Sequence record: DRR378314_778
Direction: 5' to 3' (one strand)
DNA length: 51,329 bases
Made by a program: the position numbers and the translations under genes. The notes beneath the pieces are model-generated. The model ran no database searches. It had not been told where the DNA came from and saw only the letters and a list, made by a program, of their open reading frames with translations. Of this stretch, positions 1-51,329 are shown piece by piece. Numbering within the stretch: position 1 is the first letter of the stretch; each line of letters begins with the position of its first letter.

Positions 1-706
1 AGACAGCATTTTTATCTGGCTCAAAGGCGGCAACCGCAGCCTTGATCCAGTGCACACCGCTTGGCAGGACAGAGGAGAGGGTCTTCACCGTTTCATCAGC
101 TGTAAAAATGCCGCCGCCGACCAAGGTCCAGCCCGGTTGGTAATAATGAATATCGGCCGGATCAATAATCGCGATATTCAGATCAGCGGCCCGACTGAGA
201 ATGGAGGAGGCGACAGATATTCCAGCGGATCCTGCGCCAACAATAACAACGTCATACTGGCCATCAAAACCGTCGGTTGGTGTTTTACCATTATTCAGGA
301 TCCGGCGCACCACGCCCCGCATATCGTATCCGGCGTTCTGTGCCTTTGTCAGGATGTCGGCAACGGGAATATGTCCCGCCCGGCTGAGCGCCCATAAGGT
401 GGTGGAGCGGGTTCCGCTTCGGCAGTACGCAAATGCCGGTTTAGGGGCGCTGGCATACAGGCTTGCAAAAGTTTCCGCATCATCATCCGTAACCTTGCCT
501 GTTTCAACCGGTTGATAGAAGGCGGAAAGGCCAAGTTTTTGAGCCTCTGCTTCAATTTCCGGGAAATTTTGTTGGTCATTTCCTTCGCCGTCCGGGCGGT
601 TGCAGATGATCGATTTAAAACCCGCGTTTTTGATAGCCTGCAGATCATCGATCAGAATTTGCGGAGACACACTCAGCTCATCATCAATTTTATTAATTTT
701 CATCAT
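1..706 (-). CDS. sqr: DUF442 (TIGR01244-type) sulfurtransferase domain fused to sulfide:quinone oxidoreductase; 3' end runs off the window
   Basis: Not in ORF track. Manual translation from ATG 706 (RBS GGGGAGGG): MMKINKIDDELSVSPQI...SIICNRPDGE...AYCRSGTRS (DUF442 CxxGxRS), then DVVIVGAGSAGISVA...HYYQPGWTLVGGG (type II SQR FAD-binding N-terminus). Lies next to a persulfide dioxygenase. Confidence 0.9.
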   Translation of the reverse strand, partial: MMKINKIDDELSVSPQILIDDLQAIKNAGFKSIICNRPDGEGNDQQNFPEIEAEAQKLGLSAFYQPVETGKVTDDDAETFASLYASAPKPAFAYCRSGTRSTTLWALSRAGHIPVADILTKAQNAGYDMRGVVRRILNNGKTPTDGFDGQYDVVIVGAGSAGISVASSILSRAADLNIAIIDPADIHYYQPGWTLVGGGIFTADETVKTLSSVLPSGVHWIKAAVAAFEPDKNAV

Positions 707-733
707 TCCCTCCCCGGGAAAAGGCCAGATTGC

Positions 734-1594
734 TTAGACGGCATCCAATGGAATTTTCAAATACCGCACCCCATTATCTTCGGCGGGGGGCAAATCACCT
801 GCGCGTACATTGACCTGAACGGAAGGCAGGATCAGAACAGGCATATCTAACTCCTTGTCCCGATTGGTTCGCATATCGACGAAGGCTTTTTCATTCACTT
901 TGTCATTAACGTGAATGTTGTTGGCTTTTTCGGCGGCAACGGTTGTTTCCCAAATATAGTCGCGCCCGTTTGGTGCGTAGTCATGGCAGAGGAACAGCCG
1001 GGTCTCAGGGGGTAGAGCCAGAATTTTCTGAATCGAGTGATATAGTTGGCTGGCATCACCACCCGGAAAATCGCAACGGGCTGTGCCAAAGTCCGGCATA
1101 AACAGAGTATCGCCAACAAAGGCAGCATCACCAATTACGTAGGTGGCGCAGGCTGGGGTATGACCGGGTGTGTGTATGACGTTAACTTCCAAATTTCCAA
1201 TCATGAAGCTTTCACCGTCTTCAAACAGATGATCAAACTGGCTACCGTCTGTTTCAAACTCTGGCTCCAGATTAAACAAGGACTTAAAGACGTCCTGCAC
1301 TGTATCCACTTTGTTGCCGATACCGATCTTCCCACCCAGTTTCTGTTTCAGATACGGCGCTGCAGTTAGGTGATCTGCATGGACATGGGTCTCCAAAATC
1401 CAGTCAACGGTCAGGTTTTCTGACGCTATGAAGGCGATGACCTCATCGGCGGAGCGGGTCGATGTCCGGCCGGATTTTGGATCGTAATCATGTACGCTGT
1501 CGATAATGGCAGCTTTGCGTGTGGCGGGGTCCCAAACGATATGAGTTGCCGTGAAAGTTGCATGATCAAAAATTGTTTTTACGGTTGTTGTCAT
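734..1594 (-). CDS. Persulfide dioxygenase (ETHE1/Blh/SdoA-like MBL-fold metallohydrolase)
   Basis: ETHVHADH, HTPGHTPAC, GDTLFMPDFGTARCDFPGG and CHDY motifs. ATG 1594 with AAAGGT upstream preferred over track GTG 1603. Confidence 0.92.
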   Translation of the reverse strand: MTTTVKTIFDHATFTATHIVWDPATRKAAIIDSVHDYDPKSGRTSTRSADEVIAFIASENLTVDWILETHVHADHLTAAPYLKQKLGGKIGIGNKVDTVQDVFKSLFNLEPEFETDGSQFDHLFEDGESFMIGNLEVNVIHTPGHTPACATYVIGDAAFVGDTLFMPDFGTARCDFPGGDASQLYHSIQKILALPPETRLFLCHDYAPNGRDYIWETTVAAEKANNIHVNDKVNEKAFVDMRTNRDKELDMPVLILPSVQVNVRAGDLPPAEDNGVRYLKIPLDAV

Positions 1595-1636
1595 TGTCAG
1601 CACTACCTTTTCTCAGTTGTTCAATTCGCTAGCCAT

Positions 1637-1816
1637 TTATTTCGTACTTAGACCAATAAGTGAATAGGCCGGACAAAATCCGATCAACCCGGTTACAAGA
1701 GGAACAAGGCCAATCCAGCCCCAAGGCGTTTGCGGTCCGGTGAAAACCAGAGCCAGCAATAGAATTCCCAGTGCGACGCGTAAAACTCTATCGATTGTTC
1801 CCACATTCATCTGCAT
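1637..1816 (-). CDS. DUF2892 / YgaP-like small membrane protein, 59 aa
   Basis: Below ORF-track cutoff. MQMNVGTIDRVLRVALGILLLALVFTGPQTPWGWIGLVPLVTGLIGFCPAYSLIGLSTK shows the NVG..DR..R and FCPxY family signature and two hydrophobic helices. First gene of the pdo-sqr run. Confidence 0.9.
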   Translation of the reverse strand: MQMNVGTIDRVLRVALGILLLALVFTGPQTPWGWIGLVPLVTGLIGFCPAYSLIGLSTK

Positions 1817-1875
1817 TTTTTGGTTCCCGATTTTGATTTTAAAAAATTATTATCTTCCCTTAGCCCTCGAAAGTC

Positions 1876-1890
1876 TGTGACTATGTCACA
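1876..1890. promoter_or_regulatory. Palindrome TGTGAC-TAT-GTCACA, candidate Crp/Fnr-family operator
   Basis: Perfect 6-bp arms containing CRP-type TGTGA/TCACA half-sites (5-bp rather than 6-bp spacing) in the divergent promoter between DUF2892 and the Crp/Fnr gene. Confidence 0.65.
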
Positions 1891-1909
1891 TACCAACAAA
1901 AGGATGAAA

Positions 1910-2575
1910 ATGAAGGCGCAAGGGTGGATAGAGCAGTTTCCTGATTTAGCGGCATTGCCGTCTGAAGATCGGAATATTTTGGAAGAGCAGGCGAATTTGC
2001 TTCAAATTCCGGCAGGCTCAACCGTGTTTGCCCCTGGATTGAAGGCCGAGAGTTTTCTGCTGCTGTTAAGTGGAACGGTTCGGGTCCAGCAAACCTCTGC
2101 ATCCGGTCGGGAAATTGTCCTTTATCGGGTAAGTGGCGGGGAAACCTGTATCATGACGACGGCCTGCCTGCTTTCCAATGATCTTTATAGCGCCGAAGGG
2201 GTGACCGAGACTGATGTCACTGCTGTCTCCATATCTAAAGAGGCATTTGAGGCCGCAATCGCAAAATCGCCGGGATTTCGCAGGCTTGTGTTTGCCCAGT
2301 ATTCCAGCCGTATTTCGGATGTCATGCATGTGGTGGAAGAAGTTGCTTTTGAGCGGCTGGATAAACGCCTGGCGGCGCGGTTGCTGCAATTAGCCGATCC
2401 AGAGGGCCACATCACCATGACCCATCAAGCACTCGCCGCAGAGCTGGGCACGGCCCGGGAAGTTATTGGGCGGCAGCTCAAAGAGTTGGAGCGCCGGGGC
2501 TGCGTTACTGTCGCCCGCGGGAGTATTTTTCTGAAAGACCCGCAGAAGCTTGCCTATTTTGCTGCAGACGAATAA
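1910..2575 (+). CDS. Crp/Fnr-family transcriptional regulator
   Basis: cNMP-binding fold (LLLSGTVRV...GREIVLYRV..GETC) plus C-terminal HTH (THQALAAELGTAREVIGRQL). Start 1910 (or 1904) after AAAGGA; the track's TTG 1820 would run through the operator. Confidence 0.92.
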   Translation: MKAQGWIEQFPDLAALPSEDRNILEEQANLLQIPAGSTVFAPGLKAESFLLLLSGTVRVQQTSASGREIVLYRVSGGETCIMTTACLLSNDLYSAEGVTETDVTAVSISKEAFEAAIAKSPGFRRLVFAQYSSRISDVMHVVEEVAFERLDKRLAARLLQLADPEGHITMTHQALAAELGTAREVIGRQLKELERRGCVTVARGSIFLKDPQKLAYFAADE

Positions 2576-2653
2576 CGCGGGTTATGACTGGGTTTGAAGA
2601 TGCGTGATCACACTCACTTATTTGAACGCTTTCACCTTATTTGTTATTTTTTA

Positions 2654-2672
2654 ATTGCAAATCATTCTTAAT
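2654..2672. promoter_or_regulatory. Fur-type iron box ATTGCAAATCATTCTTAAT
   Basis: 19-bp imperfect palindrome resembling alphaproteobacterial Fur boxes, ~50 bp upstream of a siderophore-interacting protein. An inverted GATTTGCA copy sits at 2695-2702. Confidence 0.6.
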
Positions 2673-2723
2673 AGCAATAACTATTAAACAATAAGATTTG
2701 CAGTTTAACGCAGGGGCATATTC

Positions 2724-3764
2724 GTGAATTCAAAACTAATCATCCCGATCCATGATGCACAATCCATCCTCACTTCAGAGTTCGAGCATCTGTCTGAACT
2801 GGATCTCAATCTCACGTCGACCGCAGAAAATTCGTTTTCCCTTCAGTTGGACATGGGCGGGTTGGAGCTCAATGCGGCAAATGATGAAATACATGTCTCG
2901 GTGGAGGGGCGGACGACCGGTAATCTTGAAAGCCTGCAATCTTTCATTGTGACCTATCTGACCAACCGGGTGCCGGAACTGGAGCGGCTCGATTTAAAAT
3001 GGAAAGGCTTTGAATCCGGTACTGACGTACCGGCTAATTTCCGGGCCATGACCGTGATTCGCCGTCAAGTTCTAAACGCTGGAACGGTTCGGGTAACAGT
3101 GCAGGGCGAACGGCTTGAAACCTTTGCTGAAGGCGGATTGCATATCTCACTGCTGATCCCGGATAATCCCGATTTACCGGTGGTTTGGCCGCGCAAAACC
3201 GCCTCAGGCAAGATCCAGTTTCCAGAAGAGGGGAACAGATTACATCGGCGTGTTTACACAATCAGAGCTGTTCGTCTGGAACTGGGGGAAATGGATGTGG
3301 ATCTGGTCCGCCATCCGGGGGGCGTTGCTGCTGACTGGGCGGAAACAGCCAGGGTTGGACAATCGATTGGGGTTATGGGGCCTGTCGGGGGGCAGCCTCC
3401 TCTGGGAGAATGGCTGTTGATCGGTGGCGATGAAACGGCGCTTCCGGCCATTGCCCGCCTGCTTGAAAGCTGTTCACCTGAGGTCAAAGGGTCTGCATTT
3501 ATCTCACTTCGTGATCCCTCCTACAAACAGGAATTGAAAGGTCCGAAAGGAATAAACGTCACCTGGATTTCCAGCGATGAAGGTGCTTTGTGTGCTGCGA
3601 TGAAATCGGTGATGCCGCCGAGTAATCAGAGCTTTTCTATCTGGTTTGCAGCGGAACAGGCAGAAGCCGTGCAACTTCGGGAATATTTTAAAAAAGATCT
3701 GGGGCTGGCAACCGATCAGTATCGTTGTTCCTCCTATTGGGTTCGGGGACGGGAGCGGCTTTAA
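2724..3764 (+). CDS. Siderophore-interacting protein (ViuB/SIP FAD-dependent ferric-siderophore reductase) with N-terminal extension (DUF2218-like)
   Basis: RRVYTIR, HPGGVAADWA, GDETALPAIARLLE, WFAAE and SYW motifs of the SIP family. Confidence 0.88.
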   Translation: MNSKLIIPIHDAQSILTSEFEHLSELDLNLTSTAENSFSLQLDMGGLELNAANDEIHVSVEGRTTGNLESLQSFIVTYLTNRVPELERLDLKWKGFESGTDVPANFRAMTVIRRQVLNAGTVRVTVQGERLETFAEGGLHISLLIPDNPDLPVVWPRKTASGKIQFPEEGNRLHRRVYTIRAVRLELGEMDVDLVRHPGGVAADWAETARVGQSIGVMGPVGGQPPLGEWLLIGGDETALPAIARLLESCSPEVKGSAFISLRDPSYKQELKGPKGINVTWISSDEGALCAAMKSVMPPSNQSFSIWFAAEQAEAVQLREYFKKDLGLATDQYRCSSYWVRGRERL

Positions 3765-3787
3765 GCTGCAAAAGCTGTATTCCTTCC

Positions 3788-5083
3788 TTAAATACCCAGG
3801 GAATCCCGCATTTTGTAAACTAAAACTGACGGGGCCAGGAACCAAGGATTGCCGGAATATAGGGGTCTGGTTTGAAAGGGCACGATATCAAATGCGCTCG
3901 CCCCGTCTTTTTTACCGGCGATCTTCAGACCGGTTTTCATACCCAGATATCCCGACATCCCGACACCGGACCCGCAGTAGCCCATTGCATAATAGAGGTT
4001 ATCTTCCTCCCCGGCGTTCATAAGTTGATCAAAGGTGAACGCCACAAATCCCATCCAGGAGTTGGAAATTCCGACACCCTCAAGCTCTGGAAAGACATTG
4101 TTTAGGACCTTGTGGAGCTTTTCCCCGCTGGACTTAAGGTTCGTCTCAGACAGCGAAACCCGGCCCCCAAAAATGATTCGTTTGTGATCAGGACTCGGAC
4201 GATAATAATAAATCACTTTGCGCGTATCGCTGATAACCCTTTGGGTTGGCATCAGTTTTTGCATCAGTTGCGCGTCGATAATATCGGTTGCAATGATATA
4301 GCTGCCGATGGGGATCACGCGGCGCTGGTGCCACCGCGAAAGAGAACCGCTATAGCCGTTGGTGGCGATCATCACTTTTTGAGCTGAAACCACGCCCCGG
4401 GGTGTTTGCACCGTAAATCCTGATGCCTGCCGATTGATAGCGGTTGCCGGGCAATGGCCGATCAGGCTGACCCCGCTTTGTTGGGCATTGGTAATAAGCC
4501 CGGCATGATATTTTGCCGGGTGTAAACTTGCGTGATGCGGATACACAATACCGCCGTAATAAGCATCGGTTCCCAGTTCCGTATGCTGTTCGGCGCGCGG
4601 AACCAGATAGGCATCCTCGCCCAGTTCAGGGTGCGGGGGTTTCAGCTCTTTTGCCAGTTTTTCATAGTGGCGTGGGGAATGGGCAGCATGATACCGACCG
4701 GTAACCGCGAAATCGCAATCGATGTTCTCAGCCTCGATAAATGTCTGGGTCCAGGTGAGGGATTTCTGTCCTTCCTGATGAATTGCCAGGGCCTGATCAT
4801 TGCCGAAACGTTTGCACAGATCCTCATAGGATGGTTTGAGGCCGGTACTGACCTGACCGCCATTGCGGCTGCTGCAGCCCCACCCCAAATCGTCTGCATC
4901 CAGAACAACCGTATCCATTCCCGCCCGTGCAGTTTGGATGGCGGCGTGCAAGCCGGTATAGCCGCCGCCGATGATGACCACATCGGTTTTGGTCGGCAGC
5001 GTGGATTGTCCGTTATGGGGACTGGCATCCGCCCACCAGTAGGGGGTTTCTGCGTAATCGGCGGCTAAATGTTGGTCGGACAT
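3788..5083 (-). CDS. FAD-dependent amine/amino-acid oxidoreductase (PuuB/DadA family)
   Basis: YWW N-terminus, DVVIIGGGYTGL, GCSSRNGG, LHPAKY, GYCGSGV. Confidence 0.88.
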   Translation of the reverse strand: MSDQHLAADYAETPYWWADASPHNGQSTLPTKTDVVIIGGGYTGLHAAIQTARAGMDTVVLDADDLGWGCSSRNGGQVSTGLKPSYEDLCKRFGNDQALAIHQEGQKSLTWTQTFIEAENIDCDFAVTGRYHAAHSPRHYEKLAKELKPPHPELGEDAYLVPRAEQHTELGTDAYYGGIVYPHHASLHPAKYHAGLITNAQQSGVSLIGHCPATAINRQASGFTVQTPRGVVSAQKVMIATNGYSGSLSRWHQRRVIPIGSYIIATDIIDAQLMQKLMPTQRVISDTRKVIYYYRPSPDHKRIIFGGRVSLSETNLKSSGEKLHKVLNNVFPELEGVGISNSWMGFVAFTFDQLMNAGEEDNLYYAMGYCGSGVGMSGYLGMKTGLKIAGKKDGASAFDIVPFQTRPLYSGNPWFLAPSVLVYKMRDSLGI

Positions 5084-5127
5084 AGGTCTCTCGCTGTGGT
5101 CTTTTGGGCTGACGAAGCTTACTCTTT

Positions 5128-6309
5128 TCAGGGCTCCAGAGTGAAGTTTCGAAGGCGATCTGTCAGCAGTTGAATGCTGTCAGGGTCGATATTGGCAAAG
5201 GCGAACCGTAAATAAGGGGTCTGTGCTTGCCCGAAAAACGTGCCTGGCAGGCAACTTACGCCATATTCCCGGCCTAACCTCTCGGCAATCACTTCAGCAG
5301 AAACGCCGTCAAATCCGTGTCTGATATATGAAAAATAAGCACCGATTGAGGCAATATTCCATTGCTCCAAAGGTGCCAGTGCCGCTTTGAGCGCGTCAGC
5401 ACGGCGGGCAATTTCCCGGCGGTTTTCGGTGCGCCATTCGGTCAGTTCCTGAAGTCCCCTGGCAACAGCCCCCTGCGGAGGGCGGGGGGCACAGATTTGC
5501 AAATTGTCCATCACCTTGGCAATTTGCTCGATCGTATTATCGCCCGCGACAATGGCCCCCAGGCGATGTCCAGGAATACAGAAGGATTTGGAGAAACTGT
5601 AAAGCTGGATAAAATTCTCCTGCCATTTGGGATCGGAAAATATCTGATGGGGATATGTCTGCTCAAGCGGCAGGAAATCTCGGTAGGTTTCATCCAGGAT
5701 CATCCAGATCCCTTTTTGTTGACACAAGGAGAGGGCTTCTGCAAGCCACTGCGCTGGATAAATGGCACCCGTCGGGTTATTGGGGGACACCAGCATGATG
5801 GCCTTGACGCTGGGATCCAATGCGGCTTCCAGATCCTCTAGCCTTGGAATAAATCCTGCAGCTTCGGTGAGCGGGAATGGCTTGGCTTTAATGCCCAGCA
5901 TTTCAAGTGTCGTTTCATGATTGAAATAATAGGGATCGCTCAGAAGAATACTGTCGCCGACCCCGGCAATGGTCATGACGGCGGCAACGAAAGCTTGATT
6001 GCAGCCAGCGGTAATATGGATTTGTGCCGGTGTAGTCGGGCTTTCATAAATACCGCTCATCTCGCTTGCATAGGCGGATCTGAGTTCCAGATCCCCTTCG
6101 ATTGACCCATATCCAGCGTAACCGGCATCTCCGGCCGTTTCTTTCAACCAGTTCAGCATCTGGGGTGGCGCTGGATAACCAGGAACCGCCTGGGCAAGGT
6201 CCAGAAGTTTCCCCCGGGATCCGTCATATGCCGAAGCCCATTTTTGAACGAGTGGAATAGGCGGTAAAGCAAGTCTGTTGACCAGAGGATTAAAAGAGGC
6301 AGAAGTCAT
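5128..6309 (-). CDS. PLP-dependent class I/II aminotransferase
   Basis: VSPNNPTG, LDETYRDF, SFSKSFCIPGHRLG (PLP lysine). Confidence 0.92.
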   Translation of the reverse strand: MTSASFNPLVNRLALPPIPLVQKWASAYDGSRGKLLDLAQAVPGYPAPPQMLNWLKETAGDAGYAGYGSIEGDLELRSAYASEMSGIYESPTTPAQIHITAGCNQAFVAAVMTIAGVGDSILLSDPYYFNHETTLEMLGIKAKPFPLTEAAGFIPRLEDLEAALDPSVKAIMLVSPNNPTGAIYPAQWLAEALSLCQQKGIWMILDETYRDFLPLEQTYPHQIFSDPKWQENFIQLYSFSKSFCIPGHRLGAIVAGDNTIEQIAKVMDNLQICAPRPPQGAVARGLQELTEWRTENRREIARRADALKAALAPLEQWNIASIGAYFSYIRHGFDGVSAEVIAERLGREYGVSCLPGTFFGQAQTPYLRFAFANIDPDSIQLLTDRLRNFTLEP

Positions 6310-6366
6310 TTGGGTCCGATGCAGTCTAATAAAAGCGTTGAGGAGGGTGATTTAACGGCGGTCAGG

Positions 6367-7329
6367 TTACAAGGGAGGATCGTCAGTTCCTTTGGCAGGC
6401 CGGCGGCGGCGGATAGTTTCTGAGTTGGGAACCGGCATTTCAGCCTGTTCCTCTTCCAGCACCTGGAAGAGCCATTCGATAAAGGCATCGACAATCGGTG
6501 TCGAGCGAATTTCCTGCTGGCACGCAATGTAAAAGGCATCATTTGCGGGGACTGCCAGATCAAACGGGATTACCAGATCTCCGGTATGTAAAAGGTTACT
6601 GGCAGTCAGGGTGTCGCCAAGTGTAATTCCCTGTCCTTGCAGCGCGGCATCAATCGCCAGGCGGGCATCCCCCATAAAATGCTGCTGGCGGGGTGAAAGA
6701 TCCAATGCGCCTGCGGTGCCTAACCATGTCTGCCATTCTCTGCCATCATCGGCATGCAGGATCACATGATCTTCCAGATCCGTGAGTTTTCGAATGGCAT
6801 GGCGGTTGGCATGAGTGGGAGAGGTTACCGGAAACAGATCAAATTGTGTCCAATGGCTGAGCCAGCAATCGCGCCGGGGCGGGTCGCCATAAAGAATGGC
6901 TACATCGACATCGGAATTAAACAGCAGCGATTTGTCGACAGAGGCGGTAAACTGCAACTGGATTTCCGGAAATTGAGCACAGAATCGGTTGATCCGCGGC
7001 ACCAGCCAGAAGGAGAGTAACGCAGGCGGGCAGGCGATCGATAGTTTGCCGCTGGTTGTGGGCCGGCTCATGCGAACGGCGGCGGCGGTAATCTCGCGAA
7101 ACGCGACGGCGACGGCCGGTAAGAGCTGATGACCTTGCGCCGTTAATTTTAGCCCCTGGGCCTCGCGCTCAAACAGTTTCTGGCCCAGTGATTTTTCCAG
7201 CGCCTTGATCTGATGGCTGATCGCACTATGAGTTACATTGAGCTCTTTGGCCGCTGCGGTCACACTGCCGGATCTGGCTGTCGCTTCGAAAGCCCTCAAG
7301 GGTTTTAGCGGAGGGAGGGAGCTGGACAT
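6367..7329 (-). CDS. LysR-family regulator (GcvA-like)
   Basis: LPPLKPLRAFEATARSGSVTAAAKELNVTHSAISHQIKALE HTH plus substrate-binding domain. ATG 7329 preferred over track TTG 7395. Confidence 0.92.
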   Translation of the reverse strand: MSSSLPPLKPLRAFEATARSGSVTAAAKELNVTHSAISHQIKALEKSLGQKLFEREAQGLKLTAQGHQLLPAVAVAFREITAAAVRMSRPTTSGKLSIACPPALLSFWLVPRINRFCAQFPEIQLQFTASVDKSLLFNSDVDVAILYGDPPRRDCWLSHWTQFDLFPVTSPTHANRHAIRKLTDLEDHVILHADDGREWQTWLGTAGALDLSPRQQHFMGDARLAIDAALQGQGITLGDTLTASNLLHTGDLVIPFDLAVPANDAFYIACQQEIRSTPIVDAFIEWLFQVLEEEQAEMPVPNSETIRRRRPAKGTDDPPL

Positions 7330-7357
7330 GGATGGGGATATACTTTCAAAAACTACA

Positions 7358-7374
7358 TGTGAATTTTTCTCACA
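7358..7374. promoter_or_regulatory. LysR-type site TGTGA-ATTTTTC-TCACA (T-N11-A)
   Basis: Dyad containing T7360-N11-A7372, ~30 bp upstream of the LysR start in the divergent promoter. Partial copies near 7411-7420 and 7522-7538. Confidence 0.6.
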
Positions 7375-7548
7375 CAGTGACCGGAACAATATCAATTGCT
7401 TTTTTAAGTTTTATTCACAACAATTGGGTTCGTCAATCGGGGAATGACAGATATCTAGGCTTAAGGGGGGCATTTTGGGTCTAGGCTATCGACAAAGCTA
7501 GAGAGTTGACTATTTTCCGTATGTGAAAAAAATACAGATAGGTGCGTG

Positions 7549-8613
7549 ATGTCAAAGACTTGGAACGCGGAGCGACTGAACGAACTTCGGGCGCAGTTTG
7601 GCGAAGGCCATGGCGGTGAGTTGCATGATCCGGAATTTCAGAAAGTCGCCAATCAGATTTTTTCAGGGGACGGAACCCGTCTGGCCCCTTATTCCGGTGT
7701 CCCCACATTTTTGGATGCGCCTTACCGGCATGTGACGGACCTTGCCTCACAGATTGCCGATCTGCAGGTCGCTTTAATCGGGGTGCCGATGGATCTTGGC
7801 GTGACAAACCGGCCGGGTGCCCGTTTCGGACCTCGTGCCCTGCGCGCTATTGAGCGGATCGGCCCTTATAATCATGTGCTGAAAACCGCACCGGTTCAGG
7901 AACTGGCCGTTGAAGATATCGGTGATGTGCCCTTTGACAGCCGCTATCGGTTGGAAAAAAGTCTGGATAATATCGAAGCCTATATCAATAAGATTGTTGA
8001 TGCCGGGGTTGTGCCCCTGTCCGTTGGCGGGGATCATTCCATTACCCACCCCATTCTAAAGGCCGTTGGCCGGGATGAACCTGTCGGGCTCATTCATATT
8101 GATGCCCATTGTGATACGGGCGGCGCTTTTGACGAGACAAAATTCCACCATGGCGGGCCGTTTCGAAATGCCGTGCTGGATGGCGTCCTTGATCCCACAC
8201 GAACGGTGCAAATTGGCATTCGGGGATCGGCTGAATATCTGTGGGAGTTTTCAGAGAAATCCGGAATGACTGTCATTCATGCAGAAGAGGTTCCCCATCT
8301 TGGGATTGCAGCGGTGATTGAAAACGCCCGTGCTGTTGTAGGGACAGGGCCCGTTTACATTACCTTTGATATTGACGGGATTGATCCTTCTTTTGCCCCG
8401 GGAACCGGCACGCCCGAAGTTGGCGGGCTTACCACGCGGGAGGTGCTGGAATTCCTGCGCGGATTGAAAGGCTTGAATATCTGCGGCGGGGATGTGGTGG
8501 AGGTCGCGCCTCAATATGACCCTACGACCAATTCGGCTCATGTAGGCGGACAGGTTCTGTTTGAGATCCTGAGTCTTATGGCCTTCAGCCCGTTTTTGAA
8601 ACCAAAACAATAA
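7549..8613 (+). CDS. speB: Ureohydrolase, agmatinase/guanidinobutyrase family (symbol is family-level; substrate not established)
   Basis: RPGARFGP, GGDHS, DAHCD, DIDGIDP, PGTGTPEVGG, DVVEVAP binuclear-metal motifs. Confidence 0.88.
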   Translation: MSKTWNAERLNELRAQFGEGHGGELHDPEFQKVANQIFSGDGTRLAPYSGVPTFLDAPYRHVTDLASQIADLQVALIGVPMDLGVTNRPGARFGPRALRAIERIGPYNHVLKTAPVQELAVEDIGDVPFDSRYRLEKSLDNIEAYINKIVDAGVVPLSVGGDHSITHPILKAVGRDEPVGLIHIDAHCDTGGAFDETKFHHGGPFRNAVLDGVLDPTRTVQIGIRGSAEYLWEFSEKSGMTVIHAEEVPHLGIAAVIENARAVVGTGPVYITFDIDGIDPSFAPGTGTPEVGGLTTREVLEFLRGLKGLNICGGDVVEVAPQYDPTTNSAHVGGQVLFEILSLMAFSPFLKPKQ

Positions 8614-8670
8614 AAAGGAAGCAGGGGATAACCTTGTGTGTGCTCAGGAATTTTAACAGAGGAGTAGACT

Positions 8671-9759
8671 ATGTCTGAGATCAAAACAAAAGGAATTACA
8701 AGGCGCGCCGCATTGGGTGTTGGCGCCGCCGGTGTTGTTGCGTTTTCCATGCCGTCCATCATTCGCGCCAATGAGCGGTCTTTGAAGGTTGGCGTGTATG
8801 GGGGATATTTCAAAGACTCTTTCGATAAGCATATTTTCCCCGGATTTACCGAAGCGACCGGCATTGCGGTTCAGTCTGTGGCGGAACCAACCGGTGAAGC
8901 CTGGCTTGTTCAGTTGGAGCAGGCCGCCCGTGCCAAACGCGCACCCGCAGATGTTTCCATGATGTCTCAGGTGGCGATGTTGAAAGGGCAGAAAACGGAT
9001 CTGTGGGCAGCTTTGGATCTGTCAAAAATCCCGAACAGTGAAAATCTGCTGGGTAATTTTATCAACAAATATCCTGATGGCCGCGTGGCTGGCGTCGGTG
9101 CAGTTTCCTGGTATGTCAATCTGGTGTCCAACACGGATGTGATTAAAGAAGAGCCAAGTTCTTGGGCGGCCATGTGGGATTCTGCGCGCGAAGACCAGTT
9201 GGGATTACTGGCGTTGGTGTCCAATTCCTTCCTGCTCGAGGTAACCGCGAAAACTTTCCTTGGCGGAACTCAGGTTCTGGATACAGAAGCAGGTATCCTC
9301 AAAGCCTTCGATAAGTTGGCAGAAGTCAAACCCAACGTGCGTCTGTGGTATCGGGATGAAGCTCAGTTTGAACAGGGCCTGAAGACCGGCGAAATTCCGA
9401 TGGGTCAGTATTATCATGACGTCACCGGCCTTGCCATCGCCGATGGTCATCCGGTTCGGTCCACTTTCCCCAAAGAAGGCGGCATTTTGGATAGTGGAAG
9501 CTGGGCATTGTCCCGCGCCTCTGACAAAGTTGAAGAAGCGCATATGTTCATGGACTACGTGAGCCAGCCGGATGTACAGGCGGAGATGTCCCGAAAAGTC
9601 GGCACGTCACCAACCGTCAAACGGTCTCTGCTGAACCTCAGCGCCGATGAATTTGCCAGCGTGTCATCTGAAGTCGATCCGATCATTCCGCGCTATGACA
9701 TGTATCAGGAGCGCTCTGACTGGTTGAACCAGAAATGGACAGAACTGATTGTTGGCTAA
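8671..9759 (+). CDS. ABC substrate-binding protein, PotD/PotF-like, Tat signal
   Basis: TRRAALG twin-arginine leader; FPKEGG motif; heads a potABC-like set. Confidence 0.88.
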   Translation: MSEIKTKGITRRAALGVGAAGVVAFSMPSIIRANERSLKVGVYGGYFKDSFDKHIFPGFTEATGIAVQSVAEPTGEAWLVQLEQAARAKRAPADVSMMSQVAMLKGQKTDLWAALDLSKIPNSENLLGNFINKYPDGRVAGVGAVSWYVNLVSNTDVIKEEPSSWAAMWDSAREDQLGLLALVSNSFLLEVTAKTFLGGTQVLDTEAGILKAFDKLAEVKPNVRLWYRDEAQFEQGLKTGEIPMGQYYHDVTGLAIADGHPVRSTFPKEGGILDSGSWALSRASDKVEEAHMFMDYVSQPDVQAEMSRKVGTSPTVKRSLLNLSADEFASVSSEVDPIIPRYDMYQERSDWLNQKWTELIVG

Positions 9760-9804
9760 GCTGTCAGAGACGTATATCCTTTGAGGATATTGAGTGTTGA
9801 AATA

Positions 9805-9839
9805 AAGCTGGCTGGGGCCGTCAGGGCGTCAGCCAGCTT
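9805..9839 (+). terminator. Intercistronic stem-loop after the SBP gene
   Basis: AAGCTGGCTG...CAGCCAGCTT 10-bp stem with no U-tail. Confidence 0.5.
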
Positions 9840-9860
9840 GGTAAAGTAAAGTGAGGCGGA

Positions 9861-10898
9861 ATGTCGGGATTGACCTTGACAGGAATTCGCAAGGAATTCG
9901 GATCCTTTGTGGCCGTAGATGATGTTAATCTTGAGATCCCTGAGGGGAGTTTCGTCTGCCTGCTGGGGCCGTCCGGCTGCGGAAAGACAACGCTTCTTCG
10001 CATGATTGCCGGTCTGGAGGATCCAACCGCCGGGGATATCCAGCTGGATAAAGCGGATATAACGGGCATTCCGACCCATAAACGTAATTTGGGCATGGTG
10101 TTTCAATCCCTTGCCCTGTTCCCCCACCTGAGTGTTGCTGAAAATATAGCTTATTCCTTGCGGATCAGAAAAAGCAGCAAGGCTGAGCAGCAGGCGCGGG
10201 TGAAAGAACTTTTAGATCTTATTCATCTGCCCGGTTATGAAAACCGGATGATTAATCAGCTTTCCGGCGGGCAGCGGCAGCGGGTCGCAATCGCCCGGGC
10301 TTTGGCCCTGTCGCCCGGTTTGTTTCTGCTGGATGAGCCGCTATCTGCGTTGGATGCCAAGCTGCGCGAAGATATGCAATTAGAGTTACGCCAGTTGCAA
10401 CAAAAGCTTGGCATTACCACCATTGTGGTGACCCATGATCAACGCGAAGCCATGACCATGGCGGATCTGGTTGTCGTCATGGGCGAAGGGCGTATTCGCC
10501 AGGCAGCCAGCCCGGTAGAAATTTACCGCCGGCCAGCCGATCGGTTTGTTGCCGACTTTATCGGTGCGACCAATCTGCTGGATATTAATGCGAACGCAAG
10601 CGGCGTTCCGGCGTTCCGCTCTTTCACCTTTGGGGACCTGAAACTGCCCGAAAGTCACAAGGCTGCGACCCTGTCAATCCGTCCCGAAGATGTCAGCATT
10701 GTCTCGCCGGATGCTGGGAATTTGACAGGCCGTGTGGTCTTCATTCGCGATCTTGGCAGCAGCATTGAGACCTTTGTGGAGGTTGATGGCTTTCAGATGA
10801 CGGCTGTCAGCTCCCCACGGGATCGACAGGATTTGAAAATTGGTGAGGATGTGGGCTTGCTCCTGCCTGCCGAAAATTGCGTGATGCTGACCCAATGA
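9861..10898 (+). CDS. ABC ATP-binding subunit (PotA-like)
   Basis: GPSGCGKTT, LSGGQRQR, LLDEP, VTHDQ and a TOBE tail. Confidence 0.95.
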   Translation: MSGLTLTGIRKEFGSFVAVDDVNLEIPEGSFVCLLGPSGCGKTTLLRMIAGLEDPTAGDIQLDKADITGIPTHKRNLGMVFQSLALFPHLSVAENIAYSLRIRKSSKAEQQARVKELLDLIHLPGYENRMINQLSGGQRQRVAIARALALSPGLFLLDEPLSALDAKLREDMQLELRQLQQKLGITTIVVTHDQREAMTMADLVVVMGEGRIRQAASPVEIYRRPADRFVADFIGATNLLDINANASGVPAFRSFTFGDLKLPESHKAATLSIRPEDVSIVSPDAGNLTGRVVFIRDLGSSIETFVEVDGFQMTAVSSPRDRQDLKIGEDVGLLLPAENCVMLTQ

Positions 10899-11752
10899 TG
10901 CAAAAACCCGTCCGTTCGGTCCGCGACTACGGGCCGCTTGTCTATCCGGCGCTGATGTTACTGGTGTTCTTTGTGATCCCTTTCGGCACCATGATCGCTG
11001 TCAGTTTTTTTCAGCGGGATGTGGGGGGCTTTTACACCCCGGATTTCGTTTTCAGTAATTATGAGCGGTTTTTCAGCCTGTTTTTTGCCAAGGTGCTGGG
11101 CTTTTCTTTGATGCTGGCCATGTTGGTCGCGTTAATCTGTGTCACTATTTCCTTTCCCTTCACCTATTTGCTGACCCGCACCTCAAGGCGGACGCAGATG
11201 ATTTGGCTGGTCGCGATCCTCTCTGTTCTATCCCTGTCGGAGGTGATCATTGGCTTTGCCTGGTCTTCACTTTTCTCGCGAACGGCGGGATTGTCCAACG
11301 TGTTGGTTTGGCTGGGCCTGTTAGACAAACCAAACGCCTATTATCCCGGGTTCGGCGCAGTGTTGACAGCGATGGTGTATCAGGCGCTCCCCTATAGTGT
11401 CCTGGTCCTTTATCCCTCCCTGGCGCGCTTTGATACCAGCTTTTTGGAAGCGGCCCGGACCATGGGTGCCTCACCGGTAAAGGCGTTCCTGAATGTGCTG
11501 CTGCCGGTTCAGCGCAATACTTTGCTGGCCACTTTGATTATGGTCTTTGTCTTTGCCCTTGGCAGTTATCTCATTCCGCAAATCCTTGGCCGGCCGCAAC
11601 ATTGGACTTTATCGGTGCTGATCACTGATCAGGCGATTTATCAATCCAATATGCCGTTTGCCTCGGCCATGGCGGTGTTCCTTGTTTTGATGTCCTTGGC
11701 GTTGGTCGGTTTGACCCTGTTGCTTGGCCGCAAAACGGAGGGGGCGAGATGA
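10895..11752 (+). CDS. ABC permease (PotB-like)
   Basis: Multiple TM helices; EAARTMGAS loop; ATGA overlap with the upstream gene. Confidence 0.92.
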   Translation: MMQKPVRSVRDYGPLVYPALMLLVFFVIPFGTMIAVSFFQRDVGGFYTPDFVFSNYERFFSLFFAKVLGFSLMLAMLVALICVTISFPFTYLLTRTSRRTQMIWLVAILSVLSLSEVIIGFAWSSLFSRTAGLSNVLVWLGLLDKPNAYYPGFGAVLTAMVYQALPYSVLVLYPSLARFDTSFLEAARTMGASPVKAFLNVLLPVQRNTLLATLIMVFVFALGSYLIPQILGRPQHWTLSVLITDQAIYQSNMPFASAMAVFLVLMSLALVGLTLLLGRKTEGAR

Positions 11753-12555
11753 GCGCACGACTTAGCCGTATCCTGTTTTTCTGTTGCATCGCGTTCTTCA
11801 TGTTGCTGCCTGTCATCGTGGTTATCGGGGTGTCGGTCAATGAAAAGCAAAGCCTGACCTTCCCGCCCGAGGGCTTCTCACTCTCCTGGTACAGCCAGAT
11901 CTTTACGGATCCGGAATGGCGAAATGCACTAATCAATTCTTTGATCCTGGCTACCGGATCGGCTTTTCTGGCGGTATCAGTTGCTCTGCCGCTGGCTTGG
12001 TTCTTATGGCGGTATAAAGCCCCTTGGGCGCAGATTTTCCGACTTTTGGGGATTGCACCTTTTATCTTGCCACCGGTTATTACGGCGCTCGGCTTTTTGA
12101 CTTTCTGGGCGACAACGGGCCCCTATGGGGAGCCCTGGACCGCGATTATCAGCCATGGCATCTTTTTTGTGACCCTGCCGCTGGTCACCATCTCTCTTGG
12201 CTTTTCATCAATTGATGGGGAGCTGGTGGAGGCAGCCTCCACCATGGGTGCCAATGACCGGGCAATCTTTCGAACGGTAATTTTTCCGCTGATCCTGCCC
12301 TATATGATCTCAGGTTTTGCCTTTACCTTCGTGCTGTCGCTCAACGAATATATCGTTGCCTATATGACGGTAGGTTTCACGATGGAGACCTTACCGATCA
12401 AGATCTTCAATGCCCTCCGGTATGGATACACACCTACAATGGCGGCGGTCTCTTTCCTCTTTGTGGTGGTGGCGGCTGTTGTCTTTGGTCTGATTGCCCG
12501 CTTTGGCAATCTTCCCAAGTTGCTAGGCAATATGTCGGGGGAGGAGACAGAATGA
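11749..12555 (+). CDS. ABC permease (PotC-like)
   Basis: FPPEGFSLSWY, EAASTMGA, TLPIKIF; ATGA overlap. Confidence 0.92.
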   Translation: MSARLSRILFFCCIAFFMLLPVIVVIGVSVNEKQSLTFPPEGFSLSWYSQIFTDPEWRNALINSLILATGSAFLAVSVALPLAWFLWRYKAPWAQIFRLLGIAPFILPPVITALGFLTFWATTGPYGEPWTAIISHGIFFVTLPLVTISLGFSSIDGELVEAASTMGANDRAIFRTVIFPLILPYMISGFAFTFVLSLNEYIVAYMTVGFTMETLPIKIFNALRYGYTPTMAAVSFLFVVVAAVVFGLIARFGNLPKLLGNMSGEETE

Positions 12556-13337
12556 AGCTCGCCCTCTCGCAAATGCGCAGCACAAATGGAACGATTGCCA
12601 ATAATCTTGACCGCCTGATTGCCAGCACAGAGGCAGCAGCAGACGCCAACGCCGATCTTATCCTGTTTCCGGAGCTGGCTCTTTGCGGTTATGGCAGCGG
12701 TGATGCCTTCAATAGCCTTGCGCTCAGCGTCAATAGCGCTGAAATTACCCATCTGCAATCGGTTGCTGATCATCTTGATATCTCTCTTGTAACCGGTTTT
12801 GCGGAAAAGTCCGCAGCGCAGGTATTTAACAGTGCGATCTGCCTGCAGCCCGGAAAAGAGCCGCAGATCTACCGGAAAACCTGCCTTTATGGGGATTATG
12901 AAAAATCTCATTTTGCGGCGGCTCCGGCAGCTACCTGCCTGTTTGATTGCGGCGGTGTCCGGGTGGGGCTGCTGATCTGCTATGATGTTGAATTCCCAGA
13001 AAATGTCCGGCGGCTCGCCTTGGCCGGGGCGGACTTGATCGCTGTCCCAACAGCCTTGCCAGGCAGTGATCACAGCGATCTTATCGCCCGCAAATTGCTA
13101 CCCGTTCGGGCTTTTGAAAATCAGGTTTTTGTCGCCTATGCCAACTTGTCGGATAATGGTGACGAATTTTCCTATTACGGGCATTCAGGGATCTTTGCCC
13201 CTGACGGTCAGGCATTGAGCTTGGCAGGCGCAGGGGAGGAGCTGATTTTTGCAAAAATTGATGTGAAAGTCTTTGCCCAATCTCGAGCTGAAAATCCGTA
13301 TCTTGCAGATCTGGATGCCCTGGTCGGGTTGGATTGA
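12552..13337 (+). CDS. Carbon-nitrogen hydrolase (nitrilase superfamily amidase)
   Basis: Glu-Lys-Cys triad: FPEL, YRK, ICYDVEFPE. Confidence 0.92.
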   Translation: MKLALSQMRSTNGTIANNLDRLIASTEAAADANADLILFPELALCGYGSGDAFNSLALSVNSAEITHLQSVADHLDISLVTGFAEKSAAQVFNSAICLQPGKEPQIYRKTCLYGDYEKSHFAAAPAATCLFDCGGVRVGLLICYDVEFPENVRRLALAGADLIAVPTALPGSDHSDLIARKLLPVRAFENQVFVAYANLSDNGDEFSYYGHSGIFAPDGQALSLAGAGEELIFAKIDVKVFAQSRAENPYLADLDALVGLD

Positions 13338-13392
13338 GGGAGCTTGCAGGCCGGTTTTTGACAGCAAGGCTTGACTTTCCCCGCAAATCATT

Positions 13393-13410
13393 GATTTTCA
13401 GTTGAAAATC
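13393..13410. promoter_or_regulatory. Palindrome GATTTTCA-GT-TGAAAATC upstream of purU; candidate operator over a CTTGAC-type promoter
   Basis: 8-bp perfect arms, 15 bp before the purU ATG; CTTGAC at 13370-13375 is a plausible -35. Confidence 0.45.
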
Positions 13411-13425
13411 TCTCGGAGAACCGAA

Positions 13426-14310
13426 ATGTCCAGCTATATTTTGACTGTTAAATGCTTATCCCGCCGCGGCATCGTATCCGCTATTTCTACCAAATTGACT
13501 GAAAATGGCTGTAACATCACGGATTCTGCGCAATTTGATGATCCCGAAACGGGCAATTTCTTTATGCGAACGAGTTTTAACTCTGAAACCGGAACTAGCC
13601 TGGCGGAGCTAAAATCAGCGTTTGCAAGTATAGTTGATAGTTTCGAGATGGAACTCACCCTTAATGATGCTGCGGATCGGCCCAAGGTGTTGTTAATGGT
13701 GTCCAGTTTCGGCCATTGCCTCAATGACCTGCTATACCGCTGGAGAATTGGGGCGCTGCCGATTGAAATTGTCGGAGTGGTTTCCAATCACATGACCTAT
13801 CAGAAGACGGTCGTGAATTACGATCTGCCCTTTTACCATATCAAGGTTACCAAAGACACCAAGCCTGAGGCCGAAGCCCGGCTGTTGGAAGTGGTTGAAG
13901 AAACCGGAACGGATCTGGTGGTCCTTGCCCGTTACATGCAGGTCCTCTCCGATCAGTTATGTCAGAAGCTGGCCGGTCGCGTCATCAACATCCACCATTC
14001 GTTCCTGCCCAGTTTTAAAGGCGCAAACCCTTATAAACAGGCGTATCAGCGGGGGGTGAAGCTAATTGGCGCAACGGCTCATTATGTGACGACTGATTTG
14101 GATGAAGGTCCGATTATCGAGCAGGATGTGGTCCGTGTGACCCACGCGCAGTCGTCTGAAGATTACGTCAGCCTCGGCCGGGATGTGGAGGCACAGGTGC
14201 TGGCGCGGGCCATTCATGCTCATATCCACCACCGGGTCTTCATAAACGGATTGAAAACCGTTGTTTTCCCGGCCAGCCCCGGCTCTTTCGCGTCAGAGCG
14301 AATGGGCTAA
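13426..14310 (+). CDS. purU: Formyltetrahydrofolate deformylase
   Basis: ACT N-domain, HCLNDLLYR, LARYMQVLS, INIHHSFLPSFKGANPYKQA, LDEGPIIEQ. ATG 13426 after GGAGA. Confidence 0.96.
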   Translation: MSSYILTVKCLSRRGIVSAISTKLTENGCNITDSAQFDDPETGNFFMRTSFNSETGTSLAELKSAFASIVDSFEMELTLNDAADRPKVLLMVSSFGHCLNDLLYRWRIGALPIEIVGVVSNHMTYQKTVVNYDLPFYHIKVTKDTKPEAEARLLEVVEETGTDLVVLARYMQVLSDQLCQKLAGRVINIHHSFLPSFKGANPYKQAYQRGVKLIGATAHYVTTDLDEGPIIEQDVVRVTHAQSSEDYVSLGRDVEAQVLARAIHAHIHHRVFINGLKTVVFPASPGSFASERMG

Positions 14311-14374
14311 TCCAATGGTTTCGGTAACGGGTGGTGACAGCAGTATAAAGTCTTAGTGGTGAAGGAAGAATAAT

Positions 14375-15085
14375 ATGATCAATAAAGTCAGTCCGTCGGT
14401 CTCGGCGGTGATTTCCCGGATCGAGGATGGCGCGACCATCATGATCGGCGGCTTTGGAGAGGCGGGTAGCCCGATTGAGCTGATCCACGCGCTCATCGAT
14501 AAAGGCACCAAAGGCCTGACCGTCATCAATAATAACACAGGCAATGGCGAAGTTGGCCTTGCCGCCCTGATTGGCGCGGGTCAGGTGAAAAAAATGATCT
14601 GCAGCTATCCCCGATCCTCTCATTCCAAAGTTTTCCCGGAACTGTATCGGGCCGGCAAGATCGAACTGGAACTGGTGCCTCAGGGAACGTTGGCAGAACG
14701 CATTCGCGCAGGCGGGGCGGGCATTCCGGCGTTCTATACGCCAACCAGTGTGGGAACACCGCTTGCTGACGGCAAAGAAGTTCGGGAAATCAAGGGCCGG
14801 GACTATGTGCTGGAATACGGGCTGACCGCAGACTTTGCATTGATCCGGGCGGAACAGGCGGATCCTCTTGGCAACCTGACATATTATAAGGCTGCCCGTA
14901 ATTTCGGCCCCATCATGGCCATGGCAGCGTCCACCACACTTGTTCAGGCGCGCAAAATCGTCGCGGCGGGAGAGATCGACCCTGAAGTTGTCGTCACCCC
15001 CGGTCTGTTTGTCGATCAAGTGGTGGAGGTGCCAAATCCCGCCATGGAGTCCCAACTGATTAAACAGGGAGTAACCTACCCATGA
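14375..15085 (+). CDS. pcaI: 3-oxoacid (3-oxoadipate-type) CoA-transferase subunit A
   Basis: IGGFGEAGSP, NNTGNGEVGLAAL, PQGTLAERIRAGGAGIPAFYT. Confidence 0.85.
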   Translation: MINKVSPSVSAVISRIEDGATIMIGGFGEAGSPIELIHALIDKGTKGLTVINNNTGNGEVGLAALIGAGQVKKMICSYPRSSHSKVFPELYRAGKIELELVPQGTLAERIRAGGAGIPAFYTPTSVGTPLADGKEVREIKGRDYVLEYGLTADFALIRAEQADPLGNLTYYKAARNFGPIMAMAASTTLVQARKIVAAGEIDPEVVVTPGLFVDQVVEVPNPAMESQLIKQGVTYP

Positions 15086-15774
15086 GTGATACCCAGGTAA
15101 AACAGGGCCTTACCCGGCCCCAAATGGCATGGCGTGCCGCTCAGGATCTGGTCGATGGATCGATTGTCAATCTGGGCATTGGCATTCCGGAAATGGTGGC
15201 GGACTTTGTTCCCGGTGATCGTCAGATTATTTATCATACAGAAAACGGTATTCTGGGCTTTGGCCCGCGCCCGGCTGAAGAAGATGAAGATCCGGATCTG
15301 ATTAATGCGGGTAAAAAGCCGGTGTCCCTGCTTCCCGGGGCGAGCTTTTTTCATCATGCGGACAGCTTTGCCATGATCCGGGGTGGTCATCTGGATTACT
15401 GTATTTTGGGCGCGATGCAGGTCTCCCAGGATGGAAACCTTGCCAATTGGTCAACCGGTGCGCCGGGTGCGATCCCCGCAGTTGGCGGGGCCATGGATCT
15501 GGTCGCAGGTGTTCCCAATGTCTTTATCATCACAGATCATGTGACCCGCGATGGGCAACCCAAATTGATGAAAGCCTGTACGTATCCCCTGACGGCTGTT
15601 GGGGTGGTGAAGCGGGTGTTTACCGATTTTGGCGTGTTTGATGTGACATCCAATGGTTTCCAGATCACAGAGATTGCCCCCGGTCTCATGCTGGAGGAAG
15701 TCATCGCCAAGACCGATGCCGATCTTGAAGTCCCTGATCGTCTGAAGACTATGGAGATCCCGGCAGCTCTTTAA
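15082..15774 (+). CDS. pcaJ: 3-oxoacid CoA-transferase subunit B
   Basis: VNLGIGIP, TENG (active-site Glu), DLINAGK, MIRGGHLD, VGGAMDL. Confidence 0.85.
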   Translation: MSDTQVKQGLTRPQMAWRAAQDLVDGSIVNLGIGIPEMVADFVPGDRQIIYHTENGILGFGPRPAEEDEDPDLINAGKKPVSLLPGASFFHHADSFAMIRGGHLDYCILGAMQVSQDGNLANWSTGAPGAIPAVGGAMDLVAGVPNVFIITDHVTRDGQPKLMKACTYPLTAVGVVKRVFTDFGVFDVTSNGFQITEIAPGLMLEEVIAKTDADLEVPDRLKTMEIPAAL

Positions 15775-15792
15775 ACCGCTAAGGCGATGACA

Positions 15793-15826
15793 GGCGGTGA
15801 GCCGTGTTCGGGCTCATCGCCGTTTT
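15793..15826 (+). terminator. Intrinsic terminator between convergent pcaJ and XRE gene
   Basis: GGCGGTGAGCC-loop-GGCTCATCGCC followed by GTTTT. Confidence 0.7.
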
Positions 15827-15828
15827 GG

Positions 15829-16704
15829 TTATTTGACAAATCCTTTTAAAGCTTCGATCTCCCGGGCGGATTGTTCCGGCCCGACCTTGGCGATCCGGAT
15901 CAGATGATCAAAATGTTTGGTAAGTCTTCGGATATGTTCGACCGAATGGACCACCAGATAAAGATTTCCCAGATAAACTACAGCCCGAAGCGGGCCGAAC
16001 AGGGTATAAGGCGCCGAATTGACTGAGTGCTGATCAAACAGAAACAGTCGGAATGTCGGATAGAATTTGTCCAGCAGATCAATCATGTGATCCAGTTGCT
16101 TGGTCCGGATTCCTGGCGCCAGATCCCGCCAAATGCCTTCTCCGCGGGCAAATTGTTCCAACGTCTGCAAGGGCATGCAGACTTCCATATCGGTTTCTGG
16201 ATAGGGGGTGTCGGACAATTGTTTTTTTGCCTGCTTGTCCTGAGCTTCCCGTAAATCCAGTTCATAGGGTTCAAATTCGTAAGCACTGACCTCCTCAATG
16301 CGAAGCAAATCCGGGATTGTGCTGGGGATATATCGGATTTTATAGCCAAAGGCTTCTTTGTGCCATTCCATCAGTTTTTCGGTTGCCGCATCACCGCCCA
16401 GTTGCAGGGTTTCCACGGTTGTCGCCCGGTCTTCACTTTCTTTTTCCGTTGCCACAATGCCCAGCAGCCAATCCAGTGAGACACCGCATTCCCGGGCGAT
16501 GGCATATAGCGTTTCTGCACGGGGTAGGCGGGCTGACTCCGGGGCGAGAAACTGGCTGAGGGCAGATCTGTCAATTCCGATGGATTTTGAAAACTGGCTC
16601 AGGTTATAGCCGCGCTGGGATATCAGCAGCGCCATCCGGTCCCGGAAAATTGCGGCTATGTCCCTTTTGTCTGCATTTCCTGATGGGGTTTGTTGTGAAT
16701 GCAC
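15829..16704 (-). CDS. XRE-family HTH regulator with long C-terminal sensor domain
   Basis: LSQFSKSIGIDRSALSQFL...RLPRAETL...VSLDWLLG HTH; divergent from the desaturase-MttB operon. Confidence 0.85.
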   Translation of the reverse strand: MHSQQTPSGNADKRDIAAIFRDRMALLISQRGYNLSQFSKSIGIDRSALSQFLAPESARLPRAETLYAIARECGVSLDWLLGIVATEKESEDRATTVETLQLGGDAATEKLMEWHKEAFGYKIRYIPSTIPDLLRIEEVSAYEFEPYELDLREAQDKQAKKQLSDTPYPETDMEVCMPLQTLEQFARGEGIWRDLAPGIRTKQLDHMIDLLDKFYPTFRLFLFDQHSVNSAPYTLFGPLRAVVYLGNLYLVVHSVEHIRRLTKHFDHLIRIAKVGPEQSAREIEALKGFVK

Positions 16705-16835
16705 ACCAATTTTCCTATTAGTTTACAAAAATAACATTTGATATCGTTTTTTCATTATAATGTTCTTATTCTCACATTGTCTATATGGCATTTGACGCGC
16801 ATTCTCTTGGCTCAGCTCAACCAAGAGGATGAAAA

Positions 16836-17741
16836 GTGAAATTTACCGAAAGTTCTGAGTGGCTTACACTCGTTTTGAATCTCAGTTGTTACAGTTTTCT
16901 GGGCATTCTGGTTTTTGCGCCCTTAAGCCTTCCCGTCATCTTCCAGATCCTGGCGCTAATCCCGCTTTTGACGCTGCATTCCTCCTTGCAGCATGAAGCC
17001 CTGCATGGTCACCCATTTAAGGCTCAATGGCTTAATGACGCGCTGGTGTTTTTGCCCGCCGGATTACTGACCCCGTATTTCCGGTTCAAGGATACGCATA
17101 CCCGTCATCATAATAACGCCTTCATTACCAACCCTTTTGAAGATCCGGAAAGCTTCTATCAATCAGCGGCGCGGTTTTCGGCACGCCCCCAGTGGCAGCA
17201 AAAAATGTTCCAACTCAACAACACCCTGTTGGGCCGGTTGATAATAGGCCCCGCGATGTCTGCGGTTGGCTTCGCCGCTTATGAGGTGCAGTCCGGCGGC
17301 CGCCGTGTCCAATTGACCTGGGCACTTCATCTGGTGGTGGTTGCAGGCCTGCTGGTCATGATTTCCGCTTTTGGCCAACTGCCTTTATGGGCCTATCTGG
17401 TCGCTGCTTATTTTGGATATTCGCTTCTCATGCTTCGGACTTTTCTGGAGCATCAGGCCCATACCGATATCGATGCCCGGTCCGTTATTATCGCCGATCG
17501 TGGTTTGCTGAGCCTTCTGTTTCTCAACAATAATTTTCACATTCTGCATCACACGCGCCCGGGTGTTCCCTGGTATCGGCTGCCCAGCCTCTATGATCGT
17601 GATCCTGAGGGGTGGCGCGCCCGAAATCAGGGGTATTTTTACCGCAACTATTCTGAGGTGATCGCCCGCTATCTGCTCTCTGAAAAGGAGCCGGTCGCCT
17701 TTCCGGATGAACCCCGCTCACAGTCGAAAGTCGCTTCATGA
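16836..17741 (+). CDS. Membrane-bound diiron enzyme of the fatty acid desaturase superfamily
   Basis: Three His boxes HEALH, HTRHH, HILHH plus FLEH; several TM segments. Confidence 0.88.
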   Translation: MKFTESSEWLTLVLNLSCYSFLGILVFAPLSLPVIFQILALIPLLTLHSSLQHEALHGHPFKAQWLNDALVFLPAGLLTPYFRFKDTHTRHHNNAFITNPFEDPESFYQSAARFSARPQWQQKMFQLNNTLLGRLIIGPAMSAVGFAAYEVQSGGRRVQLTWALHLVVVAGLLVMISAFGQLPLWAYLVAAYFGYSLLMLRTFLEHQAHTDIDARSVIIADRGLLSLLFLNNNFHILHHTRPGVPWYRLPSLYDRDPEGWRARNQGYFYRNYSEVIARYLLSEKEPVAFPDEPRSQSKVAS

Positions 17742-18541
17742 AGCCGGGATTAATCTCACTGCCGATGTATAACTGGCCAGAGCTGAGGAGCGCTCATGAT
17801 CACCTGTTTGATCGGCTCAGGCAGGCGCTTGGCGATGCGGGCTTTGCCGTTTCAGATCAATTCTCTCATCCTACCGATTTACACCGCCATTGGCGGGACC
17901 CGGATTTATTGTTGTCGCAAACCTGCGGGTTGCCTTATCAGACTTTAAAGACCCATGGCGTGCAGATTGTGGGCACGCCGGTTTATCTGATCGACTGCCC
18001 GCCAGGATATTACACCAGCAATATTGTCATTCGAAAAGGATCAGGGATTGCCGGATCCGGTGATCTGAAAGACCGGGTTTTCGCCTATAACGATCGTCAC
18101 TCACAATCAGGCTGGGCAGCGCTATTATATGCGCTTGCCTTGGGGGGAGATGGCTGCCCGGATTTCCAGAGGTCTCTGGAAACGGGTAGTCATCGCGCCT
18201 CGCTTCAGGCCGTATCGGAAGGTCGGGCCGATTTTGCAGCGATAGATTGCGTCACTTATGCCCATGCGGTGCAGTATGAACCGGCGACCGAAAATCTGCA
18301 GATCCTGATGCAGACACCGGCGACACCCGGCCTTCCGTTGATCACCGCTATGCGCGATACAAGTCAACTCAGCCGTCTGCAGGGGGCGGTGGAAGTGGCG
18401 CTGATCAATCTGGATCCCGCTGTAAAAGAGGCGCTGCTGCTGAACGGGTTCAAACGGTTTTCATCAGAAAAATATAATGTGATTGCTGAACGTCTGGACT
18501 TTGCGATGGGAAAGTTTGAGTATATCAGAGAAGTATCATAG
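17738..18541 (+). CDS. PhnD/SsuA-fold substrate-binding-like protein without signal peptide
   Basis: SLPMY, SQTCGLPY, SQSGW, TGSHRASLQAVSEGRADFAAID. No hydrophobic leader; ATGA-coupled to the desaturase. Confidence 0.8.
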   Translation: MKPGLISLPMYNWPELRSAHDHLFDRLRQALGDAGFAVSDQFSHPTDLHRHWRDPDLLLSQTCGLPYQTLKTHGVQIVGTPVYLIDCPPGYYTSNIVIRKGSGIAGSGDLKDRVFAYNDRHSQSGWAALLYALALGGDGCPDFQRSLETGSHRASLQAVSEGRADFAAIDCVTYAHAVQYEPATENLQILMQTPATPGLPLITAMRDTSQLSRLQGAVEVALINLDPAVKEALLLNGFKRFSSEKYNVIAERLDFAMGKFEYIREVS

Positions 18542-18561
18542 AGCTATAGGGGGGCGATCCG

Positions 18562-20094
18562 ATGACGGGACGGGTAAGGCGGAAAAGGGACCGGCGGATT
18601 TCGCGGTCAGGGTCAGGCTTGCAACAACTTCCCTGGTCGCCTTTAAAATCACCCTATAAACCATTTGAAATCCTCTCCGAAGATCACCTTCATGCGATCA
18701 CTGATGCGGCCTATCAGGTGCTAGAAGAGGTCGGTATGGATATCCTTCGGGAGGAGGCGCGCGATCTGTTTAAAAAAGCTGGCGCCCTTGTTGAAGGGGA
18801 TCGGGTCCGGATTGGCCGGGAGATCATTCAGGCGGCAATGGCCACAGCACCCTCAGAAATCATGCTTCATGCCCGAAATCCGGATCATACCCTCAATATG
18901 GCGCCGGGAACCATCAGTTTTGGATGTGTTGCCTCCGCCCCGAATGTCAGTGACCTGACCGGCGGCCGCCGGGTTGGTAATCAGGAAGATTACCGTAAAT
19001 TTCTCAAACTCTGCCAATCTCTTAATATCATCCACTTCCTGGGGGGGTACCCGGTGGAGCCGGTGGATCTACACCCGCGCACCCGGCACCTGGACTGCAT
19101 TGCCGATATGGCCCAGCTGACGGATAAATTCTATCATGCTTATGCCCTTGGGCAGGAGCGGATTACCGATGCGCTGGAAATTACCCGGATTGCCCATGGC
19201 TGTAACAGTTGGGCGGAATTTGATCAAAAAGTCCGCCTGTTCACCATCATCAATACGTCCAGCCCGTTGCGTCTGGACGGGGTCATGATCGATGGCGCGT
19301 TTGAAATGGCCCGTCATAATCAGCTTTGTGTCATTACCCCTTTCACACTTGCCGGGGCGATGGCGCCGGTGACGGTTGCGGGCGCCCTTGTACAACAGCA
19401 TGCCGAAGCCCTGGCTGGAATGGCAATGCTGCAGCTGTTTAATCCGGGCACACCCGTGGCTTACGGTGGGTTTACCTCCAACGTTGATATGAAATCGGGC
19501 TCGCCGGCTTTTGGAACACCTGAAAACGCGCAGGCGGCTTTGATCGGTGCGCAGCTCGCCCGCCATCTGAAGGTTCCCTATCGGTCCTCCAACGCCAACG
19601 CATCCAACTGTGTGGACGCACAAGCGACCTATGAAAGCCAGATGTCTATCTGGTCCGTCATCATGGGTCAGGCCAACATGGTGATGCATGCGGCAGGCTG
19701 GCTGGAAGGGGGGCTATGCGCCTCCTTTGAAAAGCTGATTTTGGATGCGGAAATGCTGCAGATGATGGTCAAGTTTCTGCAACCCCCCGATGTCAGTACC
19801 AGCGAGCTGGGGCTGGATGCCATTTCCGATGTCGGGCCGGGTGGGCATTATTTCGGTACGGCCCACACGCTCGCACGATATGAAACGGCTTTTTACGCGC
19901 CCATACTTTCTGACTGGAGCAATTTTGAAAGCTGGTCGGGGACCAGTCGCTCGGCAACCGAACGGGCTCATGACGTTTATCAGGCGCTGCTCGGCGAATA
20001 TGTGGAGCCGCAATTGGATATAGCCAGAAAAGAGGAAATTGTGACCTTTGTTGCCAAGCGACACGAGGAAGGTGGTGTGGACGGCGATTTTTGA
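18562..20094 (+). CDS. MttB-superfamily (trimethylamine methyltransferase family) protein, non-pyrrolysine, MtgB-like
   Basis: INTSSPLRLD, TPFTLAGAMAPVT, GGFTSNVDMKSGSPAFGTPE, HAAGWLEGGL; no in-frame amber codon. Confidence 0.92.
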   Translation: MTGRVRRKRDRRISRSGSGLQQLPWSPLKSPYKPFEILSEDHLHAITDAAYQVLEEVGMDILREEARDLFKKAGALVEGDRVRIGREIIQAAMATAPSEIMLHARNPDHTLNMAPGTISFGCVASAPNVSDLTGGRRVGNQEDYRKFLKLCQSLNIIHFLGGYPVEPVDLHPRTRHLDCIADMAQLTDKFYHAYALGQERITDALEITRIAHGCNSWAEFDQKVRLFTIINTSSPLRLDGVMIDGAFEMARHNQLCVITPFTLAGAMAPVTVAGALVQQHAEALAGMAMLQLFNPGTPVAYGGFTSNVDMKSGSPAFGTPENAQAALIGAQLARHLKVPYRSSNANASNCVDAQATYESQMSIWSVIMGQANMVMHAAGWLEGGLCASFEKLILDAEMLQMMVKFLQPPDVSTSELGLDAISDVGPGGHYFGTAHTLARYETAFYAPILSDWSNFESWSGTSRSATERAHDVYQALLGEYVEPQLDIARKEEIVTFVAKRHEEGGVDGDF

Positions 20095-20150
20095 TCACTA
20101 AACGGCGAAAGATCGACGGTGATCCGGTTTAGAACGGGGATGATAGTTGA

Positions 20151-21458
20151 ATGACCAAAACTTATGATGCCATCATTATTGGCGCAGGTGTGATTGGCAC
20201 CTGCACGGCGTTGGAGCTGGCCAGGAAAGGCTGGCGAACCCTCTCGATCGAGAAAAACCCGGCCGCCGGCTATGGGTCGACCTCAAACTCCTGCTCTATC
20301 ATCCGCACCTATTATTCGGCGTTTGAAACCTGTGCGTTGGCCTATGAAGGCTGGCATCACTGGCGGCGCTGGTCTGATTATCTGGGTGTGCTGGACGATC
20401 GGGGGATGATCGAATATCGGGAAACCGGTTGCATGGTGATCAAAACCGCCCAAAACCATAACCTGACCCGGGTGTGCGAAACCATGACGAAAATCGGCTG
20501 CCCCTACACAGAGCTTAGCACCGAAGAAATTCACGACTATCTGCCGATTGTGGATACGCATCAGTTCTACCCTGCCAAACGCCTGGACGATGATGGCTTT
20601 GGCGAACCGACGGGCGCTGCTGTTGCCGGGGCGGTGTATTTTCCTCGTGGCGGCTATGTCAATGATCCGCAACTGGCCGCCCATAATGCCCAGGTCGCGG
20701 CCCAAGCCAGCGGCGCGGATTTTCTGTTCAAGTCAGAAGTTGCTGAAATTCGCCAAAAAGACGGCCGTGTCTCTGGCGTTACCTTATCCGATGGGCAGAT
20801 GATTGACGCCCCTGTGGTGATTAACGTCGCCGGTCCGCATTCATCCAAAATCAATGCGATGGCCGGGGTAGCGGGCAAGATGGCGATGTCCACCCGGGCC
20901 TTGCGCCACGAAGTGGCCCATGTGCCCGCGCCAGATGGCTTTGATTATGAGAAAAACGGTCTTGTCTATTCCGATAGTGACGTGGCCGCTTATTGCCGGC
21001 CGGAGACGGGCAATAACATGCTGATCGGGTCGGAAGATCCGGCTTGTGACGACAAGGAATGGGTGGATGATCCGGATAATTTTGATGAGAATTTTTCTGC
21101 CCAGTGGAACACGCTTGTCATGCGCATGGCGCAGCGCTTTCCCAATCTTCGGATCCCATCCAAAACCCTGGGGGTTGTCGCGCTTTATGACGTGACCGAG
21201 GATTGGATGCCGATCTATGACAAAAGTGATTTGCCCGGTTTTTACATGGCCGTTGGCACCAGTGGAAATCAGTTTAAGAACGCCCCCGTTGCCGGAAAAT
21301 TGATGACCCGGCTGGTGGAAGCCTGTGAAGCCGATCATGATCATGACGCGGCCCCGCTGGATTTTCATCTGTCGCATATTGATAAAACGATCTCCCTCGG
21401 GGTGTTTTCCCGAAATCGGCAGATCAATCCAAACTCCAGCTTTACTGTGATTGGATAA
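20151..21458 (+). CDS. FAD-dependent oxidoreductase, sarcosine oxidase beta/DadA-like
   Basis: IIIGAGVIG, GYGSTSNS, LYDVTEDWMPI, GTSGNQFKNAP. Confidence 0.88.
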   Translation: MTKTYDAIIIGAGVIGTCTALELARKGWRTLSIEKNPAAGYGSTSNSCSIIRTYYSAFETCALAYEGWHHWRRWSDYLGVLDDRGMIEYRETGCMVIKTAQNHNLTRVCETMTKIGCPYTELSTEEIHDYLPIVDTHQFYPAKRLDDDGFGEPTGAAVAGAVYFPRGGYVNDPQLAAHNAQVAAQASGADFLFKSEVAEIRQKDGRVSGVTLSDGQMIDAPVVINVAGPHSSKINAMAGVAGKMAMSTRALRHEVAHVPAPDGFDYEKNGLVYSDSDVAAYCRPETGNNMLIGSEDPACDDKEWVDDPDNFDENFSAQWNTLVMRMAQRFPNLRIPSKTLGVVALYDVTEDWMPIYDKSDLPGFYMAVGTSGNQFKNAPVAGKLMTRLVEACEADHDHDAAPLDFHLSHIDKTISLGVFSRNRQINPNSSFTVIG

Positions 21459-21462
21459 TTTC

Positions 21463-23886
21463 ATGCAAAATCACAAACGTGTCATTGTCATTGGGGGTGG
21501 GGTCGTCGGCTGTTCCGTCCTTTATCACCTGACCAAGTTGGGGTGGACAGATATTCTGCTCATTGAACGCTCTGAACTGACCTCCGGCTCCACCTGGCAT
21601 GCGGCGGGCGGCTTTCACACCCTGAACGCGGATACCAATATGGCGGCGCTGCAGGGTTATACCATTCGCCTTTATAAGGAGCTGGAGGAAATCACGGGTC
21701 AATCCTGTGGTTTGCATCATGTGGGCGGGTTGACCCTTGCCACCAGTGAAGAGCGGATGGATTTCCTCAAAGCGGAGCGGGCCAAGCATCGCTATATGGG
21801 TCTTGAAACCGAATTGGTGGGGCCAGAGGAAATTCGCAAACTCTCTCCCATTACGAATACGCAAGGGGTGATCGGCGCCTTATACGATCCGCTGGATGGG
21901 CATCTGGATCCGTCCGGCACTACCCATGCCTATGCCAAGGCTGCCCGCATGGCCGGGGCACAAATCAGCCTTAGAAATCCGGTTCTGGAATTAAGTCCCC
22001 AACGCGATGGTCACTGGGAAGTGGTGACAAAAGACGGCACCTGGAGCGCGGAACATGTGGTTAATGCCGGGGGGCTTTGGGCCCGGGAAATCGGCCAACT
22101 GGTTGGCGCCTATTTTCCCCTTCACCCGATGGAGCATCAGTATCTGGTGACAGAGGATGTTCCCGAAGTCGTGGATTTAGGGCGGGAACTTCCGCATGTG
22201 ATGGATCCGGAAGGCGAAAGTTATCTGCGGCAGGAAGGGCGCGGGATCTGTATTGGTTTTTATGAACAGCAGTGTGATCCCTGGGCCGTTCGCGGAACCC
22301 CGCATGATTTCGGACATGAATTGCTGAACGATAATCTGGACAGGATCGGGGACTCGCTGGCCTTCGCGTTTAAGCGTTTTCCGGTGTTGGAACGGGCCGG
22401 GATCAAAACCATCATCAATGGGCCGTTTACCTTTGCCCCGGATGGGAATCCGTTGGTTGGCCCTGTTCCGGGCCTTCGCAATTTCTGGTCGGCCTGCGCG
22501 GTTATGGCAGGGTTTTCCCAAGGCGGTGGTGTCGGCCTGACCCTTGCGGAATGGATGGTCGAGGGGGAACCATCCCGCGATGTTTATGCCATGGATGTGG
22601 CGCGGTTCGGGGATTGGATCACCCCCGGATATACCCGGGAAAAAGTCCGTGAAAATTATCAGCGGCGGTTCTCAGTCTCTTATCCGAACGAGGAATTGCC
22701 CGTCGCCCGCCCGCAGCAAACGACCCCTGCCTATGGGATTTGGAAAGAGCAACGGGCAGTCTTTGGCGCGGCTTATGGCATGGAAGCCGTTAATTATTTC
22801 GCATCGGAGGGGGAGCCGCTTAAGGAAACCCCCAGCTTTCGGCGCAGCAATGCTTTTAAGGCAGTTGCCGCAGAATGCCGCGCGGTCCGCGAAGCCGTCG
22901 GCATTAACGAGGTGCACAATTTCGGCAAATACCAGATCACGGGATCCGGTGCAAGGAGCTGGCTGGATCAAATCATGGCCGGGCGTATTCCAAAACCGGG
23001 CCGTATGGCCCTCAATCCCATGTTGAGCCCGGCGGGGAAACTTCTCGGGGATTTCACTGTTTCCTGCCTGACTGAGGAGCGGTTTCTGGTGACGGCTTCT
23101 TTCATGATGCAGGCCATTCATATGCGCTGGTTTGAACAGCATTTGCCTGCCGACGGATCGGTCCGGGTGGAGAATATCTCAACCCGCAGCCTTGGCTTCC
23201 AAATCGCCGGGCCCAATGCCCGCGCGCTGTTATCACGGGTTGCGTTTGAGGATGTCTCGCCAGAAGCCTTTAAATTCCTCGATGTGAAGGAAATGAGCGT
23301 CGGCGCGACCCAGGCGTTGATCCAGCGGGTCACCTATACGGGGGATTTGGGCTATGAAATTTATGTCTGCCCCGAAGAACAGATCACCCTTTATGAAACG
23401 CTGACGGCGGCGGGCGCCGACTTAGGGCTCAAACCTTTTGGAATGCGCGCTATGATGAGCTTGCGGCTCGAAAAATCTTTCGGCTCATGGGGCCGGGAAT
23501 TTCGCCCTGATTATCTGCCGATGGAAACGGGTATGGACCGGTTCATGCGCTATGATAAACCGGTGGATTTTGTCGGCAAAAGAGCTGCTCTGGCGGAAAA
23601 AGCAGCAGGGCCGGATCGTCGACTTTGCACATTCATCGTTGATGCCAATGACGCCGACGTTTGGGGGGATGAGCCGATCTGGCATAATGGAAATGTGGTT
23701 GGTTTCGTGACGTCTGGCGGATATGCCCATTATGTCCAAAAATCAGTGGCGTTTGGGTTCCTGCCTGCCGATCTGGCCCGCCACAGCGCATTTGAGGTGG
23801 AAATTGAGATTTTAGGCACCCGTGTATCGGCGACATCCTATGATGCACCGCTTCTGGATCCAGAAGGCCGGCGCATGATGGGTTGA
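21463..23886 (+). CDS. Dimethylglycine/sarcosine dehydrogenase-like protein (FAD domain plus GcvT folate-binding domain)
   Basis: VIGGGVVG, TSGSTWHAAG, NGPFTFAPDGNP, YTGDLGYEI, LRLEK, VTSGGY. ATG 21463. Confidence 0.93.
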   Translation: MQNHKRVIVIGGGVVGCSVLYHLTKLGWTDILLIERSELTSGSTWHAAGGFHTLNADTNMAALQGYTIRLYKELEEITGQSCGLHHVGGLTLATSEERMDFLKAERAKHRYMGLETELVGPEEIRKLSPITNTQGVIGALYDPLDGHLDPSGTTHAYAKAARMAGAQISLRNPVLELSPQRDGHWEVVTKDGTWSAEHVVNAGGLWAREIGQLVGAYFPLHPMEHQYLVTEDVPEVVDLGRELPHVMDPEGESYLRQEGRGICIGFYEQQCDPWAVRGTPHDFGHELLNDNLDRIGDSLAFAFKRFPVLERAGIKTIINGPFTFAPDGNPLVGPVPGLRNFWSACAVMAGFSQGGGVGLTLAEWMVEGEPSRDVYAMDVARFGDWITPGYTREKVRENYQRRFSVSYPNEELPVARPQQTTPAYGIWKEQRAVFGAAYGMEAVNYFASEGEPLKETPSFRRSNAFKAVAAECRAVREAVGINEVHNFGKYQITGSGARSWLDQIMAGRIPKPGRMALNPMLSPAGKLLGDFTVSCLTEERFLVTASFMMQAIHMRWFEQHLPADGSVRVENISTRSLGFQIAGPNARALLSRVAFEDVSPEAFKFLDVKEMSVGATQALIQRVTYTGDLGYEIYVCPEEQITLYETLTAAGADLGLKPFGMRAMMSLRLEKSFGSWGREFRPDYLPMETGMDRFMRYDKPVDFVGKRAALAEKAAGPDRRLCTFIVDANDADVWGDEPIWHNGNVVGFVTSGGYAHYVQKSVAFGFLPADLARHSAFEVEIEILGTRVSATSYDAPLLDPEGRRMMG

Positions 23887-23888
23887 GG

Positions 23889-24035
23889 TTAGCCTGACAT
23901 TTGCGCTTGTAAAACTTGCCCAAGCCGCTGGAATGTCCCGCCCCAGCCAGCACCGAAGCCCAGGCGGCCGGTTTCCCTGGCAATTCTTTCATGCAAAAGG
24001 TGCACAAAACACCCCCTTCACAGACCTCAAATGGT
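23889..24035 (-). pseudogene. Probable 3' remnant of an SRPBCC (AHSA1/START-like) gene
   Basis: Minus strand reads FEVCEGG, then a 1-nt shift in a G5 run, then CFVHLLHERIARETGRLGFGAGWGGTFQRLGQVLQAQMSG*, matching the typical SRPBCC C-terminus (HE...GW...RL). No intact 5' part. Confidence 0.4.
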
Positions 24036-24094
24036 CTGTCACGCCGATAGTTGTTTGGGGACTTGATGTGAGAATAAATTAAGGCTATAGATAG

Positions 24095-24115
24095 TAATGT
24101 AATAACATAACATTA
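24095..24115. promoter_or_regulatory. Zur box TAATGTAATAACATAACATTA
   Basis: 21-bp near-palindrome matching the proteobacterial Zur consensus (ATGTTAT-N3-ATAACAT), ~20 bp upstream of a COG0523 gene. Confidence 0.8.
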
Positions 24116-24135
24116 TAGAAATCCATGGCAATTTG

Positions 24136-25203
24136 ATGACCTCCCTCAGCAAGGCGATCCCGATAACAGTATTGACCGGTTTTTTAGGGAGCGGCAAGAC
24201 GACCTTGCTATCCAACCTGCTCCGTCAACCAGCCTTTCAAAATACAGCGGTCCTGATCAATGAATTTGGCGAAGTGGGTCTCGATCATGGCCTTATCGAG
24301 CAAAGCGAAGAAACCGTGGTGGAGCTGCAAAACGGCTGTATTTGCTGTACCATTCGGGAAGATCTGCAGAAAACCCTGCTGAAGTTGATCGGTGATGTTC
24401 AAAGCGGACGCATTCAATCTGTGGATCGCGTTGTGATTGAAACCACGGGACTTGCGGATCCCATACCGATCCTGCAGACAATTATCCATGACCGGGATCT
24501 ATATCGGGTTTTTGAATTGGCTGGGGTGATCACGGTTGTCGATGGGATCAACGCCACGGAAACATTAAGCCAGTTTGAAGAAGCCCGCCGCCAGGTCCTG
24601 GTGGCTGACAGCCTCGCCATTTCCAAAAGCGATTTGATGCGCCCGGACGAGCTCGATCAAATGTACCAAAATTTACAATCCCAGAACCCGCTTGCAGACA
24701 TTTGGGTGGTTGATCAGGGACAATTGAAACCGGGCTGGTTGGCGCGGGCAGCGCCGGCGCCGGTGGCGATGATCTCGTCTCCTGTGCAGGAATTGATGGG
24801 AACGCCAGCTATCCCCCACTCCCATGATCATAGGTTGGATCATGCGGGGCATGGCCAGTCAATCAACCGGCATGGCACGGATATTGAGGCGTTTTCACTG
24901 GTTGTGGATCAACCGATCAGCCCCATCGCGTTCAGCTTCTTTCTCGATATGGTCTCGGCGGAAATGGGACCGGATCTTTTGCGGGTCAAAGGTCTTGTCA
25001 ATCTGGCAGGAGAGATGCGCCCCGCCCTTATTCAAGGGGCGCAGCAGGTGTTTCACCCTGTGCGGTGGCTCGACCTATGGCCTGATAATGATACGCGAAC
25101 CCGGCTGGTCTTCATCACCCGGTTGAAGGTCAAGGATCGCATCCAAACGCTTTTTACGGCGCTGACCTCGGTGACCCCGGCACCAGCGGCCGGATTCTGC
25201 TGA
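24136..25203 (+). CDS. CobW/COG0523 G3E GTPase metallochaperone, His-rich
   Basis: TGFLGSGKTT, NEFGE, NGCICC, IETTGLADP, HSHDHRLDH and CobW_C (LLRVKG). Start ATG 24136 or TTG 24133. Confidence 0.92.
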   Translation: MTSLSKAIPITVLTGFLGSGKTTLLSNLLRQPAFQNTAVLINEFGEVGLDHGLIEQSEETVVELQNGCICCTIREDLQKTLLKLIGDVQSGRIQSVDRVVIETTGLADPIPILQTIIHDRDLYRVFELAGVITVVDGINATETLSQFEEARRQVLVADSLAISKSDLMRPDELDQMYQNLQSQNPLADIWVVDQGQLKPGWLARAAPAPVAMISSPVQELMGTPAIPHSHDHRLDHAGHGQSINRHGTDIEAFSLVVDQPISPIAFSFFLDMVSAEMGPDLLRVKGLVNLAGEMRPALIQGAQQVFHPVRWLDLWPDNDTRTRLVFITRLKVKDRIQTLFTALTSVTPAPAAGFC

Positions 25204-25215
25204 ATTTAAAAAATA

Positions 25216-25235
25216 TTAGTTACGTTATAACATAA
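25216..25235. promoter_or_regulatory. Second Zur box TTAGTTACGTTATAACATAA
   Basis: Reverse complement contains ATGTTATAACGTAAC; same motif as 24095-24115, in the short gap before the porin-like gene. Confidence 0.7.
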
Positions 25236-25255
25236 TGAATACAAAGGTAAGTCAA

Positions 25256-26464
25256 ATGAAGAAGTTACGTCTGCTGGGAATTTCCCCGCTCCCTTTTCTG
25301 TTGATGTTTGCGGCGGGCTCCGCAGTTGCCGCCGGTAGCGGTCATGATCATGACCACGACCATGGCCATGGACACGATCACGGGCATGATCATAGTGCCC
25401 ATTCGGATGAGGCTGAAAGTGGCTTTTACGCGCATGTTCATGTCACCGTGTATGGCGACAGCATTATCGATGCGGAGGAATCGGACGAAGAGTTTAACGA
25501 AGCCTACAGCCACTCCCATCTGGATATGGGATATCGCTTTGGCGGTGGTTTTTCCGTCAACTCGACCGTTAAACTGGAAGGTGGCCCCAGCGGTCATGAT
25601 CACGGGCATGGCGGCGGCGGTGGGCATGCCGACGGCTCCGACAAGTTTTTTGAGGATCATCCTTTGCTCGTGGAGACTTTGACTGTCAATTATGACACCC
25701 AATATTTTTCGGTTTTCGGGGGAAAGTTTAATCCGGTGGTTGGCTTTGATTATCACAGCTTTCCCGGTATCTACGGATATCAGAGCATTGAGGAACATGC
25801 CATCCGGGAGCGAATTGGCTTTGGCGGTGCGGTGAAACTACCAACTGCCGATTTTGGCTCTCATCGTTTGGATATCAGTACTTTTTTTGCCGATACAACG
25901 ATCTTGAGTGACTCTCTCCTGTATGAACGGGGGCAGACGGATCTGGAGGATGGCGGTCTTGCCAACACAGAGGATTTTTCCTCTTTCAGTCTGTCCTTGG
26001 GCGGGCGCGATATTCCCGTTTTGACCCAGCAGCCGGGCACAGGTCTGTCTTACCGCTTTGGATACGCCCGCCAGGCCGAAGGTGAGGGCGGGGAGGCGTC
26101 TGAAACCCGTTTTTCCACTTCCGTTGGGTATCGGTATCAATTTACGGATATGATAGCGGCCAACTTAATTGGGGAGCATATGAACATCCGCCATCTGGGC
26201 GGGGAAGCCGCTCATGATCGCAGCTTCACAACTGGGGGCTTGCGTTTTGATTATGGCCAATGGAACTTTGGCACCACCTACACCTATATTGCCAATGATG
26301 CAGACGAAGCCGATGAGGATATCAATGGCAGTATTTTTCAAGCATCCATTGGGTATAATTTCCTGAACGGGTTTGAAGTGGGTCTGGGCTATAAGCGTGC
26401 TGATGAAGAAGATGAGGTAACCGAACGGATCGGCGTGCTTATCGGGTATTCCTATGAGTTCTGA
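25256..26464 (+). CDS. His-rich outer-membrane beta-barrel (porin-like) protein
   Basis: Sec signal (MKKLRLLG...SAVA), HDHDHDHGHGHDHGHDH tract, second His tract, amphipathic beta-strands, acidic loops, C-terminal IGYSYEF beta-signal. ATG 25256 after AAGGT preferred; 25235 overlaps the Zur box. Confidence 0.75.
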   Translation: MKKLRLLGISPLPFLLMFAAGSAVAAGSGHDHDHDHGHGHDHGHDHSAHSDEAESGFYAHVHVTVYGDSIIDAEESDEEFNEAYSHSHLDMGYRFGGGFSVNSTVKLEGGPSGHDHGHGGGGGHADGSDKFFEDHPLLVETLTVNYDTQYFSVFGGKFNPVVGFDYHSFPGIYGYQSIEEHAIRERIGFGGAVKLPTADFGSHRLDISTFFADTTILSDSLLYERGQTDLEDGGLANTEDFSSFSLSLGGRDIPVLTQQPGTGLSYRFGYARQAEGEGGEASETRFSTSVGYRYQFTDMIAANLIGEHMNIRHLGGEAAHDRSFTTGGLRFDYGQWNFGTTYTYIANDADEADEDINGSIFQASIGYNFLNGFEVGLGYKRADEEDEVTERIGVLIGYSYEF

Positions 26465-27131
26465 GAGCTGGCCTGAAAAGTTTCCGCAGTCAGTTCCGAT
26501 TGAACGGGGGATATGCGCCCCCGTTCAGATGATCAATAGCGCGCTGCAACTTGATGAAATCCAGGATCAACAGACGTCTCTTCTTTTATGGCGCCGATCA
26601 CTCCCCCAGCAGATCCAGGACTGGATCGCCGAAGTGGTCCTGATGGAGGTTGACAATATCCGTTTTGAGACACGACCGAAAGATTTGAAGCGGCGTCTGA
26701 CAAAAGAATTCAAAGACCGATCGCTTCCTCAGACAGCGGGCGCCACCGGGTTCATTGAGGATGTGACAAATCTGGTGGCGGCCTTTGCCGGGGCGGCGAA
26801 AACTTCGATGACCCAAGTCCGGCTGAAATGGATTGACGGCGATGCCTGTTGGAAATTTCATTGGGATTATGTGACACATCGGCTGGTCACAACATATTCC
26901 GGACCCGGAACAGAATGGGTGCTGCCGATATATTCGCGCCAGGCTGTCGCCCAGCAGCAAGCCTATGCCGGTCCCCTGGAATATCTGGACGTAGGAGATG
27001 TGGCCCTGTTCAAGGGGTGTCGCAACAATTCTGAAGACGGCATTGTGCATCGGTCTCCACCCTTGTCAGGCCACAGACAAAACCGTCTGTTTCTATGTCT
27101 GAATGTGGCCCGGCAGGTGCGCTGGGGGTAA
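26454..27131 (+). CDS. DUF1826 family protein
   Basis: CWKFHWD, RLVTTYSGPGTEW, DVALFKG, VHRSPP, RLFL signature; family commonly found beside COG0523 genes. Confidence 0.85.
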   Translation: MSSESWPEKFPQSVPIERGICAPVQMINSALQLDEIQDQQTSLLLWRRSLPQQIQDWIAEVVLMEVDNIRFETRPKDLKRRLTKEFKDRSLPQTAGATGFIEDVTNLVAAFAGAAKTSMTQVRLKWIDGDACWKFHWDYVTHRLVTTYSGPGTEWVLPIYSRQAVAQQQAYAGPLEYLDVGDVALFKGCRNNSEDGIVHRSPPLSGHRQNRLFLCLNVARQVRWG

Positions 27132-27144
27132 CCGGTGGCCTGCG

Positions 27145-27969
27145 TTAATCGACTAGCTTCCCATCTGCACCGAAGAACGGATGGGGACCTTCGAACTGAC
27201 CGATAAAACTGATATGGCTCCGCAATGTCAGATCCGTTTCATCGATCTGAAAAATGCGCAGCCCGGCTGGCTCCATCGTCCAGGTGGACGGGCCGTTCGG
27301 GGCCAGGTCCAATGTCACGGCATGGGCTGAATTGGGCGCGATACTGACCCCGATCCCATTGACTGTGGTCTCGATCGCCCTGTGAACATGACCGCAAGCC
27401 AGATGTTTGACTTGTGGAAAGTTGGCTAGCAATTCAAACAGCTCCTCCCCGTTCAAAAGATTTTGCACATCCATATGGGTAATGCCGGTTTTGATCGGGG
27501 GATGATGCAGAAACAACAGGGTTGGTTTGCTCGGCTGCGCTTTCAATGTGCTTTCAAGCCAGTTCAACCGTTCCCGGCAGAGATACCCATAGGGCTTTTC
27601 ACTGACCACCGTGTCCAACCCGATCAGCCGAAAAGGGTAATCCTCAACCACATATTGAATGAAGGTTTCACAATTTTCCAGCACAGACAGATCGGCGAAA
27701 GCAGCGCGGAAATTGTCGCGCTCATCATGGTTTCCGGGGATCGGAAACCAGGGCATTTGCAGTTCGTCCAGAACCGGACGCAGGGTTTCAAATTCTGCCG
27801 CCCGGCCCATATCCGTTAAATCGCCGGTAACCAGAACGCCGTCCACACGCGGGGCAAAGCTGTTGATATGATCAATAGCCGCCTTCAGGCAGCCAACTGT
27901 ATCGACCCGGCCATAAGCCAGCTTGCCACCGGCTTTGATATGCGGGTCGGTAATTTGGGCAAGGATCAT
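27145..27969 (-). CDS. Metallophosphoesterase, GpdQ/CpdA-like phosphodiesterase
   Basis: QITDPH, TGDLTD, PGNHD, HHPP, CGHVHR. Confidence 0.92.
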   Translation of the reverse strand: MILAQITDPHIKAGGKLAYGRVDTVGCLKAAIDHINSFAPRVDGVLVTGDLTDMGRAAEFETLRPVLDELQMPWFPIPGNHDERDNFRAAFADLSVLENCETFIQYVVEDYPFRLIGLDTVVSEKPYGYLCRERLNWLESTLKAQPSKPTLLFLHHPPIKTGITHMDVQNLLNGEELFELLANFPQVKHLACGHVHRAIETTVNGIGVSIAPNSAHAVTLDLAPNGPSTWTMEPAGLRIFQIDETDLTLRSHISFIGQFEGPHPFFGADGKLVD

Positions 27970-27983
27970 GGTATTCTGCTCCT

Positions 27984-28979
27984 TCAGGCCTGCTGACGAG
28001 GGGCGATCAGATCTGCCTCCTCTACCCGGATGTGAATATCACTACCGATTACCAGATCTTCGCGCAATGCCGTCTCCACGATGAAATCCGCGTCGGTAAT
28101 ACCACTGAGGATCAGGCGGGTCCGATCGCCGAGGAAAAAGGATCCGGTGAGGGTGCCCTTGTGGGTGGCTTCAGACGCCTGCACAATCCGGATATTTTCC
28201 GGACGGCACAGCTTGTCCGTTCCGGGTAGCGCATTGATAGTGCCAATAAAGTCGGCAACGAAATTGGAAACGGGTCGGTAGTAGATATCCCGGGGAGAGC
28301 CAATCTGTTCAATCTGTCCTTTGCTCATCACCACAATCCGGTCCCCCAGTGCCATGGCTTCTGCCTGATCATGGGTAACGTAAATGGCGGTGATGTTGAG
28401 ACTGCGGAGCAAACTATCAATTTCCATCCGCAACCGATCTCGGAGCAAGGCATCCAATGCGGTCAATGGCTCATCCAGCAGAAGAATTCTGGGCCGCACC
28501 GCAATGGCTCGGGCCAGTGCTACCCGCTGACGCTGACCACCAGATAGCTGATCGACACGCCGATCTGCAAGGTCAGTGATCTGCATCATGTCGAGCATTT
28601 CATCCACCCGCTGACGGATCATGTCTTTGGGCTCTTTGCGCACCTTCAGGCCGTATCCCACATTCTCGGCCACGGTCATGTTGGGAAACAGGGCATAGGA
28701 CTGAAAGACCATCCCCACATTACGATGCTCAATGGTTTTGGGCGTTACATCCTCGCCATTAAAGAGGATCTGGCCGCCTTTATCCGGCTCTTCCAGCCCG
28801 GCGATAATCCGCAGCAATGTCGTCTTGCCGCATCCGGACGGGCCGAGCAGGACAACTGTCTCCCCGCCTTCGATTTCCAGATTAATCGGCGTCAGCGCCT
28901 GGGTTCCATCAGCAAAGGTCTTGCCAGCATTGGCAATGGTCACGGAGGTTGTTGATGTTGTGTTTTTCATAGGTGTCAC
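27984..28979 (-). CDS. ABC ATP-binding subunit (PotA/FbpC-like)
   Basis: GPSGCGKTT, LSGGQRQR, LLDEP; GTGA overlap with the upstream permease. Confidence 0.93.
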   Translation of the reverse strand: MTPMKNTTSTTSVTIANAGKTFADGTQALTPINLEIEGGETVVLLGPSGCGKTTLLRIIAGLEEPDKGGQILFNGEDVTPKTIEHRNVGMVFQSYALFPNMTVAENVGYGLKVRKEPKDMIRQRVDEMLDMMQITDLADRRVDQLSGGQRQRVALARAIAVRPRILLLDEPLTALDALLRDRLRMEIDSLLRSLNITAIYVTHDQAEAMALGDRIVVMSKGQIEQIGSPRDIYYRPVSNFVADFIGTINALPGTDKLCRPENIRIVQASEATHKGTLTGSFFLGDRTRLILSGITDADFIVETALREDLVIGSDIHIRVEEADLIAPRQQA

Positions 28980-29803
28980 GAAGTCCTGTTAGCAAGGGCC
29001 TGTTTGGCAAATTTCTTGGTCTTTTTCGGTTTTGTACTGGAGGCGATCTGCATGGCAATCAGCAGCGGCACAATCATCACAAAGAAGACCAGGGTATAGG
29101 CGCTGGCAACCTCCAGCCGCATGGATGCGTAACTGTCAGCAAGCCCTACAGGCAAGGTTTTGGTAAGCGGGGTATGAAGCATCCAGGTCAGGTTGAATTC
29201 ACCAATCGAAAGGGTAATGACCATCAGCGCGCCCGCCAGGATCCCTGGTTTGGCATTGGGAATAATGATCTGGAAAAAGCGCTGCCAGAAACCCGCGCCG
29301 AGGCTGGCGGCCCCTTCTTCCAATTCCTTGAAATTGATGCTGGAGAGCACCGCAAGAACCGAGCGCACCATAAATGGCAGGGTATAGAGGACATGCCCGA
29401 CCAGAATAAACAGCCAACTGGCCCGAAATTCTCGAAACCCACCATAGGTCATGATAAGGGCAAGGGCGATGGCCAGCCCCGGTATGGCCACGGGTAACGT
29501 GATAAACTCTTCGATCATGCGCGCCGGGCGGCCGCCCAACCGGGCCAGAACATAGGCCATGGGAATGCCGATGACGACCGTGACCGCCAGGCAGACGATG
29601 GACAGGAACAGGGACAGGAAAATGGTGTCGGCGTAAAGCCCCCAAACCTCAATGACCCAGCGAAGGGTGAGCCCGCTTTCCAGTCCTTTAAAGAAATTGA
29701 CGGTAACCCCGGCCATGGCGGAAAGAATGACCGGCACGATCAGGAAGGCGCAGACCAGCAAGGTAAAGGCGAGCTGACAGTTAAAAAGCCATTTGCGTTT
29801 CAT
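28976..29803 (-). CDS. ABC permease
   Basis: EEGAASLGA loop and TM helices. ATG 29803 after GGGAGA; the track's 30091 start overlaps the next permease. Confidence 0.9.
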   Translation of the reverse strand: MKRKWLFNCQLAFTLLVCAFLIVPVILSAMAGVTVNFFKGLESGLTLRWVIEVWGLYADTIFLSLFLSIVCLAVTVVIGIPMAYVLARLGGRPARMIEEFITLPVAIPGLAIALALIMTYGGFREFRASWLFILVGHVLYTLPFMVRSVLAVLSSINFKELEEGAASLGAGFWQRFFQIIIPNAKPGILAGALMVITLSIGEFNLTWMLHTPLTKTLPVGLADSYASMRLEVASAYTLVFFVMIVPLLIAMQIASSTKPKKTKKFAKQALANRTS

Positions 29804-29814
29804 TTGAATCTCCC

Positions 29815-30636
29815 TTAGCCGGATGCTGCAACAGTGGAGCCGGACAGGCTTCGGGCGATAAACAGGGCCACCCAGGTAATCAGTCCAAGCAGGATAGAAA
29901 GGCTTGCGGCCCCGGCAAAATTGGCGTTCAGGGTAAACTCCGTATAGATGGTCATGGGCAGCACATCGATGTTGGTGGCCAGGGTAAAGGCTGTTCCAAA
30001 AGCGCCCATGGAGGTAGCAAAACAAATCGCGCCGGAGGCGATCAAACCGGGCCGAAGGGCGGGCAACAGAATATCGCAAATAACCCGCCACTGAGACGCG
30101 CCCAAGGAGCGGGCTGCTTCTTCCAGCGATAGATCCAGTTTTTCTGCCGTTGCCATGATGGTCAGCATCACCCGGGGGATGGAGAAATACAGATATCCCA
30201 AAAAGAGCCCGGCCATGGAATAGGCAAGCACCAGTTTATCTCCGGTCAGGCTTTTGGTGACGGTACCAATCAATCCTTGCCGCCCGGCCAGCAGAATAAT
30301 CAGAAAGCCGATGACAACCCCCGGAAAGGCAAGCGGGAAGGTGAGGAGAGAGATAAGTGTTTCCCGGCCCCAGAACTGGTTTCGCACCAGAAATAGTCCG
30401 ACAACGGTTGAAATTGCGATGGCAACCAACGTCACAAAGGCCGATAGCAGCACAGTCGCGATCATGCTTTCCAGATGTCGGGGGGTGGTGAAAATGGAGG
30501 CATAGGCGGCAATACCCTCCTCCCCGGAGGCGCCGACGATGATGAGCTGCACGATCGGAATGAGAAAAAAGGCGAGCAGGATAACAGCCGCCGGGATCGA
30601 GAGCAGGATCAGTTTTGAGAGTGTATTTTTATTCAT
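29815..30636 (-). CDS. ABC permease
   Basis: EEAARSLGA loop, six hydrophobic segments. Confidence 0.92.
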   Translation of the reverse strand: MNKNTLSKLILLSIPAAVILLAFFLIPIVQLIIVGASGEEGIAAYASIFTTPRHLESMIATVLLSAFVTLVAIAISTVVGLFLVRNQFWGRETLISLLTFPLAFPGVVIGFLIILLAGRQGLIGTVTKSLTGDKLVLAYSMAGLFLGYLYFSIPRVMLTIMATAEKLDLSLEEAARSLGASQWRVICDILLPALRPGLIASGAICFATSMGAFGTAFTLATNIDVLPMTIYTEFTLNANFAGAASLSILLGLITWVALFIARSLSGSTVAASG

Positions 30637-30654
30637 TTTTCACTTGGTATATGT

Positions 30655-30686
30655 GGGGGCAAAAGAGATCGATTTCTTTTACCCCC
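30655..30686 (-). terminator. Intercistronic stem-loop after the SBP gene
   Basis: GGGGGCAAAAGA...TCTTTTACCCCC inverted repeat. Confidence 0.5.
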
Positions 30687-30697
30687 GTGGGAGACAC

Positions 30698-31711
30698 TTA
30701 ACGAACTTCGCTTAAGTAGCGTTGTTTGAAGTCGTTCTGAACGGCTGCCATCTTGGAATAATCAACTGGCGTGGCGCGGGCATAATCACTTGCCGGCAGG
30801 AATTTCTTTGCTGCTTCTGCAGACAGTGCCGAGGCCCGAACCGGACGAAGATAGGCATTGGCCCAGACCTTCTGGCCGTCATCAGACATGATGAAGTCGA
30901 GGATTTTTTTCCCTTTTTCAGGGTTCGGACCGTTTTTCACCAGGCTCATGACGTAAGGAACAACCACGGTTCCTTCAGACGGAATGACAAATTGAACATT
31001 GGCTTTGTCTTTATGCTTGCCGCGATAGGCGTTGAAATCATAATCCAGCAGGATCGGGATCTCACCAGAAATAACCCGGGCGTAGGAGGTTTGCTTGGGA
31101 ACGATTGGATCGTTTTTCGCCAGTTCCTTAAAGTAGTTAATACCCGGTGTGAAATCATCCAGTGATCCGCCAACAGCACGGTTCACGGCAACCGCACCCG
31201 CATAGCCAACAAACGCAGAGGTTGGATCCAGATATCCCACCATGCCTTTATATTCTGGTTTTAGAAGATCGGCCCAGGACGTTGGAACAGGGGCACCTTC
31301 AAGAGCGTCCACATTAACGAAAAAGCCAAGTGTGCCGGAATGAATGGTAAACCACTTGCCGCTTGGATCTTTCAGGCCTTCTGGGATCTCATCAAAATGA
31401 GCTGGTTTATAGGGCTCAACCACCCCTTTTTCACCAGCCTGGATGCCAAAGGACACACCATAATAGGCGACGTCGGCAACCGGGCTGGCTTGCTCGGCCA
31501 GAAGTTGGGAGAGGGTCTGGCCAGAGTTTTTGTTGTCATGCGGGATTTCGTATCCCAGTTTCTCTTTAATCAGCTCTAGCTGGGATGCCCAGTCGGCCCA
31601 TTGCGGCGGACAATTGTAGCAGATTGCATCTGCAGCTTGAACTTGAGCGGTACCTGCGCTAACCATTAGGGCAGCGCCAAAAAAGGCAGTTTTCAGAACT
31701 TTTCTGATCAT
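30698..31711 (-). CDS. ABC substrate-binding protein (iron/thiamine/phosphonate-type class)
   Basis: Sec signal, ICYNCPPQWADW, PTSWADLLKPEYKG, IPSEG. Confidence 0.88.
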   Translation of the reverse strand: MIRKVLKTAFFGAALMVSAGTAQVQAADAICYNCPPQWADWASQLELIKEKLGYEIPHDNKNSGQTLSQLLAEQASPVADVAYYGVSFGIQAGEKGVVEPYKPAHFDEIPEGLKDPSGKWFTIHSGTLGFFVNVDALEGAPVPTSWADLLKPEYKGMVGYLDPTSAFVGYAGAVAVNRAVGGSLDDFTPGINYFKELAKNDPIVPKQTSYARVISGEIPILLDYDFNAYRGKHKDKANVQFVIPSEGTVVVPYVMSLVKNGPNPEKGKKILDFIMSDDGQKVWANAYLRPVRASALSAEAAKKFLPASDYARATPVDYSKMAAVQNDFKQRYLSEVR

Positions 31712-32769
31712 CTTGTAGGACTCCTGCGATTGGATTGGGAAAGTAATGGAGAGGCGGCGGGGGTAAGCTTGCCGGCTGGTCCCGCCGAATCTCCGTTTCT
31801 GAACGAATGTGGATGGAGCCTTTTTTCATTTGGCTCTTCTCCCGTCAGCCGGGCCAGCAGAAAGCGGGCCGCCGCTGATCCCATGTCTTGAGACGGTTGC
31901 ACAATCGTCGCAAGGCTAGGATAAAGGTGGCTTCCAACGGCAATGCCGTCAAAACCGATAACTGAGACATCTTCGGGAACGCGAAGGCCCTTCTTGCGAA
32001 GGTATCCGATCACCGAAATTGCCAATAAATCATTGGAACAAAAAAGCGCTGTAGGGGCCGTTTCCAGATCACGATACAGGCGGTCCAGATTGCCTGCCAG
32101 ATCGCGGCCTTCGTGATCCACCTCAGCAATGACCGGATCCGCCAGGCCCTTGCTTCTGGCGCCTGCGACAAAACCGTTCCGCCGGGCCAGCGCCCGATCA
32201 GATGCGGTAAAGTTTCCGGAAATCATCCCAAGCTGTGTGTGGCCAAGGCGGATAAATTCTTCCGCCACTTCCTTGCCGGCTTCCACGTTATTAACGGTGA
32301 CTGTCGGGCAGTCATCAACCGGCTGATTATAAATAAGGATAAAGGGTGTCTTTGATTTTCTTAACAGATCCAGAGCCGGGCTATTGGCTGGATCCGCCAC
32401 GGTCAGCAGCACACCATCAACCCTATTTTCCAGCAGTTTGCCAACCACAACCGCATCCTCCGCCGGATCATAATTGGTGGCGGCAAGCATGAGGGTATAG
32501 CCTTCGCTGCGGGTCACTTCGGTAATCCCGGCAACCGCATCGGCAAAAACCGGGTTGGAGATGGACGGGATGACCACGCCCAGGGTCCGGGTGGAGGCTG
32601 TCGACAGGCTACGGCCAACGGCATTAGGGCGAAACCCCAGTTCCTCAATTGCCTGGCGTACTTTTTCTGCTGTTTGCGGACGAAGCCCCGAAGCCCCGTT
32701 GACGAACCGGGATACGGTGGCGACAGATACATTTGCCCGGTTGGCAACATCGCGAATTGTCGCGGCCAT
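31708..32769 (-). CDS. LacI-family transcriptional regulator
   Basis: TIRDVANRANVSVATVSR HTH; CSNDLLA, VPEDVSVIGFD. Confidence 0.95.
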   Translation of the reverse strand: MAATIRDVANRANVSVATVSRFVNGASGLRPQTAEKVRQAIEELGFRPNAVGRSLSTASTRTLGVVIPSISNPVFADAVAGITEVTRSEGYTLMLAATNYDPAEDAVVVGKLLENRVDGVLLTVADPANSPALDLLRKSKTPFILIYNQPVDDCPTVTVNNVEAGKEVAEEFIRLGHTQLGMISGNFTASDRALARRNGFVAGARSKGLADPVIAEVDHEGRDLAGNLDRLYRDLETAPTALFCSNDLLAISVIGYLRKKGLRVPEDVSVIGFDGIAVGSHLYPSLATIVQPSQDMGSAAARFLLARLTGEEPNEKRLHPHSFRNGDSAGPAGKLTPAASPLLSQSNRRSPTR

Positions 32770-32830
32770 AGCTCCCCCTCATTCAGTAGTTTCTGTTTTT
32801 GTTGAAAGAGAGGTTACGGCTGTTTTCTGC

Positions 32831-32850
32831 AAATGTAAACGGTTACATTT
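32831..32850. promoter_or_regulatory. LacI-type operator AAATGTAAACGGTTACATTT
   Basis: 20-bp near-perfect palindrome with central CG, ~60 bp upstream of the LacI-headed operon. Confidence 0.8.
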
Positions 32851-32931
32851 TTAATTTTTTGTGACAGAAGCAAGTCGCTTTGAAGACTCAATAGCGCTCA
32901 CGGATGACAGTTTGGATGTAATTTCAGTGGG

Positions 32932-33975
32932 TTAAAAGCGCAGACCTATGGACAGAGCGCCAAAAACAGACGGTTCGCTCTGGCCGTCGAATTCTTCGGT
33001 CCGGTAGACCAGCGTATAGCTCACACGGACCCGTCCTAAAGTGACGGCAATCCCCGCGTTGGCATCGCCCACCAGATATTTTTTATCCACTGAATGGGAG
33101 TCCCTGAACGTGCTGCCATCGAGAAACAGGTTGCGTCCGACGGCCCGGCCTTCCAGTCCTGCAAACACGTACCAGCTAATGCCATTGTTTGGAACCTCGA
33201 AATAACCGGTGCCCGCAATGCCGGGCTTGACCCGCAAGGGTGTGTCCTGGCGCAGATCATCAGAGGGGCCCAGGACAAAAGTGACGCCGGCATTGGCATG
33301 GGTATGCACATTGCCAAGGGTGGCGCCGTAATACGGGGTTGTACCAACCGACAGGCCAAACAGGCTACTGGTTTCAAACAGGAAATGCCGCCGCTGCCAG
33401 GCGACAGACAGGGTTGGTTCAGTTTTTAGCTGGTTGCGCCATCCCCGGGGGGTCGGGCTGTCTGGGGTTACATGGGTATGGACAAATTTCTGGAACTGCT
33501 CCCCCAAAGAGTAGGCGCCGACGACACCCAGGGAGACTTCAAGTTCGTCCACATAATTTTCGCTGGTGGGATTGACCAGACCCATGGAAATATACGTATG
33601 CGAAGCCCACGGGCGATCATTCGGATCCTGGTTGACCTGGGTGATGTCTTCAGGTGTGTAGAGGTTGTTCCCGATGGAATAGGCAACCCCGGCCTGATCA
33701 CTGATTTCGTAAGGCAGTATCTTGTTATTCAGGGTTTCAATAAATCGAGGGACCTTGAATTTGACATCATAGGCGGCCAGGCGGACCCCGCTGGTGTAAT
33801 GCTTGTCAGTTCCGCGCCCGCCGATGGAATCATTTTCCACCACGATCGAATAAATTTTTTCAGAACTTTCAGGGGTCTCAGTGGGTTTCTTGTCTGAGGT
33901 CATTGGATCCTCTTCAGCAAAACTGACAGAGGCCAGAAGACAACAGATAAAACTGAGACTTAAAGCGGATTTCAT
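32932..33975 (-). CDS. lpxR: Lipid A 3'-O-deacylase LpxR family (DUF2219) outer-membrane enzyme
   Basis: Signal peptide from ATG 33975; END...DKHYTSG, LYTP, DRPW, QKFVH, GWRNQL, NLFLDG; C-terminal Phe. Confidence 0.85.
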   Translation of the reverse strand: MKSALSLSFICCLLASVSFAEEDPMTSDKKPTETPESSEKIYSIVVENDSIGGRGTDKHYTSGVRLAAYDVKFKVPRFIETLNNKILPYEISDQAGVAYSIGNNLYTPEDITQVNQDPNDRPWASHTYISMGLVNPTSENYVDELEVSLGVVGAYSLGEQFQKFVHTHVTPDSPTPRGWRNQLKTEPTLSVAWQRRHFLFETSSLFGLSVGTTPYYGATLGNVHTHANAGVTFVLGPSDDLRQDTPLRVKPGIAGTGYFEVPNNGISWYVFAGLEGRAVGRNLFLDGSTFRDSHSVDKKYLVGDANAGIAVTLGRVRVSYTLVYRTEEFDGQSEPSVFGALSIGLRF

Positions 33976-34137
33976 AAATATGTCCAAGGGTTCGATTAAA
34001 AAGGAAGTGGGATAGTAATATCCGAAATATGGTGAAAACACGAGTGATCTATGATGCTTTGAAGGCAGAAAAAAAGCGGAATTTGCGATTTTCCCACACC
34101 GAGAGGTCCCGATCCTGTGGAAAGGCGGGAGATGGGC

Positions 34138-34212
34138 AAAAAGACCGGTGATGCAGATACTTCCAGACTTGTGGTTAAGGTATCGGTACTCGTTACTCTT
34201 TTGCATCACCGG
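34138..34212 (-). terminator. Long hairpin with U-tail on the minus strand
   Basis: CCGGTGATGCA (34145-55) / TGCATCACCGG (34202-12) stem with inner GATAC/GTATC stem, followed by TCTTTTT on the minus strand. Confidence 0.5.
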
Positions 34213-34413
34213 CAAGTTGATTTATTATCGGTTTTGCAATTGACTGAAAGTTCGGAGCATTTTTGTGATTCTGAAGCTTGAAAAGCGCTCCCGTAACGGT
34301 GGTTCCTGCCCGAAGGTCAGGCCTCTCCCTCACAGTTTTTTCCACGGATTTCTTCTCAAGTGATCCAGTAATCTGGCCCCCGGAGGCCGCCGCCCCCAAA
34401 TTTCCTTAAGGAA
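34138..34413 (-). ncRNA. Candidate structured RNA or lpxR leader, family unknown
   Basis: Series of hairpins, including a C(UUCG)G tetraloop stem, between a sigma32-like promoter and a terminator-like hairpin. Confidence 0.3.
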
Positions 34414-34419
34414 ACCGGG

Positions 34420-34448
34420 AGATGGGGACGAGGCTTTCAGGGTTCAAG
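34420..34448 (-). promoter_or_regulatory. Sigma32 (RpoH)-type promoter CTTGAA-N15-CCCCATCT
   Basis: Both elements and the spacing match the RpoH consensus; it points toward lpxR. Confidence 0.55.
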
Positions 34449-34494
34449 GTAAAAAATGAGAAAAATCTCATAAACCTCATTTAGTATTATTTAT

Positions 34495-35484
34495 TCAGGT
34501 GAATTGACCCTGTTCGTTGACCCGTATGCAGGCCACGGAATGGGTGCCACCAATGGATTTCAGTTGGGGTGATGTTGCTCTGCAGGCATCTGTTGCGCTG
34601 GGGCATCGGCCAGCAAAACGACATCCGGACGGCAGATCGATCGGGCTTGGCGGATCGCCTTGCAGGGTGATCCGCTCCTTGCCTGCCTGACCAATTGAGT
34701 TGGCCGAGGGCACCGCCGAGATGAGCGCCTTTGTATAGGGGTGCTGGGGATTGGTGAAAATCTCCCGCTTGGAGCCGCGTTCGACGATTTGGCCAAGATA
34801 CATCACCGCTATTTCATCGCAGATATGCTGCACAACGGCCAGATCATGGCTGATGAACATATAGGTGAGTTCGTAGGTTTTTTTGAGCCGCATCAACAGA
34901 TTAAGAATTTGCGCCTGAATGGCCACATCAAGGGCCGAAACCGGTTCGTCACAGACGATCAGTTTGGGTTGTGTTGCCAGGGCCCGGGCGATCCCGATGC
35001 GTTGGCGCTGTCCGCCAGAGAACTGATGCGGGAACAGGTTGCGCTGTTCAGGTCGAAGGCCAACCGTGTCAAACAGCTCTGCCACGCGGGCGTCCCGCTC
35101 TTTGGCATTTCCCATTTTCATCAGTTTCAGTGGGCGCTCAACGATGGAGCCGACCCTTTCGCGCGGGTTGAGGGAGGCGTAGGGATCCTGAAACACGATC
35201 TGCATATCCCGCCGGGCATCGCGCAGCGCCTGCCCCTGAATATGCGTGATGTCTTTGTCCTCAAGCGTGATGGATCCGGCCGTTGCCTCTTCCAGTCGGG
35301 CACAGGCGAGCGCGGTTGTGGTCTTGCCAGAGCCGCTTTCTCCGACCAATCCAAAAGCGACGCCTTTGCGAATGGAGAAAGAAACATCGTCGACCGCATG
35401 GACGAAAGCATTGTTTTTCACCGGAAAATAAACTTTTAGGTTTTCCACCTTCAGAAGAGGCGCGTCTTCTTTCAACTCTGTCAT
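34495..35484 (-). CDS. Peptide/nickel ABC ATP-binding subunit (OppF/DppF-like)
   Basis: GESGSGKTT, FSGGQRQR, CDEPVSALD, HPYT, GCRFAGRC...VAC. Confidence 0.93.
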   Translation of the reverse strand: MTELKEDAPLLKVENLKVYFPVKNNAFVHAVDDVSFSIRKGVAFGLVGESGSGKTTTALACARLEEATAGSITLEDKDITHIQGQALRDARRDMQIVFQDPYASLNPRERVGSIVERPLKLMKMGNAKERDARVAELFDTVGLRPEQRNLFPHQFSGGQRQRIGIARALATQPKLIVCDEPVSALDVAIQAQILNLLMRLKKTYELTYMFISHDLAVVQHICDEIAVMYLGQIVERGSKREIFTNPQHPYTKALISAVPSANSIGQAGKERITLQGDPPSPIDLPSGCRFAGRCPSATDACRATSPQLKSIGGTHSVACIRVNEQGQFT

Positions 35485-36476
35485 GTGCGGTTATCCATTT
35501 CGAGCCAGCAGGCAACAGATCGGTCCTGTCCCAACGACAGCAGCGGCGGGATTTCGTTGATACATTCGGGCCGGGCCTGATTGCACCGGGGGGCGAAAGC
35601 ACAACCGGGTTTGCCAAGTTCGCGGGCGCTGGGAACCACTCCGGAGATTTCAAATAGCGGTTCTGCCTCCTCCGGCGGGTCGGGGTTCAGGGTGGGAATA
35701 CAGGAAATCAGGCCGCGGGTGTAGGGATGGCGCGGGTCCTGAATGAAGCGGGCAACGGGTCCCTCTTCAATTTTGCGCCCTGCATACATGACCATGACCC
35801 GGTCGGTCATTTCGGCGACCACACCAATATCATGGGTGATCAGGATAATGGCTGTTTTAGTCTTTTCCTGCAGTTCGCGAAACAAGTCAAAGATCTGGGC
35901 CTGCACCGTCACATCAAGGGCGGTTGTCGGCTCATCAGCGATCAGCAATTTGGGCTCACAGACAAGGGCGATGGCGATCATCACCCGTTGCCGCATTCCC
36001 CCGGATAATTGGTGCGGGTAATCAAAAAAACGTTTTTCCGGGGAGGGAATGCCAACAAGGCGCAGCATTTCAATGGCCCGGTCCTGGGCTTCTTTACGGC
36101 TGACCTTAAAATGTGCCCGTGCGGTTTCGGCAATTTGTTCGCCCACGGTATACACCGGATTGAGCGAGGTCATGGGTTCCTGGAACACCATGGAAATGTC
36201 GTTGCCGCGGATTTGCTCAAGCCGTTTTTCCGGCGCAGCGACCAGGTCTTCGCCTTCGAACAGGATCTGGCCTTTACTGACCCGGCCCGGCGGATTGGGA
36301 ATGAGACCCATGATGGCAAGGGCGGTCATGCTTTTGCCGCACCCGGACTCGCCGACAATGCCCAACGTTTCCCGATAGCCCACGTCAAAGGACAGATCCC
36401 GGATCACAGGGACTTCCTTGCCTTCAATCTGAAAGACAACTTCCAAATCTCTGACAGAAATCAATGCATCAGTCAT
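35481..36476 (-). CDS. Peptide/nickel ABC ATP-binding subunit (OppD/DppD-like)
   Basis: [33 protein letters not shown]. Confidence 0.93.
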
Positions 36477-37366
36477 TAGCGTTTCCTCAGCTTCGGATTG
36501 AGGGCGTCATTAAGGCCATCGCCGATCAGGCTGATGGCAAGAACGGTTAGAAAAATAGCCAGTCCGGGGAAGGTCACACCCCACCAGTTATCCAGAATGT
36601 AGGGGCGGTTATCGCCGATCATGCGGCCCCAGCTCATGGAGTTGGGATCACTGAGACCAAGGAAGGAAAGGCCGGCTTCAAACAGGATCGCCGTGCCGAT
36701 GCTGAGCGCTGCCGAAACAATCAGCGGCGGCGCGGCATTGGGCAGGATCACGGCCCAGATCATGCGCGCATTGCTAGCCCCGATGGACCGCTCGGCACGG
36801 ACATAATCCATATCCCGAAGGCGCATGAATTCCGCCCGGGTAAGCCGTGCGGTGCTGGTCCAGGACACGATCCCGATGGCAATGGCAATATTGGTGAGGC
36901 TGGCTGAAAACAGCATGACCACCACCATGGCAAATAGAAGATTGGGCAGAACCTGGAAAAATTCTGTAATCCGCATCAGAATATTGTCGACCCAGCCGCC
37001 GTAAAATCCGGCCAAAGCCCCGATCGTCACCCCAATGACAACGGTCAAAAGGGCGGCGGCGGCGCCAACTGTAATGGTAATTCGGCCCCCATTAATCAGA
37101 CCGGCGAGGATATCGCGGCCCAGATAATCAGTGCCCAGCAGGAATTCCGATTGTCCCGGCGCGGTGGAGGGCATCCACACCATATCGCGCGGCGCAATGT
37201 CATAGATCATCGGCCCAAAGACTGAAACAAGAATGACAAAGGACAGCAGGATCATGCCGAACACGGCAGAATGATTGGTGCGGAACATCCGCCAGGCCTG
37301 CACCGCGGGAGAGACGGCTTTAGGCTGATCGCTTGGTAGGGATTTGGAAAAAGAAGTATCTGTCAT
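36476..37366 (-). CDS. Peptide/nickel ABC permease (OppC/DppC-like)
   Basis: LGTDYLGRD, EAGLSFLGL, SWGRMI, GDGLNDALNP. Confidence 0.93.
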   Translation of the reverse strand: MTDTSFSKSLPSDQPKAVSPAVQAWRMFRTNHSAVFGMILLSFVILVSVFGPMIYDIAPRDMVWMPSTAPGQSEFLLGTDYLGRDILAGLINGGRITITVGAAAALLTVVIGVTIGALAGFYGGWVDNILMRITEFFQVLPNLLFAMVVVMLFSASLTNIAIAIGIVSWTSTARLTRAEFMRLRDMDYVRAERSIGASNARMIWAVILPNAAPPLIVSAALSIGTAILFEAGLSFLGLSDPNSMSWGRMIGDNRPYILDNWWGVTFPGLAIFLTVLAISLIGDGLNDALNPKLRKR

Positions 37367-38331
37367 TTTGCTTTAATCCGCGGGTCAATAAGCCGATAGG
37401 TGATATCCACCAGGATATTGACGATGAGAACCATCAAGGCCGAAAAGAAGAGGATGCCCAGAAGCGTTGGGGTATCGCGGCGCAGAATGCTTTCAAAGGC
37501 GAGGGTTCCAAGGCCGGGCCAGGCAAATACGGTTTCCACCAGCACAGCGCCTGAAACCACCTGGGCAAACTGTAATCCGGCGAAGGTGATGACGGGAAGG
37601 ACGGCATTTCGAAGGGCATGTTTATAAACGATCAGATAGCGTTTAAGGCCTTTGGCCCGCGCTGTTCGAATATAGTCGCTTTCCATTACTTCCAGCATGC
37701 TGGCACGGGACAGGCGGCTATAAAAAGCAAGATAAATGGAGGCCAGTGTCAAGGTGGGAAGAACCAGATGGCGGCCCACATCCAGCATCGATGCAAAACC
37801 GGTCTGATCGGCATCTGCCGTGCTCATCCCGGCGATGGGGAAAATCGGCAAGGCAACAGAAAAGGCAAGGATCAGCATAATCCCGATCCAGAAGACAGGT
37901 GCGGAGAACCCGGCCAGCGATAACAGGGTCACCAGATTACTCAGAAGAGAGGAGCGTTTCTGGGCAGAGGCAACCCCCAAGGCAGTTCCCACCAGCAGGG
38001 CCAGAAATAAGGCCGACAGAACCAGCAGCAACGTCGCACCGATCCGGTCCATGATCAGGCTGGAAACCGGCGTATCAAAATAATAGGAATATCCAAGATC
38101 ACCGGTCGCCACATTTGCCAGATAAGTGAAGAGCTGGATATGAAATGGTTGATCCAGTCCCATATTGGCCCGGATTTCAGCAATCAATTCAGGAGTGGCA
38201 CCGCCCATTTCCCCGATCAGCACTTCGGCGGGGTCCCCGGGCGCGAGATGGACAAGGGCGAAATTTAAAATCAGGACTGCCAGTAACAGGGCGATGGCGT
38301 TCCCGACGCGCTTGGAAAATGACTTGATCAT
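37363..38331 (-). CDS. Peptide/nickel ABC permease (OppB/DppB-like)
   Basis: PGDPA, GDLGYS, DYIRTARAKGL, HALRNA, ETVFAWPGLG, DPRI. Confidence 0.93.
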   Translation of the reverse strand: MIKSFSKRVGNAIALLLAVLILNFALVHLAPGDPAEVLIGEMGGATPELIAEIRANMGLDQPFHIQLFTYLANVATGDLGYSYYFDTPVSSLIMDRIGATLLLVLSALFLALLVGTALGVASAQKRSSLLSNLVTLLSLAGFSAPVFWIGIMLILAFSVALPIFPIAGMSTADADQTGFASMLDVGRHLVLPTLTLASIYLAFYSRLSRASMLEVMESDYIRTARAKGLKRYLIVYKHALRNAVLPVITFAGLQFAQVVSGAVLVETVFAWPGLGTLAFESILRRDTPTLLGILFFSALMVLIVNILVDITYRLIDPRIKAK

Positions 38332-38359
38332 CCGTTTACTCTAGACTCAGGCTTCATAA

Positions 38360-38397
38360 TCCAGAAGCCCAAACTCATCGGAGGCGGGGCTTCTGGA
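38360..38397 (-). terminator. Intercistronic stem-loop after the SBP gene
   Basis: TCCAGAAGCCC...GGGCTTCTGGA 11-bp stem. Confidence 0.5.
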
Positions 38398-38406
38398 GAC
38401 GGAGAT

Positions 38407-40005
38407 TTATTTTTTCAGATATACATTATGAAATGGCGCCAGCGGGCCAAAGGCCGTGGAGGGTACATTTCCAATTTTGTCTGAATATACGGTCGCTGTG
38501 AAATCCTGCGGCATGTAAATGAAGACCACATCTTCAACCGCTTTTTTCTGGATGTCTGCATAGAGGGCTTTACGCTTGTCTGCGTCTGTCTCGACAGATG
38601 CCTGATCCAGCATTTCATCCATTTTCGGATCACAATAACCCTGAGTGTTGGACCAGATCACATTGCGAATATTGTCGCAATCGAAATGACGGTGAATACC
38701 AATGACCGGATCTGGATAGTTGAAAGAGCCGTTCATGGTTGCATCATATTCGAAGCTGGAAATCCGCTTGACCCATGTGCCGAAATCTGGCGCCTGACGC
38801 AAGTTGACGTTAATTCCCAGTTTGCCCAATTGCAGTTGAATATATTCAGCCATTGGTCCATGCGCATGCTTGGCCCAGCTTGTGATATCCAGTGTAAAGG
38901 CAAACCGCTCACCATTGTCTTTGGCCGGGTAACCGGCTTCATCCAGAAGCTTGGCGGCTAAATCCATATCCGCCGCGTAAGAGGGGACGTCTGCACTGTA
39001 AAAAGCACTGTCAGTGTGCATTGGACCGGTTCCGACCTTGGTGCGCCCGCCAAACAGAACCTTGGCAATGAAGTCCGTGTTAATGGCATGCGACAGGGCT
39101 TTACGAACACGCACATCATCAAATGGCTTGTTACGCAGGTTCAGTTCCAGATAATGGAGGTAACCAATTGCGCCGTACCCTTCCTGGGTAATGAAGACGC
39201 CATCAGCTTTTTCCAGACGGTCCGCGTCATTTGGACGAATGCCGGAAAAGCCCATATAGTCGATGTCACCAGTTTCCATCATCAGAACGCGGGTCAAGCT
39301 GTCCTTGACAATGGAATAGACGATTTTATCCAGGTAAGGTCTGCCTTCGATAAAGAAGTCTTCATTCTTTTCCAGAATCAGACGTTCCGCTGGCTTATTC
39401 TCGGCCACTTTAAAAGGACCGGAGCCAACAACATTTTCCATGTTCCGTGGATGGGTTTTGACCTTTTGCCCATCGCCATAAACATGTTTGGGAAGGATGG
39501 GCATCAAGAGCGGCTGCAGGGAAAGCAACAGCCCTGGAATTGGTTTGGAGAGACGGAAAACAACGGTTTCCGCATCAGGTGTTTCTACGGCGCTGACTTT
39601 GCCGAACATGGCTTTGCCGAAGGGATGGTTGTTTTTCACGGTATCCAGTGAAAAGGCCACATCTTCGGATGTAATCGGTTTGCCGTCGTGAAAATTCGCG
39701 CCGGAAATCAGCTTGAACGTATAGGTCAGGTTGTCGTCGGAGACGGTCCAGCTTTTCGCCAGATAAGGACTTGCAGAAAAGTCGTCTTCGATGAGAACCA
39801 GCCCGGCAAAAATTTGCGAGCCGGGTGACCCTGTTGCGGCACCGGATTGGACCGCCGGGTTCAGACTACGATAGCCAGTAGAGGCTGTGTTCAGTGTACC
39901 ACCTGATGTCGGTTCAGCGCTTGTCGTTACGGCCCCTGCCATAACAAAAGAAGCGACTAATGGCGCGACAATAGATAGCGTTTTCAAGATTTTCATTGAT
40001 CGCAT
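38407..40005 (-). CDS. Family 5 (OppA/DppA) substrate-binding protein
   Basis: Signal peptide, LAKSW, FHDGKPITSEDV, VGSGPF, RVRKAL, LLDEAGY. Confidence 0.92.
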   Translation of the reverse strand: MRSMKILKTLSIVAPLVASFVMAGAVTTSAEPTSGGTLNTASTGYRSLNPAVQSGAATGSPGSQIFAGLVLIEDDFSASPYLAKSWTVSDDNLTYTFKLISGANFHDGKPITSEDVAFSLDTVKNNHPFGKAMFGKVSAVETPDAETVVFRLSKPIPGLLLSLQPLLMPILPKHVYGDGQKVKTHPRNMENVVGSGPFKVAENKPAERLILEKNEDFFIEGRPYLDKIVYSIVKDSLTRVLMMETGDIDYMGFSGIRPNDADRLEKADGVFITQEGYGAIGYLHYLELNLRNKPFDDVRVRKALSHAINTDFIAKVLFGGRTKVGTGPMHTDSAFYSADVPSYAADMDLAAKLLDEAGYPAKDNGERFAFTLDITSWAKHAHGPMAEYIQLQLGKLGINVNLRQAPDFGTWVKRISSFEYDATMNGSFNYPDPVIGIHRHFDCDNIRNVIWSNTQGYCDPKMDEMLDQASVETDADKRKALYADIQKKAVEDVVFIYMPQDFTATVYSDKIGNVPSTAFGPLAPFHNVYLKK

Positions 40006-40092
40006 ATCGGTTTGTTCTCCCAGTTGGATGTATTAGTGTTTTAACAACCGCGCAATAAAAGGTTGCACTCTACCTGAAAAATTGCAAGATAA

Positions 40093-40110
40093 ATTTCATT
40101 ATTCCGAAAT
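40093..40110. promoter_or_regulatory. Palindrome ATTTCA-N6-CGAAAT, candidate operator of the XRE-cupin regulator
   Basis: Dyad in the 124-bp divergent promoter between the oppA-like gene and the regulator. Confidence 0.35.
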
Positions 40111-40129
40111 AAGGGCAACATGATTTCAT

Positions 40130-40741
40130 ATGCAGGCAAATATTCTCCTTAAAGCTTCAGCCGAGCAAACCCTTGAAACTTCAGTGGTTCCCGTGGGTAA
40201 ACAAATCCGTGAATTGCGTAAAGCCAAAGGCCTCACGCTTTCAGATATGAAGGCATTGACCGGTCGATCGGTCGGTAATCTGAGTGAAATGGAGCGGGGA
40301 ACCAGCCCCGTGACCATCGAGGCGCTGGGAATTATTGCGGATGCGCTGGATGTGAATATCAACTGGTTTTTCAGTGGCAGTGCAATTGCCGAACCCGCAG
40401 AACGGGATGTGATTGTCCGCAAGAATGCCAGAAGAGAAATTAACCTCAGTCAGGCGGGAACCCGCGAAGAGCTGTTGTCGCCGCATCTGGCGGGACAGTT
40501 GGAACTTATACTGACCACATTTGCCCCTGGTGCCGGTACCGGCGATGCTGGACGGATTCGCAAAGGCGAGGAAGGCGGCATGGTGATTTCAGGAACCCTG
40601 GAGCTGACCGATAATGATCAAACCTATCTGCTGGAAGCCGGAGACAGTTTTCAACTGATCGGGGCAGGACGCCACTGGTGCTATAATCCTGGTGATGAGG
40701 ACACGGTGGTTTTTTGGGCCATGACGCCTGTTGCCTATTGA
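40130..40741 (+). CDS. XRE-HTH plus cupin regulator (PuuR-like)
   Basis: IRELRKAKGLTL...LSEMERG HTH; GEEGGMVISG...LEAGDS...H cupin domain. Confidence 0.9.
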   Translation: MQANILLKASAEQTLETSVVPVGKQIRELRKAKGLTLSDMKALTGRSVGNLSEMERGTSPVTIEALGIIADALDVNINWFFSGSAIAEPAERDVIVRKNARREINLSQAGTREELLSPHLAGQLELILTTFAPGAGTGDAGRIRKGEEGGMVISGTLELTDNDQTYLLEAGDSFQLIGAGRHWCYNPGDEDTVVFWAMTPVAY

Positions 40742-40773
40742 ATACAACAAAAAACAAAGAAAGTGAGACGGTC

Positions 40774-42426
40774 ATGAGTGAGCTAGTAGTCTATACGGCC
40801 CGACAAATTCATACGATGAACCCTTCCATGCCAACGGCTTCGGCGGTTGCGGTCCGTGATGACCAGATTATTGAGGTGGGGACGCTGGAAAGCCTGCAGC
40901 CGTGGCTGGCATCCCACGAGCATCGAATTGATGACCGGTTTGCAGACAAAATCATGATGCCCGGCTTTATTGATCCGCATTTGCACCCGACTTTGGGGGC
41001 CTTGCTGTTATGCTGTCATTTTATTACGGCGATGGAATGGAAGCTGCCGGATCGAACAGTCTCACCTGCCGCCACGCCGGAGGCTTATCTCAGCCGGATC
41101 AATGAAATTAATACCAGTATCGAGGATCCCGAAGAGCCCCTGATCACTTGGGGGTATCATAAAATCTGGCATGGTGTTGTGGATCGGCGGACATTGAATG
41201 AGGTTTCCCGCAGCCGCCCGGTCATCGTCTGGCAGCGCTCTTTTCATGAGATCATTATGAACGATGCGGCCATTGACTGGCTGAAACTGGATCGCACGGA
41301 GCTGGAACGCCATCCGCAGATCGAGCTGCAGACCGGCCGGTTTTACGAGACGGGTCTGGCAGTGGCAACTCAGGGGCTGAACTTATATCTGTTTGAACCG
41401 ACCCGATATCGCAAGGGGCTGGAGCTGGTCAAAAAAGCCATTCATAAGGGCGGCCATACCACCATTGGGGAGCTGGCATATCCGCTGTTGAATGATGAGG
41501 TGGAATGGCAATTGCTGACGGAAACGATGGAGCGGGATGATGTTCCGTTTCGCATGCAGATTGTCCCGCGCGGTGCGTTGCGTGGGGTGACTGAAGGGCG
41601 CGCAGACGAAGAGGTTAAGCGGGTTCAGAGCTATCAGGATCGGAGCACGCACCGTTTGCAGTTTGGCAATGGGATCAAGCTTTTCACCGATGGCGGCTTT
41701 TTCGCCGAGCTGATGCAGATGCAGGAGCCGGGCTTTATCGATGGGCATCATGGCGAGTGGCTGATGGCGCCGGAGATGTTTGAAACCCTGGCCCGTGCCT
41801 TTTGGAATGAAGGCAAGCGCATTCACGTGCATTGCACTGGCGATCTGGGACTGGAGCTGGCGCTGGATACGCTTGATAAGCTGCAGTTTGAACGGCCCCG
41901 GTTTAATCACCGTTTTACCATTGAGCATTTTGGAGTTTCCACACCTGAACAGGTGCGGCGGATCAAGGATCTGGGGGCGATTGTTTCGGCAAATGTATAT
42001 TATCTGCATGAGCTGGGTGAGGCCTACTGGATGAATTCCATCGGTTATGAGCGGGCCTCGCAAATGGCACGGCTGGGGACACTGGCCCGTCATGATGTCA
42101 CGACGGCCTTGCATTCAGACTTCACCATGGCCCCGGCACTGCCTTTGAATTCGGCCTGGGTGGCGGTGAACCGTATTGCCGAGTCTGGTGCGGTTCTGGG
42201 TGAAAATGAAAAAATCAGTGTTCAGGCCGCCATGCGGGCGATTACCATTGATGCAGCCTATGTGATCGGCATGGAACATGAGGTCGGCTCCATTCGGGCG
42301 GGCAAGAAAGCGGATTTCACCATTTTGGAGCAGGACCCGTTTGAAGTTGCGCCGGAAACCCTCAAGGATATTCCGATCTGGGGCACTGTGTTCGAAGGGG
42401 GAATCTTCCCGATTGAAGACGAATGA
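40774..42426 (+). CDS. Amidohydrolase_3 family metal-dependent hydrolase (YtcJ/NfdA-like)
   Basis: PGFIDPHLH, IKLFTDG, HVHCTGD, IEH, HSD, GSIRAGKKADF. ATG 40774. Confidence 0.9.
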   Translation: MSELVVYTARQIHTMNPSMPTASAVAVRDDQIIEVGTLESLQPWLASHEHRIDDRFADKIMMPGFIDPHLHPTLGALLLCCHFITAMEWKLPDRTVSPAATPEAYLSRINEINTSIEDPEEPLITWGYHKIWHGVVDRRTLNEVSRSRPVIVWQRSFHEIIMNDAAIDWLKLDRTELERHPQIELQTGRFYETGLAVATQGLNLYLFEPTRYRKGLELVKKAIHKGGHTTIGELAYPLLNDEVEWQLLTETMERDDVPFRMQIVPRGALRGVTEGRADEEVKRVQSYQDRSTHRLQFGNGIKLFTDGGFFAELMQMQEPGFIDGHHGEWLMAPEMFETLARAFWNEGKRIHVHCTGDLGLELALDTLDKLQFERPRFNHRFTIEHFGVSTPEQVRRIKDLGAIVSANVYYLHELGEAYWMNSIGYERASQMARLGTLARHDVTTALHSDFTMAPALPLNSAWVAVNRIAESGAVLGENEKISVQAAMRAITIDAAYVIGMEHEVGSIRAGKKADFTILEQDPFEVAPETLKDIPIWGTVFEGGIFPIEDE

Positions 42427-43340
42427 TCAGCGATAAGCATATTCCTGTTACAGTCCTCAGTGGCTATCTGGGCGCTGGAAAAACGACCGTTATCAACCAT
42501 TTGCTGAAAGAAAGTGGCGGGCGGCGGCTGGCCGTTCTGGTGAATGACTTTGGCGCGATCAATGTGGATGCCAGCCTGATCAGCCAGCAGACCGAAAATG
42601 CCATCAGCCTGACCAATGGTTGCGTGTGTTGTTCCATCACGGATGATTTGGGCGACACGCTGGAGGCAATTCGCGCCTGGTCAGAACCACCTGAACAAGT
42701 CCTGCTGGAGGCGAGCGGCGTTGCCGATCCGCTCCGACTGGCGCGATTGGCCGGTCATTGGCCCGGTTTTCGGCTGGATGCGGTGGTTACCGCCGTGGAT
42801 ATGGAAACTGTCCAAACGCGGGTGTGGGATAAATTTGTCGGGCAATTGGTCTCCTCTCAGATCAGGGCGGCGGATCTGCTGGTGATGACCAAGGTGGATC
42901 TACTGGAGGCAGCTCAAAAATCCAGAATAGAGACCTGGCTGCAGGGCCAGGCACCTGGCATCGCCACGATCCATGCGCCGAACGGGCAGGTCCCCCCAGA
43001 ACTGATCATGGGCGCGACGGTGCATCGCAGAGAAGACGCGGATGCTGGCGAAGAAATGCCAGAGATCAAACCGCAGTTTGAACGCGGCCACTGGGTCAGT
43101 ACGTCTCCGCTTGCCTGTCAGCGCCTGAGCGATCAGCTGGATCAGTTTCCAGCCAGTGTTCATCGGCTAAAAGGGGTGTTTGAAGAGGCGTCAAGTGGTC
43201 GGAAAATTCTGGTTCAAAAGGTCGGCGCACGCCATGATTTTGTCACAGCCGATGCGTCCATGCCCTTGGGCTTTGTATTGATCGGCGTTGGAGATAAATC
43301 AGATTTGATGCAGGCGATGCACTTGCTGGAACAGGCGTAA
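42423..43340 (+). CDS. CobW/COG0523 G3E GTPase metallochaperone, no His tract
   Basis: GYLGAGKTT, VNDFG, NGCVCC, EASGVADP, TKVD, RLKG; ATGA-coupled to the amidohydrolase. Confidence 0.9.
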   Translation: MISDKHIPVTVLSGYLGAGKTTVINHLLKESGGRRLAVLVNDFGAINVDASLISQQTENAISLTNGCVCCSITDDLGDTLEAIRAWSEPPEQVLLEASGVADPLRLARLAGHWPGFRLDAVVTAVDMETVQTRVWDKFVGQLVSSQIRAADLLVMTKVDLLEAAQKSRIETWLQGQAPGIATIHAPNGQVPPELIMGATVHRREDADAGEEMPEIKPQFERGHWVSTSPLACQRLSDQLDQFPASVHRLKGVFEEASSGRKILVQKVGARHDFVTADASMPLGFVLIGVGDKSDLMQAMHLLEQA

Positions 43341-43347
43341 CGGCCGT

Positions 43348-43818
43348 TTACTGGCCCGCTTCTTCCGCGTTCACCCCTTCCATCAGCTCGCCAAGCAGGG
43401 ATTTAAGGTGGGTGATTTTTTCCGGACCGAGATTGGCGTAGAAGGCATCATTATATTTATTCACATGTTTGCGCAGGCGCGCATATAGCTCCAGCCCCTG
43501 ATCGGTGATGAAGACAAGCATCCGGCGCTGATCTTCCGGGTCTGGCAGGCGATGAACCAATCCTTTGGCCACCATACGATCGAGCATTTTGGTCAAGGCC
43601 GGGTGATTCATCAGGACCCGGTCCGCCAATTCGCCCATGGAGCGGCCAGCTTCATCACTGATCACATCCAGGATCCGCCAATGTTCTACCTGAACGCCTT
43701 CTGCTTTTAGAATCTTGTCCAGCCCCAGATGGATATTCCGATGAGCCTGCGCCAGTAAATAAGGCACATAATCCTCAATGGATGCAGGTTTTCTGCTGCC
43801 TTTGTCCGTGGCCGCCAT
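43348..43818 (-). CDS. MarR-family regulator
   Basis: MGELA...LTKMLDRM...LVHRLPDPEDQRR...ITDQG winged helix. Confidence 0.92.
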   Translation of the reverse strand: MAATDKGSRKPASIEDYVPYLLAQAHRNIHLGLDKILKAEGVQVEHWRILDVISDEAGRSMGELADRVLMNHPALTKMLDRMVAKGLVHRLPDPEDQRRMLVFITDQGLELYARLRKHVNKYNDAFYANLGPEKITHLKSLLGELMEGVNAEEAGQ

Positions 43819-43860
43819 GATTCAGATTCCTATCAATTGCAATTCTGCGTCTTACCCGTA

Positions 43861-43892
43861 TACTTAAATTGGAAAATAATATATTTCAAGTA
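43861..43892. promoter_or_regulatory. Candidate MarR operator: TACTTAAATTGGAAAATAA plus inverted ATTTCAAGTA
   Basis: Same motif recurs in tandem at 45148-45189; lies in the MarR/AmiC divergent gap. Confidence 0.6.
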
Positions 43893-43928
43893 CTGGGAGC
43901 GAGTATTTGTGTTTTTGTGAGAGGTATC

Positions 43929-45092
43929 ATGTTGGGGGACATGTTTCCATCAGTTAGCGCCGCCAGCAGTCGGCCAGTATTTCCATACGGGGCGTTTTTT
44001 ACGGACCCGCTGGATGACGCACGGGATTTTCTGATCAGTCGCCAGAAATATCGCATCGGTCTGTTTGTCCCTTTGAGTGGATCGGCCGGGATTTGGGGGC
44101 CGTCCAGTATTGCCAGTGCTGAAGTGGCGATTGCCGAGCTGAACGCTGCGCACGGCATCCGCGATCTGGAAGTAGAGCTGGTGTTGGTGGATGCGGCGTT
44201 TGAAAATGATGATGAGCTGTATTTCCAGACCAATGAATTGATCGAACGTGGTGAGATCCAGGCCATAGTCGGGATGCATATCAGTGCAGTTCGACAGAAA
44301 CTGGTCAAGGTGGTCGCCGGACGGGTTCCTTATGTTTATACCGCCCTTTATGAAGGGGGCGAGTCGGCACCGGGTGTCTATACAATCGGGGAGACACCGG
44401 AATGTCAGTTGGGTCCAGCCCTGCAAAGCCTGACGGATCGGCATCGGCTGCGCAATTGGGCCCTGATCGGCAATGAATATGTGTGGCCGCGGGCATCCCA
44501 CGCTTATGCACGGCAATATATCAAATCGCTGGGCGGGAATGTAACGCTGGAGCGGTATTTACAAATGGGCAAGGGCGTCAATTATCGGCTGCTCGAAGAA
44601 TTGAGCCGATCCGGATCTGATGGGGTATTGTTATCTCTGGTCGGGCAGGATGCCATTGATTTTAATCGCGCTTTTGGGGAATTGGGGCTGGACCGGAAAA
44701 TGGTGCGCTTGTCCTGCGCCATTGAAGAGAACGGGCTGCTGGCCATTGGCTCCAACAATTTGAAACGGTTATATTCGTCCGCCTCTTATTTCTCCAGCCT
44801 GGATACGCCGGAGAATAACAGTTTCAAGGAACGCTATTACAATCTGCATGGGATCCGGGCACCGATGCTGAATTTTATGGGCCAATCCCTGTATGAGGGA
44901 CTGCATTTTCTGTCCTGCCTGATGGAAAATACCCCCAAAGAGACTCCGGGATTTCGATTATCTCCGTCAAAACCTTTGGACTATCGCAGTGCAAGAGGTG
45001 CCGTTTATTTGAATAACCGGCAGAAAAATATGCCCATCTTTCTGGGCAGGGCCGACGGCTATAGCTTCTCTCTCGTCGATAATCTTTATTAA
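43929..45092 (+). CDS. AmiC-like cytoplasmic amide-binding regulatory protein
   Basis: PLSGSAGIWGPS, GMHISAVR, YTALYEGG, GNEYVWPR; no signal peptide. ATG 43929 after GAGG. Confidence 0.82.
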   Translation: MLGDMFPSVSAASSRPVFPYGAFFTDPLDDARDFLISRQKYRIGLFVPLSGSAGIWGPSSIASAEVAIAELNAAHGIRDLEVELVLVDAAFENDDELYFQTNELIERGEIQAIVGMHISAVRQKLVKVVAGRVPYVYTALYEGGESAPGVYTIGETPECQLGPALQSLTDRHRLRNWALIGNEYVWPRASHAYARQYIKSLGGNVTLERYLQMGKGVNYRLLEELSRSGSDGVLLSLVGQDAIDFNRAFGELGLDRKMVRLSCAIEENGLLAIGSNNLKRLYSSASYFSSLDTPENNSFKERYYNLHGIRAPMLNFMGQSLYEGLHFLSCLMENTPKETPGFRLSPSKPLDYRSARGAVYLNNRQKNMPIFLGRADGYSFSLVDNLY

Positions 45093-45147
45093 ATTTCAAT
45101 AATTTAAATCATTTCGGCTGTACTGATTGGATCCGAATTTTCAAATT

Positions 45148-45189
45148 TATTTGAAACGGAAAACAAATTACTTGAAATGGAAAATAAAT
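45148..45189. repeat. Tandem 21-bp repeat TATTTGAAACGGAAAACAAAT / TACTTGAAATGGAAAATAAAT (candidate MarR operators)
   Basis: 18/21 identity between copies; matches 43861-43879; upstream of the flotillin-ABC operon. Confidence 0.65.
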
Positions 45190-45250
45190 TAGTTACGCTA
45201 ATCCTGTCTTCGGGCAAAGGGGCCCAGTGATAAGAAAAGGGAGGCTGAGC

Positions 45251-46882
45251 GTGATTTGGATTGTCGGTATTATCGCTGCAATCATTCTCTTGGTGATCGG
45301 GATCCTGTTCCTGAACAGGTTCTATGTAAAATCCACCCGGGAAAGTGCTCTGGTCAGAACCGGTGCCGGAGGACAGAAGGTTGTCATTGACGGGGGTTGC
45401 TTTGCCCTGCCAATCCTGCATCGGGTGCAAAAGGTGACCATGCGTACCGCCCCGGTGGATATTGTTCTGGAAAAAGGTCAGTCGGTGATCACCGCAGATA
45501 AAATGCGGGTGGATGTGGAAATGGAATTTCATGTTCGGGTGGATCCGACAACTGATGGAGTGGCCACTGCGGCGCAGGCCCTGGGGTCGAAATCCAACCG
45601 GATTGAAGAGGTCAAAGAGCTGATCGATGGCAAGCTGGTCAACGCTATTCGGTCTGTTGGCGCAACCAAAACTCTGGAAGAGCTGCACACCGCACGGGGA
45701 CAGTATTCCAAAGAGATTGCCGAAGAGATTAGCGACAGTATCGCCAGAAGTGGCCTGCTTTTGGACTCGGCCTCCCTACAGCGGCTCGACCAGACGCCTT
45801 TTGCCGGACTGGATGAGCAGAATATCTTTAATGCGGTTGGCATGCGGCGTCTGTCAGAAGTTGTGGCCCAAAGCCGCAAAGAGCGCGTCAAAATCGAGGC
45901 GGAAGCCGATATCGCCGTGCGCCAGAGCCAGCTTGAAGAAAGCCAGCGCCGTCTGGAGATCGAGCGGATGCAGCGCCAGAGTGAAATCGACACCCAGCAG
46001 CAGATCGAATTGATGTCAGCGAAATCTGATGCGGAAATCGCCCGTATTCGCTCGGAAACCGCGCGTCAGGCTCGCGAAGCAGAACTGACCGATGATCAAA
46101 AGCTCAAGCAGGCGGAAATCGATCGGGATCTCAGCCTTCGCGAATGGGAAATGAAAGCGCTGCTGAAGGTTGAGCAGACCAAGGTTGCCAACGCTATCCA
46201 GCTCAAAACCAAACAGACCGAGGAAATCGGTGCTGACGTGACTTATGAAACGGCCCGTATCCAGATGATCGAAGCGCAGGAAGCCACCCAGACCCGCAAA
46301 GACGTGGTGGTTGCAGAACGGACCCACAAGTTGGCGATGATGAAGTCCGATCAGGAGAGCGAGCTGGAAGAAAGCCGTATCAAGACCCAGGTGGACAGCC
46401 TGATGAAGACGGCCAAGGCCGAAGCCGATGCTGTGACCGTCAAGGCGGGCGCAGAAAAGGAAAAACTGAAAGCCGAGGCCGAAGGGCGGGCCGCGGTCAT
46501 CGAGGCGGAAAATTCCCTCAGCATGGAGCAGATCGAGATGCAGATCGAATTGCATCGCCTGAACAAACTGCCGGAAATTGCCACGCAGATGATGAAACCG
46601 GTCGAAAAGATCGACTCTATCCGGATCAACCATATTGGGGGTTTGGGTTCCGAAGGCGGTACAGGGGGAAGTTCCTCCTCGCCGTTTAACAAAGCCATGG
46701 AATCGGTGCTTGGAATGGCAGTGCAACTGCCCGCCATGAAAAGCATGGGGGCGGAAATCGGGATGGACTTTGATGCCAACCTTGCCAGCCGTTTCTCGGA
46801 CTCCATGAGCCGGTCAAAACTACCCAGCGATGATGACACCGCTGGAGATGCAGATACTCGTCAACAGGGAGATCGCAAATGA
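45251..46882 (+). CDS. Flotillin (SPFH/Band 7 plus coiled-coil Flot domain, YqiK-like)
   Basis: N-terminal TM helix, ALVRTGAGG, VITADKMRVDV, LDQT...FNAVGMRRL, EA-rich coiled coil, MMKPVEKIDSIRI. GTG 45251 after AGGGAGG. Confidence 0.9.
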   Translation: MIWIVGIIAAIILLVIGILFLNRFYVKSTRESALVRTGAGGQKVVIDGGCFALPILHRVQKVTMRTAPVDIVLEKGQSVITADKMRVDVEMEFHVRVDPTTDGVATAAQALGSKSNRIEEVKELIDGKLVNAIRSVGATKTLEELHTARGQYSKEIAEEISDSIARSGLLLDSASLQRLDQTPFAGLDEQNIFNAVGMRRLSEVVAQSRKERVKIEAEADIAVRQSQLEESQRRLEIERMQRQSEIDTQQQIELMSAKSDAEIARIRSETARQAREAELTDDQKLKQAEIDRDLSLREWEMKALLKVEQTKVANAIQLKTKQTEEIGADVTYETARIQMIEAQEATQTRKDVVVAERTHKLAMMKSDQESELEESRIKTQVDSLMKTAKAEADAVTVKAGAEKEKLKAEAEGRAAVIEAENSLSMEQIEMQIELHRLNKLPEIATQMMKPVEKIDSIRINHIGGLGSEGGTGGSSSSPFNKAMESVLGMAVQLPAMKSMGAEIGMDFDANLASRFSDSMSRSKLPSDDDTAGDADTRQQGDRK

Positions 46883-48105
46883 CGGTAAACAGAAGACATT
46901 TTATGGCAGGTGCCGCGGCAGCAGCGGGGGCAGCGGCCACTTTCAACCCGGCATCGGTATTTGCCGCTGACAGCATCAAGTTCGGTTCCATCCTGGATCA
47001 GTCCGGTATCTTTGATGCTTACGGCAAGCCAATGGATATGGCCATGCGTCTGGCCATCGATGAAATCAACGAAGCGGGCGGCCTGAACGGTCAAAAGGTG
47101 GATGTGACCGCCTATGATACCCAGTCAGATATCGCCCTTTATACGCAGTATGGGCAGAAACTGGTGCGTCAGGATGATGTGGATGTGGTGCATGGCGGTA
47201 TTCTGTCCGCCTCACGCGAAGCGATCCGCCAGACCATGCGGAAATCCAAGACCCTTTATTTTTATAACGTTCTGTATGAAGGCGGCGTGTGTGATCGCAA
47301 TATCTTTGTTACCGGCGTCACCCCGTCTCAGCAGGTTGAAGTTCTGATCCCGCATGCGGTGAAAAAATGGGGCAAGAAGATCTATGTGCTGGCGGCTGAC
47401 TATAATTATGGTCAGATCACCGCCAACTGGGTCAAGAAATATGCCCAGGACGCCGGAGCGGCGGTCGTCGAAGTGGATTTCTTTCCCTTGGATGTGGCTG
47501 ATTTTGGCTCCACCATTGCGAAAATTCAGGCCGCTGATCCGGATATGATCGTTTCTGCCTTGGTTGGCGGGGCGCATTTGTCCTTCTATCGTCAATGGGC
47601 GGCTGCGGGCATGAACAAGAAAATTCCACTGGCGTCCACTACATTGGGCGTGGGGAATGAGCATAAAGTCCTGACCCCGGAAGAGGGGGATGGTTTCCTG
47701 GTGGCTTATAACTATGCGCCGACACTGGAAACTGCTGTGGCTAAGTCTTTCCATGAGAAATGGGCGGCGAAATATGGGGATACCAGCCTTGTTCACGAAA
47801 TTGCCGTTTCCAATTATCAGGGCGTTCATCTCTGGGCGGAAGGCGTGCGCAAAGCCGGCGGTGTTGACCGTGATGCCATGATCAAGGCGCTGGAAAGCGG
47901 TGTTTCCATCGAGGGTCCGGGCGGTAAGGTCAGCATCGATCCGCAAACCCATCATGCCACGCTTGATGTGCATGTGATGGAGTTCAAGAACCAGCAGATG
48001 CAGGTTCTGGAAAGCATCAGCCAGCGGCCCCCCCTGGATACGCAAGGGGTTTGTAACCTGAAAGAAAATCCAAACGATAACACCCAATATGAGATCAAGA
48101 TCTAA
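46879..48105 (+). CDS. Urea/short-chain amide ABC substrate-binding protein (UrtA/FmdD-like), Tat signal
   Basis: NRRHFMAG leader, SASREAIR, YNVLYEGG, ADYNYG; ATGA overlap with the flotillin gene. Confidence 0.88.
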   Translation: MTVNRRHFMAGAAAAAGAAATFNPASVFAADSIKFGSILDQSGIFDAYGKPMDMAMRLAIDEINEAGGLNGQKVDVTAYDTQSDIALYTQYGQKLVRQDDVDVVHGGILSASREAIRQTMRKSKTLYFYNVLYEGGVCDRNIFVTGVTPSQQVEVLIPHAVKKWGKKIYVLAADYNYGQITANWVKKYAQDAGAAVVEVDFFPLDVADFGSTIAKIQAADPDMIVSALVGGAHLSFYRQWAAAGMNKKIPLASTTLGVGNEHKVLTPEEGDGFLVAYNYAPTLETAVAKSFHEKWAAKYGDTSLVHEIAVSNYQGVHLWAEGVRKAGGVDRDAMIKALESGVSIEGPGGKVSIDPQTHHATLDVHVMEFKNQQMQVLESISQRPPLDTQGVCNLKENPNDNTQYEIKI

Positions 48106-48151
48106 CCTGATCTGAATTTGGATCGTTTGAGCGGGATGTTTTCTCCCGGAG

Positions 48152-48191
48152 ACAGTCACCGGCCCGCGCGCTGCGCCGGACCGGTGACTGT
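48152..48191 (+). terminator. Intercistronic stem-loop after the SBP gene
   Basis: ACAGTCACCGG...CCGGTGACTGT 11-bp stem. Confidence 0.5.
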
Positions 48192-48223
48192 ACCCTGATC
48201 GGGGCGTTTTTTAAGGAACAGTC

Positions 48224-49090
48224 ATGGATCTAGCTGCAGTCATATTCGTTGAAACCGCCTATGCGGTTGCCAGTCTGGTACTGGTCAGCATTGGTCTTGC
48301 CGTCGTGTTTGGCATGATGCGGGTGATCAATCTGGCGCATGGGGAATTCATGATGATGGGCGGGTATGCGACCATCGTCACCGTGAAGCTGGGGGTTCCG
48401 ATCTATCTGGCCATTCTGGTGGTTGCCCCGCTGATCGTCGGGATTATCGGATTGGTGGTCGAGCGGCTGGTGATCCGCCATTTATATGGCCGACTGGTTG
48501 ATAGCATGCTTGCCACCTGGGGGCTCAGTCTGTTGTTTGTCGGGCTTGCCACCATGATTTTTGGCAATACCACCACCGGCATTTCAACCCCGATCAGTGG
48601 CTTCCAGCTCGGCAATTATCAGGTGAATGGCTACAACCTGTTTGTGATTGTGCTGGTCATCGTCATGGTGATCGCGGGGTATCTGTTGCTCAAAAAGACA
48701 CGGCTTGGGCTGATTGCCCGGGGAACCATGCAGGGGTCCGAGATGGCGGCGGCGCTCGGCTACAATCCGGAGCGGGTCTATATGCTGACCTTCATGGCGG
48801 GCGCGGCCTTATCCGGGCTTGCCGGGGCGGTTCTGGCGCCGCTGGTAGGTCTGGTGCCCAGCACAGGCGCGGCCTATATCGCCAAGGCCTTTATAGCAGT
48901 TATTGCGGGTGGACCGTCAATTATTGCCGGGCTGTTGTCCAGCTCCACCATCTTTGGGGTGATCAATCAGTTCTTCACTTTTTCCATCTCCCCCATCGTC
49001 GGTGAGATTGCCCTTCTGGTGGCAGCAATTGTCCTGCTGCGCCTGATGCCGCAGGGCATCACCGGGCGCTTCTTCAAAGGAAAACTCTAA
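48224..49090 (+). CDS. Amide/branched-chain-type ABC permease (UrtB/LivH-like)
   Basis: FGMMRVINLAHGEF, LATWGLSL, PQGI. Confidence 0.92.
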   Translation: MDLAAVIFVETAYAVASLVLVSIGLAVVFGMMRVINLAHGEFMMMGGYATIVTVKLGVPIYLAILVVAPLIVGIIGLVVERLVIRHLYGRLVDSMLATWGLSLLFVGLATMIFGNTTTGISTPISGFQLGNYQVNGYNLFVIVLVIVMVIAGYLLLKKTRLGLIARGTMQGSEMAAALGYNPERVYMLTFMAGAALSGLAGAVLAPLVGLVPSTGAAYIAKAFIAVIAGGPSIIAGLLSSSTIFGVINQFFTFSISPIVGEIALLVAAIVLLRLMPQGITGRFFKGKL

Positions 49091-50157
49091 TGCGTGGACA
49101 ATGGGCAAAGACGTTGGGTGGGCTGATTATCGCAGCCGTGATCCTATTTGTGATCCTGCCGCTTTTTATTGAAACCTATACCCTCAACCTTCTGATTGTT
49201 TACGGCATGTTGGGGTTGAGCCTGGGTCTTGTCTGGGGTTTCGGCGGGATCCTTTGCTTTGGGCAGGCTGCTTTTTTCGGGCTTGGGGCGTATAGCTATG
49301 CCATCTCTGCCATCAATTTCGGGGAAAGCACCCTCCCTTTCCTGATCGGTATTCTGGTGCCGCTGATCGTGGCGTTTCTACTGGGTGCAATGATGTTTTA
49401 TGGGCGGCTGGGAAGCGTCTATCTGGGTGTCATTACTCTTGTCTTTACCCTCATCCTGTTTCGGTTCATGAACTCTACCGCCGGGCCGGAATATATTATC
49501 GGAACGGCACGTCTGGGCGGGTTTAATGGGATTCCGGGCTTTCAAACCCTGAATATCCCGGGGGATCCGGAAGCATATCTGTGGGGGGATGAGCTGTATT
49601 ATGTCTCTGCCGTTCTGCTGATTTTGGTGTATCTGTTCCTGAAATGGCTGCTGCAAACCTCCTTTGGCCGGGTTGCCATCGCTGTTCGTGAAAATGAAAC
49701 GCGGGTGGAGCTGATGGGCTATGACATCCGCATTCGAAAATCCATCCTGTTTGCCATCGGCGGTGGGGTCGCCGGTCTTTCCGGGGTGCTATACGCCAGC
49801 TGGGCGGAAATTGTAACGCCCGGACTGTTCAGCCTGGGCCAATCGGCAGAAGTGATTATCTGGTGCATCGTTGGTGGGCTGGGCACACTGACCGGGCCGA
49901 TCGTCGGCGGCATGATCATCGGGCTGCTGAAATTCTATCTGGGACAGCAGTCTGTCATCGATAATTCGGTATTTTTGGGGCTCATCCTGATCCTGTCGGT
50001 TCTGTTTCTGCCAAATGGCGTGGTCCCGGCGCTGGAGCGGGGGGCACGCCGTTTATTCACCGGCAAGGGCCGCAAATATCGCCGGCGGGGCGGCGGGCGA
50101 AGCGTCCGCCGGGTGGATGAGGCAGAGACGGAAAAGTCGGAGGTGTCCCATGGCTGA
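49090..50157 (+). CDS. Amide/branched-chain-type ABC permease (UrtC/LivM-like)
   Basis: WGFGGILCFGQAAFFGLGAY, AVRENETR, VGGLGTL. Confidence 0.92.
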   Translation: MRGQWAKTLGGLIIAAVILFVILPLFIETYTLNLLIVYGMLGLSLGLVWGFGGILCFGQAAFFGLGAYSYAISAINFGESTLPFLIGILVPLIVAFLLGAMMFYGRLGSVYLGVITLVFTLILFRFMNSTAGPEYIIGTARLGGFNGIPGFQTLNIPGDPEAYLWGDELYYVSAVLLILVYLFLKWLLQTSFGRVAIAVRENETRVELMGYDIRIRKSILFAIGGGVAGLSGVLYASWAEIVTPGLFSLGQSAEVIIWCIVGGLGTLTGPIVGGMIIGLLKFYLGQQSVIDNSVFLGLILILSVLFLPNGVVPALERGARRLFTGKGRKYRRRGGGRSVRRVDEAETEKSEVSHG

Positions 50158-50866
50158 ACTGGTTCTGGAGACAACCGGACTGACCATGCGCTTTGGTGGG
50201 GTAACGGCGGTCAGCAATGTGGATTTCAAGCTGGAGGATCGGGAGCTTCGCTGCCTGATCGGGCCCAATGGCGCCGGCAAGAGTACTTTTTTCAAATGCC
50301 TGACGGGTCTGTTGAAGCCCACATCCGGAGAAATTTATATCGGCGATGAAGAAACCACGGGTTGGGATCCTCACCGCATTGCCAGCCTTGGGGTCGCCAC
50401 CAAAACCCAGGTGCCAAATGTCATGGACAGCCTGACAGCAGAGGAAAATATCTGGCTGTCGGCCCGGCGCTTTCATGATAGCCGCGGGGCGGATCGCCGC
50501 GCCGCCGAAGTGATCGAAGAGCTGAAACTGAGCCTCATTGCCAAAAAGACCCTGGATCGCCTCGCCCATGGGGAGCGCCAACGCATTGAACTTGGCATTG
50601 TAGCCGCGGCGGATCCGTGGCTGGTGCTGCTTGATGAGCCGGCGGCGGGCCTGACCGGGGAAGAAGTCGCCGATATGTCGGACATTATTCATCGGCTGAA
50701 CGAACGGGCGGCGGTTATCATTGTTGAGCATGACATGCAGTTTATCCGCTCCATCGCCCGCAAAGTGACCGTGTTCAATCGCGGAGAAGTGCTGATGGAG
50801 GACAGCGTTGATGTGGTTCTGTCAGATCCTACGGTTCGGGATGTTTATATCGGAAAAAGGGCCTGA
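50150..50866 (+). CDS. ABC ATP-binding subunit (UrtD/LivG-like)
   Basis: GPNGAGKS, LAHGERQ, LLDEPAAG, VEHDM. ATG 50150 after GGAGG. Confidence 0.93.
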   Translation: MAELVLETTGLTMRFGGVTAVSNVDFKLEDRELRCLIGPNGAGKSTFFKCLTGLLKPTSGEIYIGDEETTGWDPHRIASLGVATKTQVPNVMDSLTAEENIWLSARRFHDSRGADRRAAEVIEELKLSLIAKKTLDRLAHGERQRIELGIVAAADPWLVLLDEPAAGLTGEEVADMSDIIHRLNERAAVIIVEHDMQFIRSIARKVTVFNRGEVLMEDSVDVVLSDPTVRDVYIGKRA

Positions 50867-50868
50867 GT

Positions 50869-51329
50869 ATGGGTAAGTCGCCTGCAATTTTGGATGTTCG
50901 AAGCCTGTCCGGGGGATATGGCAAGGTCCCGATCCTTAAAGGGATTACTTTAAGCGTGGATCGAAATGAGATTGTCGGGATCCTTGGTCATAATGGGATG
51001 GGCAAGACCACCTTGCTCAAAACCATTGCCGGATTTTTAAAGCCAACGGCCGGAACCCTGAAATATCACGACACGGAAATTACCGGCCGTAAAGCCCATT
51101 GGCGGGCGCAGGAAGGTCTGGGGTATGTGCCGCAAGGGCGGGGAATTTTCCCTAATTTGAGTGTGCGCGAAAACCTGTTATTTGCCTATCAGGAGGTGTC
51201 TGAAAAAGGCGAGGAGGAGATGCTGGACGAAGTTCTTAGCCTCTTTCCGCGCCTGGAGCGGTTGCTGGATCGGGAGGGGGGCGCTCTTTCCGGGGGGGAG
51301 CAACAGCTTCTGGCACTGGCCAGATGTTT
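50869..51329 (+). CDS. ABC ATP-binding subunit (UrtE/LivF-like); 3' end runs off the window
   Basis: Not in ORF track. MGKSPAILDV...GHNGMGKTTLL...YVPQGRGIFPNLSVRENL...LSGGEQQLLALAR. Confidence 0.92.
   Translation, partial: MGKSPAILDVRSLSGGYGKVPILKGITLSVDRNEIVGILGHNGMGKTTLLKTIAGFLKPTAGTLKYHDTEITGRKAHWRAQEGLGYVPQGRGIFPNLSVRENLLFAYQEVSEKGEEEMLDEVLSLFPRLERLLDREGGALSGGEQQLLALARC

Follow-up and report, generated by a model that had tools for sequence, protein, structure and literature searches.

A regulator, a membrane diiron enzyme and a leaderless PhnD-fold protein heading probable betaine-type demethylation genes

The window analysed here is the whole 51,329-nt stretch of sequence record DRR378314_778, and the locus under study occupies positions 15829..23886 (Table 1). 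A preliminary description had placed here five co-oriented genes divergent from an XRE regulator, and ORF calls and Pfam searches recover this arrangement at the same coordinates. The intergenic distances of -4 (an overlap of the PhnD-fold gene start with the DES stop), 20 and 56 nt hold, and the fourth depends on the start codon, being 4 nt with ATG at 21463 and an 8-nt overlap with TTG at 21451. The hairpin in front of the regulator gene has an 11-pair stem with 8 G-C pairs and is the strongest terminator-like site across 15.6-24.4 kb; it is predicted to close the upstream operon and to mark the boundary of the unit. No strong terminator was found within the five genes in the same survey, and together with gaps and overlaps of -4 to 56 nt this layout argues for one locus, whose five genes may form a single transcript. 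The complete five-gene layout is rare, occurring in the window, in the related loci L001-L003 and partly in L011. A gene for PurU (formyl-THF deformylase) lies 2.5 kb upstream.

Table 1 Features of the locus, with positions in the window
Feature	Position	Strand	Remarks
G+C-rich hairpin with T tail	15793..15821	+	between convergent CoA-transferase B gene and XRE gene
XRE-family regulator	15829..16704	-	N-terminal HTH (Pfam HTH_19/HTH_3)
Divergent control region	16705..16835	.	two inverted repeats and one promoter-like site for the regulator gene (candidates)
DES, FA_desaturase / AlkB-like superfamily diiron oxygenase	16836..17741	+	PF00487, E 6e-36; GTG start
Leaderless type-II binding-protein fold, PhnD/AioX family	17738..18541	+	Phosphonate-bd PF12974, E 2e-20
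Non-pyrrolysine MttB-superfamily methyltransferase	18562..20094	+	MTTB PF06253, E 4.5e-188
FAD-dependent amine oxidase/dehydrogenase, DAO family	20151..21458	+	PF01266, E 8e-50
DMGDH-like enzyme	21463..23886	+	DAO + FAO_M + GCV_T + GCV_T_C; alternative TTG start 21451

The C-terminal domain of the regulator, about 190 aa long and conserved across 14 homologues, has its best Foldseek matches in TrmBL2, Nuc/NucT and PLD (TM 0.3-0.57; structure model pLDDT 78), which points weakly to a PLD-like or TrmBL2-like fold. The control region contains candidate elements recognised as consensus matches, i.e. the promoter-like site and the inverted repeats 16727-16738/16759-16770 and 16800-16815/16816-16831. 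XRE is divergent from the adjoining DES gene in 69 of the best 80 genome loci.

DES possesses the His boxes of a membrane diiron enzyme, HEALH (53-57), HTRHH (88-92) and HILHH (235-239), as first described; these and an EHQAH motif are invariant among 121 homologues. Beyond the His boxes, most of the invariant residues have charged or polar side chains (E54, D103, E105, R134, R201, E205, R215, K284). Four membrane helices are predicted, and the structure model (pLDDT 91, pTM 0.90) is closest among solved folds to a subunit of the algal Orf2971/Ycf2-FtsHi motor complex (TMq 0.61-0.64), followed by AlkB and SCD1. Only two NCBIfam models match, both weakly and far under their equivalog cut-offs: CrtR hydroxylase (35.7 versus 475 bits) and GntB arginine hydroxylase (21 versus 380 bits). 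The weak GntB match, named L-arginine hydroxylase, offers a precedent for a polar substrate of DES, and RtxC and MocD are family members acting on polar small molecules. DES shares the His-box diiron membrane fold with AlkB-AlkG, SCD1 and GntB but, unlike these, has no rubredoxin, ferredoxin, Rieske or cytochrome b5 partner nearby. A domain search of 11.7-29 kb found no ferredoxin, rubredoxin or reductase domains, in line with the cluster as first described, and no electron donor for DES. To our knowledge, a binding-protein-fold neighbour has not been described for AlkB-AlkG, SCD1, GntB, RtxC or MocD. Rhizobial DES homologues (36-39% identity) sit among sulfonate/sulfate genes, not amine genes.

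The PhnD-fold protein has its best solved relatives in AioX (E 4e-24), ArrX, PtxB and PhnD, with which it shares the PF12974 fold and the SxSG, GHR and CG(Y/L)P motifs. Its family comprises 1299 representatives at E<=1e-30, and residues M10, W52, Q61, C63, G64, P66, Y92, N118, S122-G125, H152 and D170 are invariant. Whereas the solved relatives are exported and partnered by a membrane kinase or an ABC transporter, the family is leaderless in all 121 members checked and has no transporter partner. The lack of an export signal noted earlier is upheld, as the first conserved strand motif appears already at residue 9 and a hydrophobic N-terminus occurs in none of the 121 members, judged by a crude hydropathy score rather than SignalP (family maximum 2.09). 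By this measure, three of the window's five true periplasmic binding proteins reach at least 2.0, at the top of or above the family range, and the remaining two (Tat or atypical) scored lower or were mis-started. The leaderless protein is therefore taken to be cytoplasmic. Pfam searches of the neighbourhood detect no permease or ATPase beside the gene, again as first described. A phosphonate importer, already discounted earlier, is excluded by the missing leader, the missing transporter genes and a score of 42.5 bits, far under the PhnD equivalog cut-off of 261 bits. In the window, as in L001-L003, L011, L020, L046, L134, L163 and L223, the next gene after the PhnD-fold gene encodes MttB or the DAO oxidase.

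The DAO-family product is sarcosine-oxidase-beta-like or N-methyl-amino-acid oxidase-like and stays under every NCBIfam cut-off; of the earlier designation as SoxB-like the family is retained, but the label is loose (TIGR01373, 80.6 bits versus a cut-off of 529). Its orthologues (67-71% identity) adjoin PhnD-fold genes in L003, L011, L020, L046, L156 and L223. The last gene does encode a DMG-dehydrogenase-like enzyme, with a FAD domain plus a folate-binding GcvT domain, and orthologues 80-83% identical hold the same position in L001-L003.

Among 401 evenly drawn alphaproteobacterial genomes (raw counts, kinship ignored), DES is found in 52, the PhnD-fold gene in 52, both in 43 and neither in 340. 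The two genes are at most 2 kb apart in 30 of the 43 genomes with both, in two orders: in 10, DES precedes the PhnD-fold gene, and in 20 the PhnD-fold gene is on the opposite strand from DES and upstream of it, with an XRE gene detected between them in 15 of these 20. Of 80 metagenome contigs selected by their PhnD-fold protein, 31 have DES directly upstream of its gene, and 15 of the remaining 49 are too short to judge. The DES-PhnD pair proposed in the preliminary description is thus genuine and widely conserved, but the conserved unit also takes in the regulator, and the placement of the PhnD-fold gene after DES, seen in the window and in 10 of the 30 genomes, is replaced by placement after the regulator in two thirds of the adjacent pairs. 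XRE regulator, DES and PhnD-fold protein together form the conserved triad. Rhodobacterales mostly carry the PhnD-fold gene and DES unlinked, with an EamA transporter coming after DES instead (50 of 80 loci). Flanks outside the triad are highly variable (ABC importers and exporters, cytochrome bd, OmpA, glycosyltransferases and others), and only the triad and MttB are conserved among 29 loci. A literature search found no described function for the pair, in agreement with the preliminary description.

MttB is encoded by a single uninterrupted 510-aa frame, hence without an in-frame amber (Pyl) codon, and its non-Pyl assignment stands. Its co-occurrence with the pair exceeds chance: 11 of the 30 adjacent pairs have an MttB gene no more than ~8 kb away, in four or more different relative positions, and Pfam MttB is enriched in DES-positive genomes (42/52, versus 43/349 DES-negative). 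The association is not obligate, as MttB is absent within ~8 kb in 19 of the 30 pairs, from 10 of the 52 DES-positive genomes (E<=1e-30), and from the long-flank metagenome loci with DES followed by PhnD (0/14). The module is therefore not simply an MttB accessory. Rhodobacterales MttB sits 6-8 kb from DES behind unrelated genes, a proximity that may be inherited synteny.

All 34 MttB copies located within 8 kb of DES/PhnD group with one unlinked copy into a single clade (100/100) of a 52-sequence MttB tree, separate from 17 further paralogues that these genomes carry, which were taken from the highest Pfam scorers and not at random. Where MtgB of D. hafniense (DhMtgB) has its substrate-binding Tyr97, members of the linked clade carry Ser (18), Ala (13) or Gly (4), i.e. 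a non-aromatic residue in 35/35, versus Tyr in 16/17 of the other paralogues, and equivalents of the carboxylate-binding Arg312 and of His348 are kept in 35/35. In the altered pocket of the window MttB, Ala124 corresponds to DhMtgB Y97, Gly384 to F356, R341 to R312 and H376 to H348. The non-Tyr clade exceeds the linked copies, with several paralogues (45-59% identity) carried elsewhere in the genomes. According to PMC13080624, the Y97A exchange in MtgB raises the Km for glycine betaine, 0.88 mM before, to 320 mM, and R312 is a conserved residue of those MttB members whose substrates are acidic quaternary amines. The non-aromatic residue at the Tyr97 position thus suggests that the linked MttB probably acts on an acidic quaternary amine other than glycine betaine. 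The betaine demethylation first proposed fits such a substrate, but glycine betaine itself is probably not meant (Tyr97 equivalent missing).

Like the MtgB/MtgC/MtgD system of Ruegeria pomeroyi and marine bacteria (PMC12478193), the locus has a non-Pyl PF06253 methyltransferase, in that system of aerobic marine Alphaproteobacteria, and dimethylglycine and sarcosine demethylation genes, which are often next to it there; corrinoid and pterin partners may be elsewhere, the aerobic MttB-family proteins of R. pomeroyi working with MtgC/MtgD encoded elsewhere. Unlike in that system, the window MttB has no Tyr97 equivalent and falls into a separate clade, mtgC and mtgD are not recognised in the 51-kb window, and the DES, PhnD-fold and XRE genes stand outside the described set; the words 'desaturase' and 'phosphonate' are absent from the main text of PMC12478193, and 'desaturase' from its supplements. 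With the specialised MttBs described for Eubacterium limosum (MtpB for proline betaine, MtcB for carnitine, MtyB for gamma-butyrobetaine, MthB for phosphocholine; PMC13080624), compared by described residues, the window MttB shares an Arg312 equivalent and the lack of the MtgB aromatic pair; those enzymes differ in being anaerobic and having adjacent corrinoid proteins.

Genes of the aromatic-amino-acid-lyase family occur near the module in 12 of the loci examined (13 genes). Lyases without the Ala-Ser-Gly MIO motif are found in six loci, five of them distinct, directly downstream of DES in L123 and of the PhnD-fold gene in L165. Canonical HutH-type genes are near the module in L054, L135, L136 and L189, the latter also with urocanase; the L189 and L230 lyases are far closer to HutH than to ergothionase. 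MIO-less family members include, according to preprint 10.1101/2025.08.13.670108, ergothionase and histidine-betaine trimethylammonia-lyase, and the recurrence of such lyases and Hut genes beside the module is a lead towards hercynine or ergothioneine. Unlike these pathways, the 51-kb window contains no lyase or hut gene, and demethylation of hercynine or ergothioneine via MttB is not described in the texts consulted. An amino-acid betaine of hercynine/ergothioneine type may be the best candidate substrate class, as a lead, not a result.

The best explanation, with a probability of about 0.5, is that XRE and the five genes form one catabolic locus for a betaine, probably not glycine betaine, around an old triad core. 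This core would consist of the regulator with its PLD-like sensor-type domain, the membrane diiron oxygenase DES and the cytoplasmic AioX/PhnD-like ligand binder. In the inferred order of steps, the dedicated MttB would take off the first N-methyl group and hand it to a corrinoid protein whose gene lies elsewhere, like the aerobic MtgBCD system, and the DMGDH-like enzyme and SoxB-like oxidase would then strip the remaining methyls with tetrahydrofolate or O2. DES would contribute one O2-dependent step, be it hydroxylation, desaturation or oxygenation of a heteroatom, on this compound or near relatives, presumably a soluble betaine rather than a lipid. The placing of the first two genes at the entry of the pathway, as in the preliminary description, finds no support here. 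The leaderless binder may recognise the zwitterionic substrate and present it to DES or MttB, or report to the regulator.

Alternatively, DES might modify a membrane lipid as desaturase, hydroxylase or ether-cleaving oxygenase, possibly one whose head group contains a quaternary amine, for instance a betaine lipid or phosphatidylcholine; the PhnD-fold protein would then bind the released or sensed head group and MttB would demethylate it. DES is indeed an integral-membrane PF00487 member with four predicted helices and SCD1/AlkB-like folds, the regulator domain weakly resembles PLD, the PhnD-fold protein retains the oxyanion-type SQSG and HR motifs of phosphite, phosphonate and arsenate binders, and a phosphocholine-specific MttB is described (MthB, PMC13080624). 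Lipid genes beside the module are, however, single cases (glycerophosphodiester phosphodiesterase in L231, CDP-alcohol phosphatidyltransferase in L222): no lipase, acyltransferase or lipid-synthesis gene recurs, conservation among 29 loci is limited to triad and MttB, and the charged and polar DES invariants give the impression, from sequence, of something other than a plain acyl tunnel. Lipid desaturation, already doubted earlier, is unlikely, and the lipid reading as a whole improbable.

A similarly low chance is given to the PhnD-fold protein being a cytoplasmic co-sensor for the regulator, with DES as regulated output, e.g. membrane adjustment to osmolyte supply, and MttB and the oxidases as neighbours responding to the same signal. 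Periplasmic AioX serves the AioS kinase, and entry titles describe AioX and ArrX, the solved structures nearest to the PhnD-fold protein, as sensor-associated; the PhnD-fold gene lies on the regulator's strand upstream of DES in 20/30 pairs (regulator detected between in 15/20) and is unlinked from DES in Rhodobacterales. Its 4-nt overlap with DES in the window and its junction to DES in 10/30 genomes argue against this, its position directly before MttB or the DAO oxidase in many loci suits an enzyme partner equally well, and the regulator already owns a large conserved C-terminal domain. The least probable reading takes the locus for an ordinary operon of glycine-betaine use (MtgB, DMGDH, sarcosine oxidase) in which synteny has kept DES and the PhnD-fold gene as unrelated passengers. 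The order MttB, DMGDH, sarcosine-oxidase type represents the exact glycine betaine route described in PMC12478193, PurU is 2.5 kb away, and the module is found in many unrelated contexts. The window MttB nevertheless has Ala at the Tyr97 position, within a clade never aromatic there (35/35), and MttB proximity recurs in several gene orders and in MttB branches that share only 51-58% identity, which speaks against mere inherited synteny; a rough chance expectation, even with 15 MttB copies in a 4-Mb genome, is ~6% within 16 kb, versus 11/30 observed.

The triad of regulator, DES and PhnD-fold protein is a widespread module without described function, and in the window it heads probable betaine-type demethylation genes.

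The layout given in the preliminary description, a regulator facing away from five co-oriented genes, is borne out by the ORF list and Pfam: a regulator gene (XRE) lies on the minus strand, and five divergent plus-strand genes encode a desaturase-like membrane diiron enzyme (DES), a leaderless AioX/PhnD-like binder (PhnD-fold protein), MttB, a DAO-family protein and a dimethylglycine dehydrogenase-like (DMGDH-like) protein. The five genes follow each other at -4, 20 and 56 nt, and then at 4 nt if the last one starts at its ATG (21463) or with 8 nt of overlap if it starts at its TTG (21451); because of this close spacing a single transcript for the five genes is likely. As already noted in that description, no ferredoxin, reductase or transporter gene was found adjacent to the five genes in the Pfam scan. 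The operon upstream of XRE contains an arginase-family gene, a polyamine-type ABC transporter (SBP_bac_8, ATPase, two permeases), CN-hydrolase, PurU and 3-oxoacid CoA-transferase A/B; PurU (formyl-THF deformylase) would suit a folate-linked demethylation by the adjoining operon. A 16+16-nt inverted repeat without spacer (16800-16831) directly precedes the DES start codon and might serve as an operator or form a translational hairpin. Downstream of the five genes (24133-27131) follow a CobW-family GTPase, for which the nearest NCBIfam models (YjiA-type GTPase, CobW, ZigA) all score under cut-off, a 409-aa protein with weak porin-like matches and a DUF1826 protein. A second CobW-family gene (42423-43340) adjoins an amidohydrolase, and the CobW-family genes of the window may have a role in metal (zinc or cobalt) delivery.

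Genes and other features of the window, and lyase genes without the MIO motif in related loci (L-numbers)
Feature	Position	Strand	Basis or remarks
HTH/XRE gene	15829-16704	minus	ORF list, Pfam
FA_desaturase gene (DES)	16836-17741	plus	Pfam PF00487, E 6e-36
Phosphonate-bd gene (PhnD-fold)	17738-18541	plus	Pfam
MTTB gene	18562-20094	plus	Pfam; 510-aa frame
DAO gene	20151-21458	plus	Pfam
DAO+FAO_M+GCV_T+GCV_T_C gene	ATG 21463 or TTG 21451 to 23886	plus	Pfam
Strong hairpin	15793-15821		closes operon upstream of XRE
Upstream operon	7546-15774	plus	ends at hairpin 15793-15821
L123 MIO-less lyase	9928-11403		directly downstream of DES, genome without MttB; motif region GASD
L165 MIO-less lyase	1551-2978		directly downstream of PhnD
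L156 MIO-less lyase	10710-12248		after DAO and ornithine-cyclodeaminase-family gene; motif region GVAD
L189 MIO-less lyase (near-copy L190)	3782-5308		about 0.25-0.7 kb upstream of XRE; motif region deleted
L230 MIO-less lyase	827-2521		about 0.25-0.7 kb upstream of XRE; motif region deleted

XRE, DES and the PhnD-fold gene form a module that recurs in three samples. Among the best 80 genome loci for DES, analysed by tblastn, XRE is located divergently upstream of DES in 69 and the PhnD-fold gene directly downstream in 14, its place being taken by an EamA transporter in 50 loci, which are without exception of the Rhodobacterales type. Only L001, L002 and L003 show the complete layout of the window, and L011 shows part of it. 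Relatives carrying the whole cluster or part of it include members of Sneathiella, Curvivirga, Hoeflea and Kiloniella. Of 401 alphaproteobacterial genomes drawn evenly, 52 contain DES and 52 the PhnD-fold protein; 43 contain both and 340 neither. The two genes are <=2 kb apart in 30 of the 43 genomes with both; ten of these close pairs have the order of the window (DES before PhnD), and 20 have the PhnD-fold gene upstream on the other strand, with an XRE gene in between in 15. DES lies directly upstream in 31 of the best 80 metagenome contigs for the PhnD-fold protein, and in 15 of the remaining 49 the upstream sequence is too short for a verdict. Since ORF clustering of 29 sampled loci returned only four recurrent families (PhnD-fold, DES, XRE and MttB), the conserved unit is the triad, which MttB often joins as a fourth; the genes flanking the triad are highly varied between loci. 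The full-text literature, with bioRxiv supplements and most subscription journals outside the scope, gave no description of this module, and within the same scope the statement that the DES-PhnD pair has no described function still stands. The pair would be, to our knowledge, the first case of a desaturase-family membrane enzyme travelling with a binding-protein-fold partner.

The Rhodobacterales arrangement (e.g. L162, Phaeobacter sp. G2 plasmid, 7729-10797) consists of XRE opposite DES and an EamA/DMT transporter, with a small DUF2061 protein before DES in places; it is often located beside a carnitine dehydrogenase operon, and the PhnD-fold gene is found elsewhere in the genome. In L150, L152 and L154 the PhnD-fold gene follows a TerB-domain gene and precedes a polar-amino-acid-type ABC transporter with GATase or glutamine-synthetase-like genes.

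The neighbourhood link to MttB that the preliminary description led one to expect holds in part: MttB is present in the fetched region of 11 of the 30 close pairs (downstream of PhnD, convergent with DES, or upstream of DES), but module contexts vary widely. In raw counts that ignore kinship, Pfam MttB occurs in 85 of the 401 genomes, i.e. in 42 of 52 DES-positive and 43 of 349 DES-negative ones. In a maximum likelihood tree (n=52), all 34 MttBs <=8 kb from DES or PhnD, plus one unlinked copy, form a single clade (support 100/100), and 17 further paralogues of these genomes, chosen from the top Pfam scorers, fall outside it. This clade is wider than its module-linked members, because paralogues of 45-59% identity occur elsewhere in the genomes. 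The MttB frame of the window is uninterrupted (510 aa) and therefore of the non-Pyl form, as had been claimed; it reaches 278.6 bits against the pyrrolysine-type model TIGR02369 (cut-off 525) and has no in-frame UAG. The module-adjacent MttB of one sampled genome (G319; L135, 3565-5213) was matched as two pieces of 61% and 46% identity, and may be broken or frameshifted. A cognate corrinoid protein or methyl-corrinoid:THF methyltransferase was not recognised within the 51-kb window; in R. pomeroyi the corrinoid and THF-methyltransferase genes are unlinked from MttB (PMC12478193).

The glycine betaine methyltransferase MtgB of D. hafniense binds its substrate with Tyr97, Phe356, Arg312 and His348, and the exchange Y97A raises Km from 0.88 to 320 mM; Arg312 is conserved among members using other acidic quaternary amines, the aromatic pair is not (JBC 2026, PMC13080624). 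These residues were mapped via alignment to PDB 9yce and then over the 52 MttB sequences. The aromatic pair Tyr97/Phe356 is replaced by Ala124/Gly384 in the MttB of the window, whereas the carboxylate binders Arg312/His348 are retained as R341/H376, as in 35/35 clade members. Ser, Ala or Gly occupies the Tyr97 position throughout the module-linked clade (35/35), and Tyr is found there in 16/17 other paralogues; as Phe356 is absent also from Tyr-type proteobacterial paralogues, Tyr97 is the informative position. With the pocket altered while Arg and His are retained, the MttB of the window is probably dedicated to some acidic quaternary amine that is not glycine betaine, and the residue at the Tyr97 position speaks against glycine betaine as the target of the betaine demethylation initially proposed.

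The demethylating genes of the operon make up a variant of the MtgBCD-type pathway (PMC12478193). The DMGDH-like protein carries all four type-defining domains (DAO, FAO_M, folate-binding GcvT and GcvT_C; E 1e-67 to 8e-15), and this set places it, as first read, with the predicted dimethylglycine/sarcosine dehydrogenases. For the 'SoxB-like' protein the DAO family assignment stands but not the subfamily: it scores 80.6 bits against TIGR01373 (sarcosine oxidase beta, cut-off 529), the Pfam scan shows no soxADG genes with it, and it is best called a DAO-family putative amine oxidase. Orthologues of the latter (67-71% identity) adjoin PhnD-fold genes in six loci, and DMGDH-like genes are located beside the module in L001-L003, L007 and L233.

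DES belongs by its features to the fatty acid desaturase superfamily (PF00487). It possesses the three His boxes (HX3-4H, HX2-3HH, HX2-3HH) expected of the diiron-type enzyme originally described, invariant in 121 sequences, and a four-helix membrane core, with long helices at 6-27, 34-56, 156-179 and 184-205 in the model (pLDDT 91). Among solved structures the model fits best to a subunit of the algal Orf2971/Ycf2-FtsHi motor complex (TMq 0.61-0.64), with AlkB and SCD1 next in rank; NCBIfam matches are only CrtR and GntB (named arginine hydroxylase by NCBI), both weak. Gene context argues for a soluble amine as DES substrate, short of proof.

The PhnD-fold protein begins its conserved first strand at residue 9, and by a crude hydropathy test a hydrophobic N-terminal stretch occurs in 0/121 homologues, in keeping with the absence of an export signal proposed before; the wider family (1299 representatives at E<=1e-30) is consistently leaderless. 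Phosphonate or phosphite import, already doubted in the first reading, is rejected: besides the missing leader, the Pfam scan found no PhnC/PhnE-type ATPase or permease genes adjoining, and the score against TIGR03431 (PhnD) is 42.5 bits, with an equivalog cut-off of 261. The nearest relatives are AioX (E 4e-24), then ArrX, PtxB and PhnD, with which it shares the SxSG and GHR motifs and a CG(L/Y)P cysteine. The aromatics Y11, W13, W52 and Y92 and D170 are invariant or nearly so, and would suit a zwitterionic onium ligand. The regulator combines an HTH with a well-conserved domain of about 190 residues, whose model (pLDDT 78) has a weak likeness to PLD-like domains, e.g. TrmBL2. Protein-atlas clusters returned were only 'fatty acid desaturase' and 'PhnD/SsuA/transferrin', and a DES + PhnD-fold complex prediction with alignments unused scored 0.00, which carries no weight either way. 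Three longer relatives (P0243, P0244, P0245; 560-614 aa) were retrieved among 6148 candidate proteins, all metagenome-assembly singletons, two of them with both DES and PhnD domains. Their PhnD part is broken by low-complexity, out-of-frame-looking stretches, and they are rejected as Rosetta-stone evidence, being probable frameshift or gene-calling artefacts; a fusion suggested by the ORF list of L039 is not fused.

The best explanation, with a probability of about one half, is a catabolic locus for an acidic betaine other than glycine betaine. The data show directly the layout, its conservation and co-occurrence, the clade structure of MttB and the change in its pocket; a single transcript, a soluble substrate for DES, the order of the steps and the role of the binder are inferred. 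The betaine would lose its methyl groups to MttB, the DAO oxidase and the DMGDH-like enzyme, DES would carry out one O2-dependent step, and the leaderless binder would presumably recognise the substrate. Plain glycine betaine catabolism with passenger genes shares the demethylating enzymes, and is the least probable alternative given the pocket of MttB and the recurrence of the module near MttB in several gene orders. A lipid head group as substrate, to which the superfamily of DES and its likeness to SCD1 lend some plausibility, is unlikely; a sensor role for the PhnD-fold binder, whose closest relative is AioX, is improbable to a similar degree.

Three themes recur in the flanks: amine demethylation, carnitine and histidine betaine. 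Of 80 loci dominated by Rhodobacterales, 24 have an AraC-BKACE-carnitine dehydrogenase-SDR operon right next to the module, but the AKR...XRE-DES-EamA synteny is present without this operon in many other loci, and the carnitine-induced cdh cluster of R. pomeroyi (SPO1435-1437) is followed by an 89-aa protein and has no module; a carnitine or gamma-butyrobetaine hydroxylase role of DES is for these reasons a weaker candidate. Homarine is rejected, the published hom operon being without these families. Genes of the aromatic-amino-acid-lyase family number 13, in 12 of the related loci compared, and forms without the Ala-Ser-Gly MIO motif occur in six loci (five distinct); in L189/L190 a small exonuclease gene separates lyase and XRE. 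Canonical HutH-type genes and urocanase are found near the module in L054, L135, L136 and L189. The MIO-less members of this family comprise ergothionase and histidine-betaine trimethylammonia-lyase, according to a 2025 preprint (10.1101/2025.08.13.670108), and those adjacent to the module are probably trimethylammonia-lyases rather than HutH. Because MIO-less lyases and Hut genes recur beside the module, hercynine or ergothioneine is circumstantially the best single candidate substrate, for which demethylation by MttB and trimethylamine elimination by the lyase would be alternative fates. Against this lead count the absence of an aromatic-amino-acid-lyase gene from the 51-kb window and the L189/L230 lyases, which are much nearer to HutH structures than to ergothionase; the L123 lyase matches the two about equally well, and the small number of lyase loci limits the lead. 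A new two-part oxygenase, in which the cytoplasmic binder, with an invariant cysteine in its predicted ligand site, feeds a polar amino-acid betaine (most likely ergothioneine or hercynine) to the membrane-bound DES, is doubtful; DES would perform an O2-dependent step, for instance S-oxygenation/desulfurisation or hydroxylation, and the product would be either demethylated to the amino acid by the dedicated MttB clade or taken up by an MIO-less trimethylammonia-lyase.

DES homologues of 36-39% identity are located among sulfur-scavenging genes on plasmids of Rhizobium acidisoli (L160) and Sinorhizobium fredii (L161), with LLM monooxygenases, the FMN reductase MsuE and taurine/sulfonate/sulfate ABC transporters as neighbours; L161 also has a PhnD/SsuA-family protein and a gamma-butyrobetaine-hydroxylase-like domain protein within 9 kb. 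In L140 the module adjoins genes for an LLM monooxygenase and a Cys/Met PLP enzyme, and the sulfur link of these loci, though thin, is possibly consistent with ergothioneine.

Methylated nitrogen osmolytes are major marine currencies of carbon, nitrogen and methyl groups, the aerobic cobalamin-dependent route of their demethylation was recognised only in 2025, and marine Alphaproteobacteria possess many MttB paralogues of unknown substrate. One clade of these paralogues now gains a diagnostic residue (no Tyr97), set partners (regulator, membrane oxygenase and cytoplasmic binder) and a shortlist of candidate substrates, which makes its function directly testable. The two-part oxygenase, if true, would be an undescribed aerobic route of histidine-betaine turnover in marine and soil bacteria, and the hercynine/ergothioneine lead would, if true, add a new branch to the biology of thiol-histidines and trimethylamine.

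Follow-up and report, generated by a model that had tools for sequence, protein, structure and literature searches.

We consider it somewhat probable that the YqiK-like flotillin encoded near the end of the 51,329-nucleotide stretch of DNA analysed here (the window) opens a conserved nine-gene cassette for carboxamide import, hydrolysis and acyl-CoA formation, and that it forms a dedicated cage around the importer-enzyme assembly. The direct basis for this reading is the gene order, the transporter-enzyme fusion in relatives, the intact catalytic motifs, a conserved upstream box, a separate flotillin clade and the co-occurrence of flotillin and fusion. A literature search that covered mainly openly accessible papers found no description of the cassette or of a flotillin with transporter-enzyme fusions.

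Operon layout and regulation

In agreement with the original prediction, the flotillin heads an amide/urea-type ABC importer operon with a complete HAAT (LIV-type) set, namely a binding protein, two BPD_transp_2 permeases and two ABC ATPases. No yqiJ/nfeD gene stands ahead of it, as had also been predicted; the upstream neighbor is the gene of an AmiC-like protein, preceded by a divergent marR. The features are the following.

43348..43818, minus strand: marR-family regulator (PF12802/PF01047), divergent, likely operon repressor; in 71/80 related loci
43869/43929..45092, plus strand: AmiC-like ligand-binding protein (PF13458/PF13433), likely start ATG 43929; in 70/80 related loci
45151 and 45172 (45151..45183), plus strand: direct repeat of a 12-nt box, at a spacing of 21; putative operator for MarR
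45172..45199, plus strand: candidate promoter (TTGAAA, 16 nt, TACGCT), as read from the sequence
45251..46882 (ORF 45227/45251), plus strand: YqiK-like flotillin, 543 aa (PF01145 and PF15975)
46879..48105, plus strand: Tat-type substrate-binding protein, UrtA/AmiC fold, 408 aa; likely carboxamide binder, not urea
48152..48191, no strand: 15-bp inverted repeat after the binding-protein gene and before that of permease 1; may form a hairpin that stabilises the mRNA
48224..49090, plus strand: permease 1, LivH/UrtB type (PF02653), under the Urt cut-offs
49090..50157, plus strand: permease 2, LivM/UrtC type (PF02653)
50150..50866, plus strand: ABC ATPase 1, LivG/UrtD type (PF00005)
50869..51329, plus strand: ABC ATPase 2, LivF/UrtE type (PF00005), 5' part, running off the window end

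The linkage is not unique to this genome, given that the binding-protein gene directly follows flotillin in 80/80 best relatives. The upstream cobW and amidohydrolase genes were rejected as cassette members, cobW being present in 1/80 relatives. Spacers related to the one holding the inverted repeat reach a folding z of -2 or below in 55/103 cases, with mononucleotide shuffles as a weak control. The likely flotillin start is GTG 45251, which follows a GGAGG at 45240-45244 and agrees with the start in relatives. As predicted, this full-length flotillin overlaps the binding-protein start, its TGA (46880-46882) and the ATG at 46879 forming ATGA; the meaning given to this as translational coupling did not hold. 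Among the 77 relatives with a scorable junction (3/80 were unscorable), an overlap is seen in 7, whereas the two genes are separated by 1-20 nt in 12, by 21-60 nt in 45 and by more than 60 nt in 13. Coupling was thus rejected as a conserved feature, and the overlap is incidental.

The 12-nt box occurs within the window solely at the two positions listed. It is found in 69/83 distinct amiC-flotillin spacers (shuffles: mean 0.025, maximum 1), with at least two boxes in 49 and an inverted copy in 32, so the MarR operators proposed upstream of flotillin correspond to a real conserved box. The second copy opens with the -35-like TTGAAA, and across relatives the hexamer is followed by TA at a distance of 16-18 nt in 34 counts, versus 5 at other spacings; a scan with the sigma-70 consensus returned sites no more numerous than in shuffles and did not call the candidate promoter. 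The box precedes flotillin and stands ahead of the binding-protein gene in 0/34 cases, in support of the original prediction. The AmiC-like protein is likely a cytoplasmic amide sensor, as a hydrophobic or twin-arginine leader is absent in the 10/10 relatives scorable by motif search. Together with the MarR-type repressor it presumably resembles the AmiA/AmiC pair of M. smegmatis.

Cargo, enzyme fusion and flotillin co-occurrence

The binding protein has an N-terminus of the twin-arginine type (NRRHF; TIGR01409 19.8 bits, cut-off 16.7). A urea importer (UrtABCDE) plus an accessory flotillin, the UrtA-like option of the original prediction, would be in keeping with the top family and structure matches, which are Urt proteins. 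However, TIGR03407-03411 and the archaeal Urt models all score under cut-off (the last ATPase being partial and unjudgeable), and the linked enzymes are an amidase and a ligase, not a urease. Regarding the UrtA residues, S122, Y141, E146 and Y190 are kept, and W120, Q144 and N246, at which mutations impair the binding of urea (PMC10392092), are replaced by I, L and V, the I and V replacements recurring in 35/35 flotillin-linked binding proteins. Considering the sub-cut-off Urt scores and the exchanged residues, urea was rejected as the likely cargo and we regard such an importer as highly improbable; since the three urea-binding residues are lacking, the binding protein likely takes a carboxamide.

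The part of ATPase 2 within the window is 82% identical to an ATPase::amidase fusion of a related locus (L001), and judging from relatives the genome of the window probably carries the same fusion, with the fused part beyond the window end. In relatives, ATPase 2 is the N-terminal part of a fusion of about 800 aa. ATPase and amidase share a single frame in 73/80 of them (3/73 broken), the other 7 ending at contig edges, and an acyl-CoA ligase follows in 72/73 (NF009233 above cut-off). The transporter-amidase complex guessed at in the original prediction therefore exists in relatives as a gene fusion, and the amidase it proposed looking for downstream is joined there to the last ATPase. RefSeq names a 793-aa fusion protein simply "amidase", which hides the fusion in databases. 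The amidase domain, tested in relatives, scores 771.6 bits against NF005565 in L001 (cut-off 545), and its nearest structure is 3a1k (E 2e-136 over the entire domain). The fused ORFs retain its Lys and nucleophile motifs in 108/108 cases and GGSS in 105, while Walker A, signature and Walker B are kept in 106-107 of the 108 fused ATPases.

The two halves are connected by a long, disordered linker of 28-124 aa. An internal amidase start is present as ATG in 95/99 distinct fusions, preceded by G at -10/-9 in 91%/84% despite varied amino acids, and its anti-SD energy is -6.0 versus -2.3 for 3102 other in-frame ATGs. A dimer has been described for the nearest amidase of solved structure (PMC11732141). 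The gene after the ligase varies, with an acyl-CoA dehydrogenase in 6/46 loci holding a candidate ORF, and therefore does not fix the substrate. As a lead only, a nitrile hydratase is encoded elsewhere in 4/5 carrier genomes, a count taken from carriers alone.

In a test anchored on the binding protein, 34 of 83 scorable loci have both flotillin and fusion and 49 have neither, with no discordant locus of either kind (0 and 0). In the amide system flotillin thus goes with the fusion and not with the transporter. A free amidase of the same family, with the same pocket residues, is encoded in 25 of the 49 loci lacking flotillin, showing that the pathway genes occur without it. One unscored genome (G917, locus L156) keeps the transporter and an intact fusion and has lost its flotillin to an insertion element, all that is left being an inverted remnant of about 55 codons that adjoins an IS21-like transposase; no flotillin was found elsewhere in that genome. 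The fused amidases form one clade (support 94), as does the transporter core (support 87), and a quick binding-protein tree with two flotillin-linked clades is compatible with a single origin. Fusion and flotillin therefore arose once in this system. Because of this, the 34:49 split represents one event plus retention, and a Fisher test on it was set aside for phylogenetic non-independence. The cassette is also found on plasmids, so its inheritance as a block is easy.

The flotillin and its proposed role

The flotillin matches PF01145 (59.5 bits, cut-off 23.6; E 6e-16) and PF15975 (123.7 bits, cut-off 27; E 6e-36), and consists of a single N-terminal membrane helix (hydropathy peak 3.3), an SPFH domain, a long helix and a Flot C-terminus, with the main body predicted to be cytoplasmic. 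Its structural model (pLDDT 72) has helices at 2-24 and 192-398, the latter of 207 residues, and its top Foldseek matches are the flotillin cage entries 9l3g/9bq2 (E 4e-14); no solved structure matching it by sequence was found. A complex prediction for residues 1-215 with both permeases, run with alignments unused, gave a score of 0.00, which we counted neither for nor against an interaction. The flotillin tree suggested in the original prediction does contain an amide-ABC-linked clade (44 rows, SH-aLRT 100).

Flotillins also accompany other importer-enzyme fusions. For ATPase::UPF0261 fusions, which go with a separate flotillin clade, a flotillin lies no more than 8 kb away in 18/18 cases versus 1/40 for free UPF0261, a comparison that includes just one like-for-like unfused transporter locus (L243). 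Their linkers are disordered (87-136 aa), and a conserved internal start was not found in 11 of these fusions. A flotillin accompanies permease::LigB(::esterase) fusions in 5/5 cases when the genome sample is viewed from the flotillin, and in 6/6 metagenome loci that extend far enough upstream when the fusion is the starting point. A census of 401 alphaproteobacterial genomes gave 68 strong flotillin matches, 45 without yqiJ, contrary to the premise that NfeD-less flotillins are exceptional. All 45 sit in ABC-importer clusters. Judging by this census, two-thirds of alphaproteobacterial flotillins would be dedicated to a pathway and not be general stress factors. Seven NfeD-less flotillins accompany a rhodopsin and a sugar-type importer, where no enzyme fusion was identified, and four lie beside an ATPase whose tail fits no family. 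A single origin of the NfeD-less flotillins was rejected (p-AU 1e-6).

From these observations we propose a mechanism of five steps. An amide would bind the AmiC-like sensor, so that MarR leaves the box that covers the -35 element, and the Tat-exported binding protein would hand further amide to the importer. At the pore exit, the tethered amidase, pairing into a dimer with free amidase translated from the internal start, would cleave the amide to acid and ammonia, and the ligase would trap the acid, likely as acyl-CoA. Finally, the flotillin, held in the membrane N-out/C-in and sharing a side with ATPase and amidase, would oligomerise into an SPFH cage that keeps the parts together and slows the loss of the small permeant substrate and products. 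This cage step is the least secure of the five. It is likely because flotillins are paired with enzyme-carrying pumps in unrelated gene clusters as well, and the wall of the flotillin cage is reported to be probably impermeable to small molecules (10.1101/2024.05.09.593390). More tentatively, and with the odds against it, NfeD-less proteobacterial flotillins at large could be the shells of an undescribed membrane-sealed nanocompartment enclosing an ABC importer and tethered catabolic enzymes, converting permeant or reactive imports before they escape. Flotillins would have been recruited to this role on no fewer than two and as many as four occasions (ATPase::amidase, ATPase::UPF0261, permease::LigB::esterase, and the tailed ATPase beside aldehyde and alcohol dehydrogenases).

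The same co-occurrence could arise if the flotillin were a co-induced assembly or quality-control factor, a holdase or protease shield for a floppy-linkered fusion without any lasting chamber. Flotillin does track fusions with long disordered linkers in both the amide and the UPF0261 systems, whichever the enzyme, and S. aureus FloA stabilises unfolded proteins, although that role involves NfeD (PMC13086221), which is absent here. Moreover, a general holdase needs no separate flotillin clade per pathway, and one genome (G069) has four NfeD-less types; we find this explanation rather unlikely. The flotillin might instead protect or fluidise the membrane in the face of the imported compound or of the acids or aldehydes made from it, without contact to the transporter. 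This would suit the acids, aldehydes or ring-cleavage products of the linked pathways and the stress tolerance attributed to SPFH proteins in the literature. Yet flotillin is absent from 25/25 loci that have equal chemistry with a free amidase, and from 39/40 places with free UPF0261, and we judge a purely protective role improbable.

The flotillin could also be a frozen accident, its gene having inserted a single time between the promoter and the gene of the binding protein and been carried along since in a mobile cassette. The single origin, the plasmid copies, the loss in G917 and the lower conservation of flotillin (about 44% versus 65-75% for the transporter genes) are what such an accident would leave. 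Against it, a full-length frame costing 1.6 kb has been kept down to 40% identity in alpha-, gamma- and betaproteobacterial records, and the pairing recurs with unrelated fusions in other flotillin clades, so that we give this account little credence.

Comparison with known systems

The roles and clients of bacterial flotillins are a long-standing question, and strains deleted for yqiK or for P. aeruginosa SPFH genes show little phenotype. The cassette names a candidate client and a putatively inducible pathway and, together with natural controls in which this importer occurs with a free amidase but without flotillin, makes the question directly testable in culturable roseobacters. One cultured carrier is Sulfitobacter alexandrii AM1-D1 (BOO69_RS19125-19165). 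If caging is true, a membrane-capped compartment would join the known bacterial microcompartments and offer a design for transport-coupled catalysis.

The flotillin shares with YqiJ-YqiK (SPFH2/NfeD2) and B. subtilis YuaF-FloT the Band_7 and Flot domains, a length of about 550 aa and one N-terminal anchor, and the amide-linked flotillins are nested among yqiJ-linked ones in the tree. Unlike those systems, it has no NfeD partner in cis, and yqiJ (PF07290) was not found in trans in 5/5 carrier genomes whose only Flot match is the amide-linked flotillin; it belongs to a catabolic operon with its own regulator, and scores 59 of 700 bits against the FloT model, far under cut-off. In the transporter-rich FArhodopsin cluster, too, a flotillin without NfeD shares its transcript with a dedicated membrane partner (PMC10308929). 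The seven such loci of our census differ in belonging to another flotillin clade, with a rhodopsin as partner.

SPFH cages with clients (HflKC-FtsH, the human flotillin cage, stomatin-aquaporin 1 and QmcA-YbbJ; PDB 7wi3, 9bq2, 9zd2, 8z5g) have the same fold. The modeled wall helix of 207 residues compares with up to 189 in that set, and the client here would be an ABC importer with a tethered catabolic enzyme, both cage and client being predicted. The importer resembles UrtABCDE in its five-subunit HAAT architecture and fold, and differs in its sub-cut-off scores and replaced urea-binding residues. Likewise, the amidase keeps the Ser-cisSer-Lys motifs and N-terminal helical domain of the Rhodococcus sp. 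N-771 enzyme (PDB 3a1k/3a1i; NF005565), but is fused to a transporter ATPase. Finally, P. aeruginosa amiEBCRS, the M. smegmatis acetamidase operon and Mesorhizobium MeAmi (10.1101/2024.02.22.581678) similarly bring together a cytoplasmic AmiC-type sensor, an importer and an amidase, whereas the cassette described here combines an ATPase-fused amidase-signature enzyme with an internal start, an acyl-CoA ligase and a flotillin, and has no ANTAR regulator.

The flotillin cassette and its conservation

Towards its end, the window carries a flotillin gene leading directly into an ABC importer, arranged as follows.

43348-43818, divergent: marR
end at 45092: AmiC-like gene
45251-46882: flotillin
46879-48105: Tat-type binding protein, in ATGA overlap with the flotillin end
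downstream of the binding protein: two permeases and two ATPases, the second ATPase truncated by the window end

No yqiJ/nfeD gene lies upstream of the flotillin at this locus, confirming the original observation on that point. Flotillin relatives were sought in a GTDB scan, which found 267, and its 80 best matches (40-82% identity), chiefly from Alphaproteobacteria with some gamma- and betaproteobacteria, were analysed. A binding-protein orthologue directly follows the flotillin in all 80 of these loci, extending the linkage beyond the window genome, and marR and the AmiC-like gene are present in 71 and 70 of them, contig ends explaining some absences. The nearest relative among the 80, a Sneathiella metagenome-assembled genome, shows 80-94% identity across all eight genes. 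The flotillin-importer cassette is real and conserved. Translational coupling had also been proposed: the ATGA overlap stands in the window and recurs in 7 of 77 scorable related loci, and is not a conserved trait.

A 12-nt box, TTGAAWHRGAAA, is present in 69 of 83 distinct amiC-flotillin spacers, frequently in direct and inverted copies, and its 5' end is a -35-like hexamer. Stretches in front of the binding-protein gene at loci with flotillin lack it (0/34), as do flotillin-less amiC loci (0/14). In a subclade of 12 flotillin-bearing loci the marR/amiC pair is mostly missing upstream, and the box is absent from the 12 loci without amiC. The copy pattern and the hexamer are as expected for a repressor site, for which the box before flotillin is a candidate.

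Elsewhere in the window, positions 34495-43340 encode an ABC importer of the oligopeptide type on the minus strand and, diverging from it, an XRE-cupin regulator, an enzyme of the Amidohydro_3 family and a cobW-like GTPase; these genes show no linkage to the cassette in relatives. An odd combination lies at 16836-23886, where a fatty-acid-desaturase-like gene and a phosphonate-type binding protein precede an MttB methyltransferase and a pair of FAD oxidoreductases, of which one carries GcvT domains. A second cobW-like GTPase, a 409-aa ORF without Pfam match (E 1e-8) and DUF1826 (24133-27131) likely form a zinc-limitation cluster.

Fusion of the last ATPase to an amidase in relatives

Genes past the window end were inferred from relatives, in which the fusion described here was read. 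The last ATPase in relatives is a protein of ~800 aa with ABC_tran and Amidase domains; the amidase part scores above the NF005565 cut-off, with 3a1k as its closest structure, and the next gene encodes an acyl-CoA ligase (above the NF009233 cut-off). Both domains share one frame in 73 of the 80 loci, the other seven being truncated by contig ends, and three of the 73 fusions are broken, two by ~2.5-2.8 kb insertions (loci L051, L062) and one by frameshifts (L080). ATPase and amidase motifs are retained in 105-108 of 108 fused ORFs (duplicates counted), joined by an unconserved linker of 28-124 aa. The fusion gene also lies on three Sulfitobacter-group plasmids (NZ_CP018077.1, NZ_CP045377.1 and NZ_CP022418.1); the complete cassette was read in the first (locus L346), where RefSeq names the fusion 'amidase'.

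A start codon is kept at the amidase start inside the fusion (ATG in 95 and GTG in one of 99 distinct fusions, five without the anchor motif being left out), preceded by a Shine-Dalgarno-like signal averaging -6.0 kcal/mol, versus -2.3 for other in-frame ATGs and -5.75 for 12 free amidase starts. One gene therefore likely yields both tethered and free amidase. The two forms would fit a dimeric enzyme, as a related amidase is (PMC11732141), on a transporter with a single copy of the fused ATPase.

In the reciprocal test, the binding protein was searched in 401 alphaproteobacterial, 351 Rhizobiales-order and 351 Rhodobacterales-order genomes, and all 89 places outside the three centre genomes were fetched (88 distinct proteins, 83 scorable and five unscorable; these loci may overlap the first 80 relatives, and the counts are not additive). 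Flotillin and fusion occur together in 34 of the 83 and are both absent from 49, without one discordant locus; among the 49, a free amidase is found in 25 and an amiC gene in 14. A true exception, L156, is among the five unscorable loci: the fusion is intact, and upstream of the otherwise intact cassette (L156:10257-11063) an inverted flotillin remnant adjoins a transposase, which we take to be of the IS21-like family; no flotillin was found elsewhere in that genome. Amide-linked flotillins form one clade (44 rows, support 100), as do the fused amidases (support 94) and the transporter core (support 87). The trees show a single origin for flotillin and fusion in the amide system, and the 34:49 count thus represents one event with near-complete retention.

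Flotillins with other importers and fusions

SPFH2 proteins have been described as paired with NfeD2, 17 genomes having SPFH2 but no NfeD2 (PMC2636767). A PF15975 search gave 85 places in 401 alphaproteobacterial genomes, of which the 68 strong ones (E < 1e-28) were classed, by Pfam on representatives and by BLAST for the remaining loci; only G218:C11 was examined among the 17 weak places.

Context of the 68 strong flotillin matches
yqiJ: 23
amide importer of the cassette: 12
LIV-type importer with ATPase::UPF0261: 17
importer with permease::LigB(::esterase), divergent transcription: 5
importer with ATPase tail of 170-200 aa, beside aldehyde and short-chain dehydrogenases: 4
FArhodopsin and sugar-type importer: 7

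By these counts 45 of the 68 have no yqiJ, each of them in an ABC-importer cluster; the view of the NfeD-less flotillin as an exception is not supported in these genomes. When 55 flotillins, with the amide-linked rows thinned to 11, were put to an AU test, a single clade of all NfeD-less flotillins was rejected (p 1e-6); given an unrooted, quick tree, this amounts to at least two changes for the recruitments, with no fixed count. One 3.1-Mb genome (G069) has four different NfeD-less flotillins, each with its own importer cluster (L095, L215, L220, L222). Weak matches include giant flotillin-like frames of 858-969 aa (e.g. G319:C71, G069:C1:1573353), and several yqiJ-linked loci (L227, L248-L250, L253, L255) have the gene order pspA-yqiJ-yqiK.

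A PF06792 search gave 58 places, and all 18 long frames are ATPase::UPF0261 fusions (14 by BLAST, four by full-length match). A flotillin, in one case frameshifted, lies within 8 kb of every one, and 39 of 40 free UPF0261 copies have none within that distance, the remaining copy being a second one adjoining a fused operon. At locus L243 the same transporter is accompanied by free UPF0261, and the usual place has no flotillin. The UPF0261 cassettes (L208-L216, L226, L247, L265-L267) comprise genes for a LIV-type importer, the fusion and a PEP-hydrolase-like TIM barrel, together with a long flotillin gene and genes for SRPBCC-type cyclases.

In a further set (L222-L224, L258, L259, L268-L272, L296), a permease is fused to a LigB-type dioxygenase subunit, often with an esterase (~1030 aa), beside a divergent flotillin of its own clade. 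Among the 78 metagenomic matches listed, six fusions have ~10 kb upstream and all six have a flotillin, a count without unfused control loci. At L217-L219 and L252, next to an aldehyde dehydrogenase, a short-chain dehydrogenase and a flotillin, a LivF-type ATPase has a tail of 170-200 aa with no Pfam family, Pro/Ala-rich linkers and short conserved helical motifs, possibly an enzyme-docking tail.

Probable cargo, proposed scaffold and known systems

UrtA contacts urea through S122, Q144, Y190 and N246, and W120 is also required (PMC10392092). The window protein retains S, Y141, E146 and Y190 (UrtA numbering), and I, L and V replace W120, Q144 and N246, the I and V recurring at the W120 and N246 sites in 35 of 35 flotillin-linked binding proteins. 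These replacements speak against the urea originally considered as cargo, and we regard a urea importer as highly improbable. Since amidase and ligase belong to the cassette, the cargo is likely a carboxamide bearing an alkyl or aryl group.

The window flotillin has a single N-terminal helix followed by basic residues, which mark the cytoplasmic side under the positive-inside rule; its body is thus predicted to be cytoplasmic, on the same side as ATPase and amidase. The structure model (pLDDT 72, pTM 0.41) combines an SPFH domain with a helix of 207 residues, and its top fold match is the human flotillin cage, then prohibitin and HflKC. The human cage measures 32 nm across, and its wall is described as probably impermeable to small molecules (10.1101/2024.05.09.593390); a cage of similar size would have room for two ATPase domains plus an amidase dimer.

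We lean slightly towards a dedicated flotillin scaffold, most simply a cage, that would enclose the importer and its tethered enzymes. That the flotillin instead assembles or shields floppy fusions is a weaker candidate, which we consider rather unlikely. Protection of the membrane and a frozen accident both seem improbable, and equally so.

The literature searched gave no published description of the cassette, which genome-context tables in supplements could mention, and as far as searched it is unpublished. As a putative SPFH-client system, the cassette may plausibly lead to a compartment of a new kind. A further amide importer, MeAmi, has a cytosolic sensor of the AmiC type (10.1101/2024.02.22.581678), and the FArhodopsin cluster provides a published precedent of an NfeD-less, partner-dedicated flotillin (PMC10308929).
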